Part shown: one piece after another, positions 1-64,000 of the stretch
Layout: every line of letters starts with the position of its first letter
How positions within the stretch are numbered: the stretch's first letter is position 1
Virus record (IMG/VR): IMGVR_UViG_3300042992_002627
Direction: 5' to 3' (one strand)
DNA from: an uncultured virus (IMG/VR IMGVR_UViG_3300042992_002627)
Lineage: Duplodnaviria; Heunggongvirae; Uroviricota; Caudoviricetes
Length of the DNA: 64,000 nt
Program-made: the position numbers and the translations under genes
The notes under the pieces: generated by a model
What the model was told of the DNA's origin: nothing
Database searches by the model: none
What the model saw: only the letters and a program-made list of their open reading frames with translations

Positions 1-228
1 AATATGCAAAGAGTAAATATTTCATTTTTAAGCGGGAATTTAGTTCGTGTTATCACTCCAACAACACCATTAATATCTGATGTTTTAGGAACTAGTGCTG
101 TGTTTTCAAATGTTTCATTGACTTATTCATCTGCATTTAAAATAACTATAACAGCTCAATTAGGTAATGCAACAGAAACTGCTTCTATTAGAACTTTAAG
201 AGCTTCAAAAATTAAATCCATAACATAA
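1..228 (+). CDS. C-terminal fragment of tail fibre protein (runs off window start)
   Basis: Almost identical to the C-terminus of 43727..45409. Confidence 0.8.
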   Translation, partial: NMQRVNISFLSGNLVRVITPTTPLISDVLGTSAVFSNVSLTYSSAFKITITAQLGNATETASIRTLRASKIKSIT

Positions 229-365
229 TTATGTATTACAAAACAGACGAAAACGGAAATTATTTAGGAGTAAAATCAGAAACGAATCAGGGTTGGGAGT
301 TTTTCTCTACAACACCGTTGCCAGTTGATATTGCTAGAGTAAGAAATAACAATGGAGTTTGGGTA
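1..365 (+). repeat. Direct repeat copy 1 (tail-fibre 3' end plus start of next gene)
   Basis: Matches 45182-~45546, with 4 substitutions in the first 250 nt and then progressive divergence. Confidence 0.95.
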
Positions 366-965
366 AATGCGGATACTGAAGAAGAAATAATTGCATTTCA
401 AAAATCAACAATCGCTCTTTTTCATCTTTATCCGGAGCTGGAAGGAATGAATCCAAAACTTTTGTCTTTAGACAATTTGGAAGGAATAAAACGCGATTCA
501 ACTTTAGCAGATAAAGGATTGAAAGGCGAAAAAAAATACCGGAAAAAAAACCAATTGATTTGGAGTTCTGAAAAACGCTATTGGTTTCAAGAAGATGGCT
601 ACGATGACGGATTTCGTCGAATCACTAAACTTTTCTATCTCGATGGTTCCATTGCCGATCAATGGGAAAACTTTTACCAATTATCGGAAGATGATAAAGA
701 ATTTTTCAAAAAACAACAGCGTGAATTGATCTTTGAATATTTCAAAAGTCAACAACCTGATTTATTCAATTTATTGTACACTTTTTTCAAAGATGATATT
801 GACCGCTATGTAATGAAAGGTGGATCGGATTTAGCCGCTGTTTTGAAAGATGCTGCTACTAATCATACCGTTGAAATAGTCAGACAAACTTTATCAATGA
901 AAGTGTCGACACAATCCGGCGGAACTGTCACTGTTTTGGATGGAATTTTATTTGAATTAGTATAA
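231..965 (+). CDS. Tail-fibre-associated (assembly/chaperone-like) protein
   Basis: Directly follows the fibre gene and shares its N-terminal ~45 aa with 45412..46005. Confidence 0.5.
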   Translation: MYYKTDENGNYLGVKSETNQGWEFFSTTPLPVDIARVRNNNGVWVNADTEEEIIAFQKSTIALFHLYPELEGMNPKLLSLDNLEGIKRDSTLADKGLKGEKKYRKKNQLIWSSEKRYWFQEDGYDDGFRRITKLFYLDGSIADQWENFYQLSEDDKEFFKKQQRELIFEYFKSQQPDLFNLLYTFFKDDIDRYVMKGGSDLAAVLKDAATNHTVEIVRQTLSMKVSTQSGGTVTVLDGILFELV

Positions 966-1387
966 TGAGAAAAGACCGTCTATATACCGATTTTACCGAG
1001 TTGGAAGCATCTGTGGCTGATGCGTGTTTGAAATCAGAACTTTGGGGTTTAGACTTCAAACACCCGCTAAGATTACTACATCACGAATTGTGGGAATCTT
1101 TTAAACGTGGTGAATTTAGGTATGATGGTCCTACTTTTTCAAAAAGCAAACATTCATCGACCATTTTTGAATTAGCCTCACTCAACCATGATAGAAGAAA
1201 CTCCGAAGGATATGTAGGAAAAGCAGTTGACCGAGAAATGTTTGACATTATGATCACTTGCAATTATCCACTAGAGCTCATCATTGAACGATGGTTCCTA
1301 ACACGATTCACCTTTTTGAACGTGTGGCGACATAAATTGAAAGGAACATTTAAAGCAAGTAAACCAATTAACATCTATAAACTATGA
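965..1387 (+). CDS. DUF1353-like phage protein
   Basis: YDGPT...ASLNHD motif; paralogue of 46005..46427. Confidence 0.5.
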   Translation: MRKDRLYTDFTELEASVADACLKSELWGLDFKHPLRLLHHELWESFKRGEFRYDGPTFSKSKHSSTIFELASLNHDRRNSEGYVGKAVDREMFDIMITCNYPLELIIERWFLTRFTFLNVWRHKLKGTFKASKPINIYKL

Positions 1388-2031
1388 AAGATTTTGTTAT
1401 TAAGTACAAATGGGTGATTAGTACCATTCTAATCATTTTAATGCAAGTTCAAGAACTTGTTGAAATTTCTCAGGGATTAAAACTGACCGTTCAAATTTTA
1501 TTAATTGCCTTAACTGTTTTAACACAGCGAGCGGAATTATTAGAAATTCAATCTAACAATGATGCAGCCACCATGGAACGAAGCGTCGAGAGAACCGGCA
1601 ACAAACCAAGAGCTTTCATTTCCATCACCATTCATAAAATGATATGGAAATTGATAAAAGAAATTCCAACCGATTTTCAACGAAAAAACATTACCTGGAA
1701 AGAAAACATCCCAAGCCATTTATTGTTAGGGGGCGGAATGTTATTCCTAATGATGCCTTTCTCATTAACAGGATTGCCGCAATGGTTTATTCTAACCTTT
1801 GCCTCCTTTTCTGCCATTTGTTTAGGAATGTGCATTGAGGCTATTCAGTCATGGTTTTTTGATGGAATTCCATCCGATAGAGATATTCGTTGGGGATGGT
1901 ATGGCTACTTTCTTTTCATTCCGGTTTATTTCATTTTTCAAAACATTGGTCCAGGAGTTGTGGCGGATATTTTGATGGCTCTCACTTTATTTTTAATTGC
2001 GTTCGTGTTGCACTATTTAAACAGAAAATAA
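1384..2031 (+). CDS. Multi-pass membrane protein
   Basis: Several hydrophobic segments; start overlaps the previous stop. Confidence 0.55.
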   Translation: MKDFVIKYKWVISTILIILMQVQELVEISQGLKLTVQILLIALTVLTQRAELLEIQSNNDAATMERSVERTGNKPRAFISITIHKMIWKLIKEIPTDFQRKNITWKENIPSHLLLGGGMLFLMMPFSLTGLPQWFILTFASFSAICLGMCIEAIQSWFFDGIPSDRDIRWGWYGYFLFIPVYFIFQNIGPGVVADILMALTLFLIAFVLHYLNRK

Positions 2032-2034
2032 TAA

Positions 2035-2571
2035 ATGATTATACCGTGTCAAATTCGTTCTCATTTAGTGCCGTTTCTCTTTGAACAATTCGAAGGAAAA
2101 CAGGCATCTTATCAAGGCACTACAGTTTCTTCAATTCGGTTTCTTCCTTCAAGTTCAATTGCAAAATTTCTTTATGAACTGATGGATTATAAAAAGAAAC
2201 GAGGCAAACAAGACCATTTTGTGATGTACTTGACCATTGAACGAAAAAAAAACCTGAACTATTCAGGAATGATCTACACGGATAATCATGGAGTAAAAGA
2301 AAAATTATTGCTTCCAGAAGAAAAAGTAAAAGCGTTCAACAGTTTGCTGGAGGACATCTTTCGCATTGCGTTGGTTTTTCATGTGAAAGGTTGCGTTAAA
2401 TCGGGAATGAGTGTGATGAATTCATTAGAAGCATTTGCTTCAGAATATGACTTGGAAGAAAACGGAATCGAAGTTGAAAACCTCCGACAGCTCTACTACC
2501 GTGAAAAAAAAACTAATCTTTTCTCCAGGTTGCAATTTCAAAGCTCCAATAGAGTAGTGAATTACTGTTAA
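2035..2571 (+). CDS. Hypothetical protein (candidate late-gene activator)
   Basis: 178-aa ORF ending just before the first CATGTTACA promoter; function inferred from position only. Confidence 0.45.
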   Translation: MIIPCQIRSHLVPFLFEQFEGKQASYQGTTVSSIRFLPSSSIAKFLYELMDYKKKRGKQDHFVMYLTIERKKNLNYSGMIYTDNHGVKEKLLLPEEKVKAFNSLLEDIFRIALVFHVKGCVKSGMSVMNSLEAFASEYDLEENGIEVENLRQLYYREKKTNLFSRLQFQSSNRVVNYC

Positions 2572-2573
2572 AC

Positions 2574-2611
2574 CATGTTACAAAAAAGCCCTTAATTGAA
2601 AAGTATTTTTG
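2574..2611 (+). promoter_or_regulatory. Putative late promoter (CATGTTACA-N21-TATTTTTG), lysis operon
   Basis: One of five copies with identical spacing. Confidence 0.7.
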
Positions 2612-2622
2612 AATAAAAAAAA

Positions 2623-2820
2623 ATGGACTTTCAAGATTTTAAACTGTTTTTTTTAAATGTAACTACGTTTCTGGCTATTGAGTTTTCATCAGCAGATGCT
2701 TTTCTTAAATTTATTTTAGTTGCTATTTCTATCGGATATACAACGCATAAGTGGTATCTACTGCATACAACTAATAAAAAAGCAAAAAAGGATAACAAAA
2801 AATCAGATGAAGATATTTGA
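2623..2820 (+). CDS. Putative holin
   Basis: Small protein with two hydrophobic segments and a charged C-terminus, upstream of the endolysin. Confidence 0.55.
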   Translation: MDFQDFKLFFLNVTTFLAIEFSSADAFLKFILVAISIGYTTHKWYLLHTTNKKAKKDNKKSDEDI

Positions 2821-3067
2821 TGATACACTCAAGGTAAAAGGAAAATGGTCAAGAACATCACTAACGATGTTCGTTTCTTTTTGTTTGGCTATTTTCATAG
2901 GAATAGGCATTGTTATTGCCAGTTATTTTTTTAAAATAACTGATAATCGTGATGCCATTGCGGTGTTTGATTCCTTTATGCTTTTAGTTTTTGGTCTGTC
3001 TGGGATTACTGTTTTTAATAAATTAACGCCTTCTAAAGAGGAAAATACTAACGAAACACTAGGATAA
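2807..3067 (+). CDS. Putative holin/antiholin (2 TM)
   Basis: Likely ATG at 2807 (MKIFDD...); two TM segments; abuts the endolysin. Confidence 0.5.
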   Translation: MKIFDDTLKVKGKWSRTSLTMFVSFCLAIFIGIGIVIASYFFKITDNRDAIAVFDSFMLLVFGLSGITVFNKLTPSKEENTNETLG

Positions 3068-3069
3068 TT

Positions 3070-3534
3070 ATGGTAACATCTGCACAATGTCTAAAAAAAT
3101 ACGGAGATCCAAACTTATTAGAAACTCAAACAAAAAATTTTCAAATTTGGTTGGTTGATGAAGATATTCAAAAAGCATTTAGCCATGTTAGGTTTTCTGC
3201 TGTTGGAACCATTGGCTTTCCAAAGAAAATATTTGTAAACAAAGATTTTCAGCCTGTTTTAGAAAAAGCTCTGCGAAATGTAATCGATAGAGGTTTAGCC
3301 AAGGAAATGAAAACTTGGGATGGTTGTTTTATTATCCGACAAAAAAGAGGATTAAGTTCTATGTCTATACATAGTTGGGCAAATGCTATTGATGTAAATG
3401 CGGCAGAGAATGGTTTAGGCAAAGAGCCTAAATTGTCTGATGCTTTTGTAAAATGCTTTACAGATGCCGGATGTGATTGGGGCGGAACCTGGACACGGAA
3501 AGACGGAATGCATTTTCAAATTAAATCAATATGA
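3070..3534 (+). CDS. Endolysin, M15 family peptidase
   Basis: SxHSWANAIDVN and DGMHFQ zinc-peptidase motifs. Confidence 0.85.
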   Translation: MVTSAQCLKKYGDPNLLETQTKNFQIWLVDEDIQKAFSHVRFSAVGTIGFPKKIFVNKDFQPVLEKALRNVIDRGLAKEMKTWDGCFIIRQKRGLSSMSIHSWANAIDVNAAENGLGKEPKLSDAFVKCFTDAGCDWGGTWTRKDGMHFQIKSI

Positions 3535-3572
3535 AACTCCTCTTTCTACTTTAAATTCAAGAATAAAAAATA

Positions 3573-3902
3573 ATGGGAAGAATTGTCTATATCGTCGGAA
3601 CCGGCGTTGGAATGACTGTTGAAAGATTTTGTCAAGTTCATGCTAACGATATTTTTCTTGTTGAATTAGTAAAACAAGTTCCTGAACAAGTGCTTGAAGG
3701 CAAAACGCTGACCTTACATAATTGTTCAGTCGCTCCGTATGATATTTTAACCGTACCCGAAAACTTTAATCATCATTATCATGAAAAAATCAATTCCTTA
3801 CCTTATCATCGCCGCACTCGTCGTAGTGATATTTCTTCAAAACAGTTGCGAGCCAAACCCCTCCAAACCACAAAGTATCGTTATTCCCGAAAAGGAAGGT
3901 AA
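3573..3902 (+). CDS. Hypothetical protein
   Basis: ORF with ATG after an A-rich leader; overlaps the next gene. Confidence 0.35.
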   Translation: MGRIVYIVGTGVGMTVERFCQVHANDIFLVELVKQVPEQVLEGKTLTLHNCSVAPYDILTVPENFNHHYHEKINSLPYHRRTRRSDISSKQLRAKPLQTTKYRYSRKGR

Positions 3903-4422
3903 ATCGCCAATCACTAAACCTGAACAGGTGGTGATTACTCCAAAAAAACCGGTTGTTATTCCAAAAGGGAATAAGAGCCAGGAAGAAATTAATTTTCTTC
4001 AAAATCAAATTGATTCCTTGCTCAAGCAAAATGCAGCCATGGAAGAAGCTTTTGCCAACGAAACAGATTCTTTAAAACAGGAATTATACAATAAAGCCAT
4101 TGCTCTACGGCTTTATGAAAACAAATTCAGCGACGATGATGTTGAGATTAATACTACCGGTGTAGTTCGTGGCGAAATCCAATCGATGATTTTTGAGTAT
4201 AAAATCAAAGCCAAAACAATCGAAGCTCCGGCAGAAAAAGAAGTCACCTTTCGTCTGATGGGTGGAGTGGAGTTTGGAAACACATTAGAATTTGATTCGT
4301 TCCTGGTGAAAGGAAACTTAGGTTTTCAAAACAAAAAAGGAAACATCTTCACGGCTTCCTTCGACACAGAACAACGAATTTGGGTTGGTTACAACGCGTC
4401 AATCTTTAGAATCAAAAACTAA
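3781..4422 (+). CDS. Spanin-like membrane/lipoprotein
   Basis: N-terminal hydrophobic signal ending LQNSC, coiled coil, located in the lysis cassette. Confidence 0.55.
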   Translation: MKKSIPYLIIAALVVVIFLQNSCEPNPSKPQSIVIPEKEGKSPITKPEQVVITPKKPVVIPKGNKSQEEINFLQNQIDSLLKQNAAMEEAFANETDSLKQELYNKAIALRLYENKFSDDDVEINTTGVVRGEIQSMIFEYKIKAKTIEAPAEKEVTFRLMGGVEFGNTLEFDSFLVKGNLGFQNKKGNIFTASFDTEQRIWVGYNASIFRIKN

Positions 4423-4610
4423 TGGAAAAAAAACTTTCCTCTTTAAAATTAAAAAAAGTGCAATTGGTAGACCAAATGACAATGTTGTCTTCTATTAGTG
4501 ATCACTTTTATATTCAGCTCGGAAAACTTGAAGTAGAAATTATTCTCCTCGAAAAAGCAATAGTCAGAACGGCTAAAAACCCTTTAGAAGATTGAAAAAC
4601 CTCAAAAAAC

Positions 4611-4648
4611 CATGTTACAACAGTTTTTTTACAAAAGGTCGACTTTCG
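4611..4648 (+). promoter_or_regulatory. Putative late promoter, head operon
   Basis: CATGTTACA-N21-GACTTTCG. Confidence 0.7.
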
Positions 4649-4662
4649 TAAAAAAATAGATC

Positions 4663-5553
4663 ATGAGATTAAATCCGTTATTATCTGAAATATCTCGAGG
4701 GTTATGGTGTATGCACATTCCTTCTTTGGAAATTTATGGTGTTTTAGCTCATAAATTAATCACCGGTGAAAAAATAGAAATGCCTACTGCTAACCAAGAT
4801 CCTAAAGCCCTGGTTAACTACTTCACAGAGTCCGGTTCACAAATCAAAATGAATTCTGACGGTCAATACAATTTGCCTAGAAATAGTATCGCAGTAGTAG
4901 ACATGATTGGAGCCATTATCAAATATGGCGATTGGTGTACATACGGAGCGGACGAAATTGTTTCTGCTTTGTTTGAAGCCGACAGAAATCCGAACGTAGC
5001 AGCTATTGTTTTAAATGTAGATGGTCCTGGCGGTTCTGTGTCGGCTATTGCTCCGTTCAAAGATTTCGGAATGCGTAAAACAAAACCGGTTGTTGGTTTG
5101 TATGATCAATGTTGTTCTGCTCATTTATACAGTATGCTTGTTTGTGCTGACCATGTGATGGCATCCAATGACATTTCCGCTCAAATTGGTTCAGTTGGTG
5201 TGGTTTTATCCTGGAGAGAAAACAAAGCTTATTTAGAAAGCCTTGGCTATAAATTCCACGAAGTTTATCCGGATGAATCAGAAAACAAAAATGAAGCATT
5301 CCGTTTGGCGATGGATGGAAAGTATGATATGATTAAACAAGAAATGCTTTCGCCAATGGCTGTTAATTTTCAAAATGCTGTGAAAGCAGCTCGTCCAAAA
5401 TTAGATTTAAGAGAACCCGGAGTATTGACCGGAAAAACCTTTTTCACCGATAAAGCTATCGGATTGAATTTGGTTGACGGAATGGGGAATCTAAAAGATG
5501 CCATGAACATGGCCCTTATGTTGAGTGAAATGAATCACTATAAAAATTATTAA
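4663..5553 (+). CDS. S49 family (SppA/ClpP-like) prohead protease
   Basis: DGPGG and IGSVGV motifs; directly upstream of the capsid gene. Confidence 0.85.
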   Translation: MRLNPLLSEISRGLWCMHIPSLEIYGVLAHKLITGEKIEMPTANQDPKALVNYFTESGSQIKMNSDGQYNLPRNSIAVVDMIGAIIKYGDWCTYGADEIVSALFEADRNPNVAAIVLNVDGPGGSVSAIAPFKDFGMRKTKPVVGLYDQCCSAHLYSMLVCADHVMASNDISAQIGSVGVVLSWRENKAYLESLGYKFHEVYPDESENKNEAFRLAMDGKYDMIKQEMLSPMAVNFQNAVKAARPKLDLREPGVLTGKTFFTDKAIGLNLVDGMGNLKDAMNMALMLSEMNHYKNY

Positions 5554-5571
5554 CTTAATCTATTTACTACT

Positions 5572-7731
5572 ATGAAATGGAAATTTATGGCCAAAACGGT
5601 CGCTTTTCTACTTTCTTTTTTAGACGTCAATGAGATGCCCGTAAATGCGGAAAAGAAAGAAATTGATTTTAGTGCGGCTCAGGAAGAAAAACTGAAAACC
5701 GCCTTTAACGAAGAACAATTGGCTGACATGAAAAAAGCTTTGAACAAAGAGCTTCAGGCCATGGAAGACAACTCCTTGACGCTAAAAGCGATTCAAGATG
5801 AAATCGATGCCCTTGTGAAAGAATCAGGGTTAACAGCAGAAGAAATTAAAACAGCCGCCGGCACTCGTGATGGTGATCCTGATTTAGCTGCAAAAGTGAA
5901 AGCATTAGGTCAAAAAATGGCCGACTATGATGCTAAGTTTTTGAAGTTAATGGATGAGTCATTGGGAGATAGTCCTGAAGCTATAATTAAAAATGCCTCT
6001 CCAAAAGTGAAACACAACGCAACCCATTTATTTGCATCAGGCAAAGGTTATGATGCATTGGATAGACCTTGGAACAGAAAAGCGGCAGCATTAGCATCGG
6101 GTAATATGACCGTTAGTGCAACAGACTTTACGGACCAACCAACGATTCAGAAGTTAAATGATGATATGAAATTATATTATCGTGAAAACCCAACTGAATT
6201 AAAGTCGTTAACTCGTGATAAATTTGGTTTACCTGATTTTTGGCCTACCAGAACTAAAGTAGATGATTTAGTGGCTGATGCTTCTATCGCTACTGCAGAA
6301 GTTTCTCAAAGTAGAAAACTTCCTTGGTTACCAAAAAACAAACAAACCATTCAAGCAGAAGAAGGAAAAATATTCCCTATCCAAATTGATGCTGAATTCA
6401 TTGGATTCAGACTTCAAAAAATGGAAGCTAGCTGGTTGAACATGATGAACAAAGAAGGTTCTCAACCTTATAAAGAATCATTCGTTCGTTTCTTAGTTTC
6501 AGAAATCGACAAAAAAGCAAGAATCGAAGACCGTGTGGCTACCATCAAAGGTATTTATGTGGAAACTCCGGAAAATGCTACTGAAGCAGGTAGAGCTTTA
6601 AATCGTCAAAACGGTTTATTGTACTTAGCTCAACAAGCTCGTGATGTAACTAAAAAATACCGTCCGTTTGATTTAGGGTTACCTACCACTACAAACATTG
6701 TAGATTATGTAGATAATTTCATTAAGCAATTGCCACAAGACGTAAGAGAGCAACAAGGTTTGGTGCTTTATTTATCTGACGAGTGGTTAAGAGCATACAA
6801 ACGTAGATCAGAAACTTTGTTTGGAACAAACATGGATTATTCAGGTTATCCTGAAACGCCAAAAGATTATCCGAACGTGAAGTTCCAACGATTAATCGAC
6901 ATGGGAGGTTCTGACTTTATGTTCTTGACTTTTGATGATAACATCGAAATCCTTGAAAACGTTCCGGCTGAAAAATCAATGTACAAATTTGAGTACTTAC
7001 TTAGAAAAATGTACATCTGGGCTGACTACAAAATGGGTATTCGTTTCATTCACATTGGTAACACAGTGGAAGCTGGTGATCCAGATGAGTTTAAAGTACA
7101 AACAGTTTGGTCAAACACTGCTCCTATTTTTACAAGAGATACTTTTGTGCCATTCCACGAAACATCTGCAGGAACTGCATTGAAACTACCATTTAACAAT
7201 GTTTATGTTGCTAAAAACAGAACTTCAAACGTGGTAAGTATTTCTAACTATGCAGATTATGCTGGTCAAGTAATCAAAATTAAAGGTGATGCGGCTCTTG
7301 CAACCAACGTATTGGTGAAAGATGACAATGCAAAAATCAATTTAACTGCTGATTTTGCATTGAATACTGGTGGAACTTTGACATTGTATGTGCCATTAAC
7401 TGGTGTTCCTGTAGAAGTTTCTAGAACTACTACTCCAGAAACAGTTGCTACAGCTGATGTAAGCTTCAATACAAATGCTATTGATGCTAACTTAGGAGTT
7501 GTTTATAAAGCCGCTCATACAGTTACAACTGCTATTACTACCGTTCTGAATGGTGTTCCAGGAAAAACAATTGCTATTTATGGAACTGACGCAGTAGGTG
7601 TAAATGTAACACTTTCAACTACTGGTAATATCAAGTTAGCATCTGCTGCTACTTTGGATACTGCAGCTCACTATATCGAGTTGACCTTGATAGATGGTTT
7701 ATGGCAAGAAACTAAACGTGTAATTGCTTAA
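5572..7731 (+). CDS. Major capsid protein with N-terminal scaffold-like coil and C-terminal beta-rich extension
   Basis: Follows the protease; 719 aa; charged helical N-terminus and Thr/Ala/Val-rich C-terminus. Confidence 0.7.
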   Translation: MKWKFMAKTVAFLLSFLDVNEMPVNAEKKEIDFSAAQEEKLKTAFNEEQLADMKKALNKELQAMEDNSLTLKAIQDEIDALVKESGLTAEEIKTAAGTRDGDPDLAAKVKALGQKMADYDAKFLKLMDESLGDSPEAIIKNASPKVKHNATHLFASGKGYDALDRPWNRKAAALASGNMTVSATDFTDQPTIQKLNDDMKLYYRENPTELKSLTRDKFGLPDFWPTRTKVDDLVADASIATAEVSQSRKLPWLPKNKQTIQAEEGKIFPIQIDAEFIGFRLQKMEASWLNMMNKEGSQPYKESFVRFLVSEIDKKARIEDRVATIKGIYVETPENATEAGRALNRQNGLLYLAQQARDVTKKYRPFDLGLPTTTNIVDYVDNFIKQLPQDVREQQGLVLYLSDEWLRAYKRRSETLFGTNMDYSGYPETPKDYPNVKFQRLIDMGGSDFMFLTFDDNIEILENVPAEKSMYKFEYLLRKMYIWADYKMGIRFIHIGNTVEAGDPDEFKVQTVWSNTAPIFTRDTFVPFHETSAGTALKLPFNNVYVAKNRTSNVVSISNYADYAGQVIKIKGDAALATNVLVKDDNAKINLTADFALNTGGTLTLYVPLTGVPVEVSRTTTPETVATADVSFNTNAIDANLGVVYKAAHTVTTAITTVLNGVPGKTIAIYGTDAVGVNVTLSTTGNIKLASAATLDTAAHYIELTLIDGLWQETKRVIA

Positions 7732-7757
7732 TTAGTAAGCTTTAATAATATAAGATA

Positions 7758-8576
7758 ATGTACACAAAAGTAAATTTAACAAAAGCCGCCGGGATTAGTC
7801 CCGGGTCGGCTGCTCCAAAGAACACAATTGTTCTTGTGGAAGCTCAGGACTTAAACTTTCCTGAAAGCGACTCTAAAGGAGTCAAACTGATAGGGGTTCC
7901 TACGGTTAAAGAAGGTGGAAAATTCATCACGATTTACTCTACTAAGAGTAAAACCGAAGCATCAATGGAAACAGATGGTGACGAGGATATGATGAACTTT
8001 GCTTCTAAGTTTGTGGCTCAACATCCGGGTAACGGATTACCATTGAAAGAATTTGTACAAAACTGGACCGGAAAAGACATTGTTATTTTCCATAAAGCAT
8101 GTGGAGATAATTTCTGGGAAGTAATGGGAACACCTTGTTCACCTTTACAGTTGAAAGCTACCAAACAAGACAATAACGATGGTCGTTTTTACAACTTGTC
8201 GTTTGAGCCTTTTGCAAAATCAGGTTTTGTGCCTAAGCATTATGAAGGAGATGTTCCTTTTGAATTGCCAACAGCTATTGATGATATTGAAGCGGTACAC
8301 TTAACAGAGGAAAATGGAATCCAATACAAAGTTCCTGCGTTAGCTGTAACAGCTGCAATGGAAGTATCTACTATCGATTTAGAACACGGTGAGCACATTG
8401 TGTTTGAAGGTGGTGGCGGAGTTGCTCCTGCAACAATTGCTAACGGAGTTGCCGGTGCAGTTACTGTTCTTTTGAAAAATGGAACAACCTGGACAGCTTT
8501 GTCTGGAGCTACTATTCATTTCCAAGTGTTTCTTGCTGGTGCTACTAAATATTTAGTAGAACTTTCCAGAGCTTAA
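7758..8576 (+). CDS. Virion structural protein (probable major tail/tube protein)
   Basis: Co-transcribed with the capsid gene and followed by a terminator. Confidence 0.5.
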   Translation: MYTKVNLTKAAGISPGSAAPKNTIVLVEAQDLNFPESDSKGVKLIGVPTVKEGGKFITIYSTKSKTEASMETDGDEDMMNFASKFVAQHPGNGLPLKEFVQNWTGKDIVIFHKACGDNFWEVMGTPCSPLQLKATKQDNNDGRFYNLSFEPFAKSGFVPKHYEGDVPFELPTAIDDIEAVHLTEENGIQYKVPALAVTAAMEVSTIDLEHGEHIVFEGGGGVAPATIANGVAGAVTVLLKNGTTWTALSGATIHFQVFLAGATKYLVELSRA

Positions 8577-8594
8577 TTGTTCTATCATAAAGAT

Positions 8595-8620
8595 AAAACC
8601 CCGATTTGTCGGGGTTTTTT
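8595..8620 (+). terminator. Rho-independent terminator
   Basis: AAAACCCCGA-tttg-TCGGGGTTTTTT hairpin with T tract. Confidence 0.8.
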
Positions 8621-8634
8621 ATTTGTGTATGGCT

Positions 8635-8672
8635 CATGTTACAACTTTTGAAAAATGTAATTACAATATTTG
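8635..8672 (+). promoter_or_regulatory. Putative late promoter, packaging operon
   Basis: CATGTTACA-N21-AATATTTG. Confidence 0.7.
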
Positions 8673-8698
8673 AACTTTAAAAAATTAAAACAAAACCT

Positions 8699-9595
8699 AT
8701 GAGTAATCAATTTAAATTAATCGTCTTAGCATTTTTAGCCGCTGATTATGCGGATAAATATGAGCAATTCAATAAAGCATTTGAATTGTATAAACAAACG
8801 CCTGGTAAAAACATTGGATTAGAAACGAAGTTAAACCGAGTTGGGTTTACAGATGAGTTTCTTCAATCATTACTTTATGATTTACAGCAATTGAATGGTA
8901 TAACTGATTTGGAAATAGCTGAAAATAAAGTTTCTGGAATGAAAGGGAAATCGTCTCCAGAGTTGATTGATGTAGAGTTTGATAGAGTTGAAGCTAGTAC
9001 AGAAGCTAGTACAGAAGCTAGTACAGAAGCTCCTGAACAAAGTACAGAACCTTCTAAATTAAAAAATGAAGAATTGCTTGTTTTTGAACACGAAAAGACG
9101 TTTGAAGAAAAAACTTTGCGTGAAGAGTTTCCATTTTTAAACGATGCTAATTGTCCGGAAGTAATGTATGTGGTAGTAGGAAAAAGAATTACTGCTTTTA
9201 AACGTTACCAGGAACTGCATGAAAAGCTTCAGCAAGTAGACTCGGCAGAACCACAAGCAACGGAAGAGGAAAAAACACAATTGGTTCAGGAAACCGAAAA
9301 AGCCTATTCTGAAAATCAAGCTTTGTGGAATGAATTGAATCACTACGGAAGCACCGGAGAGATTTTAGGCAAACATGAATTATTCAAACAACACGTTTTG
9401 AAACGGGAAGTAGAGGAAATGAATAAGGAAGAGTTAGTGAAATTCATTTCCTCTTCAGCCACTTTTTTCTCAAGAAAAAAAGCAGAATTAGGCAAAGCAA
9501 AAGAGGCTGATAAAATTGCCAAAATTCAAACGGCTATTGATGAGCGTGAATACAAGTTAAAACTGGTAAATGAAAAATTAGGTGTCGGTCAATAA
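8699..9595 (+). CDS. Hypothetical coiled-coil phage protein
   Basis: 298-aa ORF, first gene of the packaging operon. Confidence 0.6.
   Translation: MSNQFKLIVLAFLAADYADKYEQFNKAFELYKQTPGKNIGLETKLNRVGFTDEFLQSLLYDLQQLNGITDLEIAENKVSGMKGKSSPELIDVEFDRVEASTEASTEASTEAPEQSTEPSKLKNEELLVFEHEKTFEEKTLREEFPFLNDANCPEVMYVVVGKRITAFKRYQELHEKLQQVDSAEPQATEEEKTQLVQETEKAYSENQALWNELNHYGSTGEILGKHELFKQHVLKREVEEMNKEELVKFISSSATFFSRKKAELGKAKEADKIAKIQTAIDEREYKLKLVNEKLGVGQ
8990..9031 (+). repeat. 12-bp tandem repeat GAAGCTAGTACA x3.5 (EAST peptide)
   Basis: Seen directly; in frame within the CDS. Confidence 0.85.
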
Positions 9596-10178
9596 ATTTT
9601 TCAATCCAAAAAATATTGTTCAGGAACTGAAGGAAGAGCCTATCTCGTCGCAATGGAAGTCAAACTACGTTGCCAAGCATTTTCAAAAAGTGACCAACCT
9701 CGAAAATGATTTGATGAGAGTGCCTACTCTTGATGAGTTTCTCTTCCTTCAGTCGGACAATGCCTTTAATGCTTTTACGTTCATTCCGTTTGTTGCCAAG
9801 CATTATCCTATCAAGGAATTGTATGCGTCAACCTATTCCATCAGCAATAAAGTGATTCAGGCTTTAGTGGAGCTTCATGATAAAGGAATGGTGGAAAAAA
9901 TCACACTATTGATTTCGGATAGTATGATCAAACGCAATCCGCTCACGATTGAAAATTTAAAAGGAATGTGCAGTACTCGTCCGAACATTCAAGTTTTTTA
10001 TGCTTGGACACACGCAAAGGTTTGTTTGTTGCAAACACACGATTTTCATTTCGTGATTGAAGGTTCCGGGAACTGGAGTGAGAATGCTCATTTTGAGCAA
10101 TATTTATTTGCTAACTGCAAAGGTTTATTTGATTTCAGATTGCAATTGTTTGAGAATAATCACTTAAAAAGGTATTGA
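9582..10178 (+). CDS. Phospholipase D-fold (HxK...GSxN) protein
   Basis: HAKVCLLQ...IEGSGNWS motif. Confidence 0.65.
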   Translation: MSVNKFFNPKNIVQELKEEPISSQWKSNYVAKHFQKVTNLENDLMRVPTLDEFLFLQSDNAFNAFTFIPFVAKHYPIKELYASTYSISNKVIQALVELHDKGMVEKITLLISDSMIKRNPLTIENLKGMCSTRPNIQVFYAWTHAKVCLLQTHDFHFVIEGSGNWSENAHFEQYLFANCKGLFDFRLQLFENNHLKRY

Positions 10179-10369
10179 TGAAAAAATCCACTTTTTTTTT
10201 ACTGCTAGGGGTTTTGAATTTTGCTCAGTTTATTTTCATGGGGATTCAAACGGATTTTGTTAAGATTGAATCCATTGAAATGTATGTTGGTTGGGCTTTT
10301 CTATGTCTATTGTTAGGAATAATTTGTTTAATCATTTGGAAGTATGAATCTAATCGAACTAAAATTTAG
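10175..10369 (+). CDS. Small membrane protein
   Basis: Two hydrophobic segments. Confidence 0.4.
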   Translation: MMKKSTFFLLLGVLNFAQFIFMGIQTDFVKIESIEMYVGWAFLCLLLGIICLIIWKYESNRTKI

Positions 10370-10673
10370 CGACGAAGAAATCACGCAAGTGATGGATTTA
10401 GCCGCATGCAACTATTCTCCGGAAAAAGTGGCGTTGCAGTTAGATATGGATAAAAAAGCATTCTTGGCAATTTGGAACAACACATCATCAGATGTAAGGT
10501 TAGCCTATGAAGCCGGAAAACTAAAAGCCACTTTTAACATCATGAACAAGCAACGTGAGTTGGCAGAATCAGGAAATATTACGGCGGCTCAAATTTTTCT
10601 AAAGGAAAGCGATAAAATAGAAAAAGCTTCTATTCGCGATAGAATTTTATACCAAGGAATTGATGCTGATTGA
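10344..10673 (+). CDS. Hypothetical protein (possible small terminase-like DNA-binding protein)
   Basis: HTH-like N-terminus; upstream of terL. Confidence 0.4.
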   Translation: MNLIELKFSDEEITQVMDLAACNYSPEKVALQLDMDKKAFLAIWNNTSSDVRLAYEAGKLKATFNIMNKQRELAESGNITAAQIFLKESDKIEKASIRDRILYQGIDAD

Positions 10674-11292
10674 TAACATAAACATAAATGACATTTACCG
10701 CTTTATTGAAAGTGGAAATCCGAATAATGCACCTCCTGAAATTGTGGCTTATTTAGAATTGCTCACTCGTGTGCATGGCATGAAGCTCCGCATTGATAAA
10801 TTTGGAAATGATGAAGCCATCATCAAACATTTGGTTGCAGTTGATGGGCTTAGTCGTTATAAAGCGAAACTAATCATATCCGAAGTTATCGAATATTTTT
10901 ACCTGGATAAATCTATTACGATTGAAGCGTGGGGAAACTTTTACGCTAACATTGTAGATCAGGAAATGAATTACGTTCGACAAATAAAGGAAACAGCAAA
11001 CGATTCAAAAATAGTAGCTGACTTAGCTATGAAAGCTTTTGAATTGCGAGGCGGCAAAAAAGAAAAAGTAGAGGAACTTCCGGCGGAACTCTTCCAGAAA
11101 CAAGTTGTTGTTTATACCACAGACATTTCTGATATCGGTATGCCAAAAGTTGACCGTAATCGAATTAAAGAGCTTATCGACAATAAATTCGGTACGCTTA
11201 GTGAAAAAGAACGTCAACGACTTTACGAAGAAGCCGATATCATTCCATTTAAAGCATTTCCAAATGAACAGGAGAACCCGCGTAAATCTTGA
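10660..11292 (+). CDS. Hypothetical protein (possible terminase small subunit)
   Basis: Overlaps the terL start. Confidence 0.4.
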   Translation: MMLIDNININDIYRFIESGNPNNAPPEIVAYLELLTRVHGMKLRIDKFGNDEAIIKHLVAVDGLSRYKAKLIISEVIEYFYLDKSITIEAWGNFYANIVDQEMNYVRQIKETANDSKIVADLAMKAFELRGGKKEKVEELPAELFQKQVVVYTTDISDIGMPKVDRNRIKELIDNKFGTLSEKERQRLYEEADIIPFKAFPNEQENPRKS

Positions 11293-12970
11293 TGATTCAA
11301 ATTTGGAAGTGCGATTTGCGAGCAAAGTAAAAATGCTTGTAGATTTGATTGCTCCCAAAGATTTGTATTTAGTTGCCGGCCGTGCCACTGCAAAAACTTC
11401 TGATATTGTGGCGGAACGTTCCAAGGCAATTATTTATGATATGCCCCGGAGTTATCAGTTGTTTGTTTCTGATACCTATCAAAATGCTTTGACTAACGTT
11501 CTTCCGGCACTCATAGAAGGCTGGGAGCGTAAAGGATGGCGGGACGGAATCCACTTTGTGACAGATGAACGACCAAAGTATGGAAAAAACTTTTTAATGC
11601 CTTACAAGCCTCCTTTGAAGTTCAAGCATACTGTTTCAATTTTTAATGGAACGTTTTTCAATTTAGGGAGTTTAGACCAGGCTTCCGGATTAGCCGGTTC
11701 ATCGTACCAACATCGGTATGGTGATGAAGCTCGATTGCTGAAGAAGAAAAAACTGGACCGTTCCTCTCCGGCTTTGCGTGGTGAATTTGCTTCTTTTGGA
11801 CATTCTCCTTACTACATGGGAAATACGTTTACGACTGACATGCCTAATTTGCTGTTGGGTGATGATGATTGGATTTTGAACATGGAAAAGGAAATGGACC
11901 AGGAGCAAATTGAATTGATTTTGTATGCAGCCTATGTTTTGAATGATATCAAGCGGGAAATGATAGCCAATGAACAAATAGGGGTTATTTCTGAACGTGC
12001 CCGATTAGAAAAAGCGTATCGCATTTGGAATGAAGTTTGGATTCGTGCCCGAAAAGATTCAACTTTCTTTTATGCGGTTTCTTCGCTTGTGAATGTGGAT
12101 ATTTTAACGGATGGCTATTTTAAAGCAGTTTTAAAGTCTTTGGGGAACGAAGAATTTAAGTCTGCGATTTTGTCTTTTAAAGTACAGGTTTCTCAAGGAG
12201 AGAAATTTTACTTTGCTTTAGGCGACCATCATTTTTATGACGACGGAGTAAACAATGAATGGTATGATCGATTTAAAATAAAGGATGAAATTTACGGAAG
12301 CAGCGAAGCTCTGCGATATGTTGACACAAATTTAAAGCTTGAGGGCGGAGCGGATTTTGGAGATATGTGTTCGTTAATTTTAGGGCAGTCAAGGGGGAAT
12401 TATATGTATATTCAAAAAGAATTTTACTCGTTGGCTCCTGATAATGAAGTGCAATTAGGAAAGCAATTTGTAGATTTTTTCAGAAACCATAAATACAAAG
12501 TGTTGGATTTGTATTATGATCGTTCGGGAAATCAGAATAAGCAAACCAAACGAGATTGGGCGAGTGCCATTAAAAAAGCGATTGAATATGTGGATGGTTC
12601 TAGCACCGGTTGGGTTGTGAATTTGATGTCGGAATCTCAGGGTACAATTTATCAGGAGCAAGAATATCAATTTGCCGGAAAATTATTGTCGGGAAGTCAT
12701 CCGGAACTTCCAAAAGTTTTAATAGATCGATTTCAATGCAAATGTTTAAAATCGTCTTTAGAACTTACTAAGACAATCATCAAAACTGATAAATTTGGTT
12801 CGAGAACAATTCATAAAAACAAATCGTCGGAAAGTTTACCCTTAAAATCAAGACCAATGTTTTCTACTAACTTTAGTGATGCGTTTAAATATTTTATTTA
12901 TCGAAGATATCTTGTAGAAAAAGTGAATGCCAATGGCAGCTATATTGGCATGGAACCTGGTGTGGTGTAA
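11264..12970 (+). CDS. terL: Terminase large subunit (phage A)
   Basis: Walker A-like AGRATAKT, Walker B GDEAR, C-terminal GADFG / SDAFKY nuclease motifs; likely ATG at 11264. Confidence 0.75.
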   Translation: MNRRTRVNLDDSNLEVRFASKVKMLVDLIAPKDLYLVAGRATAKTSDIVAERSKAIIYDMPRSYQLFVSDTYQNALTNVLPALIEGWERKGWRDGIHFVTDERPKYGKNFLMPYKPPLKFKHTVSIFNGTFFNLGSLDQASGLAGSSYQHRYGDEARLLKKKKLDRSSPALRGEFASFGHSPYYMGNTFTTDMPNLLLGDDDWILNMEKEMDQEQIELILYAAYVLNDIKREMIANEQIGVISERARLEKAYRIWNEVWIRARKDSTFFYAVSSLVNVDILTDGYFKAVLKSLGNEEFKSAILSFKVQVSQGEKFYFALGDHHFYDDGVNNEWYDRFKIKDEIYGSSEALRYVDTNLKLEGGADFGDMCSLILGQSRGNYMYIQKEFYSLAPDNEVQLGKQFVDFFRNHKYKVLDLYYDRSGNQNKQTKRDWASAIKKAIEYVDGSSTGWVVNLMSESQGTIYQEQEYQFAGKLLSGSHPELPKVLIDRFQCKCLKSSLELTKTIIKTDKFGSRTIHKNKSSESLPLKSRPMFSTNFSDAFKYFIYRRYLVEKVNANGSYIGMEPGVV

Positions 12971-13016
12971 GCCCACAACAAACACGCCCGCTAGGGCGAA
13001 AAAAAAATGAAAAAAG

Positions 13017-13042
13017 AAACCCCTCCAAAAGAGGGGTTTTTG
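13017..13042. terminator. Bidirectional terminator
   Basis: AAACCCCTC-caaaa-GAGGGGTTT between convergent genes. Confidence 0.7.
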
Positions 13043-13903
13043 TTAGTTTGCATATTCTAAAACCGAATTAAATAAAACCTTGTCGAGTTTTTCTTGTTGG
13101 TCAAATGTTTTCTTTAATTTGGTGTGCAAAAGTTCGTTAAAGGCATTGTATACGTGCCATAAATTTGCATCCTCTTTAAAAGTTCGTTGTTCCTTTTCAA
13201 TAATTTCAATTACGGTTCTTGCGTTCAAACTTGGTAAGGGATTCTTTTCTGAACACTCGTATTTAAAAAGCTTTGTTTCTTCGGCTAATCGTTGAACGAT
13301 TTCTTTCGGGTCAATTATTTTAAAGTCGGCTAAAACTTCAAACTTTTTCCGAATTTCAAAAAATTCATTTTCCATAAATTGGCAAATCGTGTTATAAATA
13401 GCAGGTAAAACCATCTCTTTTATATTTCCTTTGTGGCGTAATGAAAAACCAATATCGGTTTTGGCGGTGTGTAATCCGTTACTGCAAACCTCACGAAAGA
13501 AACCAAATTTACCTGATGTCTTGCAACTTCCATCATATGAATTTGTAAAGCGTAACATCGGGCGAATTTTGTCGGCTCCGTTCTTCACGTTTACACAGTA
13601 TCTATCATCGCTTAAAATGTAGTCAACTGCAAAGCTTCTGTTTTCTCTGTTAATACTACGTGTAATATACTGAATGTCGGATAAAGTTAACATTTCTTCT
13701 ACCTTATAAAAAAAGTCTTCGTTCGGTAGGTGTCCGTATGAATTTGAAACAAAATTTACTATTCTGTTTTCTGATAATATTACCTTATCCAAACCTTTAC
13801 GGCTTGGATAATCTGTAATATTACTTATAGGTAAAATGGCGTTTTTTACAAAAATGTTGTCATTTTGTAAAGGTTTGTTTAAAAAAAGACTGTTTGTGTT
13901 CAT
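13043..13903 (-). CDS. DUF932 family protein
   Basis: NSYDGS...FREVCSNGL...HKG motifs. Confidence 0.75.
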   Translation of the reverse strand: MNTNSLFLNKPLQNDNIFVKNAILPISNITDYPSRKGLDKVILSENRIVNFVSNSYGHLPNEDFFYKVEEMLTLSDIQYITRSINRENRSFAVDYILSDDRYCVNVKNGADKIRPMLRFTNSYDGSCKTSGKFGFFREVCSNGLHTAKTDIGFSLRHKGNIKEMVLPAIYNTICQFMENEFFEIRKKFEVLADFKIIDPKEIVQRLAEETKLFKYECSEKNPLPSLNARTVIEIIEKEQRTFKEDANLWHVYNAFNELLHTKLKKTFDQQEKLDKVLFNSVLEYAN

Positions 13904-13906
13904 GGC

Positions 13907-14095
13907 TTATAATTTTTGAATGATTAATAAATTGTTTGATACTGATACCGTTACGGCATCCCCTATATTAAAACCTGCTTCTTTCACCCAATCCCCTGAA
14001 ATGGTTAATTTTGGTCTAAAAATTGGTTTTTCAAATTGTGGCTTAAAATAGCTAGACGAAACCGTTAATTTTCGTATTTTAGAATGTGTACTCAT
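13907..14095 (-). CDS. symE: SymE-family toxin-like protein
   Basis: PKLTISGDWVKEAGFNIGDAVTV matches the SymE/AbrB-fold signature; likely ATG at 14095. Confidence 0.7.
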   Translation of the reverse strand: MSTHSKIRKLTVSSSYFKPQFEKPIFRPKLTISGDWVKEAGFNIGDAVTVSVSNNLLIIQKL

Positions 14096-14300
14096 GAAAA
14101 TCGGAATCTGCGTTAGTGTCTTGAATGAATAGTTCTGCAATCGCTACGGCTTTATTAAAAGCGTCTTTTGCTTGGCTTCTAAAGTGTGCGTAATCATCCC
14201 AATTAAAAAGAAATGAATATCCCCTTGCCATTAGTTCCTGGCGTACTTGGTAGGATAATAAATTAGTGTTACTTTTACGGCTGTTACTCGTTGTGTTCAT
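14079..14300 (-). CDS. Hypothetical protein
   Basis: ATG at 14300; in an operon with symE-like and DUF932 genes. Confidence 0.55.
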   Translation of the reverse strand: MNTTSNSRKSNTNLLSYQVRQELMARGYSFLFNWDDYAHFRSQAKDAFNKAVAIAELFIQDTNADSDFHEYTF

Positions 14301-14363
14301 GGCGTGTAATAAATTTAAGTGAATAAAAACCCCCAATTTTCGACCGTTGGGGGTTTTCTTTGT

Positions 14364-14774
14364 TTAGATAATAAAGGTTAAAATTTCGTTCTCGGCTTCA
14401 TTCAATAAAATTGAAAGTTCATCTTTAGCCGTTTGGGTCAATCGGTCAATAACATTTGAGTTTTGAACCTCAAATTTAAATCCCTGTGCATTTTGAAAGG
14501 TTATTTTTGCACTCGTTTTGTCGTTACCCGCATGAAAGGTTTTCAATTCTTCGTCTTTTCCTTTTAGGGTTTTGTAACGGTTTGAAAGTGCTTCAAACTG
14601 TTTCATGTTGCTGATTCTGTCCTCTGCCGTTTTGGGTGGCTCGGGTTTGAATTTTTCGACTAACTTGTTAAGGTTGTCTTTTCTTTCTTCTTGCGTGGCG
14701 TTTACTTGATTTGCACCTGATAACATCCCGTTATCTTTCGCCTCTTTTTTAGGTGCGGTTTTCACTGTTTCCAT
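14364..14774 (-). CDS. Hypothetical protein
   Basis: Likely ATG at 14774 (METVK...); the longer ORF extension is low-complexity non-coding sequence. Confidence 0.6.
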   Translation of the reverse strand: METVKTAPKKEAKDNGMLSGANQVNATQEERKDNLNKLVEKFKPEPPKTAEDRISNMKQFEALSNRYKTLKGKDEELKTFHAGNDKTSAKITFQNAQGFKFEVQNSNVIDRLTQTAKDELSILLNEAENEILTFII

Positions 14775-14812
14775 AATGTCAAAAAACTTAATTATTATAT
14801 GTAAATATAGTG

Positions 14813-14834
14813 ATTTCCGTATATATACGGAAAT
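14813..14834. promoter_or_regulatory. Perfect 22-bp palindromic operator ATTTCCGTATATATACGGAAAT
   Basis: Perfect palindrome upstream of the minus-strand operon; near-copy at 19611. Confidence 0.7.
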
Positions 14835-15158
14835 AAAAACAACAAAAAAGTGTGTAAAATAAGGCTTTAAGCAGTAATTTATATTTATTATAAATAGTAT
14901 AAAAACATTACAAAAATCTTTAAAAATCAGTCTTTTAAAAAAATAAAAAAATAAAAAAGCATTGAAAATCAACATTTAAACCCTACTTAAAAAGGGGTTA
15001 AATTGATTTTAATGGCTTGAAATACCGCCCCGCTCACTTTCCTTTATGTCATTACAAAGAGCGCCTAAAAAGCAGATATATGACGCACCGCACACCAATA
15101 GCGGGCTGGTACAGCCCACCGATTTAAAGCATAAACCCACCATTATTACTGTATGTCT

Positions 15159-15196
15159 CATGTTACAAACAATGTAATAGTATCACATTAATATTG
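15159..15196 (+). promoter_or_regulatory. Putative late promoter, portal operon
   Basis: CATGTTACA-N21-TAATATTG. Confidence 0.7.
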
Positions 15197-15213
15197 TAAC
15201 AAATTGTAATTAC

Positions 15214-15498
15214 ATGGACAGTTTAACACCTACTGAGGCGGTCAAGAGAATGAAAGAACTAACTGAACAGGGTGTGTATTTTGAGTTTACATTCTATTCA
15301 TACAGTACAATAACAAAGCGTACTGATGGTATTAAGACAGTTTCAAAGGCTATGCTTCGTAAGAGTTTAAGAAATGACCAAAGCGAGCTGTCGCATCAGT
15401 TGATTAGTTATGTTGATTTAACGTCGCATGTTGATGCTAATAGGTTCTTTCATTTACCATTAATGTTGTCTTTTAATAACTATAAAATAAAACCTTAA
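15214..15498 (+). CDS. Hypothetical phage protein
   Basis: First ORF of the portal operon. Confidence 0.6.
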   Translation: MDSLTPTEAVKRMKELTEQGVYFEFTFYSYSTITKRTDGIKTVSKAMLRKSLRNDQSELSHQLISYVDLTSHVDANRFFHLPLMLSFNNYKIKP

Positions 15499-15500
15499 CC

Positions 15501-16883
15501 ATGCACATAGATTTCATAGGAAAGGATGCGATTGTACAAACTCCTGATGTTGCCTTTACTTATCAGGTAACAGAAAACCCAAGAGACTTTGATTCTCTTC
15601 GAGGTAATACTAATACGTTAGATTGGGACGACGACAATAACTTCGTTGAAGATTATTTGATATTGCCTTATGGTAGTAACAACGACTTACCGGAGATTAT
15701 TAAAAAGGCAGTTAAGAATAATGCTGTTGCTCCTGGTTGGTTGAGTAGAAAGACGGAGTTATTGTGGGGTCTAGGTCCTAGACTCTATAAAGAAGAGCTA
15801 AAAGATAATCGTATTGTAAAGACATGGGTAGAGGATAAGGATGTACAGAAATGGCTCGACTCATTTGACGCTGAACAATACTTACTCGATTCTTCAGAAG
15901 ACTATCAACACATACAGGGCACATTTACCCGTTTTGTTCTTAATCGAGGTTCTCGTCTAGGTAAGCCCTACATAAAAGAGTTATTACATATCCATCCGGA
16001 TAAAGCTAGGTTAGCTAAAAGAAAAAAAGAAGAGCGTTCAAAAAAACCTACTCATTGTGTTTATGGTGACTGGAATAACATGTCGCATCCATCATTTTTA
16101 TCAGAATATAAAGTCTACCCATTATTTGATTTTAAAGAGCCATTTGCTAAACCAAATGCAATTATGTATTCAAATAAGTATTCATTCTGTACAGATTACT
16201 ATACCATCCCGGACATATACGGTTCACTAGAATGGCTTAATAGAAGTACTGCCGTTCCTTTAATCTTCAAAGCATTGAGTAAAAACGCTATCAATTTGAA
16301 GTACCACATACTTTCGCCTTCTAAGTTTTGGGAAAAGAAGCGACAAGAAATGGAAGATAAGGCACGTAAAAAAGAAGTTCAATTCGAAGAAAGCATGTTC
16401 TTAGCCTATCAAACTGAATTTCTTAAAAAAATTGGAGAAGTATTAAGCGGAGAACAAAACACCGGAAAATACCTTCACACCGTTAAGGAGCTGGTAGTAG
16501 AAGGAGTAAATCTTTTAGAGCATTCTTGGGAAGTAAAAGTACTTGACCAAAACATTAAAGATTTTGTCGAAGCTCAAATACAAATTTCCCAACGAGCAGA
16601 CAGAGCTGTGGCATCCGGTATTTCTTTACACTCGGCTCTTGGAAACATGAGCGAAAACGGAAAAGTAGATTCAGGTTCTGAACAGCATTACGCTCTGATC
16701 AGTTACCTAAACACCGGTATTGATATTCAGGAAATGATTATCACCAAACCGATAAACTATGCGTTAAAAGCTAATTTCCCTGATAAAAACCTGAAAATTG
16801 GTTTCTATCACAACGTTCCTGAAAAACAACAGGACGTATCACCAAAAGACCGTTCTATTAATACTTCACCTATAAAAGAATAA
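15501..16883 (+). CDS. Portal protein
   Basis: 460 aa; PYGSNNDLP, YYTIPD and SGSE motifs resemble PBSX/P2-like Bacteroidota portals. Confidence 0.65.
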   Translation: MHIDFIGKDAIVQTPDVAFTYQVTENPRDFDSLRGNTNTLDWDDDNNFVEDYLILPYGSNNDLPEIIKKAVKNNAVAPGWLSRKTELLWGLGPRLYKEELKDNRIVKTWVEDKDVQKWLDSFDAEQYLLDSSEDYQHIQGTFTRFVLNRGSRLGKPYIKELLHIHPDKARLAKRKKEERSKKPTHCVYGDWNNMSHPSFLSEYKVYPLFDFKEPFAKPNAIMYSNKYSFCTDYYTIPDIYGSLEWLNRSTAVPLIFKALSKNAINLKYHILSPSKFWEKKRQEMEDKARKKEVQFEESMFLAYQTEFLKKIGEVLSGEQNTGKYLHTVKELVVEGVNLLEHSWEVKVLDQNIKDFVEAQIQISQRADRAVASGISLHSALGNMSENGKVDSGSEQHYALISYLNTGIDIQEMIITKPINYALKANFPDKNLKIGFYHNVPEKQQDVSPKDRSINTSPIKE

Positions 16884-16885
16884 CG

Positions 16886-17860
16886 ATGAAAGTACTTTTT
16901 AAAGATGAAACATTTGCCGATGAGTTCAAAGAATTCTTAGGCTTTGTAGATGCCGATTTTACATTGAATAATTTAAAATCAGACATTCTTTCCGCTTCAC
17001 GCGAACTCGTATCGTTTATTGGTAAAGAGCTTTATGAAAAAGCAGAAGAATTATTCGATGCTAATACAATTGATGAAGAAGATCCTGAATTCGAATTTCT
17101 TCAATTAGTAAAATATTGCACTGCTGTAAATGGATATCGCCTTTATGCTCCTGACAACGATTTGTCGCACACCAACGATGGTCGTAAAATGCGTAACGAA
17201 GAGCATGAGAAAAACGCCTTCGAATGGATGATTGATGCTTCCGATAGTTCATTGGAAAAAAGATATTACAGAGTACTGGAACACCTTATCAATTACCTTG
17301 ATGAGTTAGAAGATTCAGAAGAAGCAAAATTACTAGCCATTCATGCTATTTGGATTGAAACTGATGCATTCAAAAAACTTAAAAAACATTTCATCCAAAA
17401 AGTAGCTGATTTTGATGAGTTCTTCCCAATCAACTCCAAATTACTTTTAATCAAGTTAGAACCCGGACTATCACTAGCCGAAAAGAATCTGATTTTACCA
17501 AGAGTTGGAAAAACAAAGTATGAACAACTCTTGGCAGAACCAACCGAAGATGATGCTTCCATCATTCACGCAATTAAGGAAGTTTGTGCTTATTATTCGC
17601 TTTCGTGGGCTATTCCTCGAATGAGCGTCAATATTCTTCCAACCGGAATACTGCAAAAATACTCATCCGATAGAGCGAGTTCTAAAGCTTCGATGGTTCC
17701 TGCACTAAACGAATCACAATGGACGGCCGAATCATTCTTGAATGATGCTCACAGAGCAGCTATTGATTTGGAAAACTTACTCAAACCGGCTCCGGATCCA
17801 ACCGACAAAAACATTAACCCAACGATAACTTATAACGACCAATCTTTCAACTGTATTTAA
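16886..17860 (+). CDS. Head-completion/adaptor protein (DUF6712-like)
   Basis: Follows the portal gene; size and motifs resemble DUF6712 proteins. Confidence 0.5.
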   Translation: MKVLFKDETFADEFKEFLGFVDADFTLNNLKSDILSASRELVSFIGKELYEKAEELFDANTIDEEDPEFEFLQLVKYCTAVNGYRLYAPDNDLSHTNDGRKMRNEEHEKNAFEWMIDASDSSLEKRYYRVLEHLINYLDELEDSEEAKLLAIHAIWIETDAFKKLKKHFIQKVADFDEFFPINSKLLLIKLEPGLSLAEKNLILPRVGKTKYEQLLAEPTEDDASIIHAIKEVCAYYSLSWAIPRMSVNILPTGILQKYSSDRASSKASMVPALNESQWTAESFLNDAHRAAIDLENLLKPAPDPTDKNINPTITYNDQSFNCI

Positions 17861-17861
17861 T

Positions 17862-18245
17862 ATGAAAACAATTCAATTATCATTAGCTTTTTTTTACTTT
17901 TTATTTATTCAAAGCATTAAGGATGGTTTCAAAAAAACACGTTTGTTTATTTCATACAAACTAAAATCAGCATTTTACTCAGTAATTAACTTCCGCAAAT
18001 CACTCAAATTCAAAAAGTATGAACGTGTGTTGGAAGAAGCTTTATACAAAGAAGAACTTTCTCAAGCCGATTTGATGATAACTATCAAAAATCGAATTAA
18101 AAACTTCTACCCAAAAGGGGTTTCAGATTACATTCCTTTATCTTGGAAGCAAAAAAGAGAGATTAAAGCAGCTATCGAATTCGAGTATGGAGACCAGATG
18201 GCAAAGTATAAAGTAAAACTCAACAAAAACCTAAAATTCGTTTAA
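17862..18245 (+). CDS. Hypothetical protein
   Basis: ORF tightly coupled to its neighbours. Confidence 0.55.
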   Translation: MKTIQLSLAFFYFLFIQSIKDGFKKTRLFISYKLKSAFYSVINFRKSLKFKKYERVLEEALYKEELSQADLMITIKNRIKNFYPKGVSDYIPLSWKQKREIKAAIEFEYGDQMAKYKVKLNKNLKFV

Positions 18246-19180
18246 TGCACACCGTCAGTATTCCAGAGCTCAACATTGAAAATTTTATTCCGGCTGATTT
18301 ATCGGAATGCGACAGTCAGCAATATATGGATATGTCGGGTTTAATTTTTCTCCACCAAACCGCTCAATTATCTTATGAAGAGTTCAGAATTCATGCCATT
18401 TACAAATTAATGAACATGAAAGCTGCGGAATCAAAACGCAACCTTAATTCCAACAAAAAGCTAACTGAAGAAGAAGAAAACAAATATGCAAATGCCTATC
18501 GGATATCGGAATTAATCGACACCTTTTTTGATGAGAACGAAGAACATCAAAAAATCATCAAACAGAATTTTATTCATAACCCAATTCCAAGTTTTAAGCC
18601 GCTTTTAACTACTTATTACGGACCACAAGATTTATTGAGTAATATGAAGTTTGGCGAATACACCGATGCTTTGCGTCTGTTCAATCAAATCAATGCAACC
18701 GGTCAAATGGAATTGCTATTTCCATTTGTGGCAATCCTTTACAGAAAAAAGAAATCATTCATATTCTTCCGAAAATGGTTAAATAAATACAACGGGGATT
18801 CACGTTTATCATACAACCAGGCTTCTGTTGACGCAAGAGCTAAAGTATTCGAAAACGTGCCTATTGGGTTCATCTATGGCGTGTATCTCCTTTTCGGAAG
18901 TTTTCAAAAATTCCTCGCTACTGCAGAAATACAATGGGGCAGTAGTTCCTTAAATTTTGCTATCATTTTCAATGCGGAGGGAAGCGACGATCCTGAAACC
19001 ATACCCGGCTTAGGAATGGATTCTGTCATGTTTGCCATTTCTGAATCAAACGTGTTCGGGAATAAAAAACAACTCAACGACACACCGCTTATCGAGGTGT
19101 TGATTCGTATGTACGACATCAGAAAAAGAGATTTAGAACTTAAAAAACAACAAGAAGATGCTAACCGTAAATCAACTTAA
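18245..19180 (+). CDS. Hypothetical morphogenesis protein
   Basis: 311-aa ORF in the late operon. Confidence 0.55.
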   Translation: MHTVSIPELNIENFIPADLSECDSQQYMDMSGLIFLHQTAQLSYEEFRIHAIYKLMNMKAAESKRNLNSNKKLTEEEENKYANAYRISELIDTFFDENEEHQKIIKQNFIHNPIPSFKPLLTTYYGPQDLLSNMKFGEYTDALRLFNQINATGQMELLFPFVAILYRKKKSFIFFRKWLNKYNGDSRLSYNQASVDARAKVFENVPIGFIYGVYLLFGSFQKFLATAEIQWGSSSLNFAIIFNAEGSDDPETIPGLGMDSVMFAISESNVFGNKKQLNDTPLIEVLIRMYDIRKRDLELKKQQEDANRKST

Positions 19181-19607
19181 AAGTTTACTTCAGGAATCAC
19201 AAACGGAAATCCCCGGACTTAACAAAAACATGCTTTTGTTAGACGATTCCGAACTAACCAATTTTCTAAAGGATTTAAAAACTACCGAAAACTGTGTTTT
19301 AATAGGTATCATGCCTCAGTTTCTTCCAAAAGGAACGGAAGACAGTATTCGATTTATCTCACAGCTCCAGTTCATGATTCTTAAAAAGTCAGCAGACAAA
19401 GATTTCAAAAATCATGATGAGTATTTAGCAATGTTTCAAGAAACTCAGGATTTAATGATGCTTTTTGTTCAAAAACTATTTGGCGAAAAAATGGAAGATT
19501 TATGTGGCGGAACAGCCGAATATATCGAAGAATCTCTTTCCATTTATCCGGTGTGGCGTAAAGCTCAATGCAACGGTTGGGCTTTAGAAATAGATTTGTT
19601 AAGTTAA
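19158..19607 (+). CDS. Putative tail-completion protein
   Basis: Size and position only. Confidence 0.4.
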   Translation: MLTVNQLKSLLQESQTEIPGLNKNMLLLDDSELTNFLKDLKTTENCVLIGIMPQFLPKGTEDSIRFISQLQFMILKKSADKDFKNHDEYLAMFQETQDLMMLFVQKLFGEKMEDLCGGTAEYIEESLSIYPVWRKAQCNGWALEIDLLS

Positions 19608-19610
19608 ATT

Positions 19611-19631
19611 ATTTCCGTATATTTACGGAAA
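19611..19631. promoter_or_regulatory. Palindromic operator ATTTCCGTATATTTACGGAAA
   Basis: Near-identical to 14813-14834; 9 nt before an HTH gene. Confidence 0.7.
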
Positions 19632-19640
19632 CTTTATAAC

Positions 19641-19883
19641 ATGAACCAACTAGAAATCGATTTGCTTTTCAACGAAGTCATTAAGCAAAGAGGCGTTTAT
19701 CACAAATTAGAAGGAATCACTGAAAACATGATTTACAACTGGCGAAAAGGCCGTGGCAAAAAACCAGATATCGGAACCATGCTCGGTGTTTTGTTTCAAT
19801 TAAATCTTATCGGAGTACTTGATAAAAGCAACAAAGGAATTACCTATATAAAAATGAATTACAAAGGTGAAATAGTTCAATAA
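19641..19883 (+). CDS. Small XRE-like HTH regulator
   Basis: GITENMIYNWRKG...KPDIGTM is HTH-like. Confidence 0.55.
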   Translation: MNQLEIDLLFNEVIKQRGVYHKLEGITENMIYNWRKGRGKKPDIGTMLGVLFQLNLIGVLDKSNKGITYIKMNYKGEIVQ

Positions 19884-19884
19884 A

Positions 19885-20259
19885 ATGGCAAACTTACTCA
19901 AACAACGAACCAATAACGACGACGACATCCTTCAAGGTCGTTTCGTTCGTAAAATGCTACAGGAAACAGCAAATGAAATCCAACAGGCTTCTTCAAAAAA
20001 AATGGGTTCGTTTAAATCTTCCTTTTGGGCAAATCGTTCGTTTTCAGTCACCGATAACGAAATGCATTATGATCACCTCAAAGTGCATCGCTTCATCGAT
20101 ATGCGAACCAGAACCGCAAGTGATGGAACCAAGCAAAAGAAAAAGTTTTACCCAATTCACAACCGTATTGTAATGGGACAATATAGTCAGTTAGTGCGTG
20201 AATTATCGTTTGGGTTTACGGAAGAAATTAAAAACCAACTAAGGTCTATCGGAGACTAA
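19885..20259 (+). CDS. Hypothetical phage protein (neck/tail-completion-like)
   Basis: Basic 124-aa ORF with RFIDMR motif. Confidence 0.45.
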   Translation: MANLLKQRTNNDDDILQGRFVRKMLQETANEIQQASSKKMGSFKSSFWANRSFSVTDNEMHYDHLKVHRFIDMRTRTASDGTKQKKKFYPIHNRIVMGQYSQLVRELSFGFTEEIKNQLRSIGD

Positions 20260-20544
20260 AAATTTTTTATTTTTCTTACAATAATTGGAATGCTTTTTGA
20301 GTTTGTTTAAATTAACTAATAAATAAACTTATTATGGCAAAAAAGAAAAACCAACTCAAAGCAGCTCACAAAGTTTTCAGGCATTATTTTATGGTTTTGT
20401 GCGAAAGTGAACACATGGATGATCTTTCACTTCGAAAAGAATTCATTTTTGCCCTAGATACTATCAAACAAACCTACAAAGCACAAAAGGGAAATTAATT
20501 CCCTTTTTTCGTATATTTGAGTTTTAAACATAATAATTTACAAT

Positions 20545-21075
20545 ATGAAAAAAATTCTAATTTTTGTATTTTTTATCTTTTTATCCTGTAAACAGGAAGT
20601 TGTTGAACAAGAAAGAATTTATACTGCTGAGGAGAATTATGTTCTTTATATGCAAATTGGAGAGACTAAGGATAAGGCCTTAATGCAATATACTATTGAA
20701 AGTCTTGAAAAACTAATTACAGATTCAATATCAATTGATTTGAAAAGTAAAATATTAAAATCGGTAGATAGTTTAAAAATCATTTATGAAAAAATGCCAA
20801 AGCCAAAGCCAATAGATTTGGTTACAGATGAAGATATTGATAAACAATTTTCAAATTATAACGGTTCTCACATTAAACTTGAAGAATATATAATTACCAA
20901 CATGAACAATCCGGATAGTTATGAGCATGTTTCTTCTAGTTATAAAAAGTTTGATGATTACTTACTTGTTTTATTGAAATTTAGAGGAACTAATGCTTAT
21001 GGTGGTGTTGTGACACAAGAAGTATCTGCAAAATGTTCTTTATTTAATGGGGATGTAATAGAAATAATCAAATAA
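20545..21075 (+). CDS. Lipoprotein (moron)
   Basis: Lipobox FLSC; own TATATTTG -7 element at 20512 and downstream hairpin. Confidence 0.65.
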   Translation: MKKILIFVFFIFLSCKQEVVEQERIYTAEENYVLYMQIGETKDKALMQYTIESLEKLITDSISIDLKSKILKSVDSLKIIYEKMPKPKPIDLVTDEDIDKQFSNYNGSHIKLEEYIITNMNNPDSYEHVSSSYKKFDDYLLVLLKFRGTNAYGGVVTQEVSAKCSLFNGDVIEIIK

Positions 21076-21076
21076 C

Positions 21077-21100
21077 AAAGCCCCTTTCGGGGCTTTTATT
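21077..21100. terminator. Bidirectional terminator
   Basis: AAAGCCCC-tttc-GGGGCTTT between convergent genes. Confidence 0.75.
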
Positions 21101-21493
21101 TTAGCTTTCAACAAACAGGCGTTCGTCATAATCACAATAAATACTTCGGTCTTTATCTACTAAAAAAACACAGTTCCCTTTTTTAGTCCACAACCAGCCT
21201 TCTTCCAGTTCGTCATGTTCATCCATCTTTAGGCGGGTAGTGTTTCTATAAAGCCCTTCACATTCTGTCGATTCCACCAACTCTAGTTGATCAATATTGT
21301 TTTCTACAAAGTTTCGCACCTGTTCTTCATCATAATAAATTTTCTTTCCGGTGCTAAACGTAAGTAATAAAGGATTTCTTTCGTTCTTTTGTGCATCATC
21401 ATACACTTTTCTAATGCACTCATTAAAACTTATGCCGGTTATGCTCATCGTGGCTCCATCTAAATAACGAACCACACAGTTAACCTTACTCAT
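21101..21493 (-). CDS. Hypothetical protein
   Basis: ORF coupled to 21486..21815. Confidence 0.55.
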   Translation of the reverse strand: MSKVNCVVRYLDGATMSITGISFNECIRKVYDDAQKNERNPLLLTFSTGKKIYYDEEQVRNFVENNIDQLELVESTECEGLYRNTTRLKMDEHDELEEGWLWTKKGNCVFLVDKDRSIYCDYDERLFVES

Positions 21494-21815
21494 GATGCAC
21501 CTCCATTTCTACAACCAAAGCAACGCGATGATTTTCTAAAAACTTAATGGTTTCCACCACATCGGCATCATGGTTAATGGTGTTGTGCTTTTCAATCGGA
21601 ACACATAAGTCGTTAACAGTGTTAATGGCGTTTTGCCATTCAGCTCTAACCTCGGGGTCGTTCATAAACTCTTCGTCTAAATGAACCACCACTTGATTAA
21701 TAAGGAATTCTTTTAAGCTGATAAGTTCTTCTACACCAATCGATTTAATCGTGGTTAAGAATTCAATCGGAAATAATAACCAATTGGGATGCGGATTGTT
21801 GTTTTTGTTCTGCAT
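21486..21815 (-). CDS. Hypothetical protein under a structured leader
   Basis: Its ATG lies inside a 17-bp inverted repeat. Confidence 0.55.
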   Translation of the reverse strand: MQNKNNNPHPNWLLFPIEFLTTIKSIGVEELISLKEFLINQVVVHLDEEFMNDPEVRAEWQNAINTVNDLCVPIEKHNTINHDADVVETIKFLENHRVALVVEMEVHHE

Positions 21816-21960
21816 GAGATATATAAATTAAAAAACCTACCCATAGGCTGCAGAACAAAAACAACCAAAGTTGAAGTGATGCCCCGTTTCTCTCGGAGCT
21901 TCCTATGGGATAGGCTGGATTTTTTACTAATGAAATGTACATGGTTATTTTTATTCTGCA
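21798..21960 (-). ncRNA. Putative structured leader/antisense RNA (C4-like alternative pairing)
   Basis: Two direct copies and one inverted copy of TGCAGAAYAAAAAYAAC, plus an internal stem. Confidence 0.4.
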
Positions 21961-22253
21961 CAACAAACGTACCGTAAACCTTTCAAACCACCAAAAAAAA
22001 CTTGTGTATTTACATAAAGTTCTACTTATATGTAAAATAATTTACTTAGGTGTAATGTAATTGGGTAAGAATATTTATATTTGAATCGGTTTTTAAGGGT
22101 TTATAAATTGCATTGTTCTATCATGTCAAAACCGCTATGTCGCCATACATAGCGGTTTTTATTTTTTTACACTCCAACTCTGGAGAGTAAACTATCCAAG
22201 GTTAGAGAGTAAACGCTCCAATTTTGTTAGTAAACAAAAAAAAGCGTAAATCT

Positions 22254-22291
22254 CATGTTACATCTTTTTACATTTTTTCAAAGCAATTTTG
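22254..22291 (+). promoter_or_regulatory. Putative late promoter, tail operon
   Basis: CATGTTACA-N21-CAATTTTG. Confidence 0.7.
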
Positions 22292-22307
22292 AACAAAATG
22301 TAATCAC

Positions 22308-25300
22308 ATGGCTAAAGTTATCACCGACGAGAAAATAAAACTATCCATCGAAATCAACGGAAACGCTGCTCAAAAGGATTTAATTGACTTAGAAAAATCA
22401 ACCCGAAAGTTGTCGGAATCTAATAAACAATTACTGCTCGAAAAAAAGCGTTTAGAAAGCCAAGGCAAAAAAGATACTGCGGAATATAAAAGCCTCACAG
22501 CATCCATCAAAGCAAACAACCTCGCTATTGATGCCAACAAAGAAAAAATGAAAGCCCTCCAAAATCAAATTGGAATTACAGGGCTTACTTTAACACAACT
22601 CCGTCAAAAAGCTACTGTTCTTCGTGCTACACTTTCCAACATGATACCAGGTACCGAAGACTTCCGCCGTTATCAAGCTGAACTAACACAAGTAAATGCC
22701 CGAATTGGCGAGTTAACTGGTCGTGCAGCACAGGCTCGTTTCTCTCTATCATCATTAGCAGATGGATTCAACAGATACCAAGCGTTGGCATTGTCGTTTG
22801 TTGCAGCTCTTACAGGAGTCATTCTTTCTGTTCAAAAAATAATAGACATCAATGGTAAACTTTCCGATGCTCAATCCGATGTTATGAAAACCACCGGCAT
22901 GACTAAGGATGAAGTGAACGAACTTACCAAATCATTCGGAGCACTAAAAACCAGAACCGCACGAATCGAATTATTAGGCCTTGCTACCGAAGCCGGACGA
23001 TTAGGAATCGAAGGTGTGGCAAACGTGCAAGCGTTCGTGGAGCAAGCCAATAAAATGAAAGTAGCTTTAGGCGATGATCTTTCCGATGAAGCTATTCGAG
23101 AAGTAGGTAAAATGGTAAATGTTTACAGAGTAGGCGAACAAACGGGCAGAGACTTTGCCGGTTCTATGGATGCTCTTGGTTCTTCCATCAACGAAGTTTC
23201 TGCTTCTGGAGCCAACCAAGCCGGATATTTGGTTGATTACCTAAAACGTCAAGCAGGTATTGCCGCTCAAGCAAAACTTTCGGCTGCAGACAATATTGGT
23301 TATGCTGCAACTTTTGACGAAATTGGTCAAAGTGTCGAAGTTTCTGCCACAGCCATGAATAAGGTTTGGATGGATATGTTCACCAATCCGGGGCAGTATG
23401 CAAAAATTGCTGGAATGTCTATCAAAGATTTTAACCAACTCTTGACAACTGATTCCAACGAAGCAATGATTCGGTTCCTAGAAGGATTGAAAGGCAACGA
23501 TGCCGGATTACAAGCCATGATGGAATCGTTAAAAGATTTAGAAGTGGGAGGAGCTCGTGGAGTTTCTGCTCTTTCGGCTTTGGCAAACAATACTGAATTG
23601 TTACGTAAGCGACAAATAACTTCTAATCAAGCATTGATTGAATCTACATCGTTAACCAACGAATACGACATCAAAAATAACAACCTTGCCGCTACACTTG
23701 AAAAGCTACAAAAAACAATTGTTGGAATGTTCTCTTCCGAAGGATTTGTCAATTGGCTTTCCGGGGCTGTCGATTGGATTGCCAAATTTGTAGGAGCTAC
23801 CGAAGATGCCGAAGGCTCTGCAACCAATTGGAGAAACGGCATCGTAATAACAGCAAAAGTTTTAGCGGTTCTAGCTGCTGCTTTAATCACCAATATAGCT
23901 TGGCAAAAATTGGTATTCCTTTGGACCACTCGAAACACACAAGCCACTTGGTTGTATAATTTAGGAGTAAAAGCCAGAGCCGTAGCAGAAGGTATTTCAA
24001 TTGTAGTAACTCAGGCTTATGCAGCAATGACCATGTTATTACGTGGTAATATTCTTGGAGCTACACAAGCTCTTCGAGTAATGACGGCTACCATGTTGAC
24101 AACTCCTTGGGGTTTACTTCTTGCCGGAATAGCTGCTGTTACTGCGGCCTATTTTCTATTTAGAGATTCTACCGAAAAAGCTACTTTATCTCAAAAAACG
24201 TTTGCCAAAATTCAAAGTGAAGTTAACTCAGGGGTTAAGGAACAAAGAGAAAATCTTGATTTACTCCTAAAAATTGCTCGTGACCAAAATGAAAGTGATG
24301 AAGTTCGATTAAATGCTATCAAAAAAATAAAAGCGGAATATCCGGGCTTATTGGATTTCTTGACCTTGGAAAATGTAAACACCGACAAAGTAACTGCCGC
24401 TTTAAATCGATACATCACTGCTTTAAACAATAAATTAGAATTAGAAGCGGTAGATTCAGAACTAAAAGCATCCAAACAAAGAGCATTGCAAAAAGAAGCA
24501 ACTGACTTGGATGAATATGGGAAATGGTATGATGGTTTCGTTAATAAAATTCTAGGAAATCAAGCCGGTGCTACATCTGATAAAGTTACTGAAGCTATCA
24601 AACGTCAAAGTACTGACATTGCCAATGAAACCACTTTACAAGGGGATTTATTGAAAAAACGAGAAGACTTAATGCGTAAAATGTTAGGTTCTGAAGCAGC
24701 TACTGTTACGCCAGGTGGAGAAACTCCGTTACCAACAGGAGAAACGGAAGAACAAAAGAAAGCAAGAGAAAAAGCATCTAAAGAAGCGGAAGATGCTAGA
24801 AAAAAACGACTCGAAGAACTTAAAAAATCCGCTGAAGAACGTTTAAAAATTGAACGTGAACTAGAGGATGAAATACTCCGCAACATGGACGAGGGCTATA
24901 AAAAAGAATGGCAACTCGAACAAACCAATTGGACGCGTCGTATAGAAGATTTACAAAACCGTATGGTTCAAGAATCGGAAATCGAAGCAGCTCTCAAAAA
25001 ATCTAAAAACAGCAAACTTTCTGCGGAAGAAAGAAACTTCTGGTCAAAACAAGCCGATGCATGGATTACTAATAACGCTCACGTTCAAGGTTTAATTGAA
25101 ACCGCTGAAAAAACGCATCAAACACGTTTATCAACCATTCAAGAAAACGCTGCCAGAAAAGAAATTGATACTGACAGACAAAGTTTTGAAGCGAAGAAAG
25201 TTTTAATTCAAACCGAGCTTCAGGAAAGACTTAATCAAATTGGAATTTCTGAACATGAAAAAGAACGGCTTAAAAAAGAGTATCAACAAAAAGAACTCGA

Positions 25301-26501
25301 CGAAGAAGAAAAATTCCTCAATCAGTTAATTCAAAAGTTCAACATAATCGTTGGAAAAGGCAAGTTTAATAACTTCGATTTGTCATTACTCACACCTGAA
25401 CAGGTGGAGCAATTTACTGCGGAAGCTCAAAAAGTTGGTTTAACGCTTCAGGAATTTATCAATAAAAAGAATGAATTAGCCGGAAAAGGCACACAAGATA
25501 GTAGTTTAGAATCTTTAGGCTTGGGCGGTCAAACTGATATTTTTGGATTTACACCTGAAAATTGGGAAGCATTTTTCAGTCATCTTCAACAAGGTAAACT
25601 GGGCATTGAAGATATGGTGTTTGCCGTTGGTGCTCTTACTAATATGTGGTCGCAGTATTCACAGTTCCTTCAAGCTAACGAAGCTCAGCAAGTTCGTAAT
25701 TATGAAAAAACAGCAGACCGTAAAAAGACTACGCTTAAACGCCAACTTGATACAGGTTTAATTTCTCAAACACAATACAATCGTGCCGTTGAAACACTCG
25801 ATACCCAGCTAGATAAACGTAAAGCAGAGATTGAATACAATCAAGCTAAGCGACAAAAAGCGATTTCTATTGCTAATATTATTCGTTCTACTGCGGAAGC
25901 TATCATAGGGTTGTGGGCTAATCCTGGTTATCCAATGGCTATTCCGTTAACGGCTTTAGTTGGAGCAATGGGAGCGTTGCAATTAGCAACGGTCGCAAAA
26001 ACACCACTACCCGCAAAAGGTTACGAAGATGGCCTTTATCCAATGGTGAAACGCGAACAAGATGGAAAAATGTTTAAAGCTTCCGGAGGCGTTTCTTCCA
26101 TGCGTTCGGGCTTATATCGCAAATCAACTATTTTAGTTGGCGAAGGTCCAGGCAATCAACCTGAAATGGTGATTGATAAAAAGACCTATGCTCGTATTTC
26201 TCCACAAGTACAAGATGCTTTGTTGCGTGAAATTCGTGGCGTTCGTGGTTTTGAAAGTGGCTACTACGATAAATCAGGCACAATGCAGGTTCCTGTCACG
26301 CCATCAACCTCTCCATCAAATAATGATAACGGCGGAATGTTAGCCATTGCAGCCGCTATCAATAGAAATTCTGAAATACTTGAAAAAATTGACCGTGAAG
26401 GAATCTTGGCAAAAGTATTAGCAAACGATTATAAAAGCCTTGAAAACCTTAAAGAAGGAATGGATAAATACAACGAACTTAAATCTAAATCACGAAAATA
26501 A
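22308..26501 (+). CDS. Tail tape measure protein
   Basis: 1397 aa, helical Ala/Leu-rich, TP901-type core region, hydrophobic stretches. Confidence 0.9.
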   Translation: MAKVITDEKIKLSIEINGNAAQKDLIDLEKSTRKLSESNKQLLLEKKRLESQGKKDTAEYKSLTASIKANNLAIDANKEKMKALQNQIGITGLTLTQLRQKATVLRATLSNMIPGTEDFRRYQAELTQVNARIGELTGRAAQARFSLSSLADGFNRYQALALSFVAALTGVILSVQKIIDINGKLSDAQSDVMKTTGMTKDEVNELTKSFGALKTRTARIELLGLATEAGRLGIEGVANVQAFVEQANKMKVALGDDLSDEAIREVGKMVNVYRVGEQTGRDFAGSMDALGSSINEVSASGANQAGYLVDYLKRQAGIAAQAKLSAADNIGYAATFDEIGQSVEVSATAMNKVWMDMFTNPGQYAKIAGMSIKDFNQLLTTDSNEAMIRFLEGLKGNDAGLQAMMESLKDLEVGGARGVSALSALANNTELLRKRQITSNQALIESTSLTNEYDIKNNNLAATLEKLQKTIVGMFSSEGFVNWLSGAVDWIAKFVGATEDAEGSATNWRNGIVITAKVLAVLAAALITNIAWQKLVFLWTTRNTQATWLYNLGVKARAVAEGISIVVTQAYAAMTMLLRGNILGATQALRVMTATMLTTPWGLLLAGIAAVTAAYFLFRDSTEKATLSQKTFAKIQSEVNSGVKEQRENLDLLLKIARDQNESDEVRLNAIKKIKAEYPGLLDFLTLENVNTDKVTAALNRYITALNNKLELEAVDSELKASKQRALQKEATDLDEYGKWYDGFVNKILGNQAGATSDKVTEAIKRQSTDIANETTLQGDLLKKREDLMRKMLGSEAATVTPGGETPLPTGETEEQKKAREKASKEAEDARKKRLEELKKSAEERLKIERELEDEILRNMDEGYKKEWQLEQTNWTRRIEDLQNRMVQESEIEAALKKSKNSKLSAEERNFWSKQADAWITNNAHVQGLIETAEKTHQTRLSTIQENAARKEIDTDRQSFEAKKVLIQTELQERLNQIGISEHEKERLKKEYQQKELDEEEKFLNQLIQKFNIIVGKGKFNNFDLSLLTPEQVEQFTAEAQKVGLTLQEFINKKNELAGKGTQDSSLESLGLGGQTDIFGFTPENWEAFFSHLQQGKLGIEDMVFAVGALTNMWSQYSQFLQANEAQQVRNYEKTADRKKTTLKRQLDTGLISQTQYNRAVETLDTQLDKRKAEIEYNQAKRQKAISIANIIRSTAEAIIGLWANPGYPMAIPLTALVGAMGALQLATVAKTPLPAKGYEDGLYPMVKREQDGKMFKASGGVSSMRSGLYRKSTILVGEGPGNQPEMVIDKKTYARISPQVQDALLREIRGVRGFESGYYDKSGTMQVPVTPSTSPSNNDNGGMLAIAAAINRNSEILEKIDREGILAKVLANDYKSLENLKEGMDKYNELKSKSRK

Positions 26502-26899
26502 TGAGTTATACTACTGACCAAATATTCGAAAGTCCTGCCGCTAATTCTTTTGCCGATATTCTATTGTATGAATTAGCGAAGTATTTAGAGTTAACCGAAA
26601 TCTTTCTAACTACCAACGAAGTAATGGTATTGTCAGGCAAAGCAGCTGCTATTCTTCAAGGAGAAACAGATTCGCCTCTGAAAAATATTATTTTCGTCAT
26701 TACGGAACAGGAATTGCTTGACTTTTTCAAAAAAGCAACTTCTATTCCTGCCCGACGAGCTTCTTATAAAAATAAAGTATTGTTTTATACCACCGATGCT
26801 TACTTCGAAATACACTTATTCACCGAAACGTTAAATAGGGTGACCTATGAAACTATCGTACTTCAATTAGACACTGACATCCCAACTAATCTTTTATAA
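26501..26899 (+). CDS. Hypothetical protein (tail region)
   Basis: Coupled to the TMP stop codon. Confidence 0.5.
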   Translation: MSYTTDQIFESPAANSFADILLYELAKYLELTEIFLTTNEVMVLSGKAAAILQGETDSPLKNIIFVITEQELLDFFKKATSIPARRASYKNKVLFYTTDAYFEIHLFTETLNRVTYETIVLQLDTDIPTNLL

Positions 26900-26901
26900 T
26901 T

Positions 26902-29076
26902 ATGCAATTAGATATCAACCAAGCAAACACCGAAACTTCTAACGAAGTTGAGTTTCAATCCTGGTCGCCTATTCCGGCTATTACTTATTATTACTATAAC
27001 ACGAATGTTCCTGCAGGTGTGCCAACACCTTTTTCAATTATTCACAATATCAAGGATGTCATCGGAACACCTCTTGCTGTTGGATATAATTCTTTTAAAA
27101 TGGAAGTGAACCGTTACGGATATCAAAATAGTACACCAACTTGGTTTAGAACAGATGTGCTTGTTTCAAACGTATCAGTTGACACAGTGATTCCATTAGA
27201 AAACGGGATGCAATACACCAGTAATCATCAACTTTTGAATTTTACGTTTCTTTCTCCGGGTACTTATTCCGCATTCATGCAGTTCAAGATTTATGGACGT
27301 AAACCTCTTTTCAATACATGGCACTTAATCGAAACTCATATTCATGAAATCAGATTAATTGTAAGCAACGAACTTTTCACTGTAAGTCCGAGCAATTTAA
27401 ATTTTGTTCACTATGCTCCAACGCTTCCAATGGCTTCTAAAGAATTGACAGTTTCCGGTCCAACAACTTGGAATTTATATGTTCCTTCAAAATTCACACT
27501 TTCAACTGCTGAAAGTGGTGTTACTATTTCAACTCTTCCGGGAACATTTAGCGGAACTGTGGCTACTTCCTCCGGAACAAAGGTATTAGTCATCGCTTTA
27601 TCAGAAGATTTCAATGATGATCCACCACCATCAACACTTCCTGGTGTATTTCTTTTGACAAAAGACACAACGGTTTTAAAAACAGTTCCTTTTTTCATAA
27701 ATTTATTATCAATTGACGAATATTTTTCCATTGATCCTTCAGAACTGTTCTTTTCTGCCGTTAAAGGTTTCTCTGAGCCGGAAGTTTTATTTGTTGAAGC
27801 AAATTCTATTTCAAACGATATCACATTTACGTGTTCTCCTTGGCTTATTGTTACCGCTGGACAAAAAGAAATAGAAGGCGTGCTTAAAGATGGTTTCTAT
27901 GTAACGCCAATTTCAACTGTGAATATGATTGCCGGAAATTACAATGGTTTCATTGATTTCATGTCAACCATCGAAGCAGAAGATTATACAATTAGTGTAG
28001 CGGTTTTTTACGAGTTAATCGGTTTTATTACTTCACCGTACAACCAGGATAAAGCGTTTACGTTAGATAATAAAATGTATAAATTAACTACCGAATCTAG
28101 CAACAGTTATTTTGAGGTGGTTCAAACAATCAAAACCTTTGATTTTTTCACCGATGTGGAAAAAGAAACCATCATTCCTGAAAAGCATCCTTTGTTTAAT
28201 CGAAATACGGAGTTCAACGCATCATTACGGATTCATCGTTTGATGTCAAGATTTGAAAAACCAAACGATAATTATTACCAATACATTCCGGCTGAATTAG
28301 TAATGTCCGTAAAAGAACGGGCAATACTTGACGACGAAGTAATTCAGGAAACTGTCTTACCGATTCAAAAATTTGTAGCAGGATTAAGCGATAATGTCAC
28401 GGTTCCGTTTTCATTTTTAGATATGAATCCAAACATTCGAAGAGTAACAAAATCGTCTTATTTATATTTGAATTTGCTTCTGCCTAATGAGCCTGTTTCA
28501 TTGGAAATCTATAAAAACAACATCCTTACATCAACGGTGGTTCTTCCGGTGTCGCTTGGTAAAATCGTTTCTTATAAAGTAGATTTCTCTGCGTTTAACC
28601 AGGGCGATGTGATTAAGTATAAATTAGGAAGCCTGTTTCCTTCTTTTGGACAAGATGTGTCTAAAAGTTTTGCCGTATTTCCCGAAGGAAGATACAGCAA
28701 TCATGTGATTTGGGAAGATGAATTTTTATTGCAATCGGTTCTTGAGTGTACCGGTAGTTTTAATTTGAAAACAGATTTGCAATTCACTTCGCAAAAAACA
28801 TTCAAAAACTTAGTAGAAGTCTTGAATCATTTGGAAGTCATCAAAGAATCAAAGTTTACAATTTCCACCGGATGGATAATGAAAAATGACCAAATAACAA
28901 TTGAAAGTTTGATGTCAACCAAACGAGCTTGGATGGCTCTTCCAAACAACCAATTTATTGAATTACGTCCTCTCAGTAAGTCAATCATAAATATTGACAG
29001 TGAACGTGAACTGATTGATTATACTATTGAATTTCAAATAAACCGAACTAACAATGCGAAAACTTATTCATTCTAA
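26902..29076 (+). CDS. Tail protein with Ig-like (BACON-like) segments
   Basis: Beta-rich VSPSNLNF / IDPSELFF repeats; lies after TMP. Confidence 0.55.
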   Translation: MQLDINQANTETSNEVEFQSWSPIPAITYYYYNTNVPAGVPTPFSIIHNIKDVIGTPLAVGYNSFKMEVNRYGYQNSTPTWFRTDVLVSNVSVDTVIPLENGMQYTSNHQLLNFTFLSPGTYSAFMQFKIYGRKPLFNTWHLIETHIHEIRLIVSNELFTVSPSNLNFVHYAPTLPMASKELTVSGPTTWNLYVPSKFTLSTAESGVTISTLPGTFSGTVATSSGTKVLVIALSEDFNDDPPPSTLPGVFLLTKDTTVLKTVPFFINLLSIDEYFSIDPSELFFSAVKGFSEPEVLFVEANSISNDITFTCSPWLIVTAGQKEIEGVLKDGFYVTPISTVNMIAGNYNGFIDFMSTIEAEDYTISVAVFYELIGFITSPYNQDKAFTLDNKMYKLTTESSNSYFEVVQTIKTFDFFTDVEKETIIPEKHPLFNRNTEFNASLRIHRLMSRFEKPNDNYYQYIPAELVMSVKERAILDDEVIQETVLPIQKFVAGLSDNVTVPFSFLDMNPNIRRVTKSSYLYLNLLLPNEPVSLEIYKNNILTSTVVLPVSLGKIVSYKVDFSAFNQGDVIKYKLGSLFPSFGQDVSKSFAVFPEGRYSNHVIWEDEFLLQSVLECTGSFNLKTDLQFTSQKTFKNLVEVLNHLEVIKESKFTISTGWIMKNDQITIESLMSTKRAWMALPNNQFIELRPLSKSIINIDSERELIDYTIEFQINRTNNAKTYSF

Positions 29077-30883
29077 TTTTGAGTTAGATATCAGTGGTTA
29101 TAAAATAACAGACACCGAAGAGAATCCGTGGTTCTTGGATGAAATTCCGTTGAAGTTTACATTTCCGTTTGAAATCGATTTGAACGACGAAAACGACCGC
29201 AATTTTGGTTTCATTTCCTCCTATTTAAATCAACCGGAAACAATTTACCCGTTGATTTTTTCCAATGGCGACCAAATGGAAGAAGCAGAATTGGAACTGG
29301 AGGAACTTACCGGAACAAGATTAAATGCAACCCTAACCTACGGATTAGAACAGTTGCCATCGTGGGACAAAAAGTTATCGGAATTGCCATTGGATAACTT
29401 TGATTTAGTGGGCGAAACCATTTACGAACATGCCAAAGATATTATTTCGCAAACATGGCCGGATGTAAACTATAATTTTCCGCAAATTCATATCGACACA
29501 ATTGATTCTGAAGAAGAGAATTGGCTCGATTTTGAGGGAAGAATCAACAACTATAACGGAACAAGCTTTCCGGCGAACTATGTTGATCCTATTGAATATA
29601 CTCCAGTCAACAAAACCATTCTTCAACCATTGCCATATTGGTTGCACATTTTAATCAAAGGATTTGAATTAGCGGGTTTAACTTTGGTTGGCGATATTTT
29701 AACGGATGCTCGTTTGCTTAAAAAATGTGTCTACACCCCAAAAGAATATTTTGTTAAACGGGAAAACCCTGAATTGGGAACGCTACTTTATGGTCAAGAT
29801 TACGAAAGTATTATTCACTCGGGCGGATATGGTGAGTTTGGCGAATACGAAGTAATCATTGATGTAAATATTTGGGGAAAATTCAATTTATTAGGAGTCA
29901 TCAATACCTTATCCGGTGGCTTTGGTTCTGGTGCTCCTGCTCCTGAAGCACAGATTTATTTCAACGGAACAAATATTTGGTCGTCTCCCGGAACGTTAGG
30001 AGGTGAAAACAATATGGATGTAGATGTGATTTTTACTTCTAATGAAACCGACCCTAATGAATTGCGAATTTGGTGTCGTTCAAAAGTAGTGACGGATTAT
30101 ACTATTTTTGATCTTCAACTATTGCCGTTGGAATTGTACGATAGCGAAGGAGATTCCATTCCAACCATCATCAACGAAAATAAAGTTGATTTAACCAAGG
30201 CCGTGCCTGACGTTACTTTTGGAGAATTTGTAAAAGCAACTTTGAATTGGTACAATTATGATTATGTTATTGATGGCGAAAAAGTAACTATGAATTTGGT
30301 AGAATCAGAAATCAATTATGATAATGCATTTGACTTATCAGCTTTTGAAGTCAAAGAACCATCACGCCGATTCAGAAAAAACTATTCTTATTATTTGAAA
30401 TTTGCAGAAGCAACGAATGATTTCGGCTATATATTTGAACAAGTATTTCAATCAAACGATGGTGTTTTCTATAGTGGTTTTAAAACGGACGAGAAAACTT
30501 CCACAATTGAAATCAATGCCTTGCCATTACCTTTGTTAGAACGAAAAGGAATTACAACAGCTCATGGCTTTGAAACGTCAGACACTAAAATATATGCCGT
30601 TATTTATGACGGATTGACAAACAATTTAAATTTAGCCAAATCTTCTGAAGAAATTCTGTTGCCGGCGGTTCATGCCACCAATTGGCAGAAATGGTTTGAT
30701 TTCAGAATCAATGCACAAGAATTCAAATGGCCGTTCAAAGCTTTTTTTGAACAACTGATAGGACTAAAGGCAAAGGGGAAAGTCTTTGCCTATGGCCGCT
30801 ATCACATTGTGAAGAGAATTCAAAAAACCGAAATCAAGCCGGAGCTGTATGAGATTGAAATTGAAACAGAGACTATGCCTTAA
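29054..30883 (+). CDS. Tail/baseplate hub protein
   Basis: EENPWF...FTFPF N-terminus; last gene of the tail operon. Confidence 0.55.
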   Translation: MRKLIHSNFELDISGYKITDTEENPWFLDEIPLKFTFPFEIDLNDENDRNFGFISSYLNQPETIYPLIFSNGDQMEEAELELEELTGTRLNATLTYGLEQLPSWDKKLSELPLDNFDLVGETIYEHAKDIISQTWPDVNYNFPQIHIDTIDSEEENWLDFEGRINNYNGTSFPANYVDPIEYTPVNKTILQPLPYWLHILIKGFELAGLTLVGDILTDARLLKKCVYTPKEYFVKRENPELGTLLYGQDYESIIHSGGYGEFGEYEVIIDVNIWGKFNLLGVINTLSGGFGSGAPAPEAQIYFNGTNIWSSPGTLGGENNMDVDVIFTSNETDPNELRIWCRSKVVTDYTIFDLQLLPLELYDSEGDSIPTIINENKVDLTKAVPDVTFGEFVKATLNWYNYDYVIDGEKVTMNLVESEINYDNAFDLSAFEVKEPSRRFRKNYSYYLKFAEATNDFGYIFEQVFQSNDGVFYSGFKTDEKTSTIEINALPLPLLERKGITTAHGFETSDTKIYAVIYDGLTNNLNLAKSSEEILLPAVHATNWQKWFDFRINAQEFKWPFKAFFEQLIGLKAKGKVFAYGRYHIVKRIQKTEIKPELYEIEIETETMP

Positions 30884-32003
30884 ACATGTTATCCAATAAA
30901 AAAAGTTCTTTATTGGCATCTTCTTGAATAATATGTGTGTAAATCATAGTGTGTTTAACGTTGGTGTGCCCTAATAACTGTTGTAATAATTCTAACTTGC
31001 TTCCTGATCGGAGCATCATAGTAGCAAAAGTATGACGGGCACAATGGAAAGAAATTCGTTTCGGAATCCCCAACGTTAGCATTATCCGTTTAATTTGACG
31101 ATTCAATTCCTCGTTAGTATATTTTTTTTCGAACAGTTCCGGGCAATGTTCAAGGATTCTTTTAGCCGTTTCATTTAAGGATAGAATTTTATCCTTATTT
31201 CCTTTAACCATAATCAGCGAGAATTCATTATTTTGAAAATCCTTTCTTTTTAATCGTTGGATATTTGAAATTCGCAATCCGGTCATGCAGCCAAAAAGAA
31301 AGTAACCCAAAACAATTTTATTGGTTTCATTAATAAAGTCAGAGAAATAAAATTTCATGGCTTTCTTGAGTTCTGCTTCATTTAGGTATTCACGATTACC
31401 CGTTGTTTTTCCTGGTTTAAGTTCGTCCAAATCAAACCGTAATCGAATGCCCGATTTTTGAGCAATCCGAAGAAACTTTTTGATTGCTCTAAGATTGGTT
31501 GAAATAGTAACTTCATTATTTTTCTTGACGTTTTTTAACCACAACCGATAATTTTTAAACCAGGTTAAATCCATTTCATGAAATGGAATATAATCTTTGT
31601 ATTCCCGTATTTTATTTAAAATACTTTTCAAAATCCGAACACGTCCGGCTCCTAAACTACTTTCTAATTTCAAGGATTCCTCATAAAACGAAATAAAATT
31701 GATTCTGGAGAGGTTGTTTAGAAACTCTTTCTTAATCAATTCCGGTGTCGCATAAATATCGGTTAATCGAAAAGCAATCTTTATATCATGGAGTTTAGAT
31801 TCAATTTTGTCCAATACAAGATTCTGATCACTAAGTTCTTTTGTGATTGGTTTGATTCGCTGTTTATCCGTTAACCAATTTTTAGGATGAACATGAATAC
31901 CGGTGTTTATAAATTCTCTGGTTCCATTTCCGGTGATGTGAATATAGATAGGATGCATTCCATCTTTATTCAAATCTTTTCTAAGTTTAAAGGAGGTGTT
32001 CAT
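30873..32003 (-). CDS. int: Phage integrase (tyrosine recombinase with Arm and SAM-like domains)
   Basis: TGLRIS, HCARHTFAT and LGH...MIY motifs; likely ATG at 32003. Confidence 0.9.
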   Translation of the reverse strand: MNTSFKLRKDLNKDGMHPIYIHITGNGTREFINTGIHVHPKNWLTDKQRIKPITKELSDQNLVLDKIESKLHDIKIAFRLTDIYATPELIKKEFLNNLSRINFISFYEESLKLESSLGAGRVRILKSILNKIREYKDYIPFHEMDLTWFKNYRLWLKNVKKNNEVTISTNLRAIKKFLRIAQKSGIRLRFDLDELKPGKTTGNREYLNEAELKKAMKFYFSDFINETNKIVLGYFLFGCMTGLRISNIQRLKRKDFQNNEFSLIMVKGNKDKILSLNETAKRILEHCPELFEKKYTNEELNRQIKRIMLTLGIPKRISFHCARHTFATMMLRSGSKLELLQQLLGHTNVKHTMIYTHIIQEDANKELFLLDNMFKA

Positions 32004-32155
32004 TTTTGATACGTAATTTTTGTGCGTATCAAGGAGCGTATCAAAAATAAGCTCGGTCTTAATTAAATTCATCTGTATTAGGTATTTAAAGTTTATAGTA
32101 TTCCCTGTGTTTATCACACGTAATACACTAATACAGATGATTCTCTCTTAATTTC

Positions 32156-32175
32156 GTGACCTCGACTGGATTCAA
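32156..32175 (-). other. attP core of phage A (3' end of a tRNA, probably tRNA-Arg)
   Basis: Minus strand reads TTGAATCCAGTCGAGGTCAC, a T-loop/acceptor 3' end. It sits next to the int start, with GCGTATCAA direct repeats at 32024 and 32036 as possible arm sites. Confidence 0.6.
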
Positions 32176-32222
32176 CTACTCCTTCAATACCGCGGGTTTA
32201 CAATGTTTTCGTCTCAATTTCG

Positions 32223-32531
32223 TTACAAAATTGCTTTGAGGGCTTCTAGTTTTGACTGTATTTCTTCAATCATTTTAAGAGCATTCCCATAATTTTCTTG
32301 TGGTTTTCTCATCAAGTTTTGTTCTGGTTTGTCTTCTTCTACCAAATGTTTAATATCTGCTTCAGGAAAGTATTTGATAATTTTCTGAATAAATGTATGA
32401 GAAATCGAGTCGGTGTTTAAATACCTTGAAATCATACTTACACTGTATCCATCCATTTTTGCAGATATCTCTTTGTTGTTCAAACCTTTTTCAATGTAGA
32501 AAAACTGTTTAGCTTTTTTTGAAAATCCCAT
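32223..32531 (-). CDS. CI-like HTH repressor
   Basis: HTH GLNNKEISAKMDGYSVSMISRYLN; divergent from the early operon. Confidence 0.7.
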   Translation of the reverse strand: MGFSKKAKQFFYIEKGLNNKEISAKMDGYSVSMISRYLNTDSISHTFIQKIIKYFPEADIKHLVEEDKPEQNLMRKPQENYGNALKMIEEIQSKLEALKAIL

Positions 32532-32560
32532 AGTTCTTAATTTAGAATTAGTATAAATTG

Positions 32561-32604
32561 TTACTTAAATGTAAATTATTTTACTAAAATTTACTTATAA
32601 GTAA
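32561..32604. promoter_or_regulatory. Immunity operators (TTACTTATAAGTAA palindrome and a variant)
   Basis: Perfect palindrome at 32591-32604 and variant at 32561-32574, between divergent regulators. Confidence 0.65.
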
Positions 32605-32652
32605 TTTTATTTACTTAGTTTTGTGTAATAAAATGTAAATAAGTGTAAATAT

Positions 32653-32925
32653 ATGGCAAAAAATGTAAAACAAACAAAAAAAAGCAATATGCAATCGCAT
32701 ATCGATGCTGCTTATGAAACGATTAATAATTATTTGCCTTCTAAATACTTAGAACGAGTTCGGGAAAAATTATCACAAGATATCGTTGTTTCTGATGGTA
32801 CTATTCGCAACATCAGAAACAAGTTTAATAAACCAGATGGAAAAATAGAAGTACTTAATGCCTTGGTCGAAGTGGCATTAGACAATAAAAAAGCTATTCA
32901 GAAACTGGAAAATCAGCATAACTAA
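32653..32925 (+). CDS. Cro-like protein
   Basis: First early gene; HTH-like. Confidence 0.5.
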   Translation: MAKNVKQTKKSNMQSHIDAAYETINNYLPSKYLERVREKLSQDIVVSDGTIRNIRNKFNKPDGKIEVLNALVEVALDNKKAIQKLENQHN

Positions 32926-32943
32926 TCACTTAAAAATTTAAAC

Positions 32944-33495
32944 ATGAGCAATTTACTACCAGGGTTAACCGATGATTCGGTTGAGTTTTTCACCCACCAA
33001 AATCAGTTAAAAGTCATCAAAAGCGGTCAGGTCTTTTCATTTATAGATTTACCGTTTGCTACAATCCAAGTTTTAAAAGAAGAAATCAACAAAAGCATTG
33101 AAACAAAAGTGGCTTTACATGATTTCCATCCTACTTCTGAAATGAAACGCATTGAGCAATTTGCCATTTGCAGATTTGGTGGCATTGATATGAAAGGCGA
33201 CATCGTTAATGGAGAACTTCAAGATGGTGAGTTTTGGGCTTGTCCTAATCATGGCAATTGTCCACATGAAGGTGTGCTTTGTAAACTTCCTTTTATCAAT
33301 GGTTCCCGTATTTCCAAACAAGATGTGCAATTGATGAAGCTTTCAGCCACGGAAAAAACCAACGAAGTTATTGCGGAAGAACTTTCTCTTCCATTGGGTT
33401 CTTTTCACCTGGCAAAAAAATTCCTATATAAAAAACTAGGCATTCAAACCAAACAGGAGTTAGCTGTTTTGGCGATGAATCACAATATTATTTAA
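32944..33495 (+). CDS. LuxR-type HTH regulator with Cys cluster
   Basis: CPNHGNCPHEGVLC followed by TNEVIAEEL...LYKKLGIQTKQEL. Confidence 0.7.
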   Translation: MSNLLPGLTDDSVEFFTHQNQLKVIKSGQVFSFIDLPFATIQVLKEEINKSIETKVALHDFHPTSEMKRIEQFAICRFGGIDMKGDIVNGELQDGEFWACPNHGNCPHEGVLCKLPFINGSRISKQDVQLMKLSATEKTNEVIAEELSLPLGSFHLAKKFLYKKLGIQTKQELAVLAMNHNII

Positions 33496-33564
33496 CACGT
33501 TCTTACACTAATGCAATTCTCTCAACCGCCTCGCCGGAGGCGGTTATTTTAAAAAAGCAAACTT

Positions 33565-33768
33565 ATGAATGTAGTAGACTTAACCAACCAAATTACTCGA
33601 TGTAAAGCCCTTATCGAACAGTACAAAAATTCAGAGCTCTATGCGGATCATGAAAAAGAAATACGCATCCAAGCATTAAAAATCGAAATAGGTAAATATC
33701 AAAACAGACTCCAAGCAATGCAGTCAAAAAATAATTCTACTGACATAAACTTTAAAACTACCTACTAA
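33565..33768 (+). CDS. Hypothetical protein
   Basis: ORF abutting the primase gene. Confidence 0.5.
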   Translation: MNVVDLTNQITRCKALIEQYKNSELYADHEKEIRIQALKIEIGKYQNRLQAMQSKNNSTDINFKTTY

Positions 33769-33769
33769 T

Positions 33770-36646
33770 ATGTACGTTGAAGACCATAAAATACTAGAGG
33801 CAACAAATGGAGGTTTGGATATCATAGTTTACTATTATCCAAATGCGAACAAGGTGGTTCACAAAGCGGCCAAATCTTTTAAAATACGTGAGTCTGAAAA
33901 AACAGCTTCAGCATCACTCAAGCAATTGGGTGGAGGTGTGTGGGTTGTTACTGATTTTGGTGGTGATCAAAAAAGCAGAAATGGTATTCAGGTTTGTATG
34001 TTAGAAGAATCTGTTTCCTATGCTGAAGCTTGTATGCTATTAGGTTCACGATACAGCATAGAAGGAGCTAAGATGGAGGTACACATGCCTATCATTGAAA
34101 AGAGACCATTAAAACCAGATGAAAGCAAAGGAGACTACTACTTTAATTATAATGAAACAATTTCCGATGCCGAATTAAAACTATTGGGGCCTAGAGTGAA
34201 CGAAGCTCATTGCAAAATTGTGAAATTAAAAAGTTGCAAAAGCTTTACCTACTGTAAAGACAATGAGGCTATCGTTACTACAGCAACCGATAAATACCCA
34301 ATTTTGGTTTTTGACTTTGGTGAGTGGCAAAAAATATACCAACCAAGCAGTTTTGAAAAGCAGTTTCGTTTTCGATATGCCGGAAAAAAACCAAGTCGTC
34401 ACATGTGGGGATTGGAAGCCATTAAAAAAGCTTTTGAAAAAAAGAAAAAAGAACAGTTGGATAATGGCTATGATGATGAAGAGGACGACGATAACGCGGG
34501 TAAAAAGAAAAAAAAGTATGATCCACGATTGGATAGAGTTTTTATGGTGTCCGGTGGTTCTGATGGTATCAACTTACTTTCCTTTGACGAATATCCAATT
34601 TGGTTCAATTCTGAATCAGAACATTTAGATTTCAACGAATACAAACAATTGAAAATTTATGCCAAGGAAATTGTTTACATAGCTGATTTAGATGCTACCG
34701 GAAAACGCCAGGCAATTTCACAAGGTTTGAAGTTTTTAGATATCAAAATTCTTTGGCTTCCTGAAAAACTTAAAAACTATCGAGATAAAAGAGGAAATCC
34801 TAGAAAAGATTTTAAGGATTATGTAGAAGTATTTTATCACGAAGAAAGTTCTAGCACGTTTAAAGCAGGTTTCAATAAGCTAGTAAGTAATGCTTTGCCT
34901 TTACAGTTTTGGACTGAATCAACTAAAGCAGTTGGTTCAGAATTAAAAACTACTTATAACATTTCAAATACTCGTTTATATCATTTCTTGGCACACATTG
35001 GTTTTGGCCGTTATGAAAGCTCGAATTTAAAAGATGGGTTTTTATACGTAAAAAAAGAAGGTTCTATCGTGAAAGTTGTTGAGCCCTATCAAATTGAAAA
35101 CTTTGTGCATCAGTTTTTAGAAGAGCGTGGAATGGCTACAGACCTTCGGGACTATGTGTATCGTTCTCCTCAACTATCAGAACGTTCATTGCAAAAATTA
35201 CCAAAAACAACCATTGATTTCACGGTGGCCGACACCAAAACACAATTTTGGTTTTTTCCAAAAAGAGTGTGGAAAATTACTGCTAATGAAATTCTTGATT
35301 TCAAACAGGGTGAAGTTGAAAAGTATGTTTGGGAAGATAAGGTTATCGACTTTGAAGCAAAGCTTGAGCATTCGCACTTTAAAATTTTTAAAGACGAATC
35401 AGGAAATTATGATATCGAAATTTTAGAACATGACAATTGGTTTCTGAATTATTTAATCAATACTTCTCGAGTTCATTGGAGAAAAGAATTGGAAGATCAT
35501 TTTGATGACAAAACCGAAGCAGAAGCGGAAGCCTACTTTCAAAAGTATAAGTTTTGTATTGATGGTCCCAATTTATCTGAAGATGAAATCTATGAACAGA
35601 AACGTCATTTAATCAATAAGATTTTCTCTATCGGATACCTGGTTCACCAATATAAAAATTACAATAAACCGTGGGCGGTTTTTGCAATGGACAATAAAAT
35701 ATCTGATTTAGGAGAGAGTCATGGTGGAACCGGAAAATCATTGTGCTATTCGTTCTTAAACAAAATTTTGAAACGCCGGGTATATTTAAAAGGAAGAGAT
35801 CCAAATTTAACGAAGAATGATTTTATCTACCATGAGGTTTCTGAAGATACCGACTACATTCTTATTGATGATGCAACCCAGTATTTAAACTTTGATTTCT
35901 TCTTTTCTGAAATCACAGGTTCCTTGAAAGTAAACCCAAAAAACGGGTCGCCTTTTGAAATACCGTTCGAAAAGTCGCCAAAGTTTTGTTTCACATCCAA
36001 CTTTGCGATGAGAAACATGGATCCATCAACATCAAGACGTTTGCTTTTAAGTGTGTTTTCAGATTACTATCATTCGAATGATGATGATGAATACAAGCAA
36101 GTGCGTAAGGTGTCGGACGATTTTGGAGGAAAGAACTTGTTTACTGATTTTGATTTTAAACAGCACAATCATTATTTCAATTTTATTGGTCAATGTGTGA
36201 TGTATTTCTTAGGAGAAGAAGAAAAACTGAATCCTCCTATGGACAACGTGACTAAACGAAACTTGAAAGCCGAAATGGGTGACATGTTTGAAGGTTGGGC
36301 AGAAGCTTTCTTTTCCACTACGCTTACTCCAGATGAAGGAGGCGGTTTTAAATACCTCAATCAATTTGTTTCTAAAGAAATGGCCTTTGAGGAATATTGC
36401 AAAGCAACAAGTCAAAAGAAATGGTCTCAGGCAAAATTCAAAAAAGCATTGAAAGCATTTTGCCAGTATAACAATTATGTGTTCAACCCAAAAGAGTTTC
36501 ACAATTCAGGCGGTAGAATTATTAAGAGTATTGACGGGAAAAGCCAGGAAGTATTTTATATAGATACAACACCGGCTGATAAATTAAGCAAAGTGATTAC
36601 TGATTTTGAAGTAATCTCAGATGACGAGAAAACAATTTTTGATTGA
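33770..36646 (+). CDS. Primase-helicase (TOPRIM plus P-loop helicase)
   Basis: SGGSDG / DLDATG TOPRIM-like motifs; GGTGKS Walker A, ILIDD Walker B, TSN motif C. Confidence 0.8.
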   Translation: MYVEDHKILEATNGGLDIIVYYYPNANKVVHKAAKSFKIRESEKTASASLKQLGGGVWVVTDFGGDQKSRNGIQVCMLEESVSYAEACMLLGSRYSIEGAKMEVHMPIIEKRPLKPDESKGDYYFNYNETISDAELKLLGPRVNEAHCKIVKLKSCKSFTYCKDNEAIVTTATDKYPILVFDFGEWQKIYQPSSFEKQFRFRYAGKKPSRHMWGLEAIKKAFEKKKKEQLDNGYDDEEDDDNAGKKKKKYDPRLDRVFMVSGGSDGINLLSFDEYPIWFNSESEHLDFNEYKQLKIYAKEIVYIADLDATGKRQAISQGLKFLDIKILWLPEKLKNYRDKRGNPRKDFKDYVEVFYHEESSSTFKAGFNKLVSNALPLQFWTESTKAVGSELKTTYNISNTRLYHFLAHIGFGRYESSNLKDGFLYVKKEGSIVKVVEPYQIENFVHQFLEERGMATDLRDYVYRSPQLSERSLQKLPKTTIDFTVADTKTQFWFFPKRVWKITANEILDFKQGEVEKYVWEDKVIDFEAKLEHSHFKIFKDESGNYDIEILEHDNWFLNYLINTSRVHWRKELEDHFDDKTEAEAEAYFQKYKFCIDGPNLSEDEIYEQKRHLINKIFSIGYLVHQYKNYNKPWAVFAMDNKISDLGESHGGTGKSLCYSFLNKILKRRVYLKGRDPNLTKNDFIYHEVSEDTDYILIDDATQYLNFDFFFSEITGSLKVNPKNGSPFEIPFEKSPKFCFTSNFAMRNMDPSTSRRLLLSVFSDYYHSNDDDEYKQVRKVSDDFGGKNLFTDFDFKQHNHYFNFIGQCVMYFLGEEEKLNPPMDNVTKRNLKAEMGDMFEGWAEAFFSTTLTPDEGGGFKYLNQFVSKEMAFEEYCKATSQKKWSQAKFKKALKAFCQYNNYVFNPKEFHNSGGRIIKSIDGKSQEVFYIDTTPADKLSKVITDFEVISDDEKTIFD

Positions 36647-36851
36647 GATTAAGATGTATAGCGATATAGAAATAGAATTCATTTGGAAAAATTGTACCAC
36701 CGGAGAAGAGTGGGACTATTGTGTTAGCCTATTTACATGGCTAATGGATGATCCTGATTTTGTTAAAAACATTAACAAAGAAAAAGTAGACCATTTTCAA
36801 GAAACGGCTTTAAAGCAACTTCAAAACATTATCAGAAATGGAAAAGCATGA
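36621..36851 (+). CDS. Hypothetical protein
   Basis: ORF in the early operon. Confidence 0.5.
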   Translation: MTRKQFLIEIKMYSDIEIEFIWKNCTTGEEWDYCVSLFTWLMDDPDFVKNINKEKVDHFQETALKQLQNIIRNGKA

Positions 36852-37320
36852 AGTAATTAAAAAGAAAGTATCAATCGTGAGAGCTTCACGGGAAGATATG
36901 TTTGACTACAGCGGAAAACCTCTTGAGAATAAACATTTTATTCTTAAAAATCCATGGACTAGAGAAATCGAAGGACTGTATCGCATTGGAGGAACAGACC
37001 GCTACGATATCATCGAAATAGAAAAAGGTTTGGCTCTCAATCAATTCTATAAAATAGCTGAAACCAAAAGCGATGTAGATGTGCAGTTTTGGATGTATTT
37101 ACGGGTTGCCGACAATTTTGATATGCTTTATTCACCAAAATGGCCTAAAGTAAATCAACTGTATTATAGAATAGTTTCCGGAAACGAAATTGTTGGACCG
37201 CTTTATTTGAGCGAAATGGAAGGAGTAGACTCCATCAAAAAAGGATTGGAAGAGCAGACATATTTTGTTTTGCATAAAAAGCAGCTCTTCCAACCGGTCG
37301 AATTAAAAAAATCAGCATAA
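36838..37320 (+). CDS. Hypothetical protein
   Basis: ORF in the early operon. Confidence 0.55.
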   Translation: MEKHEVIKKKVSIVRASREDMFDYSGKPLENKHFILKNPWTREIEGLYRIGGTDRYDIIEIEKGLALNQFYKIAETKSDVDVQFWMYLRVADNFDMLYSPKWPKVNQLYYRIVSGNEIVGPLYLSEMEGVDSIKKGLEEQTYFVLHKKQLFQPVELKKSA

Positions 37321-37338
37321 TCACTTAAATTTTATAAC

Positions 37339-37725
37339 ATGAACAAAGTAAAAATTATTATCGGTCCCAACGGTTCCGGAAAAACCCTAAAGGCAAAGGA
37401 ACTAAGCGAAGGCTTAAAAACGCAATGGATTAGCGGTCGTTCCTTCAACTTTAAAAATGCAACAAATTTTGAGTTTTCATTTTTAGAAACAGACGTTGAG
37501 TGTGTGATCATCGACGACATTGATAAAAAAGATTTTGTATTTGAAAGAATATTTCAATATGCAGAAGGAATCTATCTCGAAAAACAAGGTAAAGAAGGCT
37601 TTAGTATTCAACCGAAATTCATTCTAGTGTTTGACAACTTGTCTAAAATAGAAATAGCAGAACGAGGGTTGTCATTCACAAAAAGAATTGAACTTATTAA
37701 TTTACGTAAACTTAAAACACTATAA
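37339..37725 (+). CDS. Small P-loop NTPase
   Basis: GPNGSGKT and VIIDD motifs. Confidence 0.65.
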   Translation: MNKVKIIIGPNGSGKTLKAKELSEGLKTQWISGRSFNFKNATNFEFSFLETDVECVIIDDIDKKDFVFERIFQYAEGIYLEKQGKEGFSIQPKFILVFDNLSKIEIAERGLSFTKRIELINLRKLKTL

Positions 37726-37727
37726 TC

Positions 37728-38057
37728 ATGAACATTACACATTACTTTCTTCATCGTTCCCATGCGAACAATTCGAAGAACAAACTTCAAAAAGAAATCC
37801 ATGACTACTTGGATTCGTTAAACGGAAAAATGATTGATGCGGTCGACATCAAAGACTGTGCTAAACTGATTGAACAAGAGATTGATAAAATCAACAAGAT
37901 GCACAAAAAATGCAAACCTGTTAACGTTCGTGTGGTCTATAGCAATTATAACAAGGGCTACATGATTAGCGGACTCGATTCAATGACATTCATCATCTAT
38001 CCGGCGACCATTGCACACATGAGCACTATTAGTTGGAACTCTCTTTCAAATAACTAA
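37728..38057 (+). CDS. Hypothetical protein
   Basis: ORF in the early operon. Confidence 0.5.
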   Translation: MNITHYFLHRSHANNSKNKLQKEIHDYLDSLNGKMIDAVDIKDCAKLIEQEIDKINKMHKKCKPVNVRVVYSNYNKGYMISGLDSMTFIIYPATIAHMSTISWNSLSNN

Positions 38058-38059
38058 CC

Positions 38060-38299
38060 ATGAAAAAACTAAAATCATTATTCTGTGAAACGTTTACAGA
38101 TTTTAAAGGCGTAAAAATTCATCACATAGATGAAATTACAGCGGCTCAATTCAAAGGGCGTGAACTATTTAACTTTTGCGAAGTCTACGCCAGTAGAGCA
38201 GAGTATGAGTGCGGAAAAAAACACCGAAGAGCTGCGTTCTTCAAAGGGTTGTTTGTGGGATTGGTTGTTGCTGTAATCATTTACTTTTTTAAACCATGA
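38060..38299 (+). CDS. Hypothetical protein with C-terminal TM
   Basis: Hydrophobic C-terminus. Confidence 0.5.
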
Positions 38300-38418
38300 A
38301 ATTTATACCAATATTATTCAGCACCGAAATGGTTCAAGCCATTTTAGCTGGCAGAAAAACACAGACCCGGAGAGTTATTAAACCACAACCACCGATTGAG
38401 AAACCTTCTGAGTTTTAG
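38296..38418 (+). pseudogene. Truncated ASCH-like phage protein
   Basis: [27 protein letters not shown]-terminus, stopping after 40 aa. Confidence 0.5.
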
Positions 38419-38420
38419 CA

Positions 38421-38750
38421 ATGAAAAAGTATTTCAAAGCAGAAAATGGACAGGAATTTCATAAGGCAATTTGTGATCATTGTTCTAAACAGGTTTATCC
38501 GAGTCATAAAAATCCACATCTTTTCTTTGGTTTTCTATGCATGGACACTAAGATGTTTGTCAGTAACGATTGTAAAAACGATTATTACCTAAAAAAAAAT
38601 AAAGGGGAGTATGGAAATGAGCATAGGCATAAGTATAGTGAAATGCCTATTCAAGTTCCTTGGAAAAACGAACCGAAATTTCTACCACTTTATGAAGAAT
38701 TATATTTTGACAATAAAATTCCATCACAGTTATTACTTTTTAACCTATAA
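38421..38750 (+). CDS. Hypothetical protein
   Basis: CxxC-containing ORF. Confidence 0.5.
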   Translation: MKKYFKAENGQEFHKAICDHCSKQVYPSHKNPHLFFGFLCMDTKMFVSNDCKNDYYLKKNKGEYGNEHRHKYSEMPIQVPWKNEPKFLPLYEELYFDNKIPSQLLLFNL

Positions 38751-38757
38751 ATAAAAT

Positions 38758-39489
38758 ATGAAAACACAAATCCAAGAAACAAAAGATTACCACAAGTTCG
38801 CTTCCATCCTTGGCAACCGGAACTTAAACATGAATAAAATTGATAAAATTTGTACTGATGTTGCCGGTGGGTTTAACATGCTGCCATATTATCCAGTGAT
38901 CGTTTATCAGGAAAAAGAATTGTATAAAATAATCGACGGTCAACATCGCTTTGAGGTTTCTAAGCGAACAGAAAACCCGGTTTATTTTATCGTTTGCCAA
39001 AACATTTCCCTGAAGCAAATTGCCATTCTAAATTCAAGAGGTGAAAAATGGAAAGCTTCTGACTTTCTAAACTGCTATATCAAGCTAGGAATTGAAGATT
39101 ACAAAGATGTAAAATCACTTATGAATCAATACCAGGTTAATATCAAATTAGCGGTTGATTTACTTTACGCTTTTAAACATCATGGAGGAGCTCCAACATC
39201 TGAATTATTCCAGGATGGAAATTTTAGAACCAATCATCTTAAAGAGACAGTAGAATTGTTGGAATTGGTTAAATCAATTTTCTCAAGATATAAATTTTGT
39301 TTTGACCGCTATTTAGTTGGTGCAGTTTTAAAGCTTCAGCAAGTGGGCAAATGTGACTTTGAAGAATTGAAGCAAAAAATTAACCAATCGCCTATGATGA
39401 TGGACAAGCAAGGAGATTTGAAAGGCTATTTAAACAATATCGAACGGGTTTATAATTTTAAAAATTCTATTCGTAAAACTATTTTCTAA
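38758..39489 (+). CDS. ParB/Srx-like N-terminal domain protein
   Basis: PVIV...IIDGQHR motif. Confidence 0.65.
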   Translation: MKTQIQETKDYHKFASILGNRNLNMNKIDKICTDVAGGFNMLPYYPVIVYQEKELYKIIDGQHRFEVSKRTENPVYFIVCQNISLKQIAILNSRGEKWKASDFLNCYIKLGIEDYKDVKSLMNQYQVNIKLAVDLLYAFKHHGGAPTSELFQDGNFRTNHLKETVELLELVKSIFSRYKFCFDRYLVGAVLKLQQVGKCDFEELKQKINQSPMMMDKQGDLKGYLNNIERVYNFKNSIRKTIF

Positions 39490-39698
39490 TGAAATTCACA
39501 GCAACATACACAGGAACGGATGAGCCACTTTGGAAAAACGGCAAACCATACAAGCTCTTCTTGAACCGTAACTCAATGATGGTTTACCAAGCCGAAACAA
39601 CCATCGTAAAAACATACCGAAGTCTGCATGACTTTTTAACCGACTTTAATTTAATAGTCAATCACGAGTCCAACAATAAAAAGGTAAGTAATGGATAA
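39489..39698 (+). CDS. Hypothetical protein
   Basis: Coupled ORF. Confidence 0.5.
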   Translation: MKFTATYTGTDEPLWKNGKPYKLFLNRNSMMVYQAETTIVKTYRSLHDFLTDFNLIVNHESNNKKVSNG

Positions 39699-39930
39699 AA
39701 TAGAAGCACTACTAAACGAGGCAGCAAAACTATACCAAGAAACACATGGAGCCTATTTTGTTTTAACAGCTTCAAATGACGGAAAATTTTGGAAACTATC
39801 TATTCCTTCTATTCAAGGAACTTTCAAAGGCTCCGTACAAGATGTTTTGATTGATTATATCTATTACGTTGCAAACAACAGAGAATTAGCCGGGAAGAAT
39901 TTAAAAAGCAAAAAATACAAATTATTTTAA
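39691..39930 (+). CDS. Hypothetical protein (homologue of 61832..62071)
   Basis: LLNEAxKLYxETxGA motif shared with the phage B gene. Confidence 0.6.
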   Translation: MDKIEALLNEAAKLYQETHGAYFVLTASNDGKFWKLSIPSIQGTFKGSVQDVLIDYIYYVANNRELAGKNLKSKKYKLF

Positions 39931-39942
39931 TAAAAAATAACC

Positions 39943-40128
39943 ATGCCAAGACTCAATAAACAATACACATTAGAAGTCACAGTAGAGCAGTTCCTAGAGG
40001 CCTGCTCCTTGACAGAGCTGCAAGAGATAGATTTATTGCTAAATAAATTTATCGATAAGAAAAGGTATTTTTCTAAGGAAGAAACAATAGAGATCAAAAC
40101 AAAGCTAAACTTAACAGAGAAAAAATGA
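39943..40128 (+). CDS. Hypothetical protein
   Basis: Coupled ORF. Confidence 0.5.
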   Translation: MPRLNKQYTLEVTVEQFLEACSLTELQEIDLLLNKFIDKKRYFSKEETIEIKTKLNLTEKK

Positions 40129-40385
40129 AAGACCATCAAGAAACAAAAAAACCTCAAGACGACTGGAGGCTTGAAAAAATCGAACTAGAATTTAAATCTT
40201 ATGGAGAAAACAAAGGGAAGTATGAAGGGAGAATCAGATTTCAAAATGGCGAATTTGAAAGCTTTAGCTTCAAGATAAGGCCTGAAATGGCACAACCTTA
40301 CATTAGCATTATGAGCGAAGACATCGTTAAGTGTGCTGAATCTTTAGCTTCTCGCTTAATAGATTCTTTAGGACTACAAAAGTAA
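40125..40385 (+). CDS. Hypothetical protein
   Basis: Its stop codon TAA is part of the TAAC at the attC-like site. Confidence 0.5.
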   Translation: MKDHQETKKPQDDWRLEKIELEFKSYGENKGKYEGRIRFQNGEFESFSFKIRPEMAQPYISIMSEDIVKCAESLASRLIDSLGLQK

Positions 40386-40519
40386 CGTTTTGATTGGCGA
40401 TGGGCGGGCTTTTCAGCACAAAAGTTGGTTCGTAGAAATGAACTTTCGGCTATCACAAAACTGTCAAGCGGAGACGAAACCCCGCCTATTGCCAATTTGC
40501 TCGATTATATGCCGTTTTT
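40383..40519 (-). repeat. Solitary attC-like hairpin
   Basis: TAAC-gttttg-ATTGGCGATGGGCGGG...CCCGCCTATTGCCAAT; same architecture as the 57927-59490 sites. Confidence 0.6.
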
Positions 40520-40529
40520 CTATCTGTCG

Positions 40530-41612
40530 TCATATTCCGCTTTTAATTCTGTTGTCGTGTTTGCATAACATTTGGCAATTGTCTGCTGTTGTTTTACCGC
40601 CACTGTGCCAAGGTGTAATGTGATCGGCTTCCATTTCGTTTAGTTCAAATTCAACACCGCACTTTACACAAATTCCTTTTTGTCTTTCAAACGATTCACG
40701 TTTTTGTTTATCTGTAAATGCTCTGATACTTAAATATTTCTCGTTTCGGGTCAAAACGTATTCGTAAATACCTGATTTTTTTGTTACGTCTTCGTCTTGC
40801 ATTAAGGTTGTTATTTCTTCCTCTATTTTTTTGGCATCAAATTCTTTGTCTTTGAAGTTGTTGTATAAGATACCATAATTTACGCCTTTCATTTCACGGC
40901 GATATTTTGGAAAAACAACTTTTATCCAAGTCATTAAACTTGTAAAGTATAACCACAATTCGCTTGCATTTGGCTTGTGTTGGTTTTCTGCCATATACTG
41001 CTCAATATTGTCGTTACTTAACCAACTAATTGCTGTTTCTAAATAGTCTTGTCTGATTGCCGAACCGTTCATATAGTCGTTGCCAATATTATAAGCAGCA
41101 CAACCTGTTTTACTGAAATACTTTTTAGCTTCAGTTAGCCAAGTTCCTGTATAAATTGCGTTCCGTAATTCCTGCTGAGTTAGTTTTTCGCCTGCAATGT
41201 TTATGGTTTTGAACCAGTCCAATTTTTCTTTGTCATTGCCCTCACAAAAATAAACCATCAATTTATAATCTAAAATTTGTTCTTTCTCAACATTTGTAAG
41301 ATTATGAAAGTACATTGAGTTTAATGAAAAACTGCCTGTTACATATTCGCAAATACTTATTGTTCTTTGTTGTCCGTCTAAAACTTCGTAAGTATCATCT
41401 GCGTTTTTAACCCAGTACATTACGTTTAAAGGAAAGTTCTTTATAACGGTTTCAATTACGGCATCTCTTTGTTTGTCTTTGTAAACAAATTCACGTTGAT
41501 ATTTTGGGCGAATATTCAATTTACCACTAAAGCCAACAACTCCTTCTTCGTTGTCGTTAAAATAACCTTTTGATACTTCTCGTATTGAAATTTCTTTTAA
41601 TTCTATTTTCAT
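40530..41612 (-). CDS. DUF262 plus HNH endonuclease (GmrSD-like restriction protein)
   Basis: PKYQREFVY and VLDGQQR motifs; C-terminal CxxC...ADHITPW...N...C..HDN. Confidence 0.85.
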   Translation of the reverse strand: MKIELKEISIREVSKGYFNDNEEGVVGFSGKLNIRPKYQREFVYKDKQRDAVIETVIKNFPLNVMYWVKNADDTYEVLDGQQRTISICEYVTGSFSLNSMYFHNLTNVEKEQILDYKLMVYFCEGNDKEKLDWFKTINIAGEKLTQQELRNAIYTGTWLTEAKKYFSKTGCAAYNIGNDYMNGSAIRQDYLETAISWLSNDNIEQYMAENQHKPNASELWLYFTSLMTWIKVVFPKYRREMKGVNYGILYNNFKDKEFDAKKIEEEITTLMQDEDVTKKSGIYEYVLTRNEKYLSIRAFTDKQKRESFERQKGICVKCGVEFELNEMEADHITPWHSGGKTTADNCQMLCKHDNRIKSGI

Positions 41613-42710
41613 CTATTGGATTTTCTTGTTTTTTATCAAAATTCTTGCGTAGGGTGCAATTAAGAAATTGCTATTTTCACTTATGTAATATGTACCAATT
41701 GGTTTTGTTTGCGTTTCTATTGCTAAAACACAATTTATTGCATTACCATTTTTCAATACGCCATCTTTCATTACTTTTTGCGGATTTTTATAATCTTTAT
41801 TTGGTGAAAAATTATCACGGCTATTTCCTAAACCAATTATTTCAAATTGGTCGGGATTGTATTTGTCAATAAAAGTAATTGGCACTCCAATTACACCTTT
41901 ATAATCCATTGGAATTTCTTTTGTCTTATCAACATTTATTGCATCATAGTTGTCATACTTTGGATATTCAGTTTCATTTCCATAATATGTTTTATACAAA
42001 ATTATATCTTCGTGTCTTTTTTTCGTGTCAATATTCGTGTACCAAACAATTCCTGAAACTCTTATCATTCCTTCTTTATGGTCAGTATCAGAGGCATAGT
42101 CTTCATAATGTTTGTTTATAAAATGTGCCATATTTCTATTAAATCCATAGCCTAACCATACTTTATTGGCTTTTATTAGCTTGAAGATTTCTTTATACGT
42201 TATTGAATTTTGGTGTCCAATAATTATAAATTTTTTGTCGTATTCGATTAATTGGGCAACATATTCTCTAAAAAGTGAAAATGGTGGATTTGTTACAACT
42301 ATGTCGGCTTCTTTTAATAGTTCAATACATTCTTTGCTTCTAAAATCGCCATCGCCTTTTAATGTTTTAATTCCAATTTCTTCTGGATTTGGAATATTAT
42401 CTCCGTTCTTGTCGCCTGTATATTCTAAATAAATTGCTTGTTCAGATTTGTTTTCGCTGAACAAGTCCATATCTTGATTTTTATAACAAGTAGCAACAAG
42501 TTTTTTAAGTCCTAACTGCTCAAAATTGTATGAAAAATAATGGAAGAAATTACTAATTCTTGGGTCATCGCAATTACATAAAACAACTTTGTTTTTAAAA
42601 TGTGCTTTATAGTGTCTTAATTCCTTTTCAATGTCGGACAGTTGAGTATAAAATTCATCGTTTTTTTCAGTACTTGCTTTCTTTAATTTGTCGTTTGAAT
42701 TTTTAGCCAT
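41613..42710 (-). CDS. Adenine-specific DNA methyltransferase, EcoRI family
   Basis: DEFYT, CNCDDP, GDGDFRS and VTNPPFSLFRE motifs. Confidence 0.9.
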   Translation of the reverse strand: MAKNSNDKLKKASTEKNDEFYTQLSDIEKELRHYKAHFKNKVVLCNCDDPRISNFFHYFSYNFEQLGLKKLVATCYKNQDMDLFSENKSEQAIYLEYTGDKNGDNIPNPEEIGIKTLKGDGDFRSKECIELLKEADIVVTNPPFSLFREYVAQLIEYDKKFIIIGHQNSITYKEIFKLIKANKVWLGYGFNRNMAHFINKHYEDYASDTDHKEGMIRVSGIVWYTNIDTKKRHEDIILYKTYYGNETEYPKYDNYDAINVDKTKEIPMDYKGVIGVPITFIDKYNPDQFEIIGLGNSRDNFSPNKDYKNPQKVMKDGVLKNGNAINCVLAIETQTKPIGTYYISENSNFLIAPYARILIKNKKIQ

Positions 42711-42909
42711 TTTTTCAGTTTGTTAAGGTCTTAAAGTTACGTTTTTAATTTCTGTTTCTTGTTGGTTTCGGGTCGTCCTATGCACACGAGGCTCTATTAA
42801 GCATCCGTCCTTAACTAACAAAATTCCTCTTTATCCGCTACGATCAAAAGCTGTGGTTTTTCTGACGTGTTTTTTCCCCTACCCCCCATCATCGAAAAAA
42901 ACTAAAAAA

Positions 42910-43135
42910 AATTGTAATTTTGTAATATTTGATGCAATATAGCAAAAACCCTAGAAAAAAAGCGTACATTCTATTTGTAATTTTGTAATTGATATTACAA
43001 AAAAATTGTAATCTAAAATCTTCTAACAAAAATACAAAAAGGCAAATCGCCTAAATTACAAAAATCACTTTCATAAAAAACCCTTATTTTATTGGGTCTA
43101 ACGAGTGAAAAATAACAGAATTACAGAATTACAAA
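42910..43135. repeat. Convergent TTGTAAT / ATTACA iterons, putative replication origin of phage A
   Basis: Multiple TTGTAAT on the left and ATTACA(A/G) on the right, in a non-coding AT-rich gap. Confidence 0.5.
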
Positions 43136-43232
43136 AAAATAATGCCTTTTTAAGGTATTTAAAACTACTTTTAAGTAACAAAATATACTTATAAGTAAAT
43201 TTTTTTACTATCTTCGTGCAAACGTTTCTGTA

Positions 43233-43724
43233 ATGCAACTACTTGACAAAGTACGAACTAACATCAATGCCTGCGCTATTGAACTATCGTTTGATGGCGT
43301 TTCAAAAGCATCTGTAATTGAAGGATGGCAACCTTTTTATAATTCCATCATGGAAAATGCCGAATTTCACAAAGCCGGTGTTTCCATTTCATCCATCAAT
43401 TATGCACAGGAAAGTGTGACCAGTGCCGCCGGAACCTCTTATAAACAGAAAGTAGTTTTTCGTTTCCCGAATGGCGATGCCTATCGTGCAGATCGGATAG
43501 CACTCATGCAAAAAATAAAGTTTGTCAACATCAAACTTTCCGATGGTCGATTGCTCACCATTGGCCGGAACGACTTCAATCAGAATACAAAACCTATTAT
43601 AAAAACGACCGAGAATTCAAAAGCCTGTGAAGTAGAAATAGAATCACAATCTATTTTCCCTTCCGGATATACTCCAAGTTATGATCGTTTCGGTCTTCCG
43701 GTCTTCATCCCTTTATCTTTTTAG
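43233..43724 (+). CDS. Hypothetical phage protein
   Basis: 163-aa ORF upstream of the tail fibre gene. Confidence 0.6.
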   Translation: MQLLDKVRTNINACAIELSFDGVSKASVIEGWQPFYNSIMENAEFHKAGVSISSINYAQESVTSAAGTSYKQKVVFRFPNGDAYRADRIALMQKIKFVNIKLSDGRLLTIGRNDFNQNTKPIIKTTENSKACEVEIESQSIFPSGYTPSYDRFGLPVFIPLSF

Positions 43725-43726
43725 CT

Positions 43727-45409
43727 ATGCCAACAACAAATCCATATCCGTTAAACATTCCTGCAAAGGTAAATTCGCCGGAGCTTCTTGCATGGTTCCA
43801 GCAGTTCGGAATTGATAAATACCTATCTGCTGAAGAAATCAATAAAATGAGTGCAGCTCTGCAATTTTTATATGAAAATTTAGGAGGTGGAGCATTGAGT
43901 CAATCAGGCATCACCACCCTAGGCACAATAACCATAGTAGATGACGAAGTAAACTTTGAAGACTTTGCCTGGAAGATTGACGGCGTTGACTATGAACTAG
44001 ATGCTCCAATTACCCGCGTGTTACCTTTAGCTGCTGAAGGAATGTACCGAACTCACACAGCTTACTTGACCACAGACAATGACATTCTTATTGCAGAAGG
44101 ACCGGAAGATAGTGAAGTCACCACAGAACCATCTATACCAACCGGAACATTACGTCTTCGAGCTTTCAATGTATTTGGTGAAGTGATTACTGCTGGACCT
44201 GGAGAGAGTTTGCCGTATGATATCAATTTATTGGATGAATTATTATCGCTTCCGGAAGATCCTGATTATTTTTTAATAAACAAAGAAGGTGTTGATTATA
44301 GAATAAAAAGATATTTTTTGACATTCTTTGATAAATTGAGAATGAAAACAAATTCATCTTATGTGCCATCTTTAGTTTCTGGCTACACTGATTTCTATAT
44401 GCTAAACAATAGGTTGTGTGCATACTTCACATCATCACATATTCAGATTGAAGGTAATACTGAAGCTGGAAGTAGTAGTGTTTTGAAAATGCCATTTGCT
44501 GCCGGTACAGCTGAAATAAATAGACCAGTATCTAATATAACAACTAGTCTTACCCTAGCTGCAACTCATAATTCAAGAACAGTTAGAGTTTCACCTATTG
44601 CAGCAAGCCCTGTTGATATTACTATTCCAAACCCATTAAGTGGTGACTATCTTTTTAATATAGTAAACGAGAGTGATGTAGTTGTTAAATTAATTCCTTC
44701 AGGTTATTTGATAAATGGTGTTGCTGAACCTTTTATTGTATTAGAAAAAAATGTCAATTATTGGGTTAAACGTGTAGCGACCAATAACTGGATTTTGAGT
44801 CCTAAGTCTGGTGCAACAACAGTTCCTTCAGCAACAGATTCACTAGCCGGAATAATGAAATTGTATAACTCATTCGGCATAAACACCGATGGTTCAATCC
44901 GTCAAGATTTCTTTACATCAACAATTAATAAAATTGAAAACTTCTTCATCTCAAAACAAAACGGAACATTTGGAAGTCATACTGGTGACTTGCTGGAAAC
45001 TGTTTTAAGCTCTGACGATGTTGTTGGTGGTTTTTTTGTAGCTGGTGACACGATGCTTATTTTAATTTCAGGAGAAAAATCAGCAGCTGTGGCGAATGTT
45101 ACTTATAGAATAAGATTTGGAACCACCGGAACAACTTCAGATGAATTAATTGCTACTTATACCGGAAACAATCGAGGTTTAAATATGCAAAGAGTAAATA
45201 TTTCATTTTTAAGCGGGAATTTAGTTCGTGTTATCTCTGCAACAACATCATTAATATCTGATGTTTTAGGAACTAGTGCTGTGTTTTCAAATGTTTCATT
45301 GACTTATTCATCTGCATTTAAAATAACTATCACAGCTCAATTAGGTAATGCAACAGAAACTGCTTCTATTAGAACTTTAAGAGCTTCAAAAATTAAATCC
45401 ATAACATAA
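43727..45409 (+). CDS. Tail fibre / receptor-binding protein
   Basis: 560 aa, S/T/G-rich beta composition, VPSATDSLAGIMKLY linker typical of fibres. Confidence 0.7.
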   Translation: MPTTNPYPLNIPAKVNSPELLAWFQQFGIDKYLSAEEINKMSAALQFLYENLGGGALSQSGITTLGTITIVDDEVNFEDFAWKIDGVDYELDAPITRVLPLAAEGMYRTHTAYLTTDNDILIAEGPEDSEVTTEPSIPTGTLRLRAFNVFGEVITAGPGESLPYDINLLDELLSLPEDPDYFLINKEGVDYRIKRYFLTFFDKLRMKTNSSYVPSLVSGYTDFYMLNNRLCAYFTSSHIQIEGNTEAGSSSVLKMPFAAGTAEINRPVSNITTSLTLAATHNSRTVRVSPIAASPVDITIPNPLSGDYLFNIVNESDVVVKLIPSGYLINGVAEPFIVLEKNVNYWVKRVATNNWILSPKSGATTVPSATDSLAGIMKLYNSFGINTDGSIRQDFFTSTINKIENFFISKQNGTFGSHTGDLLETVLSSDDVVGGFFVAGDTMLILISGEKSAAVANVTYRIRFGTTGTTSDELIATYTGNNRGLNMQRVNISFLSGNLVRVISATTSLISDVLGTSAVFSNVSLTYSSAFKITITAQLGNATETASIRTLRASKIKSIT

Positions 45410-45546
45410 TTATGTATTACAAAACAGACGAATCAGGAAACTATTTAGGAATAAAATCAGAAACGAATGAGGGTTGGGAGTTTTTCTCTACAACACCAGT
45501 GCCAACTGATATTGCTAGAGTAAGAAATGAAAACGGAACTTGGGTT
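45182..45546 (+). repeat. Direct repeat copy 2
   Basis: Matches window 1-~365. Confidence 0.95.
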
Positions 45547-46005
45547 TCAGCAATTTCTAATGAAGAATTAATTATTGAATATACTAAACGTATTCAAAAT
45601 GCTTTCACTTATTTAAGAAGAAGAGCTTTAGCATCATCTATTAATAAACAAGGTGAATGGGAATATATCTATGAACAGGCCGAACAGTATAAATTAAAAT
45701 ATAAAGTTGCCAAAGGTGAAATTGTAAACACTTCTGTTGAAGCTATGATTGCTGACGAAGCAAATGATTTTGGTATTACAAGCGAAAATATGAATGTTTT
45801 GATAATTCAAATGTATGAAGCTGGTGAGTTAGCTTATAATCAATTCACAGCAATGATTGAAAGGGGTCGAACAAAAGCATTGACAATGCTTGAAACGGCT
45901 AATTTTGATAAAGCATTACAAATTATTTTAATAATGGAAACCGTGCCGGAAAAATTGACAATGGAACAAGCAGAAGTATTGACAATTCAAATGATTTCTA
46001 TTTAA
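45412..46005 (+). CDS. Tail-fibre-associated protein
   Basis: Shares its N-terminus with 231..965; unrelated helical C-terminus. Confidence 0.5.
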   Translation: MYYKTDESGNYLGIKSETNEGWEFFSTTPVPTDIARVRNENGTWVSAISNEELIIEYTKRIQNAFTYLRRRALASSINKQGEWEYIYEQAEQYKLKYKVAKGEIVNTSVEAMIADEANDFGITSENMNVLIIQMYEAGELAYNQFTAMIERGRTKALTMLETANFDKALQIILIMETVPEKLTMEQAEVLTIQMISI

Positions 46006-46427
46006 TGAGAAAAAACAAATTATATAGTGAACTGACAGAACTTGAAAAACAACTTGCTGATTCCTACATGAAAAGCGAATTGAAAAATTTAGATTTTAAG
46101 CATCCAATTCGCTTATTGTTTCATTATGCCTGGGAAGATTATAAAGCAGACAAGTTCACATTTGATGGAGCAACGTTCTCAAAAAAATGGCACACAGCAA
46201 CATCTTTTGAAATAGCAGCGTTAGTTCATGATTGGCGTAATTCGATGGGATTTGTAGGCTATGCAGTCGACAGGGAAATGTTTGACGTAATGATTACACT
46301 GAATTACGGACTTCCATATATTATTCAACGATATATTTTGACACGATTCACCTTTTTGAATATAATCAGACATCGAATAAAAGGAACATTTAAAGGAAGT
46401 AAACTCACTAATTTATATAAACTATGA
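46005..46427 (+). CDS. DUF1353-like phage protein
   Basis: FDGAT...AALVHD motif. Confidence 0.5.
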   Translation: MRKNKLYSELTELEKQLADSYMKSELKNLDFKHPIRLLFHYAWEDYKADKFTFDGATFSKKWHTATSFEIAALVHDWRNSMGFVGYAVDREMFDVMITLNYGLPYIIQRYILTRFTFLNIIRHRIKGTFKGSKLTNLYKL

Positions 46428-46804
46428 AAAAATTATTAGCAACATCGTACAAACACATTTTAATTACATCGGCATTATTTGCCTATATTGAAATGAAAAG
46501 CAATTTAAATGGATTGAGCCTTTCTGAAACGCCGTTTATCTTCCACATCTTAGTTTATATTATTTGTGGTGCTGTTTTAAACGCGGTTTTTGAATTTGCA
46601 ATGAAAGGAATGTTTAAGATTGAACCACAAATGGAAGATGTTATTGGTGGTGGAATTGGTGGATTTTTTGCACCTATAATAGCGATGCTGCCGGTTATTG
46701 CAGTTGAGATTTATGTTTTATTTAACTTGTTTTTTGTAATTGGATTTGCAGTGTATTTTATAATTATTAAACTTAGAAAAAATGAAAATCGTAGTGGCTT
46801 TTGA
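46424..46804 (+). CDS. Membrane protein
   Basis: Several TM segments. Confidence 0.55.
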   Translation: MKKLLATSYKHILITSALFAYIEMKSNLNGLSLSETPFIFHILVYIICGAVLNAVFEFAMKGMFKIEPQMEDVIGGGIGGFFAPIIAMLPVIAVEIYVLFNLFFVIGFAVYFIIIKLRKNENRSGF

Positions 46805-46925
46805 AAAAGAAGTTTCCGAAGCGGAACAAAAACTATTTGACAAGTTTGTTGTTGATAACAATGACCTTGCAAATGAAGTTGAAGGAATTGGTGGTGGAAT
46901 TAAAAACCCCAAAAAAGAGTAAACA

Positions 46926-47267
46926 ATGAAAGGCTTTCAAAAATATGTATATCTAATCCCAATCATACAAATAATCGCCACGTTTGCGGTTTCATTTGTT
47001 GATTTAACTGACAACCAATGGGTTTATTTGGGTAATTCCGTTGGCTATTCAATTTTAACCGGATTAGTATATTTAGCCTATTTTTGGAATCCTTATTTTA
47101 AGTTTTGTTGGTTTACTAAGATTGCAGCACTTGGATTATTGATAATGGCAATTTATAACTTCTTAGGAGCTTGTTTTGATTTTAAATTTTACTCCCTTTG
47201 GTTTGACAGGATTGTATTTGTGATAGTTTTAATATTAACTTTTTTAATGCCAAAATCAAATGATTAA
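46926..47267 (+). CDS. Membrane protein
   Basis: Four hydrophobic segments. Confidence 0.55.
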   Translation: MKGFQKYVYLIPIIQIIATFAVSFVDLTDNQWVYLGNSVGYSILTGLVYLAYFWNPYFKFCWFTKIAALGLLIMAIYNFLGACFDFKFYSLWFDRIVFVIVLILTFLMPKSND

Positions 47268-47772
47268 TAGATGTATGTCGTCAACTTTGTTTCTGAATTT
47301 TATTGATGCTTTTCAGTTATCAGCAGTTTTTGGAATGGTTTCTACTTTAATTTTTGATGAAGCATCATTGTGGTTTTTGGCAAATCAAAGATATGTGAAC
47401 ATCGCTTTGGGTTGTATATTAATAGATCATGCTTTGGGAAGTATTGTTCATTCATCGGCTTATAGAAATGATTTTTGCTTTAAAAAAAATATCACCGGCT
47501 TTGCAGTTAAAATATCAATGGTTGTGGCTTTTGCATTTTTAATGGAGGGATTGGCACATGTAACTATTGAAGATGATATGATTTATCGTTACACAAAAAT
47601 GACTGGTAGAATATTGGTAATTCTTTATCCGGCCATTTCAGCAATGAAAAATATAAAAATCATTACCAATGGAAGGTTCCCGCCGGATGCTCTTGTTGGT
47701 AAACTTGAAAATTTTACAAAAGATCTAGATTTAGATAAACTTAAAAACGGAAATAATGCCGAAAGCAATTAA
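47260..47772 (+). CDS. Putative holin
   Basis: TM segments; overlaps the endolysin start. Confidence 0.55.
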   Translation: MINRCMSSTLFLNFIDAFQLSAVFGMVSTLIFDEASLWFLANQRYVNIALGCILIDHALGSIVHSSAYRNDFCFKKNITGFAVKISMVVAFAFLMEGLAHVTIEDDMIYRYTKMTGRILVILYPAISAMKNIKIITNGRFPPDALVGKLENFTKDLDLDKLKNGNNAESN

Positions 47773-48271
47773 CACGCGAAACATCGTTATTCACTGTTCC
47801 GCTGGATTTGGGGATAAAAAAAGTATTGAAGCGTTTTGGAAATCAAAAGGATGGCAGTCACCAGGTTATCATCGATTGGTTGATTTGAACGGAATTGTTT
47901 ATGAACTTGCTGATTTCAGTAAGATTGTGAATGGTGTTTTAAATCATAATGAAAAAACAATTAACATTTGCTACATTGGTGGTATTGAAAAAGTAGCGGG
48001 TAAATTCAAAGGTAAAGACACTCGAACTGCAAAACAAAAAACAGCTATTGAATATTGTATTGAAGAAGCAAAAAAATGGCTTAAAGCAAACGGTAAAGAT
48101 ATTACTAAAGATTTAGGCGTTGTGGGCCATCGTGACTTTAGCAAAGACAGCAACGGTAATGGCGTGATTGAATCATGGGAGCGAATTAAAGAATGTCCTT
48201 CTTTTGATGCTATTGCTGAATACAGCTCGAAATATGCGAGTAAAGATAGAATTGGTAAAATTCCAAGTTAA
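47756..48271 (+). CDS. Endolysin, N-acetylmuramoyl-L-alanine amidase (Amidase_2, T7-lysozyme-like)
   Basis: VIHCSA, GYH, ICYIGG, GHRD and KECPSFD motifs. Confidence 0.9.
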   Translation: MPKAINTRNIVIHCSAGFGDKKSIEAFWKSKGWQSPGYHRLVDLNGIVYELADFSKIVNGVLNHNEKTINICYIGGIEKVAGKFKGKDTRTAKQKTAIEYCIEEAKKWLKANGKDITKDLGVVGHRDFSKDSNGNGVIESWERIKECPSFDAIAEYSSKYASKDRIGKIPS

Positions 48272-48453
48272 TTATGGAAACAAACGAATTTCAGGAGTTT
48301 TTCTACTCCTATAAAAAACCTTTTTTCAATTTTATAATTGCTTTGGTTTTAGGTTCAATTTTTACTTATTTAATTTTAAAATGATAAACATAGCAATATG
48401 TTTCCCTCATTAATAAAGGAAACAATTTATAAAACACTTTAATTCATTGAGTT

Positions 48454-49149
48454 ATGAAAAATAAAAAAATAGTTTTAATAATGGTAAGTTTATTAGCTGC
48501 TCATTTTTTGATTTATGGGTGTGGCACAAAAACCAAAACCAAATCACAAACGGAAACTGAAATTAAAGCGAAAGAAGTTGCTGAAAAAGAAACTGAAAAG
48601 CAAAATGAAAGTAAACGCCTGGATTCAATTCGAGTAGTTTTAAGAGAAGAATTGAAAAAAGAATTTATTCAAAAATTTAGTGAAACTACTTCAGAAGATA
48701 ATTCCAGGACTACAACTACTGAAGTGACAGAAACTTTACAAAACCCTGTGGCTGATTTTAGGCAAGTTGGAAATAGTGATCTGTTCCTTAATGATAAAAC
48801 CGGCAGACTTTTAGAAAGAAAAACCAAAACAATTATTGAAGAACGATTTAAAAAAGAGCAACAAAAAGAAATTGAAACTAAAAAAGTTGAACAGGAAAAA
48901 CGAATAAAAGATTCAATTGCAAAAAATGAATACATTGATTCTGCTGTTGAAAAAACGGTTGAAAAACACATGTTGCAATATGAAGTTAAAAATAAAGCTA
49001 AAAATAAAGATGTTGTCCAGGAAGGTTGGCAACCCGGTTTTTGGTTTTATTTTTGGATCATCTTGATTATTCTTTTAATTATTGCTTATTTTGTGCTCCG
49101 GAAATGGCTTTTAATACAGTTTCCTTGGTTGAAAATAATGTATAAATAG
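48454..49149 (+). CDS. Putative unimolecular spanin
   Basis: N-terminal lipobox (IYGC), coiled coil and C-terminal TM. Confidence 0.55.
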   Translation: MKNKKIVLIMVSLLAAHFLIYGCGTKTKTKSQTETEIKAKEVAEKETEKQNESKRLDSIRVVLREELKKEFIQKFSETTSEDNSRTTTTEVTETLQNPVADFRQVGNSDLFLNDKTGRLLERKTKTIIEERFKKEQQKEIETKKVEQEKRIKDSIAKNEYIDSAVEKTVEKHMLQYEVKNKAKNKDVVQEGWQPGFWFYFWIILIILLIIAYFVLRKWLLIQFPWLKIMYK

Positions 49150-49227
49150 CAACTTGAATACAAACAAAATTCTTTAAAAAGCAGTTAAGTTATTGATTTA
49201 ATTGCTTTTATGTATATTCTATAATCA

Positions 49228-49271
49228 CCTTCTAAGCAGTAGGTCTCAGGTTCGAATCCTGACTGGGTCAC
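49228..49271 (+). other. attP core of phage B: 3' half of tRNA-Arg(TCT)
   Basis: CCTTCTAAGCAGTAGGTCTCAGGTTCGAATCCTGACTGGGTCAC gives anticodon loop, T arm and acceptor 3' strand. The 5' half is absent and the site abuts the integrase gene. Confidence 0.8.
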
Positions 49272-49278
49272 TTGATGA

Positions 49279-49303
49279 AGTCCGCAATTTGCGGGCTTTT
49301 TTT
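49279..49303 (+). terminator. Terminator after the tRNA fragment
   Basis: AGTCCGCA-att-TGCGGGCT-TTTTT. Confidence 0.65.
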
Positions 49304-49388
49304 GTTTTATGTGGTTTTGTTTTTTTATATTTGGCGACATAAAACGACATATTTTGAAACAAAATCGCAACTTTTTAGCAACTCAATT

Positions 49389-50606
49389 ATGAAAATTGAA
49401 TTTGAGCTTCAGGATTATCGACCTGAAAAACCTGATGGTTATCCGTTGGTGTTGAAAATTTCTCATAGCAAAAAAAGAATACAAAAAACCATTTGTTATT
49501 GTAAGCCAAATCACTTTTCGAATGAAAATAAAATGGTCAATAGTAAGCATCCGGACTTTGATTTTTTGGCTCCTATGATGATGGAACTGAAGATAAAAGC
49601 TAAAAAGATTAAACTTTCGGGCCTTACGGATGTGAACCAGGTGATGGAAGAATTATTTCGATTGGAAAAAACCGACACTGATTTTATTCAGTTTGCTGCT
49701 GATTTGATGGCTGAAATGAGTGAATTGGCAGCGGTATATGATAAACAAGGTAATATTTCGGCTCGGAATAAGCTATTGGGTAACGTGAAAGTTTATGCTA
49801 ATGTGATGAAACGTTTTAAAGAAATGCATCGCAATTGTATGATTTCGCAAATAGATTATAATTTATTGATGCGATTTAGAAACTATCATCTTGGCATCGG
49901 GAACCAGCGTGCAACGGTTCATTTGTATCTTCGGACGCTCCGGGCAATTTATAATAAATGTTTATTGAAATATGCAATTCCTGATAAAAAACCCTTTGTA
50001 GGTGTTTTTAATAACTTAAAGGTAAAAAGTTACCATAACAAAAAGAAATACATCACAAAAGAAGCTGTGCAATTATTGGAAGGTTATTTTGTTGCCGGTG
50101 AAACACAAAAATACATTGATTTGTGGTTGTTGCAGTTTTATTTTGGTGGATGTGATTTGATTGATCTATATTATTTACCGAAAACTCACTTTCGTAAAAA
50201 CCGTATTTATTTTGAGCGAAGCAAAACTGATACAGGGCTTTTGATTGATTTGGCAATTCATGACAAAGCAGCGGCCCGAATTGAAAAATTTTTACAAAAT
50301 AATGATAGTTTGTTTTTGGTGGTTGGTCGAAAAGATGTAAAAGGTTATGAAGGTTATCGCCGGCGATATACTAAGGCAATTTGTGAAGCTCAAAAACAGT
50401 TAGGAATTGAAGTGATGCCAATGGGTGGAAACTTGGGTGTGAAGGTTGCCCGGCATACGTTTGCGAATATTGCTAAAAACTTATTGATAGATCCTGATTT
50501 GATACGTGAATTAATGGGCCATGAACGCGATGGTGTAGATAATTACTATAAAGATCGCTTTCCGGAAAAAGTGAGGGATGAAGCGTTGTTTAGGATTGTG
50601 GGTTAG
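49389..50606 (+). CDS. int: Phage integrase (tyrosine recombinase)
   Basis: Arm and SAM-like N-terminus; ARHTFAN, LMGH and NYY motifs; likely ATG at 49389. Confidence 0.85.
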   Translation: MKIEFELQDYRPEKPDGYPLVLKISHSKKRIQKTICYCKPNHFSNENKMVNSKHPDFDFLAPMMMELKIKAKKIKLSGLTDVNQVMEELFRLEKTDTDFIQFAADLMAEMSELAAVYDKQGNISARNKLLGNVKVYANVMKRFKEMHRNCMISQIDYNLLMRFRNYHLGIGNQRATVHLYLRTLRAIYNKCLLKYAIPDKKPFVGVFNNLKVKSYHNKKKYITKEAVQLLEGYFVAGETQKYIDLWLLQFYFGGCDLIDLYYLPKTHFRKNRIYFERSKTDTGLLIDLAIHDKAAARIEKFLQNNDSLFLVVGRKDVKGYEGYRRRYTKAICEAQKQLGIEVMPMGGNLGVKVARHTFANIAKNLLIDPDLIRELMGHERDGVDNYYKDRFPEKVRDEALFRIVG

Positions 50607-50787
50607 TTTCCTCCTTATCTGAAGGTTTTAGTTTTTCTGAAATTTCCTTTAAAATTTCAATTTGTTCTTTTTGGTTTTTTTTGATTTCTGTAATGTCATA
50701 ATACCATTGCCAAAAAGGCTTCATTAAAACAAGTATTATAAAAGCTAAAAAAATTCCAGCGATAATGGTAGTGTATAAATCTGTCAT
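50590..50787 (-). CDS. Small membrane protein
   Basis: N-terminal TM; downstream of the repressor. Confidence 0.55.
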   Translation of the reverse strand: MTDLYTTIIAGIFLAFIILVLMKPFWQWYYDITEIKKNQKEQIEILKEISEKLKPSDKEETNPQS

Positions 50788-50815
50788 TTGATTTTTTTTA
50801 AAAGTAGTGATTTTC

Positions 50816-51178
50816 TCAATAAGCTATATTATTTTTTTCTAAAAGTTTTTTTAGTCGATAATTTTCTTTCATTAATTTCAGATGTTCAACTTGAAGTTTT
50901 GTGTAATCTTCAAAATAATCCGTATTTACTTTATTGTAATATTCTTCTTTCGGTTCTTCAACAATGTTTTTTGCATCTGTGCCAACAATGGCAGATTCTA
51001 TAAAAAAAAGAATTGCATTCAGTGTCCTGACATTTGGCTTCTTCGTTTCGCCTTTCAGTATTTTTTGTATAGCAAATGTGCTAATATTGGTATGCTTTCC
51101 TATCTCATATGCGGTCAAATTGTGCTCTTTGACCTGCTGTTTTATTGTCTCTAACTTCTGTATATTATTCATAATCAA
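50816..51178 (-). CDS. CI-like XRE HTH repressor
   Basis: LTAYEIGKHTNISTFAIQKILKGETKKP. Confidence 0.75.
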   Translation of the reverse strand: MIMNNIQKLETIKQQVKEHNLTAYEIGKHTNISTFAIQKILKGETKKPNVRTLNAILFFIESAIVGTDAKNIVEEPKEEYYNKVNTDYFEDYTKLQVEHLKLMKENYRLKKLLEKNNIAY

Positions 51179-51297
51179 ATATTTACAAAATAGTTTAAAA
51201 AATATCTAAAATTATGCATCTTATATACAACTAATTGTATATATTTGCTATATCAAAATACTTGTACAAGTATTTGTTCAACAAAAGTACAAAAAAC

Positions 51298-51558
51298 ATG
51301 CCATTAATGAATAAAAAATTAAAAGTAAGAGATTTTCAAACATTGGAAAGGTTTGATAATGTGGTAAATGCAACTGAGGTTTTGCGTAAGTTTTTTGCAA
51401 AAGGATTTAAATCTGTAACAGCATTACACGCAGTAGTTCAAAGTTTTTATCCAGAAATCACTTATGTAGACATGTCGAACTTTTGGAACTTCAGAAAATG
51501 TTCTTCTGACATGGTTGATAAATTGAATACTGTTTTAGAAAGATTGAAACATGAATAG
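51298..51558 (+). CDS. Cro-like/early protein
   Basis: Divergent from the repressor; ATG at 51298. Confidence 0.5.
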   Translation: MPLMNKKLKVRDFQTLERFDNVVNATEVLRKFFAKGFKSVTALHAVVQSFYPEITYVDMSNFWNFRKCSSDMVDKLNTVLERLKHE

Positions 51559-51829
51559 TGTAGTAATTCTCAGTGATGAAAATTTTTCTTATTTCAAAAA
51601 TATTGAATGTAGAAAAAGATATGAAAAATGGGTTTCTAACCAAAGATGGATTATGATGTCGATTTTTTATACTTGGGGTTTTAACAATTTTCAATTTTTT
51701 AAAACAATTGTTCTTCGGTTATATCCTGATGTTAACGAAAAGCATTTGCGTGAATTTTATGCCGGCACAGTCATTCGTGAAGATGTCTTAAAATATGTAG
51801 GTTACACTTATCAAATATTAAACGTATGA
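51551..51829 (+). CDS. Hypothetical protein
   Basis: Coupled ORF. Confidence 0.5.
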   Translation: MNSVVILSDENFSYFKNIECRKRYEKWVSNQRWIMMSIFYTWGFNNFQFFKTIVLRLYPDVNEKHLREFYAGTVIREDVLKYVGYTYQILNV

Positions 51830-52162
51830 AAAAATCACTCTTTTTAGAAATCGCACCATTCACATTTATTGCTATGTGTGCCTACTGTTTGTTTTTTGAA
51901 CACTTTTGGTTTTCGGCGGCTTTTTTGGTAGCAACGATATTGGTGGTTTTGTTAGAATATTCACTTTTTATAAAAGAGCAAAACAAATGATCAGGTATAG
52001 TATTCAAGAAATAAAAACCGCTATTGGTGCTTTGAAAGATTTACGGGATGTAGTTTTTTTTCAAAGAAGTATGTTGGCAATTGCTTTTTGTTATTCAGAA
52101 AATGAATTGGCCGATATTTCAATTCGTATTGATTTACGGATTCTAACTTTAAAACAATCAAA

Positions 52163-52459
52163 ATGAAAGAAGTTCAACCTGTGTGTTCTGATAAAATTGA
52201 AATCGTGAAACAACCGGAACATTTAAAAAAAATGGGTTTAGTTGGTTCATTGATTAAAAAGCCAAACTTAGTTGTTTTTGAAGCTTCGTTAATTACCGGC
52301 GATGTTATTCCGGCAGCAATGGAACTTGTTTTGACAACATCGGGAAAAGAATTGCACCAGGTGAAAGTGAAAGAAAATCATATTTACTGCTATGCTTTAA
52401 ATGGTAAAAACGCAGTTAGAAAGCTTTCAAAAATGTTGAGCAATGGAAGGAACGGTTAA
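52163..52459 (+). CDS. Hypothetical protein
   Basis: ORF in the early operon. Confidence 0.5.
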   Translation: MKEVQPVCSDKIEIVKQPEHLKKMGLVGSLIKKPNLVVFEASLITGDVIPAAMELVLTTSGKELHQVKVKENHIYCYALNGKNAVRKLSKMLSNGRNG

Positions 52460-52751
52460 AATAAAAGATTTTATGGACCACTTGAAGGCAAACAATTTAG
52501 TGATTGTGAGTAAAAGTGATTTTGTTGCTGTTTCGGAAGAAGATTTGCAATTGAAAAGGTCAATGTTGATGAAGCAAAAATCAATTTCAATTCGTGAAAT
52601 TGTAGATGCAAAGTTGCTTCCATTAAGAAGTAAAGAAGGCGTGCGTCAGTGGATTAAATCAAATATTATAAGACCAGAAGAAGTGTTGATATCTTCCAAT
52701 GGTCAAATAAAAATATTAACGGTTGCTATTAAAAGATTAGGATATGTCTGA
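52443..52751 (+). CDS. Hypothetical DNA-binding (excisionase-like) protein
   Basis: Winged-HTH-like C-terminus; weak. Confidence 0.35.
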   Translation: MEGTVKIKDFMDHLKANNLVIVSKSDFVAVSEEDLQLKRSMLMKQKSISIREIVDAKLLPLRSKEGVRQWIKSNIIRPEEVLISSNGQIKILTVAIKRLGYV

Positions 52752-53049
52752 TTTAAAAAAGTTAACTGATGTAAAGTTGGAAGAATTACCATTTAAACCA
52801 AGTGATGATTTAGTTTATGCAAGTGAAGTGAGTAATTGTAAGCCCGGCAAATTATGTGTTTCTGAATTGTTTTTTGAACAAATTGAACGATGTGTGTTAT
52901 GTGGGAAATTGATATGATGTTTTGGTGTATTGTGGTTGGAATGGCTGTTGGTTCGTTTCTTTTTGTATCGGGATTTATTGTGTTGTATTTAAGTGAAGTA
53001 ATAAATAGAATATTTAGTAAAAAAGTATAATTCCAAAAACCAAATACCC

Positions 53050-53367
53050 ATGCAAACTACCACTGCTTTTGATAAAGAAAAATGTGCGGCTGTTGAACAG
53101 TCGGTTATGAAAGTGCTTAACTGCAACCTTCATGAGATTGTTAATTATCCGGATACATTCAGTAAAAAAGTGGTGGTATTTGTTTTGTCAAAGTTTTATG
53201 ATTTTGATAAACGAAATGTAGGAAGGGCTTATCAAATGACGTATTTATATGTTCCAACTGTTGTTGATGAATTGGAATTTAAAATACTTACAGATTTCAA
53301 GTTTAGAGAACAAGTATCAATGATTTTAAAAGAAGTGGGTTATGCCTTTGAAGAAGTGGTCGCTTGA
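53050..53367 (+). CDS. Hypothetical protein
   Basis: ORF in the early operon. Confidence 0.5.
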   Translation: MQTTTAFDKEKCAAVEQSVMKVLNCNLHEIVNYPDTFSKKVVVFVLSKFYDFDKRNVGRAYQMTYLYVPTVVDELEFKILTDFKFREQVSMILKEVGYAFEEVVA

Positions 53368-54094
53368 AGAAAATGAAATAATAAAAAAGTATTGGAATAT
53401 TCCAATGCGTGATTTGCTTGAAAAATTGCCAGGAAGAAATTCGAAAACAATTTATTGGAAAATTTCTCAATTGGGTGAAAATAGGCAAACTTATAAAAGA
53501 TACACTGTTGATGAAGATGTGTTTATAAAAGCTAATTATAAGACAATTGGGAACTTTGAGATTGGCAGAAAAATTAAACGAACTGCTAAATCAATATCAA
53601 AAAGAATGATTGTTTTAGGTTTAAGAAGGAATGGTGATGATTTTAAGGAATTAGCAAAATCAAATCGAGGTTGTTATAAAAAAGGGTGTGTTTCTAAAAT
53701 TGCTTTTCCGTTAGGGGTTTTGCAGTTGGTTTATGATTCAAAGTTGGACCGTCATTTTTACAACATTAAAACTGAAAAAGGTTTTGTTAGGTTTTCAAGG
53801 TATTTGTATGAGTTGTTTAATAATGAAAAATTAAAGGATACTGATATTGTTTTTCATGCTGATGGAAATTCATTAAATCTATTAAAAGAAAATTTAATTA
53901 AAATTACTCGAAAACAATTGTTGTATGAAAATAATTTTAAAGATGAAGCCTTTGTTAAACGCATTTTTAGAATACAAAACCCTGAATTGATTGATAATAT
54001 TATAAAAAACCATCATGATTTAATTCAGGTGAAAAAACAAAGTTTTTTGTTAAATAAAAAAATTAAAGAAAATGACATTTCAAGAAAAGCTTGA
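53342..54094 (+). CDS. HTH-repeat protein with degenerate HNH-like C-terminus
   Basis: WSLEE/YTVDED repeats; VFHADGNSLN..ENL motif. Confidence 0.5.
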   Translation: MPLKKWSLEENEIIKKYWNIPMRDLLEKLPGRNSKTIYWKISQLGENRQTYKRYTVDEDVFIKANYKTIGNFEIGRKIKRTAKSISKRMIVLGLRRNGDDFKELAKSNRGCYKKGCVSKIAFPLGVLQLVYDSKLDRHFYNIKTEKGFVRFSRYLYELFNNEKLKDTDIVFHADGNSLNLLKENLIKITRKQLLYENNFKDEAFVKRIFRIQNPELIDNIIKNHHDLIQVKKQSFLLNKKIKENDISRKA

Positions 54095-54479
54095 TCAGTT
54101 TTATGGTAAGAAATTCCGCCACGACGGAAAAGAGTTTAAAGTAGTAGATGTTTGCATCCGCGAAAACAAAGCTGTCATTAGAACCGACAAACGCACATTT
54201 GTTTATTACGAATCGGAATTGGTATTGTTTATGAATTCGGTTGAATTTATTGTACATGCAAATCTGCAAGAGTGGAAGCCAAAAGAAGCTCCGGTTGTAA
54301 CTGTTTTTAGGAATGAAACCAATGCAGAAAAAGTAAACTCTAAATTAATGGAAATGTTTGACACTATTTGTCAAAATCCAACCAAAGAAAACATTGACAA
54401 AGCCGATGCAATGGTGCGTGTTTCTGATGCTATGGTAAAGAATGAGTTGATTCGTTTAAAATATTTAACACTCAAGTAG
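54072..54479 (+). CDS. Hypothetical protein
   Basis: Coupled ORF. Confidence 0.5.
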   Translation: MTFQEKLDQFYGKKFRHDGKEFKVVDVCIRENKAVIRTDKRTFVYYESELVLFMNSVEFIVHANLQEWKPKEAPVVTVFRNETNAEKVNSKLMEMFDTICQNPTKENIDKADAMVRVSDAMVKNELIRLKYLTLK

Positions 54480-54481
54480 TT

Positions 54482-55213
54482 ATGCAATTTCAATTTGATA
54501 GTAAAATAGCCCAAGATCATAGCGTAAATGAAGCTGTGTTTATCCATAATTTATACTTGTGGATCAAGTACAATAAAGCCAACGAAAAGCATTTTTACGA
54601 GGGTAAATATTGGACGTACAATACTAAAAAAGCATTTGCAGAATTGTTTCCTTTTTGGTCATTAGACCAGGTGAAAAGAATCATCGATTCACTATTGAAA
54701 AAAGGGTTGATTTTCGCAGGCAATTTCAATGAAAATTCATGGGATAAAACGAACTGGTATTCGTTGTCTGATGAAGTGCTTTTTATCTACGAAAACGGTT
54801 CGAAGCCCAATAAAACTGCATTAGGCGAAATCGCCCAATCGAGTGGTGCAAAATCGCCCAATCGAATGGTGCAAAATCACCCAATCGATGAGTGCAAAAT
54901 CGCCCAATCATTTATAGGAACATATAATAAAACATATAATAAAGCATGTGAGGGTGCACTCGCTTTTTTTGAAATAAATTTTCCTTCTTCCTACGAAAGT
55001 TTAATGATGCAGTTTAAAACGAAAATCAAAGATTTTCAAAAGTTCCGAACGCTTTTCGATGCAAAGGTTGAAACTGAAAAGTTAGAATACGATCAACGAG
55101 TTTTATCCGGGCGGTTTATTTCCTTCGCTACAAACTGGATTGAGAATGAAAAAAAAGAATCTAAGGTGATTGAGTTGTACGAAGGTCCAAAACATAAAAT
55201 AGCAGGTTTTTAA
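54482..55213 (+). CDS. Replication initiator (DnaD/lambda O-like wHTH) with internal iterons
   Basis: N-terminal wHTH (WTYNT...FPFWS...WY); internal repeats; precedes DnaB. Confidence 0.75.
   Translation: MQFQFDSKIAQDHSVNEAVFIHNLYLWIKYNKANEKHFYEGKYWTYNTKKAFAELFPFWSLDQVKRIIDSLLKKGLIFAGNFNENSWDKTNWYSLSDEVLFIYENGSKPNKTALGEIAQSSGAKSPNRMVQNHPIDECKIAQSFIGTYNKTYNKACEGALAFFEINFPSSYESLMMQFKTKIKDFQKFRTLFDAKVETEKLEYDQRVLSGRFISFATNWIENEKKESKVIELYEGPKHKIAGF
54825..54909 (+). repeat. Four 23-bp-period iterons GC(G/A)AAATC(G/A)CCCAATC (phage B origin)
   Basis: Copies at 54825, 54848, 54871 and 54894. Confidence 0.8.
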
Positions 55214-55214
55214 A

Positions 55215-56735
55215 ATGAAAACAGTAGAATCTTTAAAGGCAACAAAATCGGCAATTATTCAAATGGAAAAAGGATTGGTTCCACCGCAAGCAATTGACTT
55301 AGAAGAAGCAGTCTTGGGTGCTGTTTTAATTGATGAAAAAGGCGTTTATGATATGTTTGCAGTGATACAAACATCGGCTGTTTTTTATAAGGAGCAACAT
55401 GTTTTGATTTATGAAGCTGCTGCTGCTTTATTCGCTGAAGGATTGCCAATTGATTTGCTTACAATTTCGCAAAAGTTAAAGAGTCTAGGTACTTTGGAGC
55501 GTGTTGGCGGTGACTTTTATTTGATTGCTCTTACTCAGAAAGTTTCTTCTTCTGCTCACACGGACTACCACTGCCGGATATTAATGCAAATGTATTTACG
55601 GCGTTTAATAATCATGTTCAATTCTAAAATCACTGGACTATGTTACAATGATTCAACTGATGTGTTTGATTTGATTTCGCAATGGTCAGATGAATTTGAT
55701 AAAGTGGCTGATATTACATCGGTTGGTAGATCTACAAAAAGCCTTCCGGTTTCATTGGAAGATGTGAAAAAAAATATTGAAATGTTATCTAAAAATAAAG
55801 AAGATGTTGTGTTAAGTGGTATTCATACCGGCTTTCAAAGAATTAATAAATACACTGGTGGATATCGTGAGCAGGATTTAATAATCTTAGCAGCTCGTCC
55901 TGGTATGGGAAAAACTTCTAAAGCTTTGAAAACTGCTTTAGAGAATATTAAAAACAATGTTCCTGTTGGTTTTATAAGCGGTGAAATGTCTATGATGCAA
56001 TTAACATCGCGATTGATTGCATTGGATACTAACTTCCATTTGAATCAAATTATGAAGTACGGATTCGAAAAATCTGAATACTTCGTTACATTGCAAAATC
56101 ATGTCGATAGAATGAAAAAGTATCCATTGTTTGTTGATGATAGTGGTAAAATGGATATATCTGATGTTGTCATTGTTATTAAGAATTGGCACAGAAAGTA
56201 TGGTGTTAAGTTGGTTATTGTTGACTATGTGCAGTTGATGAGTGACCGTTCAAAGAAGGGAACACGAACGGATGAATTGGCTTCTGTTTCAAGAAGATTA
56301 AAGCTGTTAGCAAAGGAATTAAACATTACTGTAATCTTATTGGCTCAGGTTAACCGTGACTGTGAAAAGCGTGGTACATCGAAGCGTCCATTTATATCTG
56401 ACATTAAAGACTTTGGTGCTGGCGAACAGGATGCTGATATCATTGAGTTTATCTACCGACCTGAGTATTACAAACTTGAAATGGCTGAAGAAGATTACGA
56501 TCATGCGTTGGCTTATCTGTTAGATAAAGGAGCGAACACTGAAATCATCTTTGCTAAATACCGAGGTGGTGCAACAGGAACCACACTGTTGAAGTGGGTG
56601 GGTGATAAGACAAAGTTCATTGATGTTGATGATGAGTTGGATACTGCTAATTATGAAGTTGAACAACCTATCACTGTTATGTCGGCGGCTCAGGCATTTG
56701 AACCACCTATTAATTCTAACGAACCACCATTCTAA
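55215..56735 (+). CDS. dnaB: Replicative DNA helicase
   Basis: PPQAIDLEEAVLG, AARPGMGKT, VDYVQL, LAQVNR and EQDAD motifs. Confidence 0.95.
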   Translation: MKTVESLKATKSAIIQMEKGLVPPQAIDLEEAVLGAVLIDEKGVYDMFAVIQTSAVFYKEQHVLIYEAAAALFAEGLPIDLLTISQKLKSLGTLERVGGDFYLIALTQKVSSSAHTDYHCRILMQMYLRRLIIMFNSKITGLCYNDSTDVFDLISQWSDEFDKVADITSVGRSTKSLPVSLEDVKKNIEMLSKNKEDVVLSGIHTGFQRINKYTGGYREQDLIILAARPGMGKTSKALKTALENIKNNVPVGFISGEMSMMQLTSRLIALDTNFHLNQIMKYGFEKSEYFVTLQNHVDRMKKYPLFVDDSGKMDISDVVIVIKNWHRKYGVKLVIVDYVQLMSDRSKKGTRTDELASVSRRLKLLAKELNITVILLAQVNRDCEKRGTSKRPFISDIKDFGAGEQDADIIEFIYRPEYYKLEMAEEDYDHALAYLLDKGANTEIIFAKYRGGATGTTLLKWVGDKTKFIDVDDELDTANYEVEQPITVMSAAQAFEPPINSNEPPF

Positions 56736-56737
56736 TC

Positions 56738-57073
56738 ATGTCAACAGCACCAAAAAAACAAAACAGACCTTGGGTTAAAGAAACAAAAGCATTCGAAAGA
56801 CCTGTTGACTTCTCATGGTTCTATAATGACCGTAAGTGGCGTAAGGTTTCAAAGGCTTACCGTGATGCAAATCCTGTTTGTGAATGTGAACAATGCAAAG
56901 CTTCACAAACAGTTAAGCCGGCACAAGTGTGTGACCATGTCAAAGGGTTAAAGTTTCTGTTAGATAACAATATGGATCCGTATAACGCAAATGAATTACA
57001 ATCGATGTCACACGAATGTCATAATAAAAAATCCGGAAAAGAATCCCACCGTTCCGGAAGGGGTATGGGGTAA
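56738..57073 (+). CDS. HNH endonuclease (packaging-associated)
   Basis: FYNDRKWR...CEC..C...DH...CHNKKS; upstream of terS. Confidence 0.8.
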   Translation: MSTAPKKQNRPWVKETKAFERPVDFSWFYNDRKWRKVSKAYRDANPVCECEQCKASQTVKPAQVCDHVKGLKFLLDNNMDPYNANELQSMSHECHNKKSGKESHRSGRGMG

Positions 57074-57170
57074 AATCTCTACGAGGTAGCGAGGTCGTAC
57101 ATCGCTGCTTAGTCAGGATTTTACTCAGGGTTAAAAAAAGTGAGGGGGGGTTAATTTAATAATAATAGCT

Positions 57171-57617
57171 ATGAATGAAATGAAAGTTGTTTCAATTGGA
57201 AAAGGTTCTGACAATTTATTGATTGTTCCGAAGGCTCCTGTTTATTTGAATGATGAAGCTAAAAAACATTACAAAGAAATGGGAAACATTTTAGCAAAAA
57301 ACAACCGAATGAAAGAAATCTTTTTGCCGGCTTTAATTATTTATGCTGAATCTATGGCCCAGTTTGAATTTGCGATTTCTGAAATTAGAAGGAAAAATAA
57401 AGAAAAACAAGGTAGTGGTTATGTGCAAAAATTTGCAACCGGAGCACAAAACATTTCTGTGGAAGTAAGCTTGAAAAAATCTGCCATTGATGATTTATTA
57501 AAATGCTTTAAAATTTTTGGTATGGATCCAAAATCAGAAAAAGAATTAAAAGACATTACCGACCCAAATCAAGGCAACTTGTTTGAAGAAATGTTGAAAA
57601 TGAAAAAGGGCCAATAG
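57171..57617 (+). CDS. terS: Terminase small subunit, P27 family
   Basis: KAPVYLNDEAKKHY...FGMDPKS. Confidence 0.75.
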   Translation: MNEMKVVSIGKGSDNLLIVPKAPVYLNDEAKKHYKEMGNILAKNNRMKEIFLPALIIYAESMAQFEFAISEIRRKNKEKQGSGYVQKFATGAQNISVEVSLKKSAIDDLLKCFKIFGMDPKSEKELKDITDPNQGNLFEEMLKMKKGQ

Positions 57618-57644
57618 GCAACATTACCGAAAAACTAAAGCTTT

Positions 57645-57926
57645 TTGAATACAAAAAAAATATCAGCAGCAATGTTGATCTGGATTGCTTTTAAATTTTT
57701 TAAAATGAAAATCGGACAAAAAATGGTATTTGATTTAGAAGCCTGGATAGGTGAAGAAATGATTATGGAAGAACATACAGCTGCAATTTTAGACATCTGT
57801 ATTGATCCACTTGGAAGGCATGAATCAAAATGCATTGTGGTTGTCAATTCTGAAAAATATGGAATTCCTTTTTCACAAATCAAACAAGTATTGCCGGCAA
57901 ATGGGGAACAGTTAGTTCTTTTATAA
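57645..57926 (+). CDS. Hypothetical protein
   Basis: Its stop codon abuts the first attC-like site; true start uncertain. Confidence 0.4.
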   Translation: MNTKKISAAMLIWIAFKFFKMKIGQKMVFDLEAWIGEEMIMEEHTAAILDICIDPLGRHESKCIVVVNSEKYGIPFSQIKQVLPANGEQLVLL

Positions 57927-58067
57927 TTGCCAACGGCATCTACTTTGCGAAGTGGCGGATTTGGAACACCACAGCTTCAATTTAGCACTACCGTTGATTA
58001 GAATTACAAGGGTTAAAATTAGCACTGCACCCGCCATTTTGCAAAGCAAGTGTTAGCAAATCGTTTT
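57927..58067 (-). repeat. attC-like site 1
   Basis: GCCAAC...CTTTGCGAAGTGGCGG (57943-58) / CCGCCATTTTGCAAAG (58031-46)...GTTAGC. Confidence 0.75.
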
Positions 58068-58071
58068 CATT

Positions 58072-58338
58072 ATGTTTACCAATATAAAAATAGAAGAAGT
58101 TTTAATTTTTGCAAAGCAAGGGATTCAAGGATTTACCACTGATGATGGTGATATTGTTGAACCTAAAACAAAAGAGGAAGTGCTAGAAGATATAGAATTG
58201 ATTGATGATTTGTTGTCAATTATGAAATCAAAAATGCTCTTAAATAAGAAAAAAGGGTTAAAAGCCGTAATAGATGGACGATTAGCGTTAGCAGTTGCCC
58301 CCGATTCAGTTAGAATAGGTGGTACGAATCATTTTTAA
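58072..58338 (+). CDS. Cassette 1 hypothetical protein
   Basis: Fills the space between GTTAGCAAA and TTTGCCAAC. Confidence 0.6.
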   Translation: MFTNIKIEEVLIFAKQGIQGFTTDDGDIVEPKTKEEVLEDIELIDDLLSIMKSKMLLNKKKGLKAVIDGRLALAVAPDSVRIGGTNHF

Positions 58339-58408
58339 AATGTTTGCCAACGGTTCTCGGCTATATTTAGGCTGGGATTATGAAAACGAAACTTTAAATT
58401 AAAACAAA

Positions 58409-58738
58409 ATGAAAGTAGAAATTACAAAAATTATGCAAAGTACCGAAATACTAAACGAAATTAAAAATCAATTAGAACAATTAGAGCATAAAGGCTATGA
58501 TAAAAATAGTTTTAAAAGCGGTTACCTTTTAGGATATGCCAAAGCGTTGCAATTGCAACAACCTGATGTTATAAAATCGGTTTGCGGTTCGTTGCCGATT
58601 TCAAAGGTGGTTTTCTTTGAGTTGAAAAAAGGGAAATACCTTGCAAGTAATGGGGTTGAAGTAACAACGGAATTTATACTAAAAAACGAACACGCTATAT
58701 TTCACGATAATGGTTATGTGATTGTCGAAAGGCAATGA
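58409..58738 (+). CDS. Cassette 2 hypothetical protein (reads through a junction)
   Basis: The ORF spans the GTT junction at 58568-58596. Confidence 0.55.
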   Translation: MKVEITKIMQSTEILNEIKNQLEQLEHKGYDKNSFKSGYLLGYAKALQLQQPDVIKSVCGSLPISKVVFFELKKGKYLASNGVEVTTEFILKNEHAIFHDNGYVIVERQ

Positions 58739-58876
58739 CCGCTAACGTTGAGCATATACGAAGGCAGGGCTTTTAAATACCAAAGCTCGGTTACTTCCGA
58801 AAGCTCAATAGAAATACAAAAGTTGAAAGTTTGCACGTCTGCCCTGCTTTTGTATATGCATTGTTGGCAGTAGTGC
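58731..58876 (-). repeat. attC-like site 3
   Basis: GCTAAC...GCATATACGAAGGCAGGGC (58752-70) / GCCCTGCTTTTGTATATGC (58841-59)...GTTGGC. Confidence 0.8.
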
Positions 58877-58906
58877 TTTTTATTTACAAACAAAAATTAA
58901 ACAAAT

Positions 58907-59326
58907 ATGAAAATAGTAAAAATATTATTAGACGATGGAACAAGTAGAGAAGTAGGAGAAATTAAACCTTTATCTCACTTTGAAGAAAAATACCCTGAAA
59001 ATAATAAATGGTATTGGCAAAGGTGTTACGAAAGACAATTCAATAATTTTGAAGATGATATTATTGAATTTCTAAATGAAAGTAATGTTGAAGAATACGC
59101 AAAAGACCACTTAAATTTAGTTGAAGAAGACGATGTGGAAGAAAAAGATATTTCTGATTTTACTGATGCTGAAATTTTAGAAGAAATGAAAGATAGAAAA
59201 TTAAATAAAGGAGGGAATATAATTACTTCTAGTTTTATTGAAAGATTTGAAAACATTGTAAAAGCAGAAAACATTATTTTATTAGACAATTTACTTTCTG
59301 AATTAGAAACTAAACTCAATCTTTAG
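58907..59326 (+). CDS. Cassette 3 acidic hypothetical protein
   Basis: Lies between GTTGGCAGTAGTGC and GCATTACTGCCAAC. Confidence 0.6.
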   Translation: MKIVKILLDDGTSREVGEIKPLSHFEEKYPENNKWYWQRCYERQFNNFEDDIIEFLNESNVEEYAKDHLNLVEEDDVEEKDISDFTDAEILEEMKDRKLNKGGNIITSSFIERFENIVKAENIILLDNLLSELETKLNL

Positions 59327-59337
59327 CGACTCCAACG

Positions 59338-59490
59338 GCATTACTGCCAACGTTCCGCAGCTTGTGGTCAGTTGCGGATTTAAGCACCGAGCCACAAAAA
59401 AATAAACAATAACTTTAAATTTAAAAACAATGAATAAAAATAATTCCAAAGACCCGCAATTGCCACAAACTGCTGTTAGCAAATCGGCTT
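59338..59490 (-). repeat. attC-like site 4
   Basis: GCCAAC...GCAGCTTGTGGTCAGTTGCGG (59357-77) / CCGCAATTGCCACAAACTGC (59454-73)...GTTAGC. Confidence 0.8.
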
Positions 59491-59870
59491 TAAAATTTGA
59501 ATACGGATTTAATTCTGTGAATGGAATTGTAAAAAAGAGGTACTATTTAAGCGAAATACCGTTTATGCACGATAAATGCGATGTTTGGCAAATCTTACCA
59601 GTTGTTTATGTTAGGCAATTTACTGGATTTACAGACAAAAAAGAAGTTGAAATTTATCAAGGCGATATTTGTAAATACCATAAAAATACAAGTAAATGGT
59701 TAGTATCATATCATTTTGAAGTAAGGTTTAGAAATGGTGCTTTTTATGCTTATTGGGAACGTGAAATGATGGGAAAATTAGAGCAACATTGGGATTTACT
59801 TTCTCAAAAAGATATGCGAAATATTAGAGTGGTTTCAGATATTTTTCAATCAGCGCAAACTACGTCATAA
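59430..59870 (+). CDS. Cassette 4 YopX-family protein
   Basis: QFTGFTDKKEVEIYQGDI...V.F..GAF motif. Confidence 0.7.
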   Translation: MNKNNSKDPQLPQTAVSKSALKFEYGFNSVNGIVKKRYYLSEIPFMHDKCDVWQILPVVYVRQFTGFTDKKEVEIYQGDICKYHKNTSKWLVSYHFEVRFRNGAFYAYWEREMMGKLEQHWDLLSQKDMRNIRVVSDIFQSAQTTS

Positions 59871-59935
59871 GCTGTTTGCTAACTACTATATGTAAAAACC
59901 ATTTATAAACCTTAACAAAATAAACACTACACGCC

Positions 59936-60739
59936 ATGAACATCGGAAAGTACCTCGAAATGTATTCCGACGATTTAAAGTTAAAAAACTATTCGTCAAA
60001 CACAATTGAAAATTACAAATCACAAGTGGGATTATTTTTAAAACACTTTGATAAAGTAGCAACCAAGCCATCTGAGATATCAGAAAAACAAATAAAAGAA
60101 TGGTTGCTGATGGCCAACTCAATTAACGGCAGAAAACACAGAATATCTGCCGTGAAATTGTTTTACAAACTAACAGGAAAACAGCCTTTGAAGTTCCGTC
60201 ACATTGAATATCCGCGGTCCGAAAAGAAGTTACCACAAATAATTGACAAAACCTATCTATTGGAATCAATCAATAAAATACAAAACAAAAAACACAAAGC
60301 CATCATTGCTTTGGCATACTCAACCGGAATGCGAGTTTCCGAAGTATGTAATTTGTTGATTGCCGATATCGACAGCAAACGAATGATTATTACCATCCGA
60401 CAATCAAAAGGGAAAAAAGACCGCATTGTGGCATTGTCATCAAAAATACTTGAAATACTTCGCGAGTACTTCAAAGAATACAAGCCAAAAACATTTTTAT
60501 TCAACGGTCAATTTGGTGATCAGTATTCACACACGAGCTGCAACCAAATAGTAAAACAATATTTAGGAAAAGAATTTCACTTTCATCAGCTCCGGCACTC
60601 AAATGCGACAGCACTTTTAGAAGCGGGAACCGATTTGCGAATCATACAAAAACACCTGGGCCACGCGTCTAGTAAAACAACAGAAATCTACACCCACGTC
60701 AGCACCAATTTATTACAATCAATGGCATTACCAATTTAA
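59936..60739 (+). CDS. Integron-integrase-like tyrosine recombinase (short; SAM-like N-domain, no Arm domain)
   Basis: YSxNTxxxY N-terminus; TGMRVSE, KGKKDR, HQLRHSNATALLEAGTDLR and LGH..SKTTEIYTHV, with all catalytic residues present. Confidence 0.85.
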   Translation: MNIGKYLEMYSDDLKLKNYSSNTIENYKSQVGLFLKHFDKVATKPSEISEKQIKEWLLMANSINGRKHRISAVKLFYKLTGKQPLKFRHIEYPRSEKKLPQIIDKTYLLESINKIQNKKHKAIIALAYSTGMRVSEVCNLLIADIDSKRMIITIRQSKGKKDRIVALSSKILEILREYFKEYKPKTFLFNGQFGDQYSHTSCNQIVKQYLGKEFHFHQLRHSNATALLEAGTDLRIIQKHLGHASSKTTEIYTHVSTNLLQSMALPI

Positions 60740-60749
60740 AAACTCAAAG

Positions 60750-60983
60750 ATGAAAATCTTCTTCACCTCCTTTTTTCAAATCGGCTTAGTAGCAATCAAT
60801 ACCTACATGATCACGCAATTAATATGGCTCGGAATCTTTATAGTTTCATTTTTAATATCGCTATTGTGGTGTTTCAATGTGTCAAAAATATCCGTATCAA
60901 CCAGGGCAGCCAAATTAATCTACGCAACCGGTGCAGGAACCGGAGCTGTAACCGGACTTTTAATCTTAAAACTATTTATTTAA
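60750..60983 (+). CDS. Small membrane protein
   Basis: Three hydrophobic segments. Confidence 0.5.
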   Translation: MKIFFTSFFQIGLVAINTYMITQLIWLGIFIVSFLISLLWCFNVSKISVSTRAAKLIYATGAGTGAVTGLLILKLFI

Positions 60984-61171
60984 CTAAAAATAAAGTCATG
61001 CCAGAAACTGAAAAAGACAACTTGATCAAAAATCTTTACAAGTGTATCGAAGAACAAAAAGCGACAATAGAAATGCTTTACAAAGAAATAGATTTATTAA
61101 AAAAACCGACTAAAAAATGAAACCATATTGTTGATGTCAACAAAAAGGTTTTTAACTAAAAAACAAAAACA

Positions 61172-61435
61172 ATGAACCCAAAACAATTTGCACAAACATC
61201 CCACCGCATTGCTGTATTATCGGCATTGTTGGTTGAATCGTTGGAAGATATCAATGCATCATCCGCTGCAGCTTTAGATTTAAAGCAAAAAGCCAAAGAA
61301 ATCATTCCGCATTGTGAAAGAATGCTCGAAGAAGTTTACACCGCCAAAAACATCACTTCCGGCACCTACTTTAACGAGCTTTCAAATAAAGTAGATACCG
61401 TAATCCGTAAAAATTTTGAAATAATAACGATGTAA
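61172..61435 (+). CDS. Hypothetical protein
   Basis: ORF with A-rich leader. Confidence 0.55.
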   Translation: MNPKQFAQTSHRIAVLSALLVESLEDINASSAAALDLKQKAKEIIPHCERMLEEVYTAKNITSGTYFNELSNKVDTVIRKNFEIITM

Positions 61436-61437
61436 CC

Positions 61438-61830
61438 ATGAAAAAACACACCTTCGAAACCTATCAAAAAAAAATAATTGATTCAAACATCAAAAACCTT
61501 GAACACGAGCCAATTGTAAAACTTTGTTATGTTTTTTATTGTTTCATCACTGAAATTTATGAAAATTATATTGAAGATTGCGGAATCCCGTATTCTCCCA
61601 GCAGTGTAAATCGCGAATATTGCGAAAAGGTACTTAGTGTTTACCGAACATTATTTAATCGAATTCCTTCTTTAAACCAGGATCAATTGAACTGCTTTAT
61701 TCTTAGTATAAACGGTAATGATTTTAGTTATTACCAAGCACTTATGAATGTTAGATATAAAATTGAAGATGCTGAAAGATTTAAACCCGAAAACTTCGAC
61801 TTGTTTCACGATCAATTTAAAGCTTACTAA
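61438..61830 (+). CDS. Hypothetical protein
   Basis: Coupled ORF. Confidence 0.5.
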   Translation: MKKHTFETYQKKIIDSNIKNLEHEPIVKLCYVFYCFITEIYENYIEDCGIPYSPSSVNREYCEKVLSVYRTLFNRIPSLNQDQLNCFILSINGNDFSYYQALMNVRYKIEDAERFKPENFDLFHDQFKAY

Positions 61831-61831
61831 A

Positions 61832-62071
61832 ATGAGCCTTTTAAAACTACTTAACGAAGCAAAAAAACTCTACAGCGAAACCCGTGGAGCTGCATTTGTC
61901 ATCACCGGTTCCAACTGTGGTGAATATTGGTTCTTAAAAATGCCTTCCATTGGTGAAACCTTTGAAAGTGTGCATTTAGAAACCGTATTGGAAGATTATA
62001 TTGACCTGGTACTTAACAACCGTGTCAAAGTGGCGAAAAGAAAAAACACAACAAAAGAATTCCGACTATAA
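61832..62071 (+). CDS. Hypothetical protein (homologue of 39691..39930)
   Basis: ATG at 61832; shared motif with the phage A gene. Confidence 0.6.
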   Translation: MSLLKLLNEAKKLYSETRGAAFVITGSNCGEYWFLKMPSIGETFESVHLETVLEDYIDLVLNNRVKVAKRKNTTKEFRL

Positions 62072-63787
62072 ATGCAACCAGCCCAATCCCAACTCGAATC
62101 AATCCCTTTTCAATATGCAGCCGCCGTTCGTTCCGGTGAAATTACTGTTGGAAAAAAAATAAAACTTGCTGTCGAGCGGTTTTATCAATGGATAGAAACC
62201 GCTGAAGCCGATGGTTATCACCTCGATCATGCAACTGGCATGTTTGCAGTTACGTTCTTTGAAAACTTCCTGAACCATACCGAAGGAAAAATGGCGGGAA
62301 AACCGTTTGTGTTGGCACCATTTCAGCAATTTACCATTTACAACGTGTTCGGGTGGAAAGATGCCACCGGCAAACGCCGAATCAAAACCATTTACGACAA
62401 ACGAGCCAAGAAAAACGGAAAAACGGCTGAAATGGCAGGTGTGGCATTATATTGCATGTCGTTTGATGAAGAAATCAAAGCTCAGGTGTTTATTGGGGCC
62501 ACAAAAGAAGAACAGGCACGCCTTTGTTGGAATGCGGCCAAAGATTTCATTGATTCCTTTGTGGCAAACACTCGTTTAAAGCAATTGGGCTTTCGGACCA
62601 TGCAAAACAAGGTGATTTTCGAACCTACCAACAGTTTTCTTCGTCCGTTGGGTGGCGATAGTAAAACCCAGGATGGAATTAACAGCCATTTATCGATAAT
62701 TGATGAATATCACGCTCATGCAACCGATGGCGTGAAAGAAAACCTTGAATCATCAGCAGTTCAACGCTTGCAACCTTTAACTTGGCACATCACAACAGCC
62801 GGAACTAACATTGCATCGGTGTGTAAAAATTATGAAGATTCGGTTATTGAAGTGTTGGAAGGCCGAAAAAAAGACGACCGCCTTTGGATTATGATCCATG
62901 ATTTAGATGAAGATGACGATTGGAACGATGAAAGTAAATGGATAAAAGCCAATCCATTATTAAACCAAGGACTTTCAATCGACAATATTCGCGATGAATA
63001 CCTTAAATGTGTCAATCAACCTTCTAAAATTCCGAATTTCAAAACCAAACATCTAAACATGTGGGTCGATGCTCCAAAAATTTGGATTCCAACCGAAATA
63101 TGGCAAAAAAATAAAATTTCCGAAATACCGTTATCTAAGTTCCAAAAACATGGAAGCTATGCAGCTCTCGATTTGTCAACCACTACAGATTTAACAGCAT
63201 TTGCTATACTTTCCGAACCCGATGAACACGAAAAGCGATATTTAAAAGTATTACTGTTTTGTCCTGAAAAAACAATCGAAAGACGAAGCAAAGAAGACCG
63301 TGTTCCTTACAAATATTGGGCAGATGCAGGTTTTATCATTGCAACACCCGGTGATGTTGTAGATCATGCCGTTGTAGAAGATAGAATTCGCATTGAATAC
63401 CACAAACATGCAGTAAAACGCATCGAAATAGATCGCTATTTGGCAACAAATATCACATCAAATTTACAAGAAGAAGGTTTTGAAGTGGCCTATTTTACAC
63501 AAACAATTACAAATTATTCGTTTCCAACCAAAGAATTTGAACGCCTTGTTTACTTAAATAAAATAATTCACGACGGTAATCCCGTTTTAGAATGGATGCT
63601 TTCCGGGTGTGTGGTGATTTCCGACACAAACGAAAACATCCGAATATCAAAATCACGTTCACACGCAGGAGGTAAGAGAATCGATGGAATAATAGCTTCA
63701 ATCATGGCATTAGGCGGTTCGTTATCACCAAAAGAAGAAAAATCAAAATACGAAAAACCAATGGATGAATCCGAAATCTATATATAA
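62072..63787 (+). CDS. terL: Terminase large subunit (Terminase_1 / HK97-like)
   Basis: KKNGKT Walker A, IIDEYH Walker B, ITTAG, LDLSTTTDLTA and KRIDG motifs. Confidence 0.95.
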   Translation: MQPAQSQLESIPFQYAAAVRSGEITVGKKIKLAVERFYQWIETAEADGYHLDHATGMFAVTFFENFLNHTEGKMAGKPFVLAPFQQFTIYNVFGWKDATGKRRIKTIYDKRAKKNGKTAEMAGVALYCMSFDEEIKAQVFIGATKEEQARLCWNAAKDFIDSFVANTRLKQLGFRTMQNKVIFEPTNSFLRPLGGDSKTQDGINSHLSIIDEYHAHATDGVKENLESSAVQRLQPLTWHITTAGTNIASVCKNYEDSVIEVLEGRKKDDRLWIMIHDLDEDDDWNDESKWIKANPLLNQGLSIDNIRDEYLKCVNQPSKIPNFKTKHLNMWVDAPKIWIPTEIWQKNKISEIPLSKFQKHGSYAALDLSTTTDLTAFAILSEPDEHEKRYLKVLLFCPEKTIERRSKEDRVPYKYWADAGFIIATPGDVVDHAVVEDRIRIEYHKHAVKRIEIDRYLATNITSNLQEEGFEVAYFTQTITNYSFPTKEFERLVYLNKIIHDGNPVLEWMLSGCVVISDTNENIRISKSRSHAGGKRIDGIIASIMALGGSLSPKEEKSKYEKPMDESEIYI

Positions 63788-64000
63788 CATAAAAACATTA
63801 TTAACTATGACAAAGCTGGAAATCGAACAAAAAAAAATCATCGAAAAACAACAACATAAAATAAATCTAATGCGAAAGCTGGCAACATCATCTGGTTTTT
63901 TTGAGTATTATTTTTCAATCTTAAAAAAGTTTAAAACACAGTGTAGTTGTTTTCATGAAGTGAATGACATGTATTTTAATTTTTTTGGTGAATACAAATA

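Follow-up and report, generated by a model that had tools for sequence, protein, structure and literature searches.

A restriction-modification gene pair with an attC-like hairpin in a temperate Bacteroidota phage: a probable cassette from chromosomal hairpin arrays

How does a complete restriction-modification gene pair, with a hairpin site attached to it, come to stand directly behind the last early gene of a temperate phage? The question is raised by phage A, a temperate Bacteroidota phage within the window analyzed here (the whole 64,000-nucleotide stretch of IMG/VR record IMGVR_UViG_3300042992_002627), whose own record is complete, with direct terminal repeats and a CheckV value of 100%. 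The insert-bearing phage was found in two sequencing runs from separate studies, dated 2020 and 2024, in which 0.97-0.98 of the sampled words were present. The first of these runs is possibly the source sample.

The gene pair and its hairpin

The two genes of the insert (Table 1) abut with zero gap in an operon-like arrangement. The first encodes an EcoRI-type adenine methyltransferase (PF13651, E 2e-136, profile 2-345 of 345; PADLOC MTase_II, E 2.5e-123, full length), and the second joins a GmrSD_N/DUF262 N-terminal domain (PF03235) to an HNH nuclease (PF01844) and matches PADLOC REase_II at E ~7e-141 (residues 1-358 on profile 1-370 of 372). By the criterion of adjacent methyltransferase and nuclease, this is a predicted full-length Type II restriction-modification pair. 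The nuclease has 536 relatives, with identities of up to 91%.

Table 1. Features of the phage A locus, in window coordinates
Feature	Position	Strand	Remarks
Resident phage gene	40125..40385	+	86 aa; without family hit
TAA stop of resident gene	40383-40385		AA corresponds to TT of the G|TT junction (minus strand)
Near junction, cassette/phage	40385..40386		minus strand ...CAAAACG|TTACTT; at family crossover
attC-like hairpin site	40378..40515	+	read on foldable (G:T) strand
REase candidate gene	40530..41612	-	360 aa, intact
Adenine DNA methyltransferase gene	41613..42710	-	365 aa, intact
Cassette leader	42711..42792	-	common to sister cassettes
Far-junction zone	42793..42809		best guess 42802|42803; minus strand ATGC|TTAATAGAGCCTC
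Phage backbone ahead of late genes	42809..43232	+	contains TTAACTAAC at 42811-42819

Behind the nuclease gene lies a hairpin with 16-bp arms (40393-40408 and 40481-40496; 14 Watson-Crick and 2 G:T pairs on the plus strand) and a 72-nt loop, reading ...AAAAACGGCATATAATCGAGC...CAAAACGTTACTT across it on the minus strand. The initial annotation had noticed this hairpin from the letters alone, and it proved to be real: a covariance model (R1) built from 10 other hairpins, with that of phage A left out, matched the site at 42.9 bits (E 2.8e-7), third in rank within the window and the only R1 match in the complete phage A record. On the same model, sister sites reach 63-80 bits. We built the case on comparison with other sites and not on folding energy; folded by itself, the sequence has an unremarkable z of -1.3 as RNA and a modest z of -2.1 as DNA. 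When the window was scanned for hairpins in general, a hairpin of phage B at 57943-58046 had the identical pair string (WWWWWWUWWUWWWWWW) and 72-nt loop, and a second one at 58752-58859 had the same motif. Across 45 chromosomal sites the structure is conserved, with 94.3% of cells pairing, compensatory changes at 18 of 20 stem pairs, and one G:T pair in 45/45, a count biased towards that motif because the R1 seed hairpins were chosen by it. AAC and GTT are invariant in all 10 aligned sites of the family.

Compared with this family, the phage A site is degraded. Its TAACG box is intact at 40383-40387, and its far box reads GATTA at 40503-40507, shifted by 1 nt, in place of the family's TGTTA, in agreement with the degenerate inverse core described initially. 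In alignment, the inner box TATAAC of the sister locus L111 has become TATAATCG, the stem is ~3 bp shorter, the outer box is now phage sequence, and the intact outer pairing TAACG ... TGTTA is absent. The opposite orientation of the hairpin, hinted at by a AACGGCAT motif common to the phage B sites, was overruled by the model alignment and the sister cassettes.

Chromosomal sisters, polarity and recombinases

We surveyed with R1 80 genome loci and 12 viral loci, each with a nuclease homologue. Every one of the 38 matches at E <= 0.001 is on the other strand from the nuclease gene, the arrangement also seen in phage A, and the 12 viral loci gave no match at E <= 1. The hairpin begins 10-22 nt past the nuclease gene in 11 of the 80 genome loci (L109, L111, L112, L116, L117, L119, L120, L135, L137, L140, and L172), 10 of which are labelled Bacteroidota. 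Arrays were seen at L119, L120, L137, and L140, and the L119 contig holds 20 hairpins across 28 kb, the end of its array lying ~2 kb from a 347-aa Xer-type recombinase. The occurrence of this gene pair inside hairpin-cassette arrays of Bacteroidota chromosomes, which had been put forward as a check on the initial reading, was thus borne out, with several of the arrays near an Xer-type recombinase. Comparison of the sister cassettes gives a leader pattern of ...AGGACGACC...ACAGAAATTAAAA.CGTAA.TTT..GAC.TTAAC...ATG, and the leader includes what we take to be a probable Bacteroidota-type promoter, with a putative TAnnTTTG -7 box. Judged by sequence, the gene pair and hairpin of phage A are a cassette of the Bacteroidota hairpin-cassette system, of the chromosomal (host) type.

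The polarity of genes relative to hairpins separates the two kinds of array. Relative to the model strand of the hairpin, open reading frames run antisense in 16/18 chromosomal cassettes and sense in 55/58 phage-array cassettes; the phage A cassette is antisense, the chromosomal polarity, which occurs in 1/58 phage-array cassettes. The "conventional" cassette orientation first ascribed to the locus therefore agrees with that of chromosomal cassettes, and the polarity rule gives an easy indication of where a stray cassette came from.

The chromosomal 347-aa recombinase scores 203 bits on TIGR02249 (cut-off 265), in two pieces, has only 18 residues opposite IntI4 186-245, where ~42 residues are missing, and finds its best PDB matches in XerA (4a8e and 5hxy); on these alignments, the chromosomal array recombinase is Xer-type, without the IntI-specific insertion (I2 helix region). 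Phage arrays carry a 267-aa small Xer-type recombinase placed after the array. Phage A, as the initial annotation stated, has no recombinase of the hairpin system: its complete record encodes one tyrosine recombinase, a 414-aa integrase that is 29% identical to the array recombinase.

Junctions, relatives and competing explanations

The near junction can be read to the base. In phage A and the loci L111, L112, L117, and L172, homology continues through the hairpin as far as ...AAAACG, and after T or TT all of them diverge; BLAST homology between phage A and the sisters ends at 40383-40384. The near end is therefore exact at the family crossover G|TT (TAA|C on the other strand), the same point at which the next cassette starts after ...AAAACG in arrays. 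That G|TT falls on the TAA of the resident gene was seen correctly at the outset, and only the breakpoint predicted there, 40386/40387, has to be moved, since G|TT lies between 40386 and 40385.

The far junction is less precise. Homology to the cassette leader extends to about 42792 and backbone homology to the related, cassette-less locus L207 begins at 42809, which leaves 17 nt of uncertainty within which the junction does not read G|TT, C|TT being the best guess; the cassette start bears only a loose likeness to the complement of the cassette's own inner box. The far-end candidate proposed initially, GTTAGTT at 42813-19, is phage backbone in L207: backbone sequence TTAACTAAC... is present in L207 from 42809 and in a contig of run X6 from 42811, and a far end at 42818|42819 is ruled out by the L207 homology that runs across it. 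Because the far junction does not read G|TT, insertion at a simple secondary GTT site is unproven.

A search for the empty site found no collinear cassette-less relative of phage A. Among viral_contigs, the 163-aa and 86-aa flank proteins retrieved only the phage itself and L012, whose upstream region is not collinear; the 86-aa protein had zero matches in metagenome_contigs; the phages collection held distant matches only; and in reads from 4 runs no joint across the insert was seen. A 20-nt backbone pattern occurred at 4 loci, of which only L207 is related, being 93% identical over 42809-44202 with other genes upstream and a three-hairpin array ~600 nt upstream of the same backbone point. 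The relative in run X6 has phage sequence in common up to 40163 and again from 42811, and the two cassette genes are uncovered in that run, such non-coverage being no proof of absence. Because L207 and the X6 relative have other early genes, the left limit of the insert is set by cassette homology only.

One cassette with its hairpin may have been captured from a host array through illegitimate or short-homology recombination, such as might accompany prophage excision or replication slippage at the hairpin, with no site-specific recombinase involved. Such an origin would suit a far junction that differs from G|TT and whose exact base is uncertain, and a mosaic early region in which L012, L207, and the X6 relative all differ. 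Against it, the near junction is the array crossover to the base and the length captured is that of one cassette (~2417 nt in phage A versus 2361 nt in L119), and we regard it as unlikely. Because L207 carries a three-hairpin array, the phage A lineage may once have had array sites of its own, and the cassette might be the last remnant of an array and small recombinase that it formerly owned, having entered hairpin against hairpin before the rest was lost. Arrays with their own recombinase occur in phage B and in 229 viral contigs, L207, with a 93% identical late region, carries its three hairpins and a terminal box in its early region, and arrays have terminal boxes without a hairpin, to which the TAAC at the stop codon is similar. 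Against this stand the chromosomal gene orientation, so rare among phage-array cassettes, a complete genome with neither a second hairpin nor a recombinase remnant, and the lack of any hairpin upstream of the 86-aa gene in the R1 scan, which together make a relict array quite improbable. It is scarcely credible that the hairpin merely ends transcription, or acts as an RNA element, where two genes converge, and that the pair is an ordinary phage moron: though a small terminator-like stem with a T-rich tail lies within the loop (40488-40465, minus strand) and weak termination has been attributed to attC sites (PMC9892861), the hairpin is homologous to array sites and accompanies the gene pair in chromosomes, has no Rfam match at gathering thresholds, does not have the form of an intrinsic terminator (16-bp stem, 72-nt loop, no T run), belongs to a conserved fold that is not tied to mRNA because the G:T strand is antisense in chromosomes and sense in phage arrays, and, as regards the initial concern that it might occur in relatives without the gene pair, is absent at the backbone point in L207 and, as far as its loose end extends, in the X6 contig.

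Proposed origin and relation to known systems

We consider it likely that the segment from 40386 to about 42802 (~2.4 kb) is a host-array cassette that was inserted by a recombinase at the crossover and has since decayed. The cassette would comprise a leader with its own promoter, the Type II methyltransferase, the nuclease, and the attC-like hairpin site, and its source would be a bacterial chromosomal array, because of its gene-to-hairpin orientation and because its closest relatives are chromosomal. Entry into the phage A lineage would have been by recombinase-mediated exchange at the hairpin crossover G|TT (TAA|C), which would have broken no phage gene because the crossover coincides with the last early gene's stop codon; phage A lacks a recombinase of this kind, so the enzyme would have been supplied by its host or by a co-resident phage. 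Later decay of the site, with mutation of the inner box, shortening of the stem, and an outer box made of phage sequence, would have left a cassette that is now probably immobile and inherited as a phage gene pair, from which a lysogen of phage A would gain a restriction-modification system. Orientation and the abundance of relatives suggest that transfer ran from host to phage; that the recombinase acted in trans, that the cassette no longer moves, and what the gene pair does are likewise inferred. Thus, of the initial proposal that a host-derived cassette was inserted in trans at a secondary GTT site and then fixed, the host-type cassette stands, and delivery in trans and fixation are reasonable suppositions, a clean empty site that would bear on the former not having been found. 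More tentatively, and with somewhat more doubt than confidence, we suggest that a recombinase without the I2 insertion moves folded-hairpin cassettes within Bacteroidota arrays and, off-platform, into bare TAAC/GTTA sites in co-resident prophages, so that host and phage arrays, opposite in gene polarity on one hairpin type, form one cassette economy. If true, this locus would be a fossil of the host-to-phage transfer of a complete restriction-modification system. On the preferred reading, the locus offers a case from nature, resolved to the base, in which a defence system has passed from a bacterial cassette array into a temperate phage, and it connects the chromosomal and phage-borne forms of a hairpin-cassette system that is widespread among Bacteroidota and the phages that infect them.

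The system resembles integrons in several respects: each unit has one or two genes and closes with an imperfect hairpin whose outer boxes read ...TAAC/GTTA..., such units form arrays beside a tyrosine recombinase, the cassette boundary lies at G|TT, and the foldable strand is antisense to chromosomal cassette genes. At sequence level, the hairpin family conforms to the classical attC definition (RYYYAAC / GTTRRRY boxes, G|TT). Integron cassettes, including those of sedentary chromosomal integrons, are described as carrying restriction-modification and defence cargo (bioRxiv 10.1101/2024.07.02.601686; PMC8618304). In contrast to integrons, the recombinases here align best to archaeal XerA and miss ~42 residues at the IntI-specific insertion, a domain considered the main innovation behind recombination of single-stranded hairpins. 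Here an invariant G:T pair marks the asymmetry of the strands, and the chromosomal recombinase is co-directional with the cassettes. The IntegronFinder 2.0 report gives a single complete integron for Bacteroidetes, in Salinibacter ruber (10.1101/2022.02.28.482270), and our literature search, with bioRxiv preprint supplements outside its scope, found no description of an Xer-type hairpin-cassette array system.

A route from array to elsewhere has so far been a laboratory matter in integron biology, where assays of IntI1 in E. coli and V. cholerae are reported to give attC x attG insertion outside the platform, at targets with the consensus GWT, and where off-platform cassettes are suggested to be domesticable (Loot et al., bioRxiv 10.1101/2022.09.11.507474). 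As in the events outlined there, phage A has a single cassette at a place in the genome that is not an att site and where the target motif is minimal; unlike them, it would be a natural phage product of another recombinase family, with only one junction cleanly at the crossover. CALINs (attC clusters lacking an integrase), with attC-type sites beside methyltransferase genes, are reported in phages, including the Flavobacteriaceae phage Polaribacter P12002L (Qi et al. 2023, PMC9892861). R1 gave one match on P12002L, at 39114-39250 (44.4 bits), and our attempt to equate it with the published attC1 or attC2 failed, as it does not visibly correspond to either site. Phage A differs from the phage CALINs presented there in that its one site is decayed, its restriction-modification pair is complete, and its chromosomal sister cassettes have been mapped. 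Arrays of the phage B type share the hairpin family of the phage A site and differ in having their genes on the foldable strand and a recombinase of their own, phage A being the opposite in both.

The hairpin beside the restriction-modification genes

Domain matches confirmed that the minus-strand gene pair of phage A comprises the methyltransferase and DUF262-HNH genes named in the initial annotation, and both ORFs gave full-length PADLOC matches, one to a Type II methyltransferase model and the other to a Type II restriction-enzyme model. The 16-bp-arm hairpin reported after them is likewise real, its arms pairing as six Watson-Crick pairs, G:T, two Watson-Crick pairs, G:T and six Watson-Crick pairs. 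Its folding energy by itself is unremarkable; a general hairpin search across the window found the same pair string and loop length in a hairpin at 57943-58046 of phage B, the other phage DNA present, and the same motif at 58752-58859.

Features of phage A and phage B discussed in the text
Feature	Coordinates	Strand	Remarks
Tyrosine integrase, 414 aa	30873-32117	-	phage A
Hairpin arms	40393-40408 / 40481-40496	+	14 Watson-Crick and 2 G:T pairs, 72-nt loop
GmrSD_N/DUF262 + HNH protein	40530-41612	-	
EcoRI-family adenine methyltransferase	41613-42710	-	
Hairpin-cassette array	57.6-59.9 kb (57617-59935)		phage B
Array sites	57926-58063, 58738-58874, 59343-59486		phage B
Terminal box	about 59876-59885		phage B
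Tyrosine recombinase, 267 aa	59936-60739		phage B

The phage B recombinase has many relatives in IMG/VR; from 229 confirmed, we fetched the best 80. We trained a covariance model, R1, on ten aligned hairpins, two from phage B and eight from the fetched viral contigs, leaving phage A out; since these eight were chosen by the G:T motif, the model leans towards it. On the plus strand, R1 gave the phage A hairpin a score of 42.9 bits (E 2.8e-7), supporting the earlier view that it is of the phage B type; it was the third-best match in the window, behind the two phage B training sites, and the only one in the complete viral record G001. Across the 80 viral loci, the recombinase strand carried all 160 matches at E <= 0.001. 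When 45 chromosomal sites were placed on the model, 94.3% of cells paired, compared with 68% in shuffles and 39-47% with slid partners, and 18 of 20 stem pairs had compensatory changes. One stem G:T pair occurred in all 45 sites and a box-helix G:T in 43 (alignment A4, its sites gathered with the motif-leaning model), and these pairs could mark the recombining strand, replacing extrahelical bases or acting beside them.

Junctions and decay of the cassette

BLAST homology between phage A and bacterial loci with the same nuclease gene and hairpin (sister cassettes) ran from the nuclease gene across the hairpin and ended at 40383-40384 (L111, L112, L172) or 40398 (L117). In the alignment, ...CAAAACG followed by T or TT was common to phage A and its sisters, each sequence diverging thereafter, and in five bacterial arrays (L140, L119, L118, L116, L107) the next cassette starts exactly at ...ACG/TT. 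In phage A, C40386 is complementary to this G and A40385-A40384, part of the TAA stop of gene 40125-40385, to the TT, which sets the junction between 40385 and 40386; the initial annotation was thus right to place G/TT on this stop codon, and its breakpoint of 40386/40387 was one base off. The family box TAAC includes TAA; a stop codon with a C after it is thus a natural target at which insertion does no harm, which may be why the phage B array also starts at a stop codon.

At the far end, sister cassettes share the leader that precedes the methyltransferase as far as ...AGGACGACC, with a looser GCCTC, so cassette homology reaches about 42792. A 4.3-kb metagenome contig from a phage A relative (L207), found by a 20-nt backbone pattern, is 93% identical to 42809-44202; upstream of that it has a gene of 92 aa and a terminator, followed by ...CC TTAACTAACAAAATTCC. 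Likewise, a contig from sequencing run X6 matches from 42811 onward and is unlike the window before that. TTAACTAAC (42811-42819) thus belongs to the phage backbone, and GTTAGTT (42813-42819), previously offered as a candidate far end, does not end the cassette. The far junction is bounded by 42793-42809, and our best guess is 42802/42803 (minus strand ATGC/TTAATAGAGCCTC). The sequence there is similar to the way sister cassettes begin (TTATGCCTC) and, more loosely, to the complement of the cassette's own inner box, and the junction would read C/TT, not G/TT. The cassette would then be about 2417 nt long, close to the 2361 nt of L119.

The inner core had been described as degenerate, and alignment with L111 bears this out (ACGGCATATAAC-AGC versus ACGGCATATAATCGAGC in phage A, a broken inner box). 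Compared with sister sites, the stem is shortened by about 3 bp, the pairing partner of the outer box is now phage sequence, and R1 gives 42.9 bits against 63-80 in the four closest sisters.

Two sequencing runs belonging to separate studies, one of 2020 (possibly the source sample) and one of 2024, contained 0.97-0.98 of sampled words of 39300-43800, and in three further lake runs low-depth, difference-free contigs tiled the flanks and cassette, one of them covering 42490-42845. Summed hairpin depth in four runs was 260-560 with many differing flanks, so sites of this kind are abundant in those waters.

Bacterial counterparts, polarity and a putative chromosomal origin

A protein scan of one genome per species confirmed 536 relatives of the nuclease. 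The best 80 (L107-L186; 65-91% identity) carry Flavobacterium, Saprospiraceae and other Bacteroidota labels, with identity up to 91%, and also include CPR bacteria, archaea, Clostridia and proteobacteria. We searched these 80 genome loci and 12 viral nuclease loci with R1 and obtained 38 matches at E <= 0.001, every one of them opposite in strand to the nuclease gene, which is the arrangement of phage A; the 12 viral loci gave no match at E <= 1 anywhere. In 11 of the 80 genome loci (L109, L111, L112, L116, L117, L119, L120, L135, L137, L140, L172) the hairpin starts 10-22 nt past the nuclease gene, and several of these are arrays, so that the gene pair was indeed found where the initial annotation had suggested looking, in arrays of Bacteroidota. 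Ten of the 11 are labelled Bacteroidota, the remaining one (L172) being a 2.4-kb contig in a MAG labelled Limnohabitans. The nuclease is spread across many phyla and the hairpin beside it is almost restricted to Bacteroidota; thus, the restriction-modification module is mobile by other means too.

The contig of L119 (66.9 kb, labelled Flavobacterium sp.) has 20 hairpins across positions 646-28533 and a 347-aa tyrosine recombinase about 2 kb past the last. At L199 7537-10696, on this contig, the interval from the last detected hairpin to the recombinase holds two beta-lactamase-family ORFs; one matches class A subclass A2 (NF012099, 331 bits, cut-off 320), and its neighbour is a PF00144 serine hydrolase.

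Taking the longest ORF between consecutive hairpins, genes in the Flavobacterium chromosomal array are antisense to the foldable strand in 16 of 18 cassettes (one sense, one ambiguous), whereas in 12 viral arrays they are sense in 55 of 58 (one antisense, two ambiguous); the phage A pair is antisense, the chromosomal form. With hairpin orientation as reference, both chromosomal cases examined (contigs of L199 and L201) and the viral loci have the recombinase on the same side of the array. The fold is tied to the recombinase side, not to transcription, and therefore probably acts as a DNA rather than an mRNA element.

The phage B enzyme and the chromosomal recombinase share 41-47% identity, and the best match of both is XerA (NCBIfam NF040815, 222 bits; top PDB 4a8e, 5hxy). 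The integron-integrase model matched the array recombinases below cut-off and in split form, with only 18 residues opposite IntI4 residues 186-245, and they therefore lack the IntI-specific insertion. PMC7790495 presents the I2 helix as the innovation for single-strand recombination.

We propose that the gene pair and hairpin form a cassette of chromosomal type, which entered phage A at the crossover point of the family, through a recombinase necessarily acting in trans, and was later fixed. In the literature, Bacteroidota are listed as having integrons (PMC8618304), IntegronFinder 2.0 is credited with one complete integron only in Bacteroidetes (10.1101/2022.02.28.482270), attC clusters are described in phages, a Polaribacter phage among them (PMC9892861), and IntI1 is reported to insert cassettes at genomic GWT sites (10.1101/2022.09.11.507474); our literature search found no account of the present Xer-type hairpin-cassette system.

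Make-up of the window and phage arrays

Positions 1-45211, which make up phage A, are 100% identical to 74-45284 of G001 (45,284 bp, direct terminal repeats of 103 bp, CheckV completeness 100%). Beyond 45211 lies phage B, with lysis genes, integrase, replication genes and small and large terminases. The window is composite: within 45109-48300, similarity to the G001 start past 45211 is 94% and next 73%, after which the sequence differs; the two phages may have been joined in assembly at a stretch that they share, and their physical linkage is therefore uncertain. Before the late genes of phage A, TTGTAATTTTGTAAT-type motifs recur in 42918-43135, some direct and some inverted, and may have a role in regulation or packaging.

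In the phage B array, the downstream box of each site is complementary to the upstream box of the next (for example, GTTGGCAGT after 58738-58874 and ACTGCCAAC before 59343-59486), which is circular-cassette logic. The loop of the latter site contains the start of ORF 59430-59870, and 58338-58408 looks like a site remnant. L207 bears a three-hairpin array in its early region (126-210, 540-670, 864-1005) with sense-strand ORFs, ending near 1262 in a hairpin-less box, CCGCTAAC/TAG, with an equivalent TAAC/TAG at the start of another contig (L012); by this comparison, the phage A lineage may once have had array sites of its own. Polaribacter phage P12002L has one family hairpin (L208 39114-39250, 44.4 bits) flanked by gp55 and gp56 and close to a methyltransferase gene; it is on the strand of the genes, the phage polarity.

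Follow-up and report, generated by a model that had tools for sequence, protein, structure and literature searches.

The window analyzed here is a stretch of 64,000 nucleotides (64 kb) from an uncultured virus (IMG/VR IMGVR_UViG_3300042992_002627), a phage of the Flavobacterium type from lake water. Between its genes for the small and large terminase subunits (terS and terL) lies a row of small ORFs interrupted by hairpins and followed by a tyrosine recombinase gene; the features of this interval are as follows, with a further integrase gene of the window given last.

57171..57617, + strand: terS, terminase small subunit (Pfam Terminase_4, 9.7e-10; PHROG 83); conserved left backbone
57645..57926, + strand: ORF of 93 aa, no family; its 3' end is the 5' flank of J1
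57925..58064 (box to box 57928-58058), + strand: J1, attC-like site (stem ranking, covariance model); AATTGCCAAC, spacer of 8 nt, stem of 16 bp (57943-58 / 58031-46), loop, GTTAGCAAATCG
57934..58350, + strand: cassette 1, from the C of the AAC in J1 to the AA of J2; hairpin J1 and ORF 58072-58338 (88 aa, no family)
58345..58351, + strand: J2, 5' box TGCCAAC only; stem lost or rearranged
58351..58745, + strand: cassette 2, degenerate; ORF 58409-58738 (109 aa, no family)
58734..58875 (box to box 58741-58869), + strand: J3, attC-like site (stem ranking, covariance model); GCTAAC, spacer of 5 nt, stem of 19 bp (58752-70 / 58841-59), GTTGGCAGTAGTG
58746..59350, + strand: cassette 3; hairpin J3 and ORF 58907-59326 (139 aa)
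59339..59487 (box to box 59345-59481), + strand: J4, attC-like site (stem ranking, covariance model); TGCCAAC, spacer of 5 nt, bulged stem of ~20 bp, GTTAGCAAATCG
59351..59882, + strand: cassette 4; hairpin J4 and ORF 59430-59870 (146 aa; Pfam YopX, 2.5e-11)
59877..59935, + strand: docking site, attI-like; TGCTAAC, then conserved TACTATATGTAAAAACC...; no hairpin
59936..60739, + strand: tyrosine recombinase, 267 aa (Pfam PF00589, 4.2e-40; PF13495)
62072..63787, + strand: terL, terminase large subunit (Pfam TerL_ATPase and TerL_nuclease; PHROG 9, 4.8e-142); right backbone
49272-50606: lysogeny-type integrase, the second in the window, 444 aa

An earlier note, made from this DNA alone, had described four single-ORF units here, and each does carry one + strand ORF (88, 109, 139 and 146 aa). 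Its other observations on the layout also hold: the last GCTAAC (59878-83) gives no hairpin on folding, the intact 267-aa recombinase ORF starts 52 nt further on at 59936, and the phage has a separate lysogeny integrase, the 444-aa protein listed above. The 93-aa ORF is either backbone or a unit whose own hairpin was lost, and neither inter-arm stem ranking nor the covariance model described below finds a hairpin site 5' of it. The loop of J4 contains the start codon of the next ORF. The nearest record (G001) corresponds to window positions 1-45211 and holds nothing resembling 57100-62100, and isolated GenBank phages give DNA matches that are short and weak, with a best protein match of 38% identity.

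Hairpin sites in the window and in related viral contigs

Sites J1, J3 and J4 have the form that the earlier note had claimed for these junctions, with 5' boxes TGCCAAC or GCTAAC at 57928-34, 58741-46 and 59345-51, and 3' boxes GTTAGCA or GTTGGCA at 58052-58, 58863-69 and 59475-81. Ranked by inter-arm stem, they take the first three places (-15.9, -15.2 and -14.3 kcal/mol) among the 2253 YAAC..GTTD pairs that the window's + strand contains. A covariance model trained on 19 sites, all from other viral contigs with the window excluded, returns J4 (81.1 bits, E 8.1e-17), J1 (59.3 bits, E 1.2e-11) and J3 (52.4 bits, E 5.5e-10) as its three best matches across the 64 kb. The window has 9 copies of the sequence TGCYAACG where 2.4 would be expected, a count reached in 0 of 100 shuffles. 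J1, J3 and J4 thus genuinely belong to an extensive family of YAAC-hairpin-GTTR sites. Apart from them the window has just two GCYAAC..GTTRGC pairs (7486-7640 and 8267-8344), both inside coding sequence and outside the 14 best inter-arm stems.

Only the 5' box is left of J2. Folding, inter-arm stem ranking and the covariance model all fail to find a stem for it, and a long hairpin running from 58346 to 58584, or to 58571, has no stem support. The term 'rearranged', already applied to this junction, is therefore a fair description, and since J2 is stemless and missed by the model, at least one unit here has decayed.

The same sites accompany related recombinases elsewhere. Across 80 related viral contigs the model gives 162 matches at E<=1e-3, every one of them on the recombinase strand, with 159 upstream of the recombinase gene and three downstream (all three in locus L077); in these contigs the recombinase homologues are associated with hairpins that lie 5' of the gene and share its strand, the outcome of a model scan that the earlier note had proposed as a check. 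A match is present in 38 of the 56 loci having more than 1 kb of upstream sequence, and in 15 of the remaining 18 a hairpin is found by a separate hairpin scan, leaving L020, L036 and L068 with neither. The hairpin scan reports 140 sites, 134 upstream and six downstream, against three in shuffled sequence; its single-hairpin filter missed J1, J3 and J4, which were added by hand and later confirmed by stem ranking and the model. Because the hairpin scans demanded YAAC and GTTR, the invariance of these letters in the scanned sites is partly by construction. A scan demanding a paired AAC/GTT helix found almost nothing.

Covariation and arm exchange bear out the view that structure rather than sequence is conserved in these hairpins. 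Cognate arms fold with a mean of -14.4 kcal/mol, against -5.8 for arms exchanged between sites, and 0 of 611 exchanged pairs reach the cognate median. In 19 sites picked for uniform geometry through single-sequence folding, 93.4% of cells are paired compared with 63.3% in shuffles (0/500) and 33-47% when the arms are slid, and 19 of the 20 stem pairs show compensatory changes. These 19 sites were used in place of a MAFFT alignment of 50 sites, in which the 5' arm was misaligned and RNAalifold recovered only five pairs. One G.T pair is invariant (19/19), and the + strand is the better folder in 97 of 123 sites. Stems are 20 bp long on average, and 81 of 143 sites have a 5' spacer of 5 nt. The classical attC consensus is rare, with RYYYAAC fitting 7 of 143 sites, GTTRRRY nine and both together one.

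Arrays reach at least nine sites (L044). The cassettes carry single ORFs of the same strand and no mobility genes, the longest ORF lying on that strand in 112 of 114 units; the few cassettes of relatives with a known family encode mostly DNA-modification enzymes, including DNA methylases. A tblastn search of the window's cassette proteins against 80 viral loci gives no homologue save a weak YopX match.

Flanks, breakpoints and lake populations

Upstream of the recombinase gene the motif AAC-TAYTATAT is kept in 69 of 81 loci, and the bases to the left of its AAC belong to the last cassette. On its 3' side J1 has GTTAGCAAATCG, which is complementary to the J2 5' flank, and the J3 3' flank (GTTGGCAGTAGTGC) agrees with the complement of the J4 5' flank at 13 of 14 positions. 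Among the viral loci, the 9-nt 3' flank of a site fits the complement of its successor's 5' flank at a mean of 5.68 positions (at least seven in 55%, n=75), compared with 3.41 (1%) for the site's own 5' flank and 3.06 (2%) for random pairs, and the flank of the last hairpin fits that of the docking site at seven or more of nine positions in 27 of 52 loci. An outer flank that pairs with the next site rather than with its own is the footprint of circular cassettes.

Related phages differ in cassette number and content, and, as the earlier note had anticipated, the breakpoints fall at AAC. A 1027-nt unit common to L006 and L034 (92.9% identity) and an 835-nt unit common to L026 and L030 (95% identity) both end exactly at AAC, beyond which one phage has another hairpin and the other has the docking sequence. 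Strict clustering of inter-site units yields one common pair only, and a looser BLAST comparison yields eight segments, two of which were inspected in detail. These comparisons show cassette-level mosaicism among the phages. Two breaks fall on the GTT side and not on the AAC side, one where the homology of L026 and L030 begins on the left and one where a contig ends at 58055; the crossover may not be unique.

The same bases are met as breakpoints in lake metagenomes. We compared the locus with Logan contigs from four lake metagenomes, which cannot reveal circles and in which poorly covered or uncovered stretches do not imply absence. Contigs end or diverge at 57932/57933, 58742/58743/58747 and 59880/59883; long contigs cross terS and stop at 57933, and others begin at the docking site (59878-59881). 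A contig of run X3 skips 59349-59880, joining 59348 to 59881 with a joint ambiguity of 3 nt that is AAC, and so lacks cassette 4 and places cassette 3 directly on the docking site; this joint is seen in one contig, with a short side of 30 nt at 90% likeness, in a range flagged as weak. Joints from 58881/58885 to 59338 and from 59433 to 59879 were left out because they have fewer than 30 nt on one side. Two points at which contigs from other lake samples diverge, 58421 and 58563, lie within the ORF 3' of J2.

It is very improbable that the hairpins act as RNA, in termination, processing or stabilization, and that their link to the recombinase is coincidental. Such a role would suit their position on the sense strand between co-directional ORFs and the G.T wobbles (G.U in RNA), which favor the transcribed strand, and attC sites are thought to be weak terminators (Qi et al. 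2023, PMC9892861, in the text available). However, it leaves unexplained the exact breaks of homology at AAC, the complementarity to the flank of the next site, the hairpin-less AAC site at the recombinase gene and the contig joints, and no matching Rfam family is found, the sole match being a chance microRNA hairpin (E 0.59). A variant in which the hairpins are copies of a miniature inverted-repeat transposon conflicts with the stems, which differ between copies as those of a transposon family do not.

The recombinase and a proposed mechanism

The recombinase is Xer-like, with a core-binding and a catalytic domain and no arm-binding domain, and its catalytic motifs are present and align with those of XerA and IntI4. 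Profile and PDB searches place it closest to XerA, XerC and XerD, the best PDB matches being XerA (4a8e and 5hxy). Its alignment with IntI4 (2a3v) is split, with query residues 12-180 matching chain residues 11-182 and 212-257 matching 262-307, so that ~48 IntI4 residues, corresponding to the IntI-specific insertion, have no counterpart. It falls under every NCBIfam cut-off: 134 bits against 265 for the integron integrase TIGR02249, in two stretches; 83 against 435 for NF011946; 184 against 220 for XerA (NF040815); 162 against 335 for XerC; and 158 against 330 for XerD. Lacking the IntI insertion, the platform is not a canonical integron, in agreement with the label 'non-canonical' first given to it; no true integron integrase was found in the control genomes. 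The insertion (the I2 helix region) is essential for attC recombination and in VchIntIA contacts extrahelical bases, and in its absence hairpin recognition would need another solution, which raises the structural question of how an enzyme without the I2 region recognizes a hairpin and chooses a strand.

We propose that the interval between terS and terL is an integron-like gene-cassette platform of a temperate Flavobacterium-type phage, a reading to which we assign a probability of roughly 0.78. A hairpin site and the small ORF behind it make up each cassette. Read along the + strand, a site consists of ATT-N5-YAAC, a G and about four unpaired bases, one half of an imperfect stem of ~20 bp, a variable loop, the other stem half, one or two unpaired bases, and GTTR-N5-AGT. 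This strand would fold to form the recombination substrate, the 267-aa recombinase binding the R box (ATT..TAA / TTA..AGT) and the long stem, with strand exchange at AA|C. Recombination between two successive sites would excise a cassette circle, which would enter an array through the docking site (GCTAAC|TACTATATGTA...), 52 nt ahead of the recombinase gene. The phage's own recombinase is the probable catalyst and folded single-stranded DNA its probable substrate, and the copy in this phage may be active; the better folding of the + strand and the invariant G.T pair speak indirectly for the use of that folded strand. Every comparative test suggested in the earlier note favors the gene-capture platform, presumably a working one, that it had put forward inside the packaging operon. 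The likely benefit to the phage is a rapid turnover of accessory genes.

The relationship to XerA, XerC and XerD and the absence of an arm-binding domain could also mean that the recombinase and its upstream site are primarily a Xer/Cre-like module for multimer resolution (or for a second integration), against which the hairpin units have piled up as selfish elements in the style of dif mimics. In the cultured phages Leef, Freya and Ingeline the homologue is the integrase so labelled in the record, in the stretch examined, with GCTAAC ~60-75 nt upstream, and Xer-type enzymes are known to be able to act on a folded strand, as established for CTXphi at dif. Such a module is mechanistically near to the cassette platform and compatible with it. 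We nonetheless consider it improbable as the primary role, given the single-ORF cassettes free of mobility genes and the integron-like length of arrays such as that of L044; a second inverted binding arm, typical of resolution sites, is not evident by eye in the docking sequence. The simple two-domain form of the enzyme is that of the Xer recombinases acting on folded single-stranded DNA (XerCD/dif with CTXphi; archaeal XerA), although its scores do not reach the XerA, XerC and XerD cut-offs. Xer systems employ one chromosomal dif site and host enzymes, and to our knowledge they do not build ordered one-gene cassette arrays with covarying hairpins such as those described here.

Chromosomal arrays, integrons and rAID-1

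The phage-trained model also finds this site family in Bacteroidota chromosomes, with 84 matches in arrays downstream of recombinases that are 40-50% identical to that of the window (tblastn). The chromosomal recombinase ORF is ~375 aa in four of the six loci with ORFs listed and ranges from 285 to 480 across all six; in four chromosomal loci (L112, L114, L137 and L160) the recombinase gene lies 5' of co-directional downstream genes. These longer host enzymes might act on the phage sites during infection or lysogeny, the phage recombinase being inert or not the enzyme concerned and its array, with real sites and cassettes, a passive passenger or relic, to which the decayed J2 would also conform. 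We regard this as unlikely, however, because the fixed strand and side of the sites relative to the phage's gene (159 of the 162 matches) and the docking motif conserved with it (69/81 loci) would be hard to explain were that gene irrelevant; in the window the gene is also intact and its catalytic motifs are present.

Integrons, the textbook device by which genes are captured singly, are defined by IntI and its special insertion. The phage platform shares with them single-ORF cassettes between imperfect hairpins whose structure is kept rather than their sequence, AAC/GTT cores with an unpaired spacer between the outer (R) and inner (L) stem, array sites that are hybrids of two cassettes, one strand that folds better, and a hairpin-less docking site beside the 5' end of a recombinase gene that, in that reading, is divergent. 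It differs in its 267-aa enzyme, in its location in a phage late operon, in the longer R stem and in its boxes (ATT-N5-YAAC and GTTR-N5-AGT), which have only the YAAC/GTTR cores in common with RYYYAAC and GTTRRRY of attC. The layout is also reversed: the strand that folds carries the ORFs, and each ORF has the hairpin at its 5' end. The integron geometry read by the earlier note thus stands insofar as the folding (+) strand corresponds to the 'bottom' strand, with the recombinase divergent and the docking sequence right after AAC, but the cassette ORFs run opposite to those of classical integrons.

The statement that integrons are rarely reported in phages or Bacteroidota needs amending, since phage integron pieces (PMC9892861) and Bacteroidales rAID-1 (bioRxiv 10.1101/471110) are both in print, in the text accessible for each. 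Using IntegronFinder and HattCI, Qi et al. (2023, PMC9892861) described integron pieces and integrase-less attC clusters (CALINs) in phages, among them a Polaribacter (Flavobacteriaceae) phage array with cassettes encoding DNA methyltransferases. They read the arrays as pieces of canonical integrons or as integrase-less; in the available portion of the article the term 'Xer' occurs 0 times, and neither a Xer-like partner recombinase nor a docking site is described. The loci reported here resemble those arrays, insofar as that portion describes them, in having cassette arrays with attC-type sites and in the DNA methylases carried by relatives, and differ in being complete, with recombinase and docking site. 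A description of the phage platform was not found in the literature searched.

The chromosomal arrays are similar to the Bacteroidales clusters termed rAID-1 (Ross et al. 2019, bioRxiv 10.1101/471110), which, according to the accessible text, combine a XerD-like recombinase with arrays of small genes and intergenic repeats 'reminiscent of integrons', and are recognized by a recombinase >44% identical to B. fragilis BF9343_RS08045 that lies 5' of two or more co-directional genes; that text gives no hairpin model or crossover point. As far as it allows comparison, repetitive intergenic sequences between genes are common to rAID-1 and to the window, viral and chromosomal loci. In rAID-1 and the chromosomal loci, on the same footing, sites follow each ORF in the orientation opposite to phage sites, whereas the window and the viral loci have the array upstream of the recombinase gene instead of a recombinase 5' of the genes. 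Further departures from rAID-1 as there described are the phage carrier, the 267-aa enzyme and cassettes that match no immunity family.

We raise tentatively, at somewhat less than even odds, the idea that Bacteroidota and their phages run a second integron lineage without IntI, built on a compact Xer-type recombinase that recognizes long folded hairpins without the I2 insertion, with one site family serving both phage platforms, which have the array upstream and their ORFs on the strand that folds, and rAID-like chromosomal arrays, which lie downstream. In that case a shared reservoir of one-gene cassettes would be open to phages and hosts alike, and defense, counter-defense and DNA-modification genes would be traded across the virus-host boundary. 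In the platform proposed above, integron logic, with folded sites, circular cassettes, a docking site and ordered arrays, already appears with a plain Xer-like enzyme in a phage packaging operon and in dozens of related viral contigs. The platform offers a concrete mechanism for the hypervariable runs of small genes that are well known from phage genomes, and the common site family links these to the integron-like rAID arrays of Bacteroidota chromosomes.

Recombinase genes of this type are now labelled XerD or integrase and read as a sign of lysogeny, so the annotation of such genes is also affected. The cultured phages Freya, Ingeline and Leef have no model matches at E<=1e-3; in Leef the hairpin scan finds one 176-nt hairpin with matching flanks.

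Composition of the window and the recombinase

The locus between terS and terL in the window is a genuine cassette platform of the integron-like type, with a recombinase that is not IntI, although its activity and a single-strand pathway are putative. The proposal in the earlier note of an integron-like cassette array with its own tyrosine recombinase is supported by the sites themselves, their relatives, the hybrid nature of the flanks and the breakpoints at AAC.

Sequence comparison shows that the window is composite. The viral record G001, which is complete at 45,284 bp and has terminal repeats, matches window positions 1-45211 at 100% identity over its own positions 74-45284; window positions 45109-45573 are 93.5% like the start of G001, and beyond them the sequence is that of another temperate phage. 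Either the assembly is chimeric, joined through a gene that the two have in common, or two related phages stand end to end; a 560-aa ORF (43727-45409) crosses the join. The rest of the window, about 45.4-64 kb, looks like a temperate phage with its genes in the unintegrated order.

Features of the second phage of the window, in gene order (window coordinates)
First in order: holin and endolysin
49272-50606: integrase, 444 aa
Between this integrase and terS: repressor, then DnaD-like and DnaB-like replication genes, then HNH
57171-57617: terS, then small cassette ORFs
57928-58058: hairpin junction J1
58345-58351: 5' box of junction J2
58741-58869: hairpin junction J3
59345-59481: hairpin junction J4
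59878-59883: final GCTAAC
59936-60739: tyrosine recombinase, 267 aa, then four further small ORFs
62072-63787: terL, after these four ORFs

The nearest isolated phages have Flavobacterium as host, and the metagenomes containing the 57-62 kb stretch are from lake water.

The 267-aa recombinase has SAM-like core-binding and catalytic domains (PF13495 and PF00589), and carries motifs that align with conserved motif blocks of XerA and IntI4. It scores under all of the curated cut-offs (XerA 184/220, XerC 162/335, XerD 158/330, integron integrase 134/265), and database labels for the family are XerD or tyrosine-type recombinase. The closest solved structures are of archaeal XerA (4a8e, 5hxy), followed by IntI4. 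The alignment to IntI4 is interrupted, with query residues 180-212 opposite chain residues 182-262, indicating that the recombinase lacks the insertion of about 48 residues specific to IntI; Smyshlyaev et al. (2021) describe this insertion as essential for integron function.

Hairpin sites in the window and in viral relatives

Junctions J1, J3, and J4 each open with a 5' box (TGCCAAC or GCTAAC) and close with GTTAGCA or GTTGGCA. After the 5' box, a few unpaired bases lead into an imperfect 16-20 bp stem whose two halves enclose a loop of 70-80 nt. They are the best three inter-arm stems among all 2253 YAAC..GTTD pairs on the window + strand. A covariance model trained on 19 hairpin sites from other viral contigs also ranks them above all else in the window, with J4 at 81.1, J1 at 59.3, and J3 at 52.4 bits (E 8e-17 to 5.5e-10). 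The YAAC-imperfect hairpin-GTTR architecture described earlier thus holds for three of the four junctions proposed; the fourth, J2, is a decayed site that keeps its 5' box, and folding, inter-arm stem ranking and the model all find the stem to be absent. The final GCTAAC is without a hairpin and lies 52 nt 5' of the recombinase start, as had been noted.

Positions 58410-58563, the 5' half of a 109-aa ORF, have a summed contig depth 3-8x that of their neighbours in all four lake metagenomes, and contigs diverge on either side, at 58421 and 58563. This 150-nt segment behaves like a module common to many phages, and the ORF may be chimeric.

Relatives of the recombinase are encoded in 229 viral-contig stretches, and we retained 80 viral loci (49-89% identity). 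Nearly all of these have YAAC-TAYTATAT(G/A)TA ~45-60 nt 5' of the recombinase start, which together with its counterpart in the window we refer to as the docking site; left of AAC the relatives differ in sequence, and AAC-N4-ATWT fits 69/81 loci. The model identified 162 sites in the 80 loci at E<=1e-3, all 162 on the recombinase strand, with 159 upstream of the recombinase gene, 3 downstream, and at most nine in one locus (L044). Upstream sequence exceeds 1 kb in 56 loci, and 38 of these have a match; in 15 of the remaining 18, a separate hairpin scan found a hairpin of other length. That scan, which like our other hairpin scans demanded YAAC/GTTR, yielded 140 sites (134 upstream and 6 downstream), compared with 55 when the opposite strand was scanned and 3 for shuffled sequence. 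Model sites lie downstream of the recombinase in a single viral locus, L077, in which three + strand sites (8858-10411) are 2.9-4.4 kb 3' of the gene and may constitute a second array.

The idea that structure rather than sequence is conserved is borne out by covariation and by arm exchange. Cognate arms of a site fold with a mean of -14.4 kcal/mol versus -5.8 for arms exchanged between sites, and none of 611 swapped pairs reaches the cognate median. In an alignment of 19 sites selected for uniform geometry, 93.4% of cells are paired, versus 63.3% in shuffles (0/500) and 33-47% when slid, and 19 of the 20 stem pairs have compensatory changes; one G.T pair is fixed in all 19 sites, and the fifth stem position is mismatched in 12. 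In 97/123 sites, the + strand gives the better fold of the two strands. Among 143 sites the stem is typically ~20 bp, with a spacer of 5 nt on the 5' side in 81 and of 1-2 nt on the 3' side in 97.

The first phage of the window contains a solitary degenerate site of this family at 40373-40516 (+; 34 bits, E 1.3e-5 by the model), located between convergent genes. It has GTAACG and its stem is good, and its 3' box reads ATTA rather than GTTA. The sole tyrosine recombinase seen in this phage is a 414-aa integrase-like ORF (30873-32117, -), and it therefore appears to be without the small Xer-like enzyme.

Cassettes, their boundaries and a proposed mechanism

Of the inter-site units, 117 are no longer than 1600 nt, and 114 of these contain an ORF of at least 49 aa (median 105 aa), the longest being on the + strand in 112. 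The ORF start lies within the upstream hairpin for 39 of these 112, and also at J4. Pfam matches were obtained for 18/114 unit ORFs, and include two DNA methylases, Mom, two PAPS-reductase-like proteins, GNAT, dATP/dGTP pyrophosphohydrolase, two YopX proteins, and several DUFs. Apart from a weak YopX match, the window cassette proteins do not recur in the 80 viral loci, suggesting that the cassette pool is large.

The 9 nt outside GTTR complement the 9 nt outside YAAC of the next downstream site at a mean of 5.68/9 positions, with 55% matching at 7 or more (n=75). Within the same site the values are 3.41/9 and 1%, and for random sites 3.06/9 and 2%. The recurrent pairing is ATT-N5-T(AAC) with (GTT)A-N5-AGT, including T.G wobble. 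In 27/52 loci, at least 7 of the 9 flank positions of the last hairpin likewise match the flank of the docking site. In the window, such complementarity is seen for J1 with J2, J3 with J4 (13/14), and J4 with the docking site. Because flanks match the next site and not their own, the array sites are hybrids of two units, as would be expected if each unit exists for a time as a circle and its recombination takes place at the AAC/GTT core.

Breakpoints at AAC had been anticipated for relatives, and the right ends of two homologies fall there (slashes mark boundaries). Loci L006 and L034 have a common unit of 1027 nt (92.9%) that begins at TAAC/G of a hairpin and stops at GATAAC/, beyond which L006 has another hairpin and L034 the docking sequence. 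L026 and L030 have a common unit of 835 nt (95%) with its right end at TGCCAAC/, followed by the same contrast of hairpin versus docking sequence; its left end is at GTT, and the upstream hairpins differ. Contigs from four lake metagenomes are unbroken through terS to 57933 and through the recombinase from 59878-59881, but inside the array contigs stop or part from the window sequence at 57932/33, 58055, 58742/43/47, and 59880/83, continuing into other hairpins or ORFs. The two GTT-side breaks, at the left end of the L026/L030 unit and at 58055, suggest that exchange now and then involves the other strand or the other core. One contig from lake run X3 joins 59348 to 59881, deleting the J4 hairpin and the YopX ORF with a 3-nt ambiguity that is AAC; as a single contig with a short side of 30 nt and 90% likeness, this joint is only suggestive.

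The platform most likely works in five steps. The + strand would fold; one recombinase subunit would bind the 12-bp R stem, with cleavage at AA/C; the spacer bubble would form the overlap region; the long stem, in which a G.T pair is fixed and one position is mismatched, would place the second subunit and determine strand choice; and cassettes would exit as circles and insert at the docking site.

Comparison with integrons, chromosomal arrays and cultured phages

On the + strand, the phage platform consists of repeated (site, ORF) units that lead up to the docking site and then the recombinase gene. A classical integron read on the bottom strand has repeated (attC, antisense ORF) units leading up to attI and then intI. 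Qi et al. (2023, PMC9892861) report parts of canonical integrons in phages, together with attC clusters that lack an integrase, a Polaribacter phage being among the carriers, and Néron et al. (2022) give integrons in Bacteroidetes as only rare. Our search of openly accessible article texts turned up no account of a whole phage platform with an Xer-like enzyme, and no paper in which attC-like, tyrosine recombinase and phage are mentioned together.

Bacteroidota genomes encode recombinases 40-50% identical to that of the window, with an ORF of ~375 aa in four of the six loci with ORFs listed (range 285-480 over the six). The phage-trained model finds 85 sites in Bacteroidota loci, 84 of them on the opposite strand downstream of the recombinase gene, and the lone + strand match is in the phage-like locus L085. 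In the chromosomal layout, repeated (site, antisense ORF) units precede an inverted recombinase gene, and a site stands after each co-directional ORF; Flavobacterium saccharophilum L112, for example, has 9 sites, and L153 and L146 have 8 apiece. These mirrored arrays (including L112, L114, L142, L144, L146, L153, and L160) lie downstream of the recombinase at about 8001-8800, and occur in Flavobacterium, Winogradskyella, Seonamhaeicola, Pseudotamlana, Flaviramulus, Aequorivita, and other genera. In rAID-1 loci, which Ross et al. (2019, bioRxiv 10.1101/471110) describe in 226/423 Bacteroidales genomes, a XerD-family recombinase is followed by orphan immunity genes in the same direction, and the repetitive sequences between the genes recall integrons. 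The chromosomal loci share the rAID-1 layout, here outside gut Bacteroidales, whereas the phage platform has the opposite gene-to-array arrangement.

Three cultured North Sea phages, Polaribacter phages Freya_10 (L164) and Leef_1 (L166) and Cellulophaga phage Ingeline_1 (L165), have a ~260-290-aa 'integrase' gene 33-38% identical to the window recombinase, which is the only integrase-labelled gene in the stretch examined. Bartlau et al. (2021) take small 'integrases' of cultured flavobacterial phages as signs of lysogeny. GCTAAC and related conserved sequence lie 60-75 nt upstream of the gene in all three, and Leef_1 has a 176-nt hairpin (5591-5766) with a 3' flank that complements the flank of the GCTAAC site. 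Freya isolates differ in length by up to 5 kb and in recombinase-gene position by up to 4.1 kb, although the latter may reflect only different start points of circular records.

Follow-up and report, generated by a model that had tools for sequence, protein, structure and literature searches.

The window, by which we mean the whole 64,000-nucleotide stretch of viral DNA analyzed here, contains an array of four small cassettes, and the two ends of each cassette are complementary to each other across the cassette body. The question raised by this locus is what the pairing is for: whether the ends belong to a recombination site, to an invertible segment or to a structured transcript and, if they belong to a recombination site, in which form of the DNA they come together.

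Layout of the array

The array is positioned between terS and terL in the phage genome, and its features are collected in Table 1. Junctions between cassettes were detected by scanning for AACG..GTT hairpins. A stricter pattern, GCNAAC..GTTNGC, returned merely 24 junctions and was dropped in favor of the scan because most sites have other bases at positions 5–6. Run over the whole window, the scan gave a single extra weak candidate (11498–11696, dG -14.1), which we take to be chance. A cassette census was compiled from the window and 80 viral contigs (of 229 viral relatives), with cassette boundaries set by junction hairpins alone. The 228 junctions of this census have a median length of 118 nt and show a YAAC/GTTR frame around an imperfect hairpin. 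Hairpins framed by AACG..GTT numbered 421 on the recombinase strand vs 97 on the opposite strand.

Table 1. Cassettes, junctions and adjoining features of the array, in window coordinates
Feature	Position	Strand	Details
Leftmost GCCAAC	57929..57934	+	array start; half-site
Junction hairpin J0	57935..58051	+	117 nt; duplex scan dG -17.6
Cassette 1	58052..58351	+	ORF 58072-58338, 88 aa, no family
Cassette 1 outer arm	58052-58067 with 58337-58351	+	15 pairs counting the A·C mismatch at position 4
Cassette 1 marks		+	bulged T58061; wobble G58063·T58341
Junction J1	58352..58579	+	atypical: 228 nt, weak inner stem
Cassette 2	58580..58746	+	167 nt; C-terminal 52 codons of ORF 58409-58738
Cassette 2 outer arm	58580-58596 with 58731-58746	+	T·T mismatch at position 4
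Cassette 2 marks		+	bulged T58589; wobble G58591·T58736
Junction hairpin J2	58747..58862	+	116 nt; dG -20.6; goes with cassette 3
Cassette 3	58863..59351	+	ORF 58907-59326, 139 aa
Cassette 3 outer arm	58863-58876 with 59338-59351	+	14 pairs, no bulge; wobble G58873·T59341
Junction hairpin J3	59352..59474	+	123 nt; dG -19.8; goes with cassette 4
Cassette 4	59475..59883	+	ORF 59430-59870, 146 aa, YopX domain
Cassette 4 outer arm	59475-59490 with 59869-59883	+	bulged T59484; wobble G59486·T59873
Putative attI-like docking site	59884..59935	+	between last AAC and recombinase gene
Predicted Xer-type tyrosine recombinase	59936..60739	+	267 aa

At the left edge, the flank upstream of GCCAAC pairs with no cassette start (scores of 5.5–9.0 against the four GTT-side arms), and in three of four metagenome runs the contigs have a different sequence before 57932. 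J0 is the inner stem of the attC-like site of cassette 1, with whose ends it forms a continuous stem. J1, on the other hand, was missed by the hairpin scan of the window. It contains the start of the ORF that runs into cassette 2 and a perfect 14-nt GTT..AAC palindrome (58546–58559), and at 58563 a depth peak together with loose ends was found in all four metagenome runs.

Pairing of cassette ends in the window and its relatives

The four end pairs on which the original prediction was built are all present in the window, where their eight strings match letter for letter. That each end should find its best partner at the other end of its own cassette was borne out for two of the four cassettes when each cassette start was scored against every end position across 40020–64000. 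Cassettes 3 and 4 paired best with their own ends (14.5 vs 11.5 and 12.5 vs 10.5 for the best unrelated place, respectively), while the own end of cassette 2 (11.0) tied with an unrelated place and that of cassette 1 (10.0) was beaten by the cassette 4 end (11.5) and also by a number of chance partners, which scored 11.0. Cassettes 1 and 4 have identical GTT-side arms over the first 12 nt. The window by itself is thin evidence for own-end pairing, and it is the relatives that are decisive. In the census, own ends had a median score of 13.5, with 114 of 159 cassettes at or above the threshold of at least 10 and 45 below it. The corresponding medians were 5 for shuffled ends (at least 10 in 95/3161 pairs, 3%) and 5 for the two flanks of one junction hairpin (at least 10 in 10/228, 4%). 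Equal pairing of shuffled ends, which would have spoken against the prediction, was thus not what the family shows, and the pairing indeed joins the two ends of one cassette rather than the two flanks of a junction. End pairing in excess of chance is confirmed family-wide, and in part within the window. Of the 114 cassettes with paired ends, 112 precede the recombinase gene and share its strand.

The long outer stem that had been noticed in the window is a trait of the whole family: it comprises 14–15 bp, covaries, and ends sharply at position 15–16, with pairing down to 13% at position 16. The proposed covariation check across homologous sites gave a clear result, since positions 5–10 and 12–14 are Watson-Crick paired in 92–100% of own ends vs 28–65% of shuffled ones. 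All four Watson-Crick types occur at each of these positions except position 10. Such freedom bears on the possibility that recombination here is of the ordinary duplex kind and that complementary ends are a by-product, for instance of the same duplex word being bound at both ends. Most tyrosine recombinases, Xer proteins included, work on duplex sites, and the recombinase of the array is Xer-like. However, positions 5–10 and 12–14 take almost any sequence so long as the ends stay complementary, which points to pairing and not to a word read by a protein. Nor are the ends exact inverted copies of each other, because a G stands opposite a T at position 11, and a reading of the sequence by eye found no local palindromic core site at either cassette end. 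We therefore regard a by-product of duplex recombination as very unlikely.

The G opposite T deserves attention in its own right. It had been proposed that a bulged T in the outer stem is a conserved recognition determinant of this recombinase family. The bulge is present at position 10 in three of the four window cassettes, but it is not conserved, being found in 26 of the 114 paired census cassettes and without enrichment near the window's recombinase (9/33 cassettes at integrase identities of at least 80%, 6/31 at 60–80% and 11/50 below 60%). The fixed irregularity of the arm is not the bulged T but a G·T wobble that occupies base pair 11, which all four window cassettes and 107/114 census cassettes share. 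It occurs in every stem without a bulge (82/82) and in 25 of the 32 with one; six of the seven bulged stems that do not have it carry a T bulge at the same place. By position, 86 of 87 relatives have G·T at position 11, with the G on the GTT side. A second irregularity was considered at position 4, which is mismatched in cassettes 1 and 2 vs paired in 87/87 relatives. A crossover footprint at this position was rejected as an explanation: in both of the recombinant joints described below the base before AAC remains with the left cassette, which places the crossover 3' of that base.

Units gained and lost at AAC

Natural variants support the view that the cassettes are discrete mobile pieces. 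In one lake-metagenome contig (run X13), precisely J2 and cassette 3 are missing, a 605-nt skip with shared letters AACGTT, and in another (run X4), precisely J3 and cassette 4, a 532-nt skip with shared letters AAC that joins cassette 3 to the docking site; each of these joints comes from one contig. Two further joints (58885 to 59338 and 59433 to 59879) were set aside because their sides of 24 nt are too short. Among cultured phages, the difference between Polaribacter phages Freya_10 and Freya_9 is one 307-nt hairpin-plus-cassette unit, likewise bounded by AAC. These variants localize the crossover to the conserved AAC/GTT triplet, at the resolution of the triplet and not of the exact bond. 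The mobile unit was originally drawn as running from GTT to AAC. Its AAC boundary holds, but the unit consists of a junction hairpin and the cassette downstream of it. The linkage of a hairpin to its downstream cassette has few pairs behind it: of 23 pairs of hairpins at least 90% identical, all 23 differed in the upstream flank, 2 agreed in the downstream flank and 6 were intermediate there. The opposite partition, a cassette plus the hairpin that follows it, also gives continuous stems for cassettes 2 and 3; it was rejected on the grounds of the joints at AAC and the linkage of the hairpin to its downstream flank. When each unit was folded as a circle in silico, as the original prediction had suggested, cassettes 1, 3 and 4 gave the expected single continuous stem. 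Cassette 2 joined to its upstream junction J1 did not, and J1 lacks a good inner stem; both observations count against the scheme.

An inverted repeat around each cassette, next to a tyrosine recombinase gene, is also what would be expected of invertible segments of the shufflon or invertible-promoter type. Inversion should leave traces in orientation, yet six of six shared cassette bodies have the same strand relative to the recombinase and none the opposite, and in 149 of 153 units the recombinase strand also carries the longest ORF. The variation observed consists of insertions and deletions at AAC, with no change of strand at any of the listed joints, and the repeat sequence varies freely among the cassettes of a single enzyme. 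We give invertible segments hardly any credence.

It is unlikely, in our judgment, that the stems act instead in a polycistronic mRNA, in processing, stability or translation control, with G·T representing G·U. The transcribed strand does have a wobble bias: among the 1x1 mismatches of 294 hairpins, detected by Watson-Crick pairing only, 202 were G·T or T·G vs 62 C·A or A·C and 144 others, and the sense strand folded better in 187 of 214 hairpins under a detection biased towards that strand. An RNA structure would also be expected to favor G·T on the sense strand. In addition, the longest ORF begins inside the hairpin in 44/149 units, including ORF2 and ORF4 of the window (the ATG of the latter, YopX-like ORF, at 59430, is within J3). 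On the other hand, a search of Rfam yielded no family, the sole match being a plant microRNA model at an E-value of 0.35 and far below its gathering score. An RNA element alone also leaves unexplained the gain and loss of whole units exactly at AAC, in contigs and in cultured phages, and the arrays have a tyrosine recombinase gene beside them, together with a docking site that is conserved. A second role of the stems in RNA may nevertheless exist.

The within-cassette pairing was first read as the footprint of units that had existed as circles. The units are discrete, but a linear single strand could form the same stem across the cassette body, and the pairing would then not be a footprint of circles alone. 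It is conceivable, if somewhat doubtful, that the outer stem does form in this manner, for example during replication, as well as in circles, and that the two AAC crossover points of a unit are thereby brought together for excision. As a matter of geometry, the base pairs should be identical in both topologies. The very short cassettes of 41 nt (locus L044) and 109 nt (locus L027) are simple local hairpins, as is one in Freya_10 that was identified by eye and measures about 64 nt. Moreover, the arms across a junction pair poorly (median score of 5), so a hairpin within the array would be without a good outer arm unless the linear fold forms. Against this stands the entropic cost of the span to be closed, which has a median of 364 nt and reaches 1406 nt.

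The recombinase and its proposed docking and attC-like sites

The recombinase matches the Pfam Phage_integrase family (E-value of 4e-40). Its best NCBIfam model is of the XerA type (184 bits, below the cut-off of 220), and the XerC and XerD models scored 162 (cut-off 335) and 158 (cut-off 330), so that every curated Xer model falls below its cut-off. Its closest sequence relatives are XerA- and XerC-like proteins, with 4a8e matched at an E-value of 2e-31. TIGR02249 scored 134 bits (cut-off 265), in two stretches. In a phmmer comparison with IntI4 (2a3v, the Vibrio cholerae VchIntIA-VCR structure), residues 12–180 of the recombinase aligned to 11–182 and residues 212–257 to 262–307, leaving IntI4 residues 183–261 without a counterpart. 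To our knowledge, the ability to use folded single strands is credited to an insertion that IntI alone possesses. By sequence, the phage recombinase is best classed as an Xer-type enzyme that lacks this insertion (alpha-I2 helix and beta-4,5 strands). The residues described as contacting extrahelical bases, K209, Y210, W219, P232, H240 and H241 (PMC3053210), all fall in the IntI4 stretch that is absent from the phage recombinase.

In the docking site, the word TACTATATGTAAA stands immediately 3' of AAC. A conserved word after the last AAC, approximately 50 nt before the recombinase gene, is present in most of the upstream stretches aligned (130 nt upstream of int, aligned by eye in the loci with enough upstream sequence; 79 loci matched). 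Other cassettes adjoin the docking site in runs X4 and X7, and one cassette that is terminal in locus L027 is internal in locus L023. With these properties, the stretch is a putative attI-like docking site.

The textbook example of recombination on folded single-stranded DNA is the integron, and in classical attC sites extrahelical bases signal the strand and the folded form. The phage arrays resemble classical integrons in having mostly one-gene cassettes arrayed beside a tyrosine recombinase gene and a docking site, in the crossover at an AAC/GTT triplet, such that the outer box beyond the triplet belongs to the neighboring cassette, and in the behavior of cassettes as discrete units. One strand folds better in both systems; viewed in reverse complement, the folding strand of the phage arrays would by our geometry be the integron 'bottom' strand, and the recombinase gene is divergent from the array. 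The frame of YAAC and GTTR around an imperfect hairpin resembles that of attC, and the size is comparable to the 57–141 bp of classical sites (PMC3053210). There are also differences. The phage enzyme, at 267 aa, has nothing aligned to IntI4 183–261, and the phage outer arm is 14–15 bp long as opposed to the 7-bp RYYYAAC/GTTRRRY core. The irregularities also differ: whereas attC has extrahelical bases between its R and L boxes, in the phage site four unpaired bases follow AAC and the G·T lies at pair 11, beyond the triplet. Finally, the phage genes are on the folding strand with the hairpin upstream of the gene, and the host replicon is a phage.

Xer sites, for their part, are short and duplex, with a 6–8 bp center flanked by 11-bp arms. 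The phage recombinase is compact and two-domain like the Xer proteins, but its sites are unlike Xer sites or the pdif modules of Acinetobacter plasmids: no dif-like local palindrome was seen at the cassette ends when the sequence was read by eye, and the arm halves are hundreds of bases apart.

Sites of attC type have been reported in phage genomes before. Those found by IntegronFinder include one in Polaribacter phage P12002L, and such sites were assayed as folded single strands with the bacterial IntI1 (Qi et al. 2023, PMC9892861). As far as the accessible portion of that paper goes, canonical IntI and attC models were sought, and no mention is made of a phage-encoded Xer-type recombinase that has a docking site of its own, of long arms specific to each cassette or of a fixed wobble. 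In the accessible text of a flavobacterial phage paper (PMC8776804), the integrase is treated merely as a sign of a temperate lifestyle. We found no description of the phage array system in the literature searched, which did not extend to subscription journals.

Taking these observations together, we consider it probable that the paired ends together make up the outer, cleavage-side arm of a folded, attC-like recombination site, each contributing one half, in a freshwater phage array resembling an integron. Along the + strand, YAAC would close the arm's 5' half, and after it would come about four unpaired bases (G, G/T and two more), a hairpin of about 19 bp plus loop (some 118 nt in total), and zero or one unpaired base before the GTT that opens the 3' half. 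The arm itself is a stretch of 14–15 bp whose sequence is free but covaries, with a T bulge just before the 11th-pair wobble in about a quarter of cassettes. Because the crossover is at AAC and the unit is a hairpin with its downstream cassette, both arm halves travel with one cassette; for this reason a cassette's own ends are complementary while neighboring ends across a junction are unpaired. We infer that it is the gene-sense strand that folds; the covarying stems and the wobble bias of that strand (202 vs 62) are indirect evidence for recombination of one folded strand, and its better folding in 187 of 214 hairpins points the same way within the limits of the biased detection. The outer arm and the inner stem would serve as the arms of a core site to which the Xer-type recombinase binds. 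The enzyme would then cut the sense strand at AAC and exchange it with the docking site beside its own gene or with another AAC site. The stem may in this way be a recognition feature for the recombinases, and the wobble, which would be a C·A mismatch on the other strand, could flag both the substrate strand and the folded as opposed to the duplex form.

We are evenly divided on the broader proposition that a plain Xer-type enzyme runs a complete phage version of integron-style gene capture by reading a code that would signal both folding and the strand to be cut: a 15-bp arm particular to each cassette, with an obligatory G·T wobble at pair 11 to which a bulged T sometimes adds strength. If true, recombination at folded single-strand sites would either be older and more widespread than integrons or have arisen twice. 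The integron architecture would here be built around a simpler enzyme and with a different, very clean structural mark, for the reading of which hundreds of natural sequence variants are available. A testable answer to the choice of strand and form would lie in a single wobble pair placed at a set distance from the site of cleavage. Since cultured members exist, the Polaribacter phages Freya and Cellulophaga phage Ingeline, the system is open to study at the bench. For the phages themselves, the arrays would mean that they keep an exchangeable store of small accessory genes of their own.

Layout of the array

Between the two terminase-related genes of this phage genome (G+C ~32–38%), hairpins and cassettes alternate up to a docking region and a recombinase gene, and every cassette in the window starts with GTT and ends with AAC. 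The region contains four small ORFs, all on the + strand, of which the fourth alone has a Pfam match (YopX); the third has a weak PHROGs match of unknown function (E 4e-4). Immediately upstream of the small terminase gene is a 111-aa Cys/His-rich ORF (56738–57073) that is HNH-type nuclease-like by eye. Hairpin J1 is atypical, being 228 nt long with a weak inner stem; it holds a perfect 14-nt GTT..AAC palindrome at 58546–58559, followed by another AAC. Beyond 58563, contigs from all four of four metagenome runs diverge, and a depth peak covers 58374–58641. Judged by these two features, the first half of the ORF at 58409–58738 looks like a commoner element that is joined to other downstream sequence in other phages.

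Features of the array region and its borders
Feature	Coordinates	Strand	Remarks
Small terminase subunit gene	57171–57617		Pfam Terminase_4; one border of the array region
GCCAAC	57929–57934	+	array start
Hairpin J0	57935–58051	+	
Cassette 1	58052–58351	+	
Hairpin J1	58352–58579	+	
Cassette 2	58580–58746	+	
Hairpin J2	58747–58862	+	
Cassette 3	58863–59351	+	
Hairpin J3	59352–59474	+	
Cassette 4	59475–59883	+	
Docking region, 52 nt	59884–59935	+	opens with TACTATATGTAAA; followed by the recombinase gene
Tyrosine recombinase, 267 aa	59936–60739		Pfam Phage_integrase, E 4e-40
Large terminase-like ORF	62072–63787		other border of the array region

Pairing of cassette ends and anatomy of the stem

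To the original prediction, the two ends of each cassette were complementary and a bulged T in the resulting stem was a conserved mark. From 229 relatives of the recombinase in a viral contig collection, 80 loci were kept, and their cassettes were delimited without use of their ends by scanning for junctions, defined as an AACG and a GTT 50–450 nt apart in which the 36 nt following the AACG form a stem with the 36 nt leading up to the GTT. This hairpin frame occurred 421 times on the recombinase strand versus 97 times on the opposite strand, and cleaning (dG <= -14, non-overlapping) left 228 junctions, with 159 distinct cassettes lying between neighbouring ones. The own ends of a cassette paired with a median score of 13.5, versus 5 for ends shuffled between cassettes and 5 for the two flanks of one junction; scores of at least 10 were reached in 114/159, 95/3161 and 10/228 cases, respectively. 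Within-cassette pairing thus withstood the shuffling of ends that had been proposed as its test. Missed or false junctions are possible reasons for the 45 of 159 own pairs that scored below 10.

Within the window, the eight end strings of the original prediction are all present where they had been placed, and own-end specificity is imperfect. When all starts were compared with all ends in a 4 x 5 table, the own end was the best partner for cassettes 2, 3 and 4. The start of cassette 1 scored higher with the cassette 4 end (11.5) than with its own (10.0); the arms of these two cassettes begin with the same 12 nt. Against all possible end positions in 24 kb, chance was clearly beaten by cassettes 3 and 4 only. 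The expectation of one continuous stem on joining (last 20 nt, upstream hairpin, first 20 nt) was borne out for cassettes 1, 3 and 4 and failed for cassette 2, because J1 is long and its inner stem weak.

A position-by-position analysis of 87 ungapped stems, with position 1 as the G of GTT, gave a consistent profile. Positions 1–3 are GTT/AAC and position 4 is mostly A:T; Watson-Crick pairing at positions 5–10 and 12–14 is 92–100%, versus 28–65% when shuffled, with all four pair types at each of these positions except position 10. Position 11 is a G·T in 86/87 stems (G in the GTT-side half), and beyond position 14 pairing falls off, with 64% at position 15 and 13% at 16. The outer arm is therefore a defined helix of 14–15 bp, free in sequence apart from one fixed wobble. 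At position 16, the first after the stem, T·T occurs in 38/87 stems and pairing is 13% versus 21% shuffled; the helix end itself may be marked. The wobble, which the original prediction did not remark on, is the 11th base pair in all four window cassettes (G58063·T58341, G58591·T58736, G58873·T59341 and G59486·T59873). At position 4, which is paired in 87/87 stems of relatives, cassettes 1 (A·C, 58055/58348) and 2 (T·T, 58583/58743) carry a mismatch; the crossover position read from metagenome joints does not account for these mismatches.

The bulged T did not hold up as a conserved mark. Among the 114 well-paired cassettes, 82 are unbulged, all with the wobble at pair 11, and 32 carry a single bulge. 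In 26 of the 32 the bulged base is a T in the GTT-side half, at one of positions 9–11, making this a minority variant (23%, 26/114). The G·T is kept as the 11th base pair in 25 of the bulged stems, and 6 of the 32 belong to one recurrent arm type with the T bulge exactly at the wobble's place. By recombinase identity class the T bulge is found in 9/33, 6/31 and 11/50 cassettes, so it is not commoner among close relatives. The window is unrepresentative: cassettes 1 (T58061), 2 (T58589) and 4 (T59484) have a T bulged out at position 10 of the arm half that starts with GTT, and cassette 3 has no bulge. Very short "empty" cassettes at L044 5291–5332 (41 nt), L027 2701–2810 (109 nt) and L081 ~3733–3796 (~64 nt), three related loci, contain little apart from the paired halves of the arm and fold locally into a hairpin in which the G·T at pair 11 is retained.

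Across the 228 junctions, the median length is 118 nt (110–129 nt in 142), the AAC is followed by four unpaired bases that begin with GT or GG as a rule, the GTT is preceded by 0–1 unpaired bases (T as the preceding base in 198), and the median inner stem is 19 bp long. Combined with the arm measurements, this gives a predicted folded site in which the 15-bp outer arm leads through a small, asymmetric bubble at the crossover into a 19-bp inner arm capped by a loop.

Crossover and mobile unit

Contigs from four lake-water metagenome runs were aligned to 56900–60900. A contig from run X13 skips 605 nt (58743 to 59349; shared letters AACGTT, six), exactly J2 plus cassette 3, and one from run X4 skips 532 nt (59348 to 59881; shared letters AAC, three), exactly J3 plus cassette 4, thereby joining cassette 3 to the docking site. 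Each joint was seen in one contig, and in both the base preceding AAC remains with the left cassette. Loose contig ends in three runs have other cassette ends ahead of the AAC of J0; one from X4 has a different hairpin following cassette 2, another from X4 has a cassette-4-like piece and then a hairpin in place of the docking site, and one from X7 has another cassette adjoining the docking site.

The Polaribacter phages Freya_10 (L081) and Freya_9 (L083), whose recombinase is only 34% identical to that of the window, share 3793 identical nt and then differ in one 307-nt segment (L081 3794–4100) that begins after ..CCAAC, ends ..GCTAAC and adjoins the docking site. This difference between isolates is independent support for a unit of hairpin plus cassette. 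Both isolates belong to one phage species, came from one host and differ by a single such unit at the docking site; the genomes of the Freya phages measure 44.0–48.9 kb (PMC8776804). For 23 pairs of nearly identical hairpins, the flanks upstream differ every time; downstream they match in 2 pairs and are intermediate in 6. The longest ORF of the unit begins within the hairpin in 44/149 cases, including window ORF2 and ORF4. Taken together, these comparisons argue that the mobile unit is a hairpin with its downstream cassette, exchanged by crossover in AAC; the exact skips correct the GTT..AAC unit of the original prediction.

Six cassette bodies are common to several loci; in the other locus, three of them sit downstream of the recombinase gene at a distance of several kb (L030 11099–11670, L023 9567–10264, L004 12514–12791), a sign that there may be additional arrays elsewhere than beside the recombinase.

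Folding strand and comparison with integrons

Hairpins for a strand test were found by Watson-Crick pairs only, favoring neither strand. Of the single mismatches inside the inner stems of 294 hairpins, 202 were G·T/T·G, 62 were C·A/A·C and 144 were of other kinds, and the wobble at position 11 of the outer arm has the same strand direction. This excess and the invariant position 11 point to the gene-sense strand as the one selected to fold, whether as DNA or RNA. The stems most likely serve recombination of a folded strand. In this reading the outer arm would be the cleavage-side binding arm of the recombinase, and the wobble, which duplex DNA lacks and which becomes a mismatch when the opposite strand folds, would select strand and form, with the T bulge an optional extra. 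Such a stem might form in a circle after excision or, in a linear single strand, span the cassette body. Less likely readings are RNA structure, which the strand bias would also fit, invertible segments and duplex recombination.

The complementary cassette ends can be attributed to where the crossover falls; the 7-bp core sites of classical cassettes likewise result from crossover position. Compared with the classical attC core sites, RYYYAAC/GTTRRRY (PMC3053210), the phage outer helix has double the length, an abrupt end and a fixed wobble. The best family models for the recombinase are of XerA, XerC and XerD types, all of them scoring under their curated cut-offs; the match to the integron-integrase model is split into two pieces. 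Among solved structures, an archaeal XerC-like protein and XerA come closest. The alignment with IntI4 (2a3v) falls into two blocks, and residues 183–261 of IntI4 have no counterpart; the VchIntIA residues 209–241 described as holding two extrahelical attC bases (PMC3053210) fall inside this missing stretch. The docking region is conserved among related loci (79 matched, compared over the 130 nt preceding int), with TACTATATGTAAA and, ~12 nt on, a second TGTAAAC-like word, an arrangement resembling the direct repeats of attI sites. The array is integron-like in its recombinase, docking site, hairpin-bounded one-gene cassettes, AAC/GTT crossover and one preferred strand, but since the defining protein feature of integrons is missing from the recombinase, we do not class it as an integron member.

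A literature search found no description of a phage cassette system with paired, wobble-marked ends. Canonical integron parts in phages are described by Qi et al. 2023 (PMC9892861), and Bartlau et al. mention the Freya and Ingeline integrases only as signs of a temperate lifestyle (PMC8776804). The Polaribacter phages Freya provide a cultured model for the cassette system.
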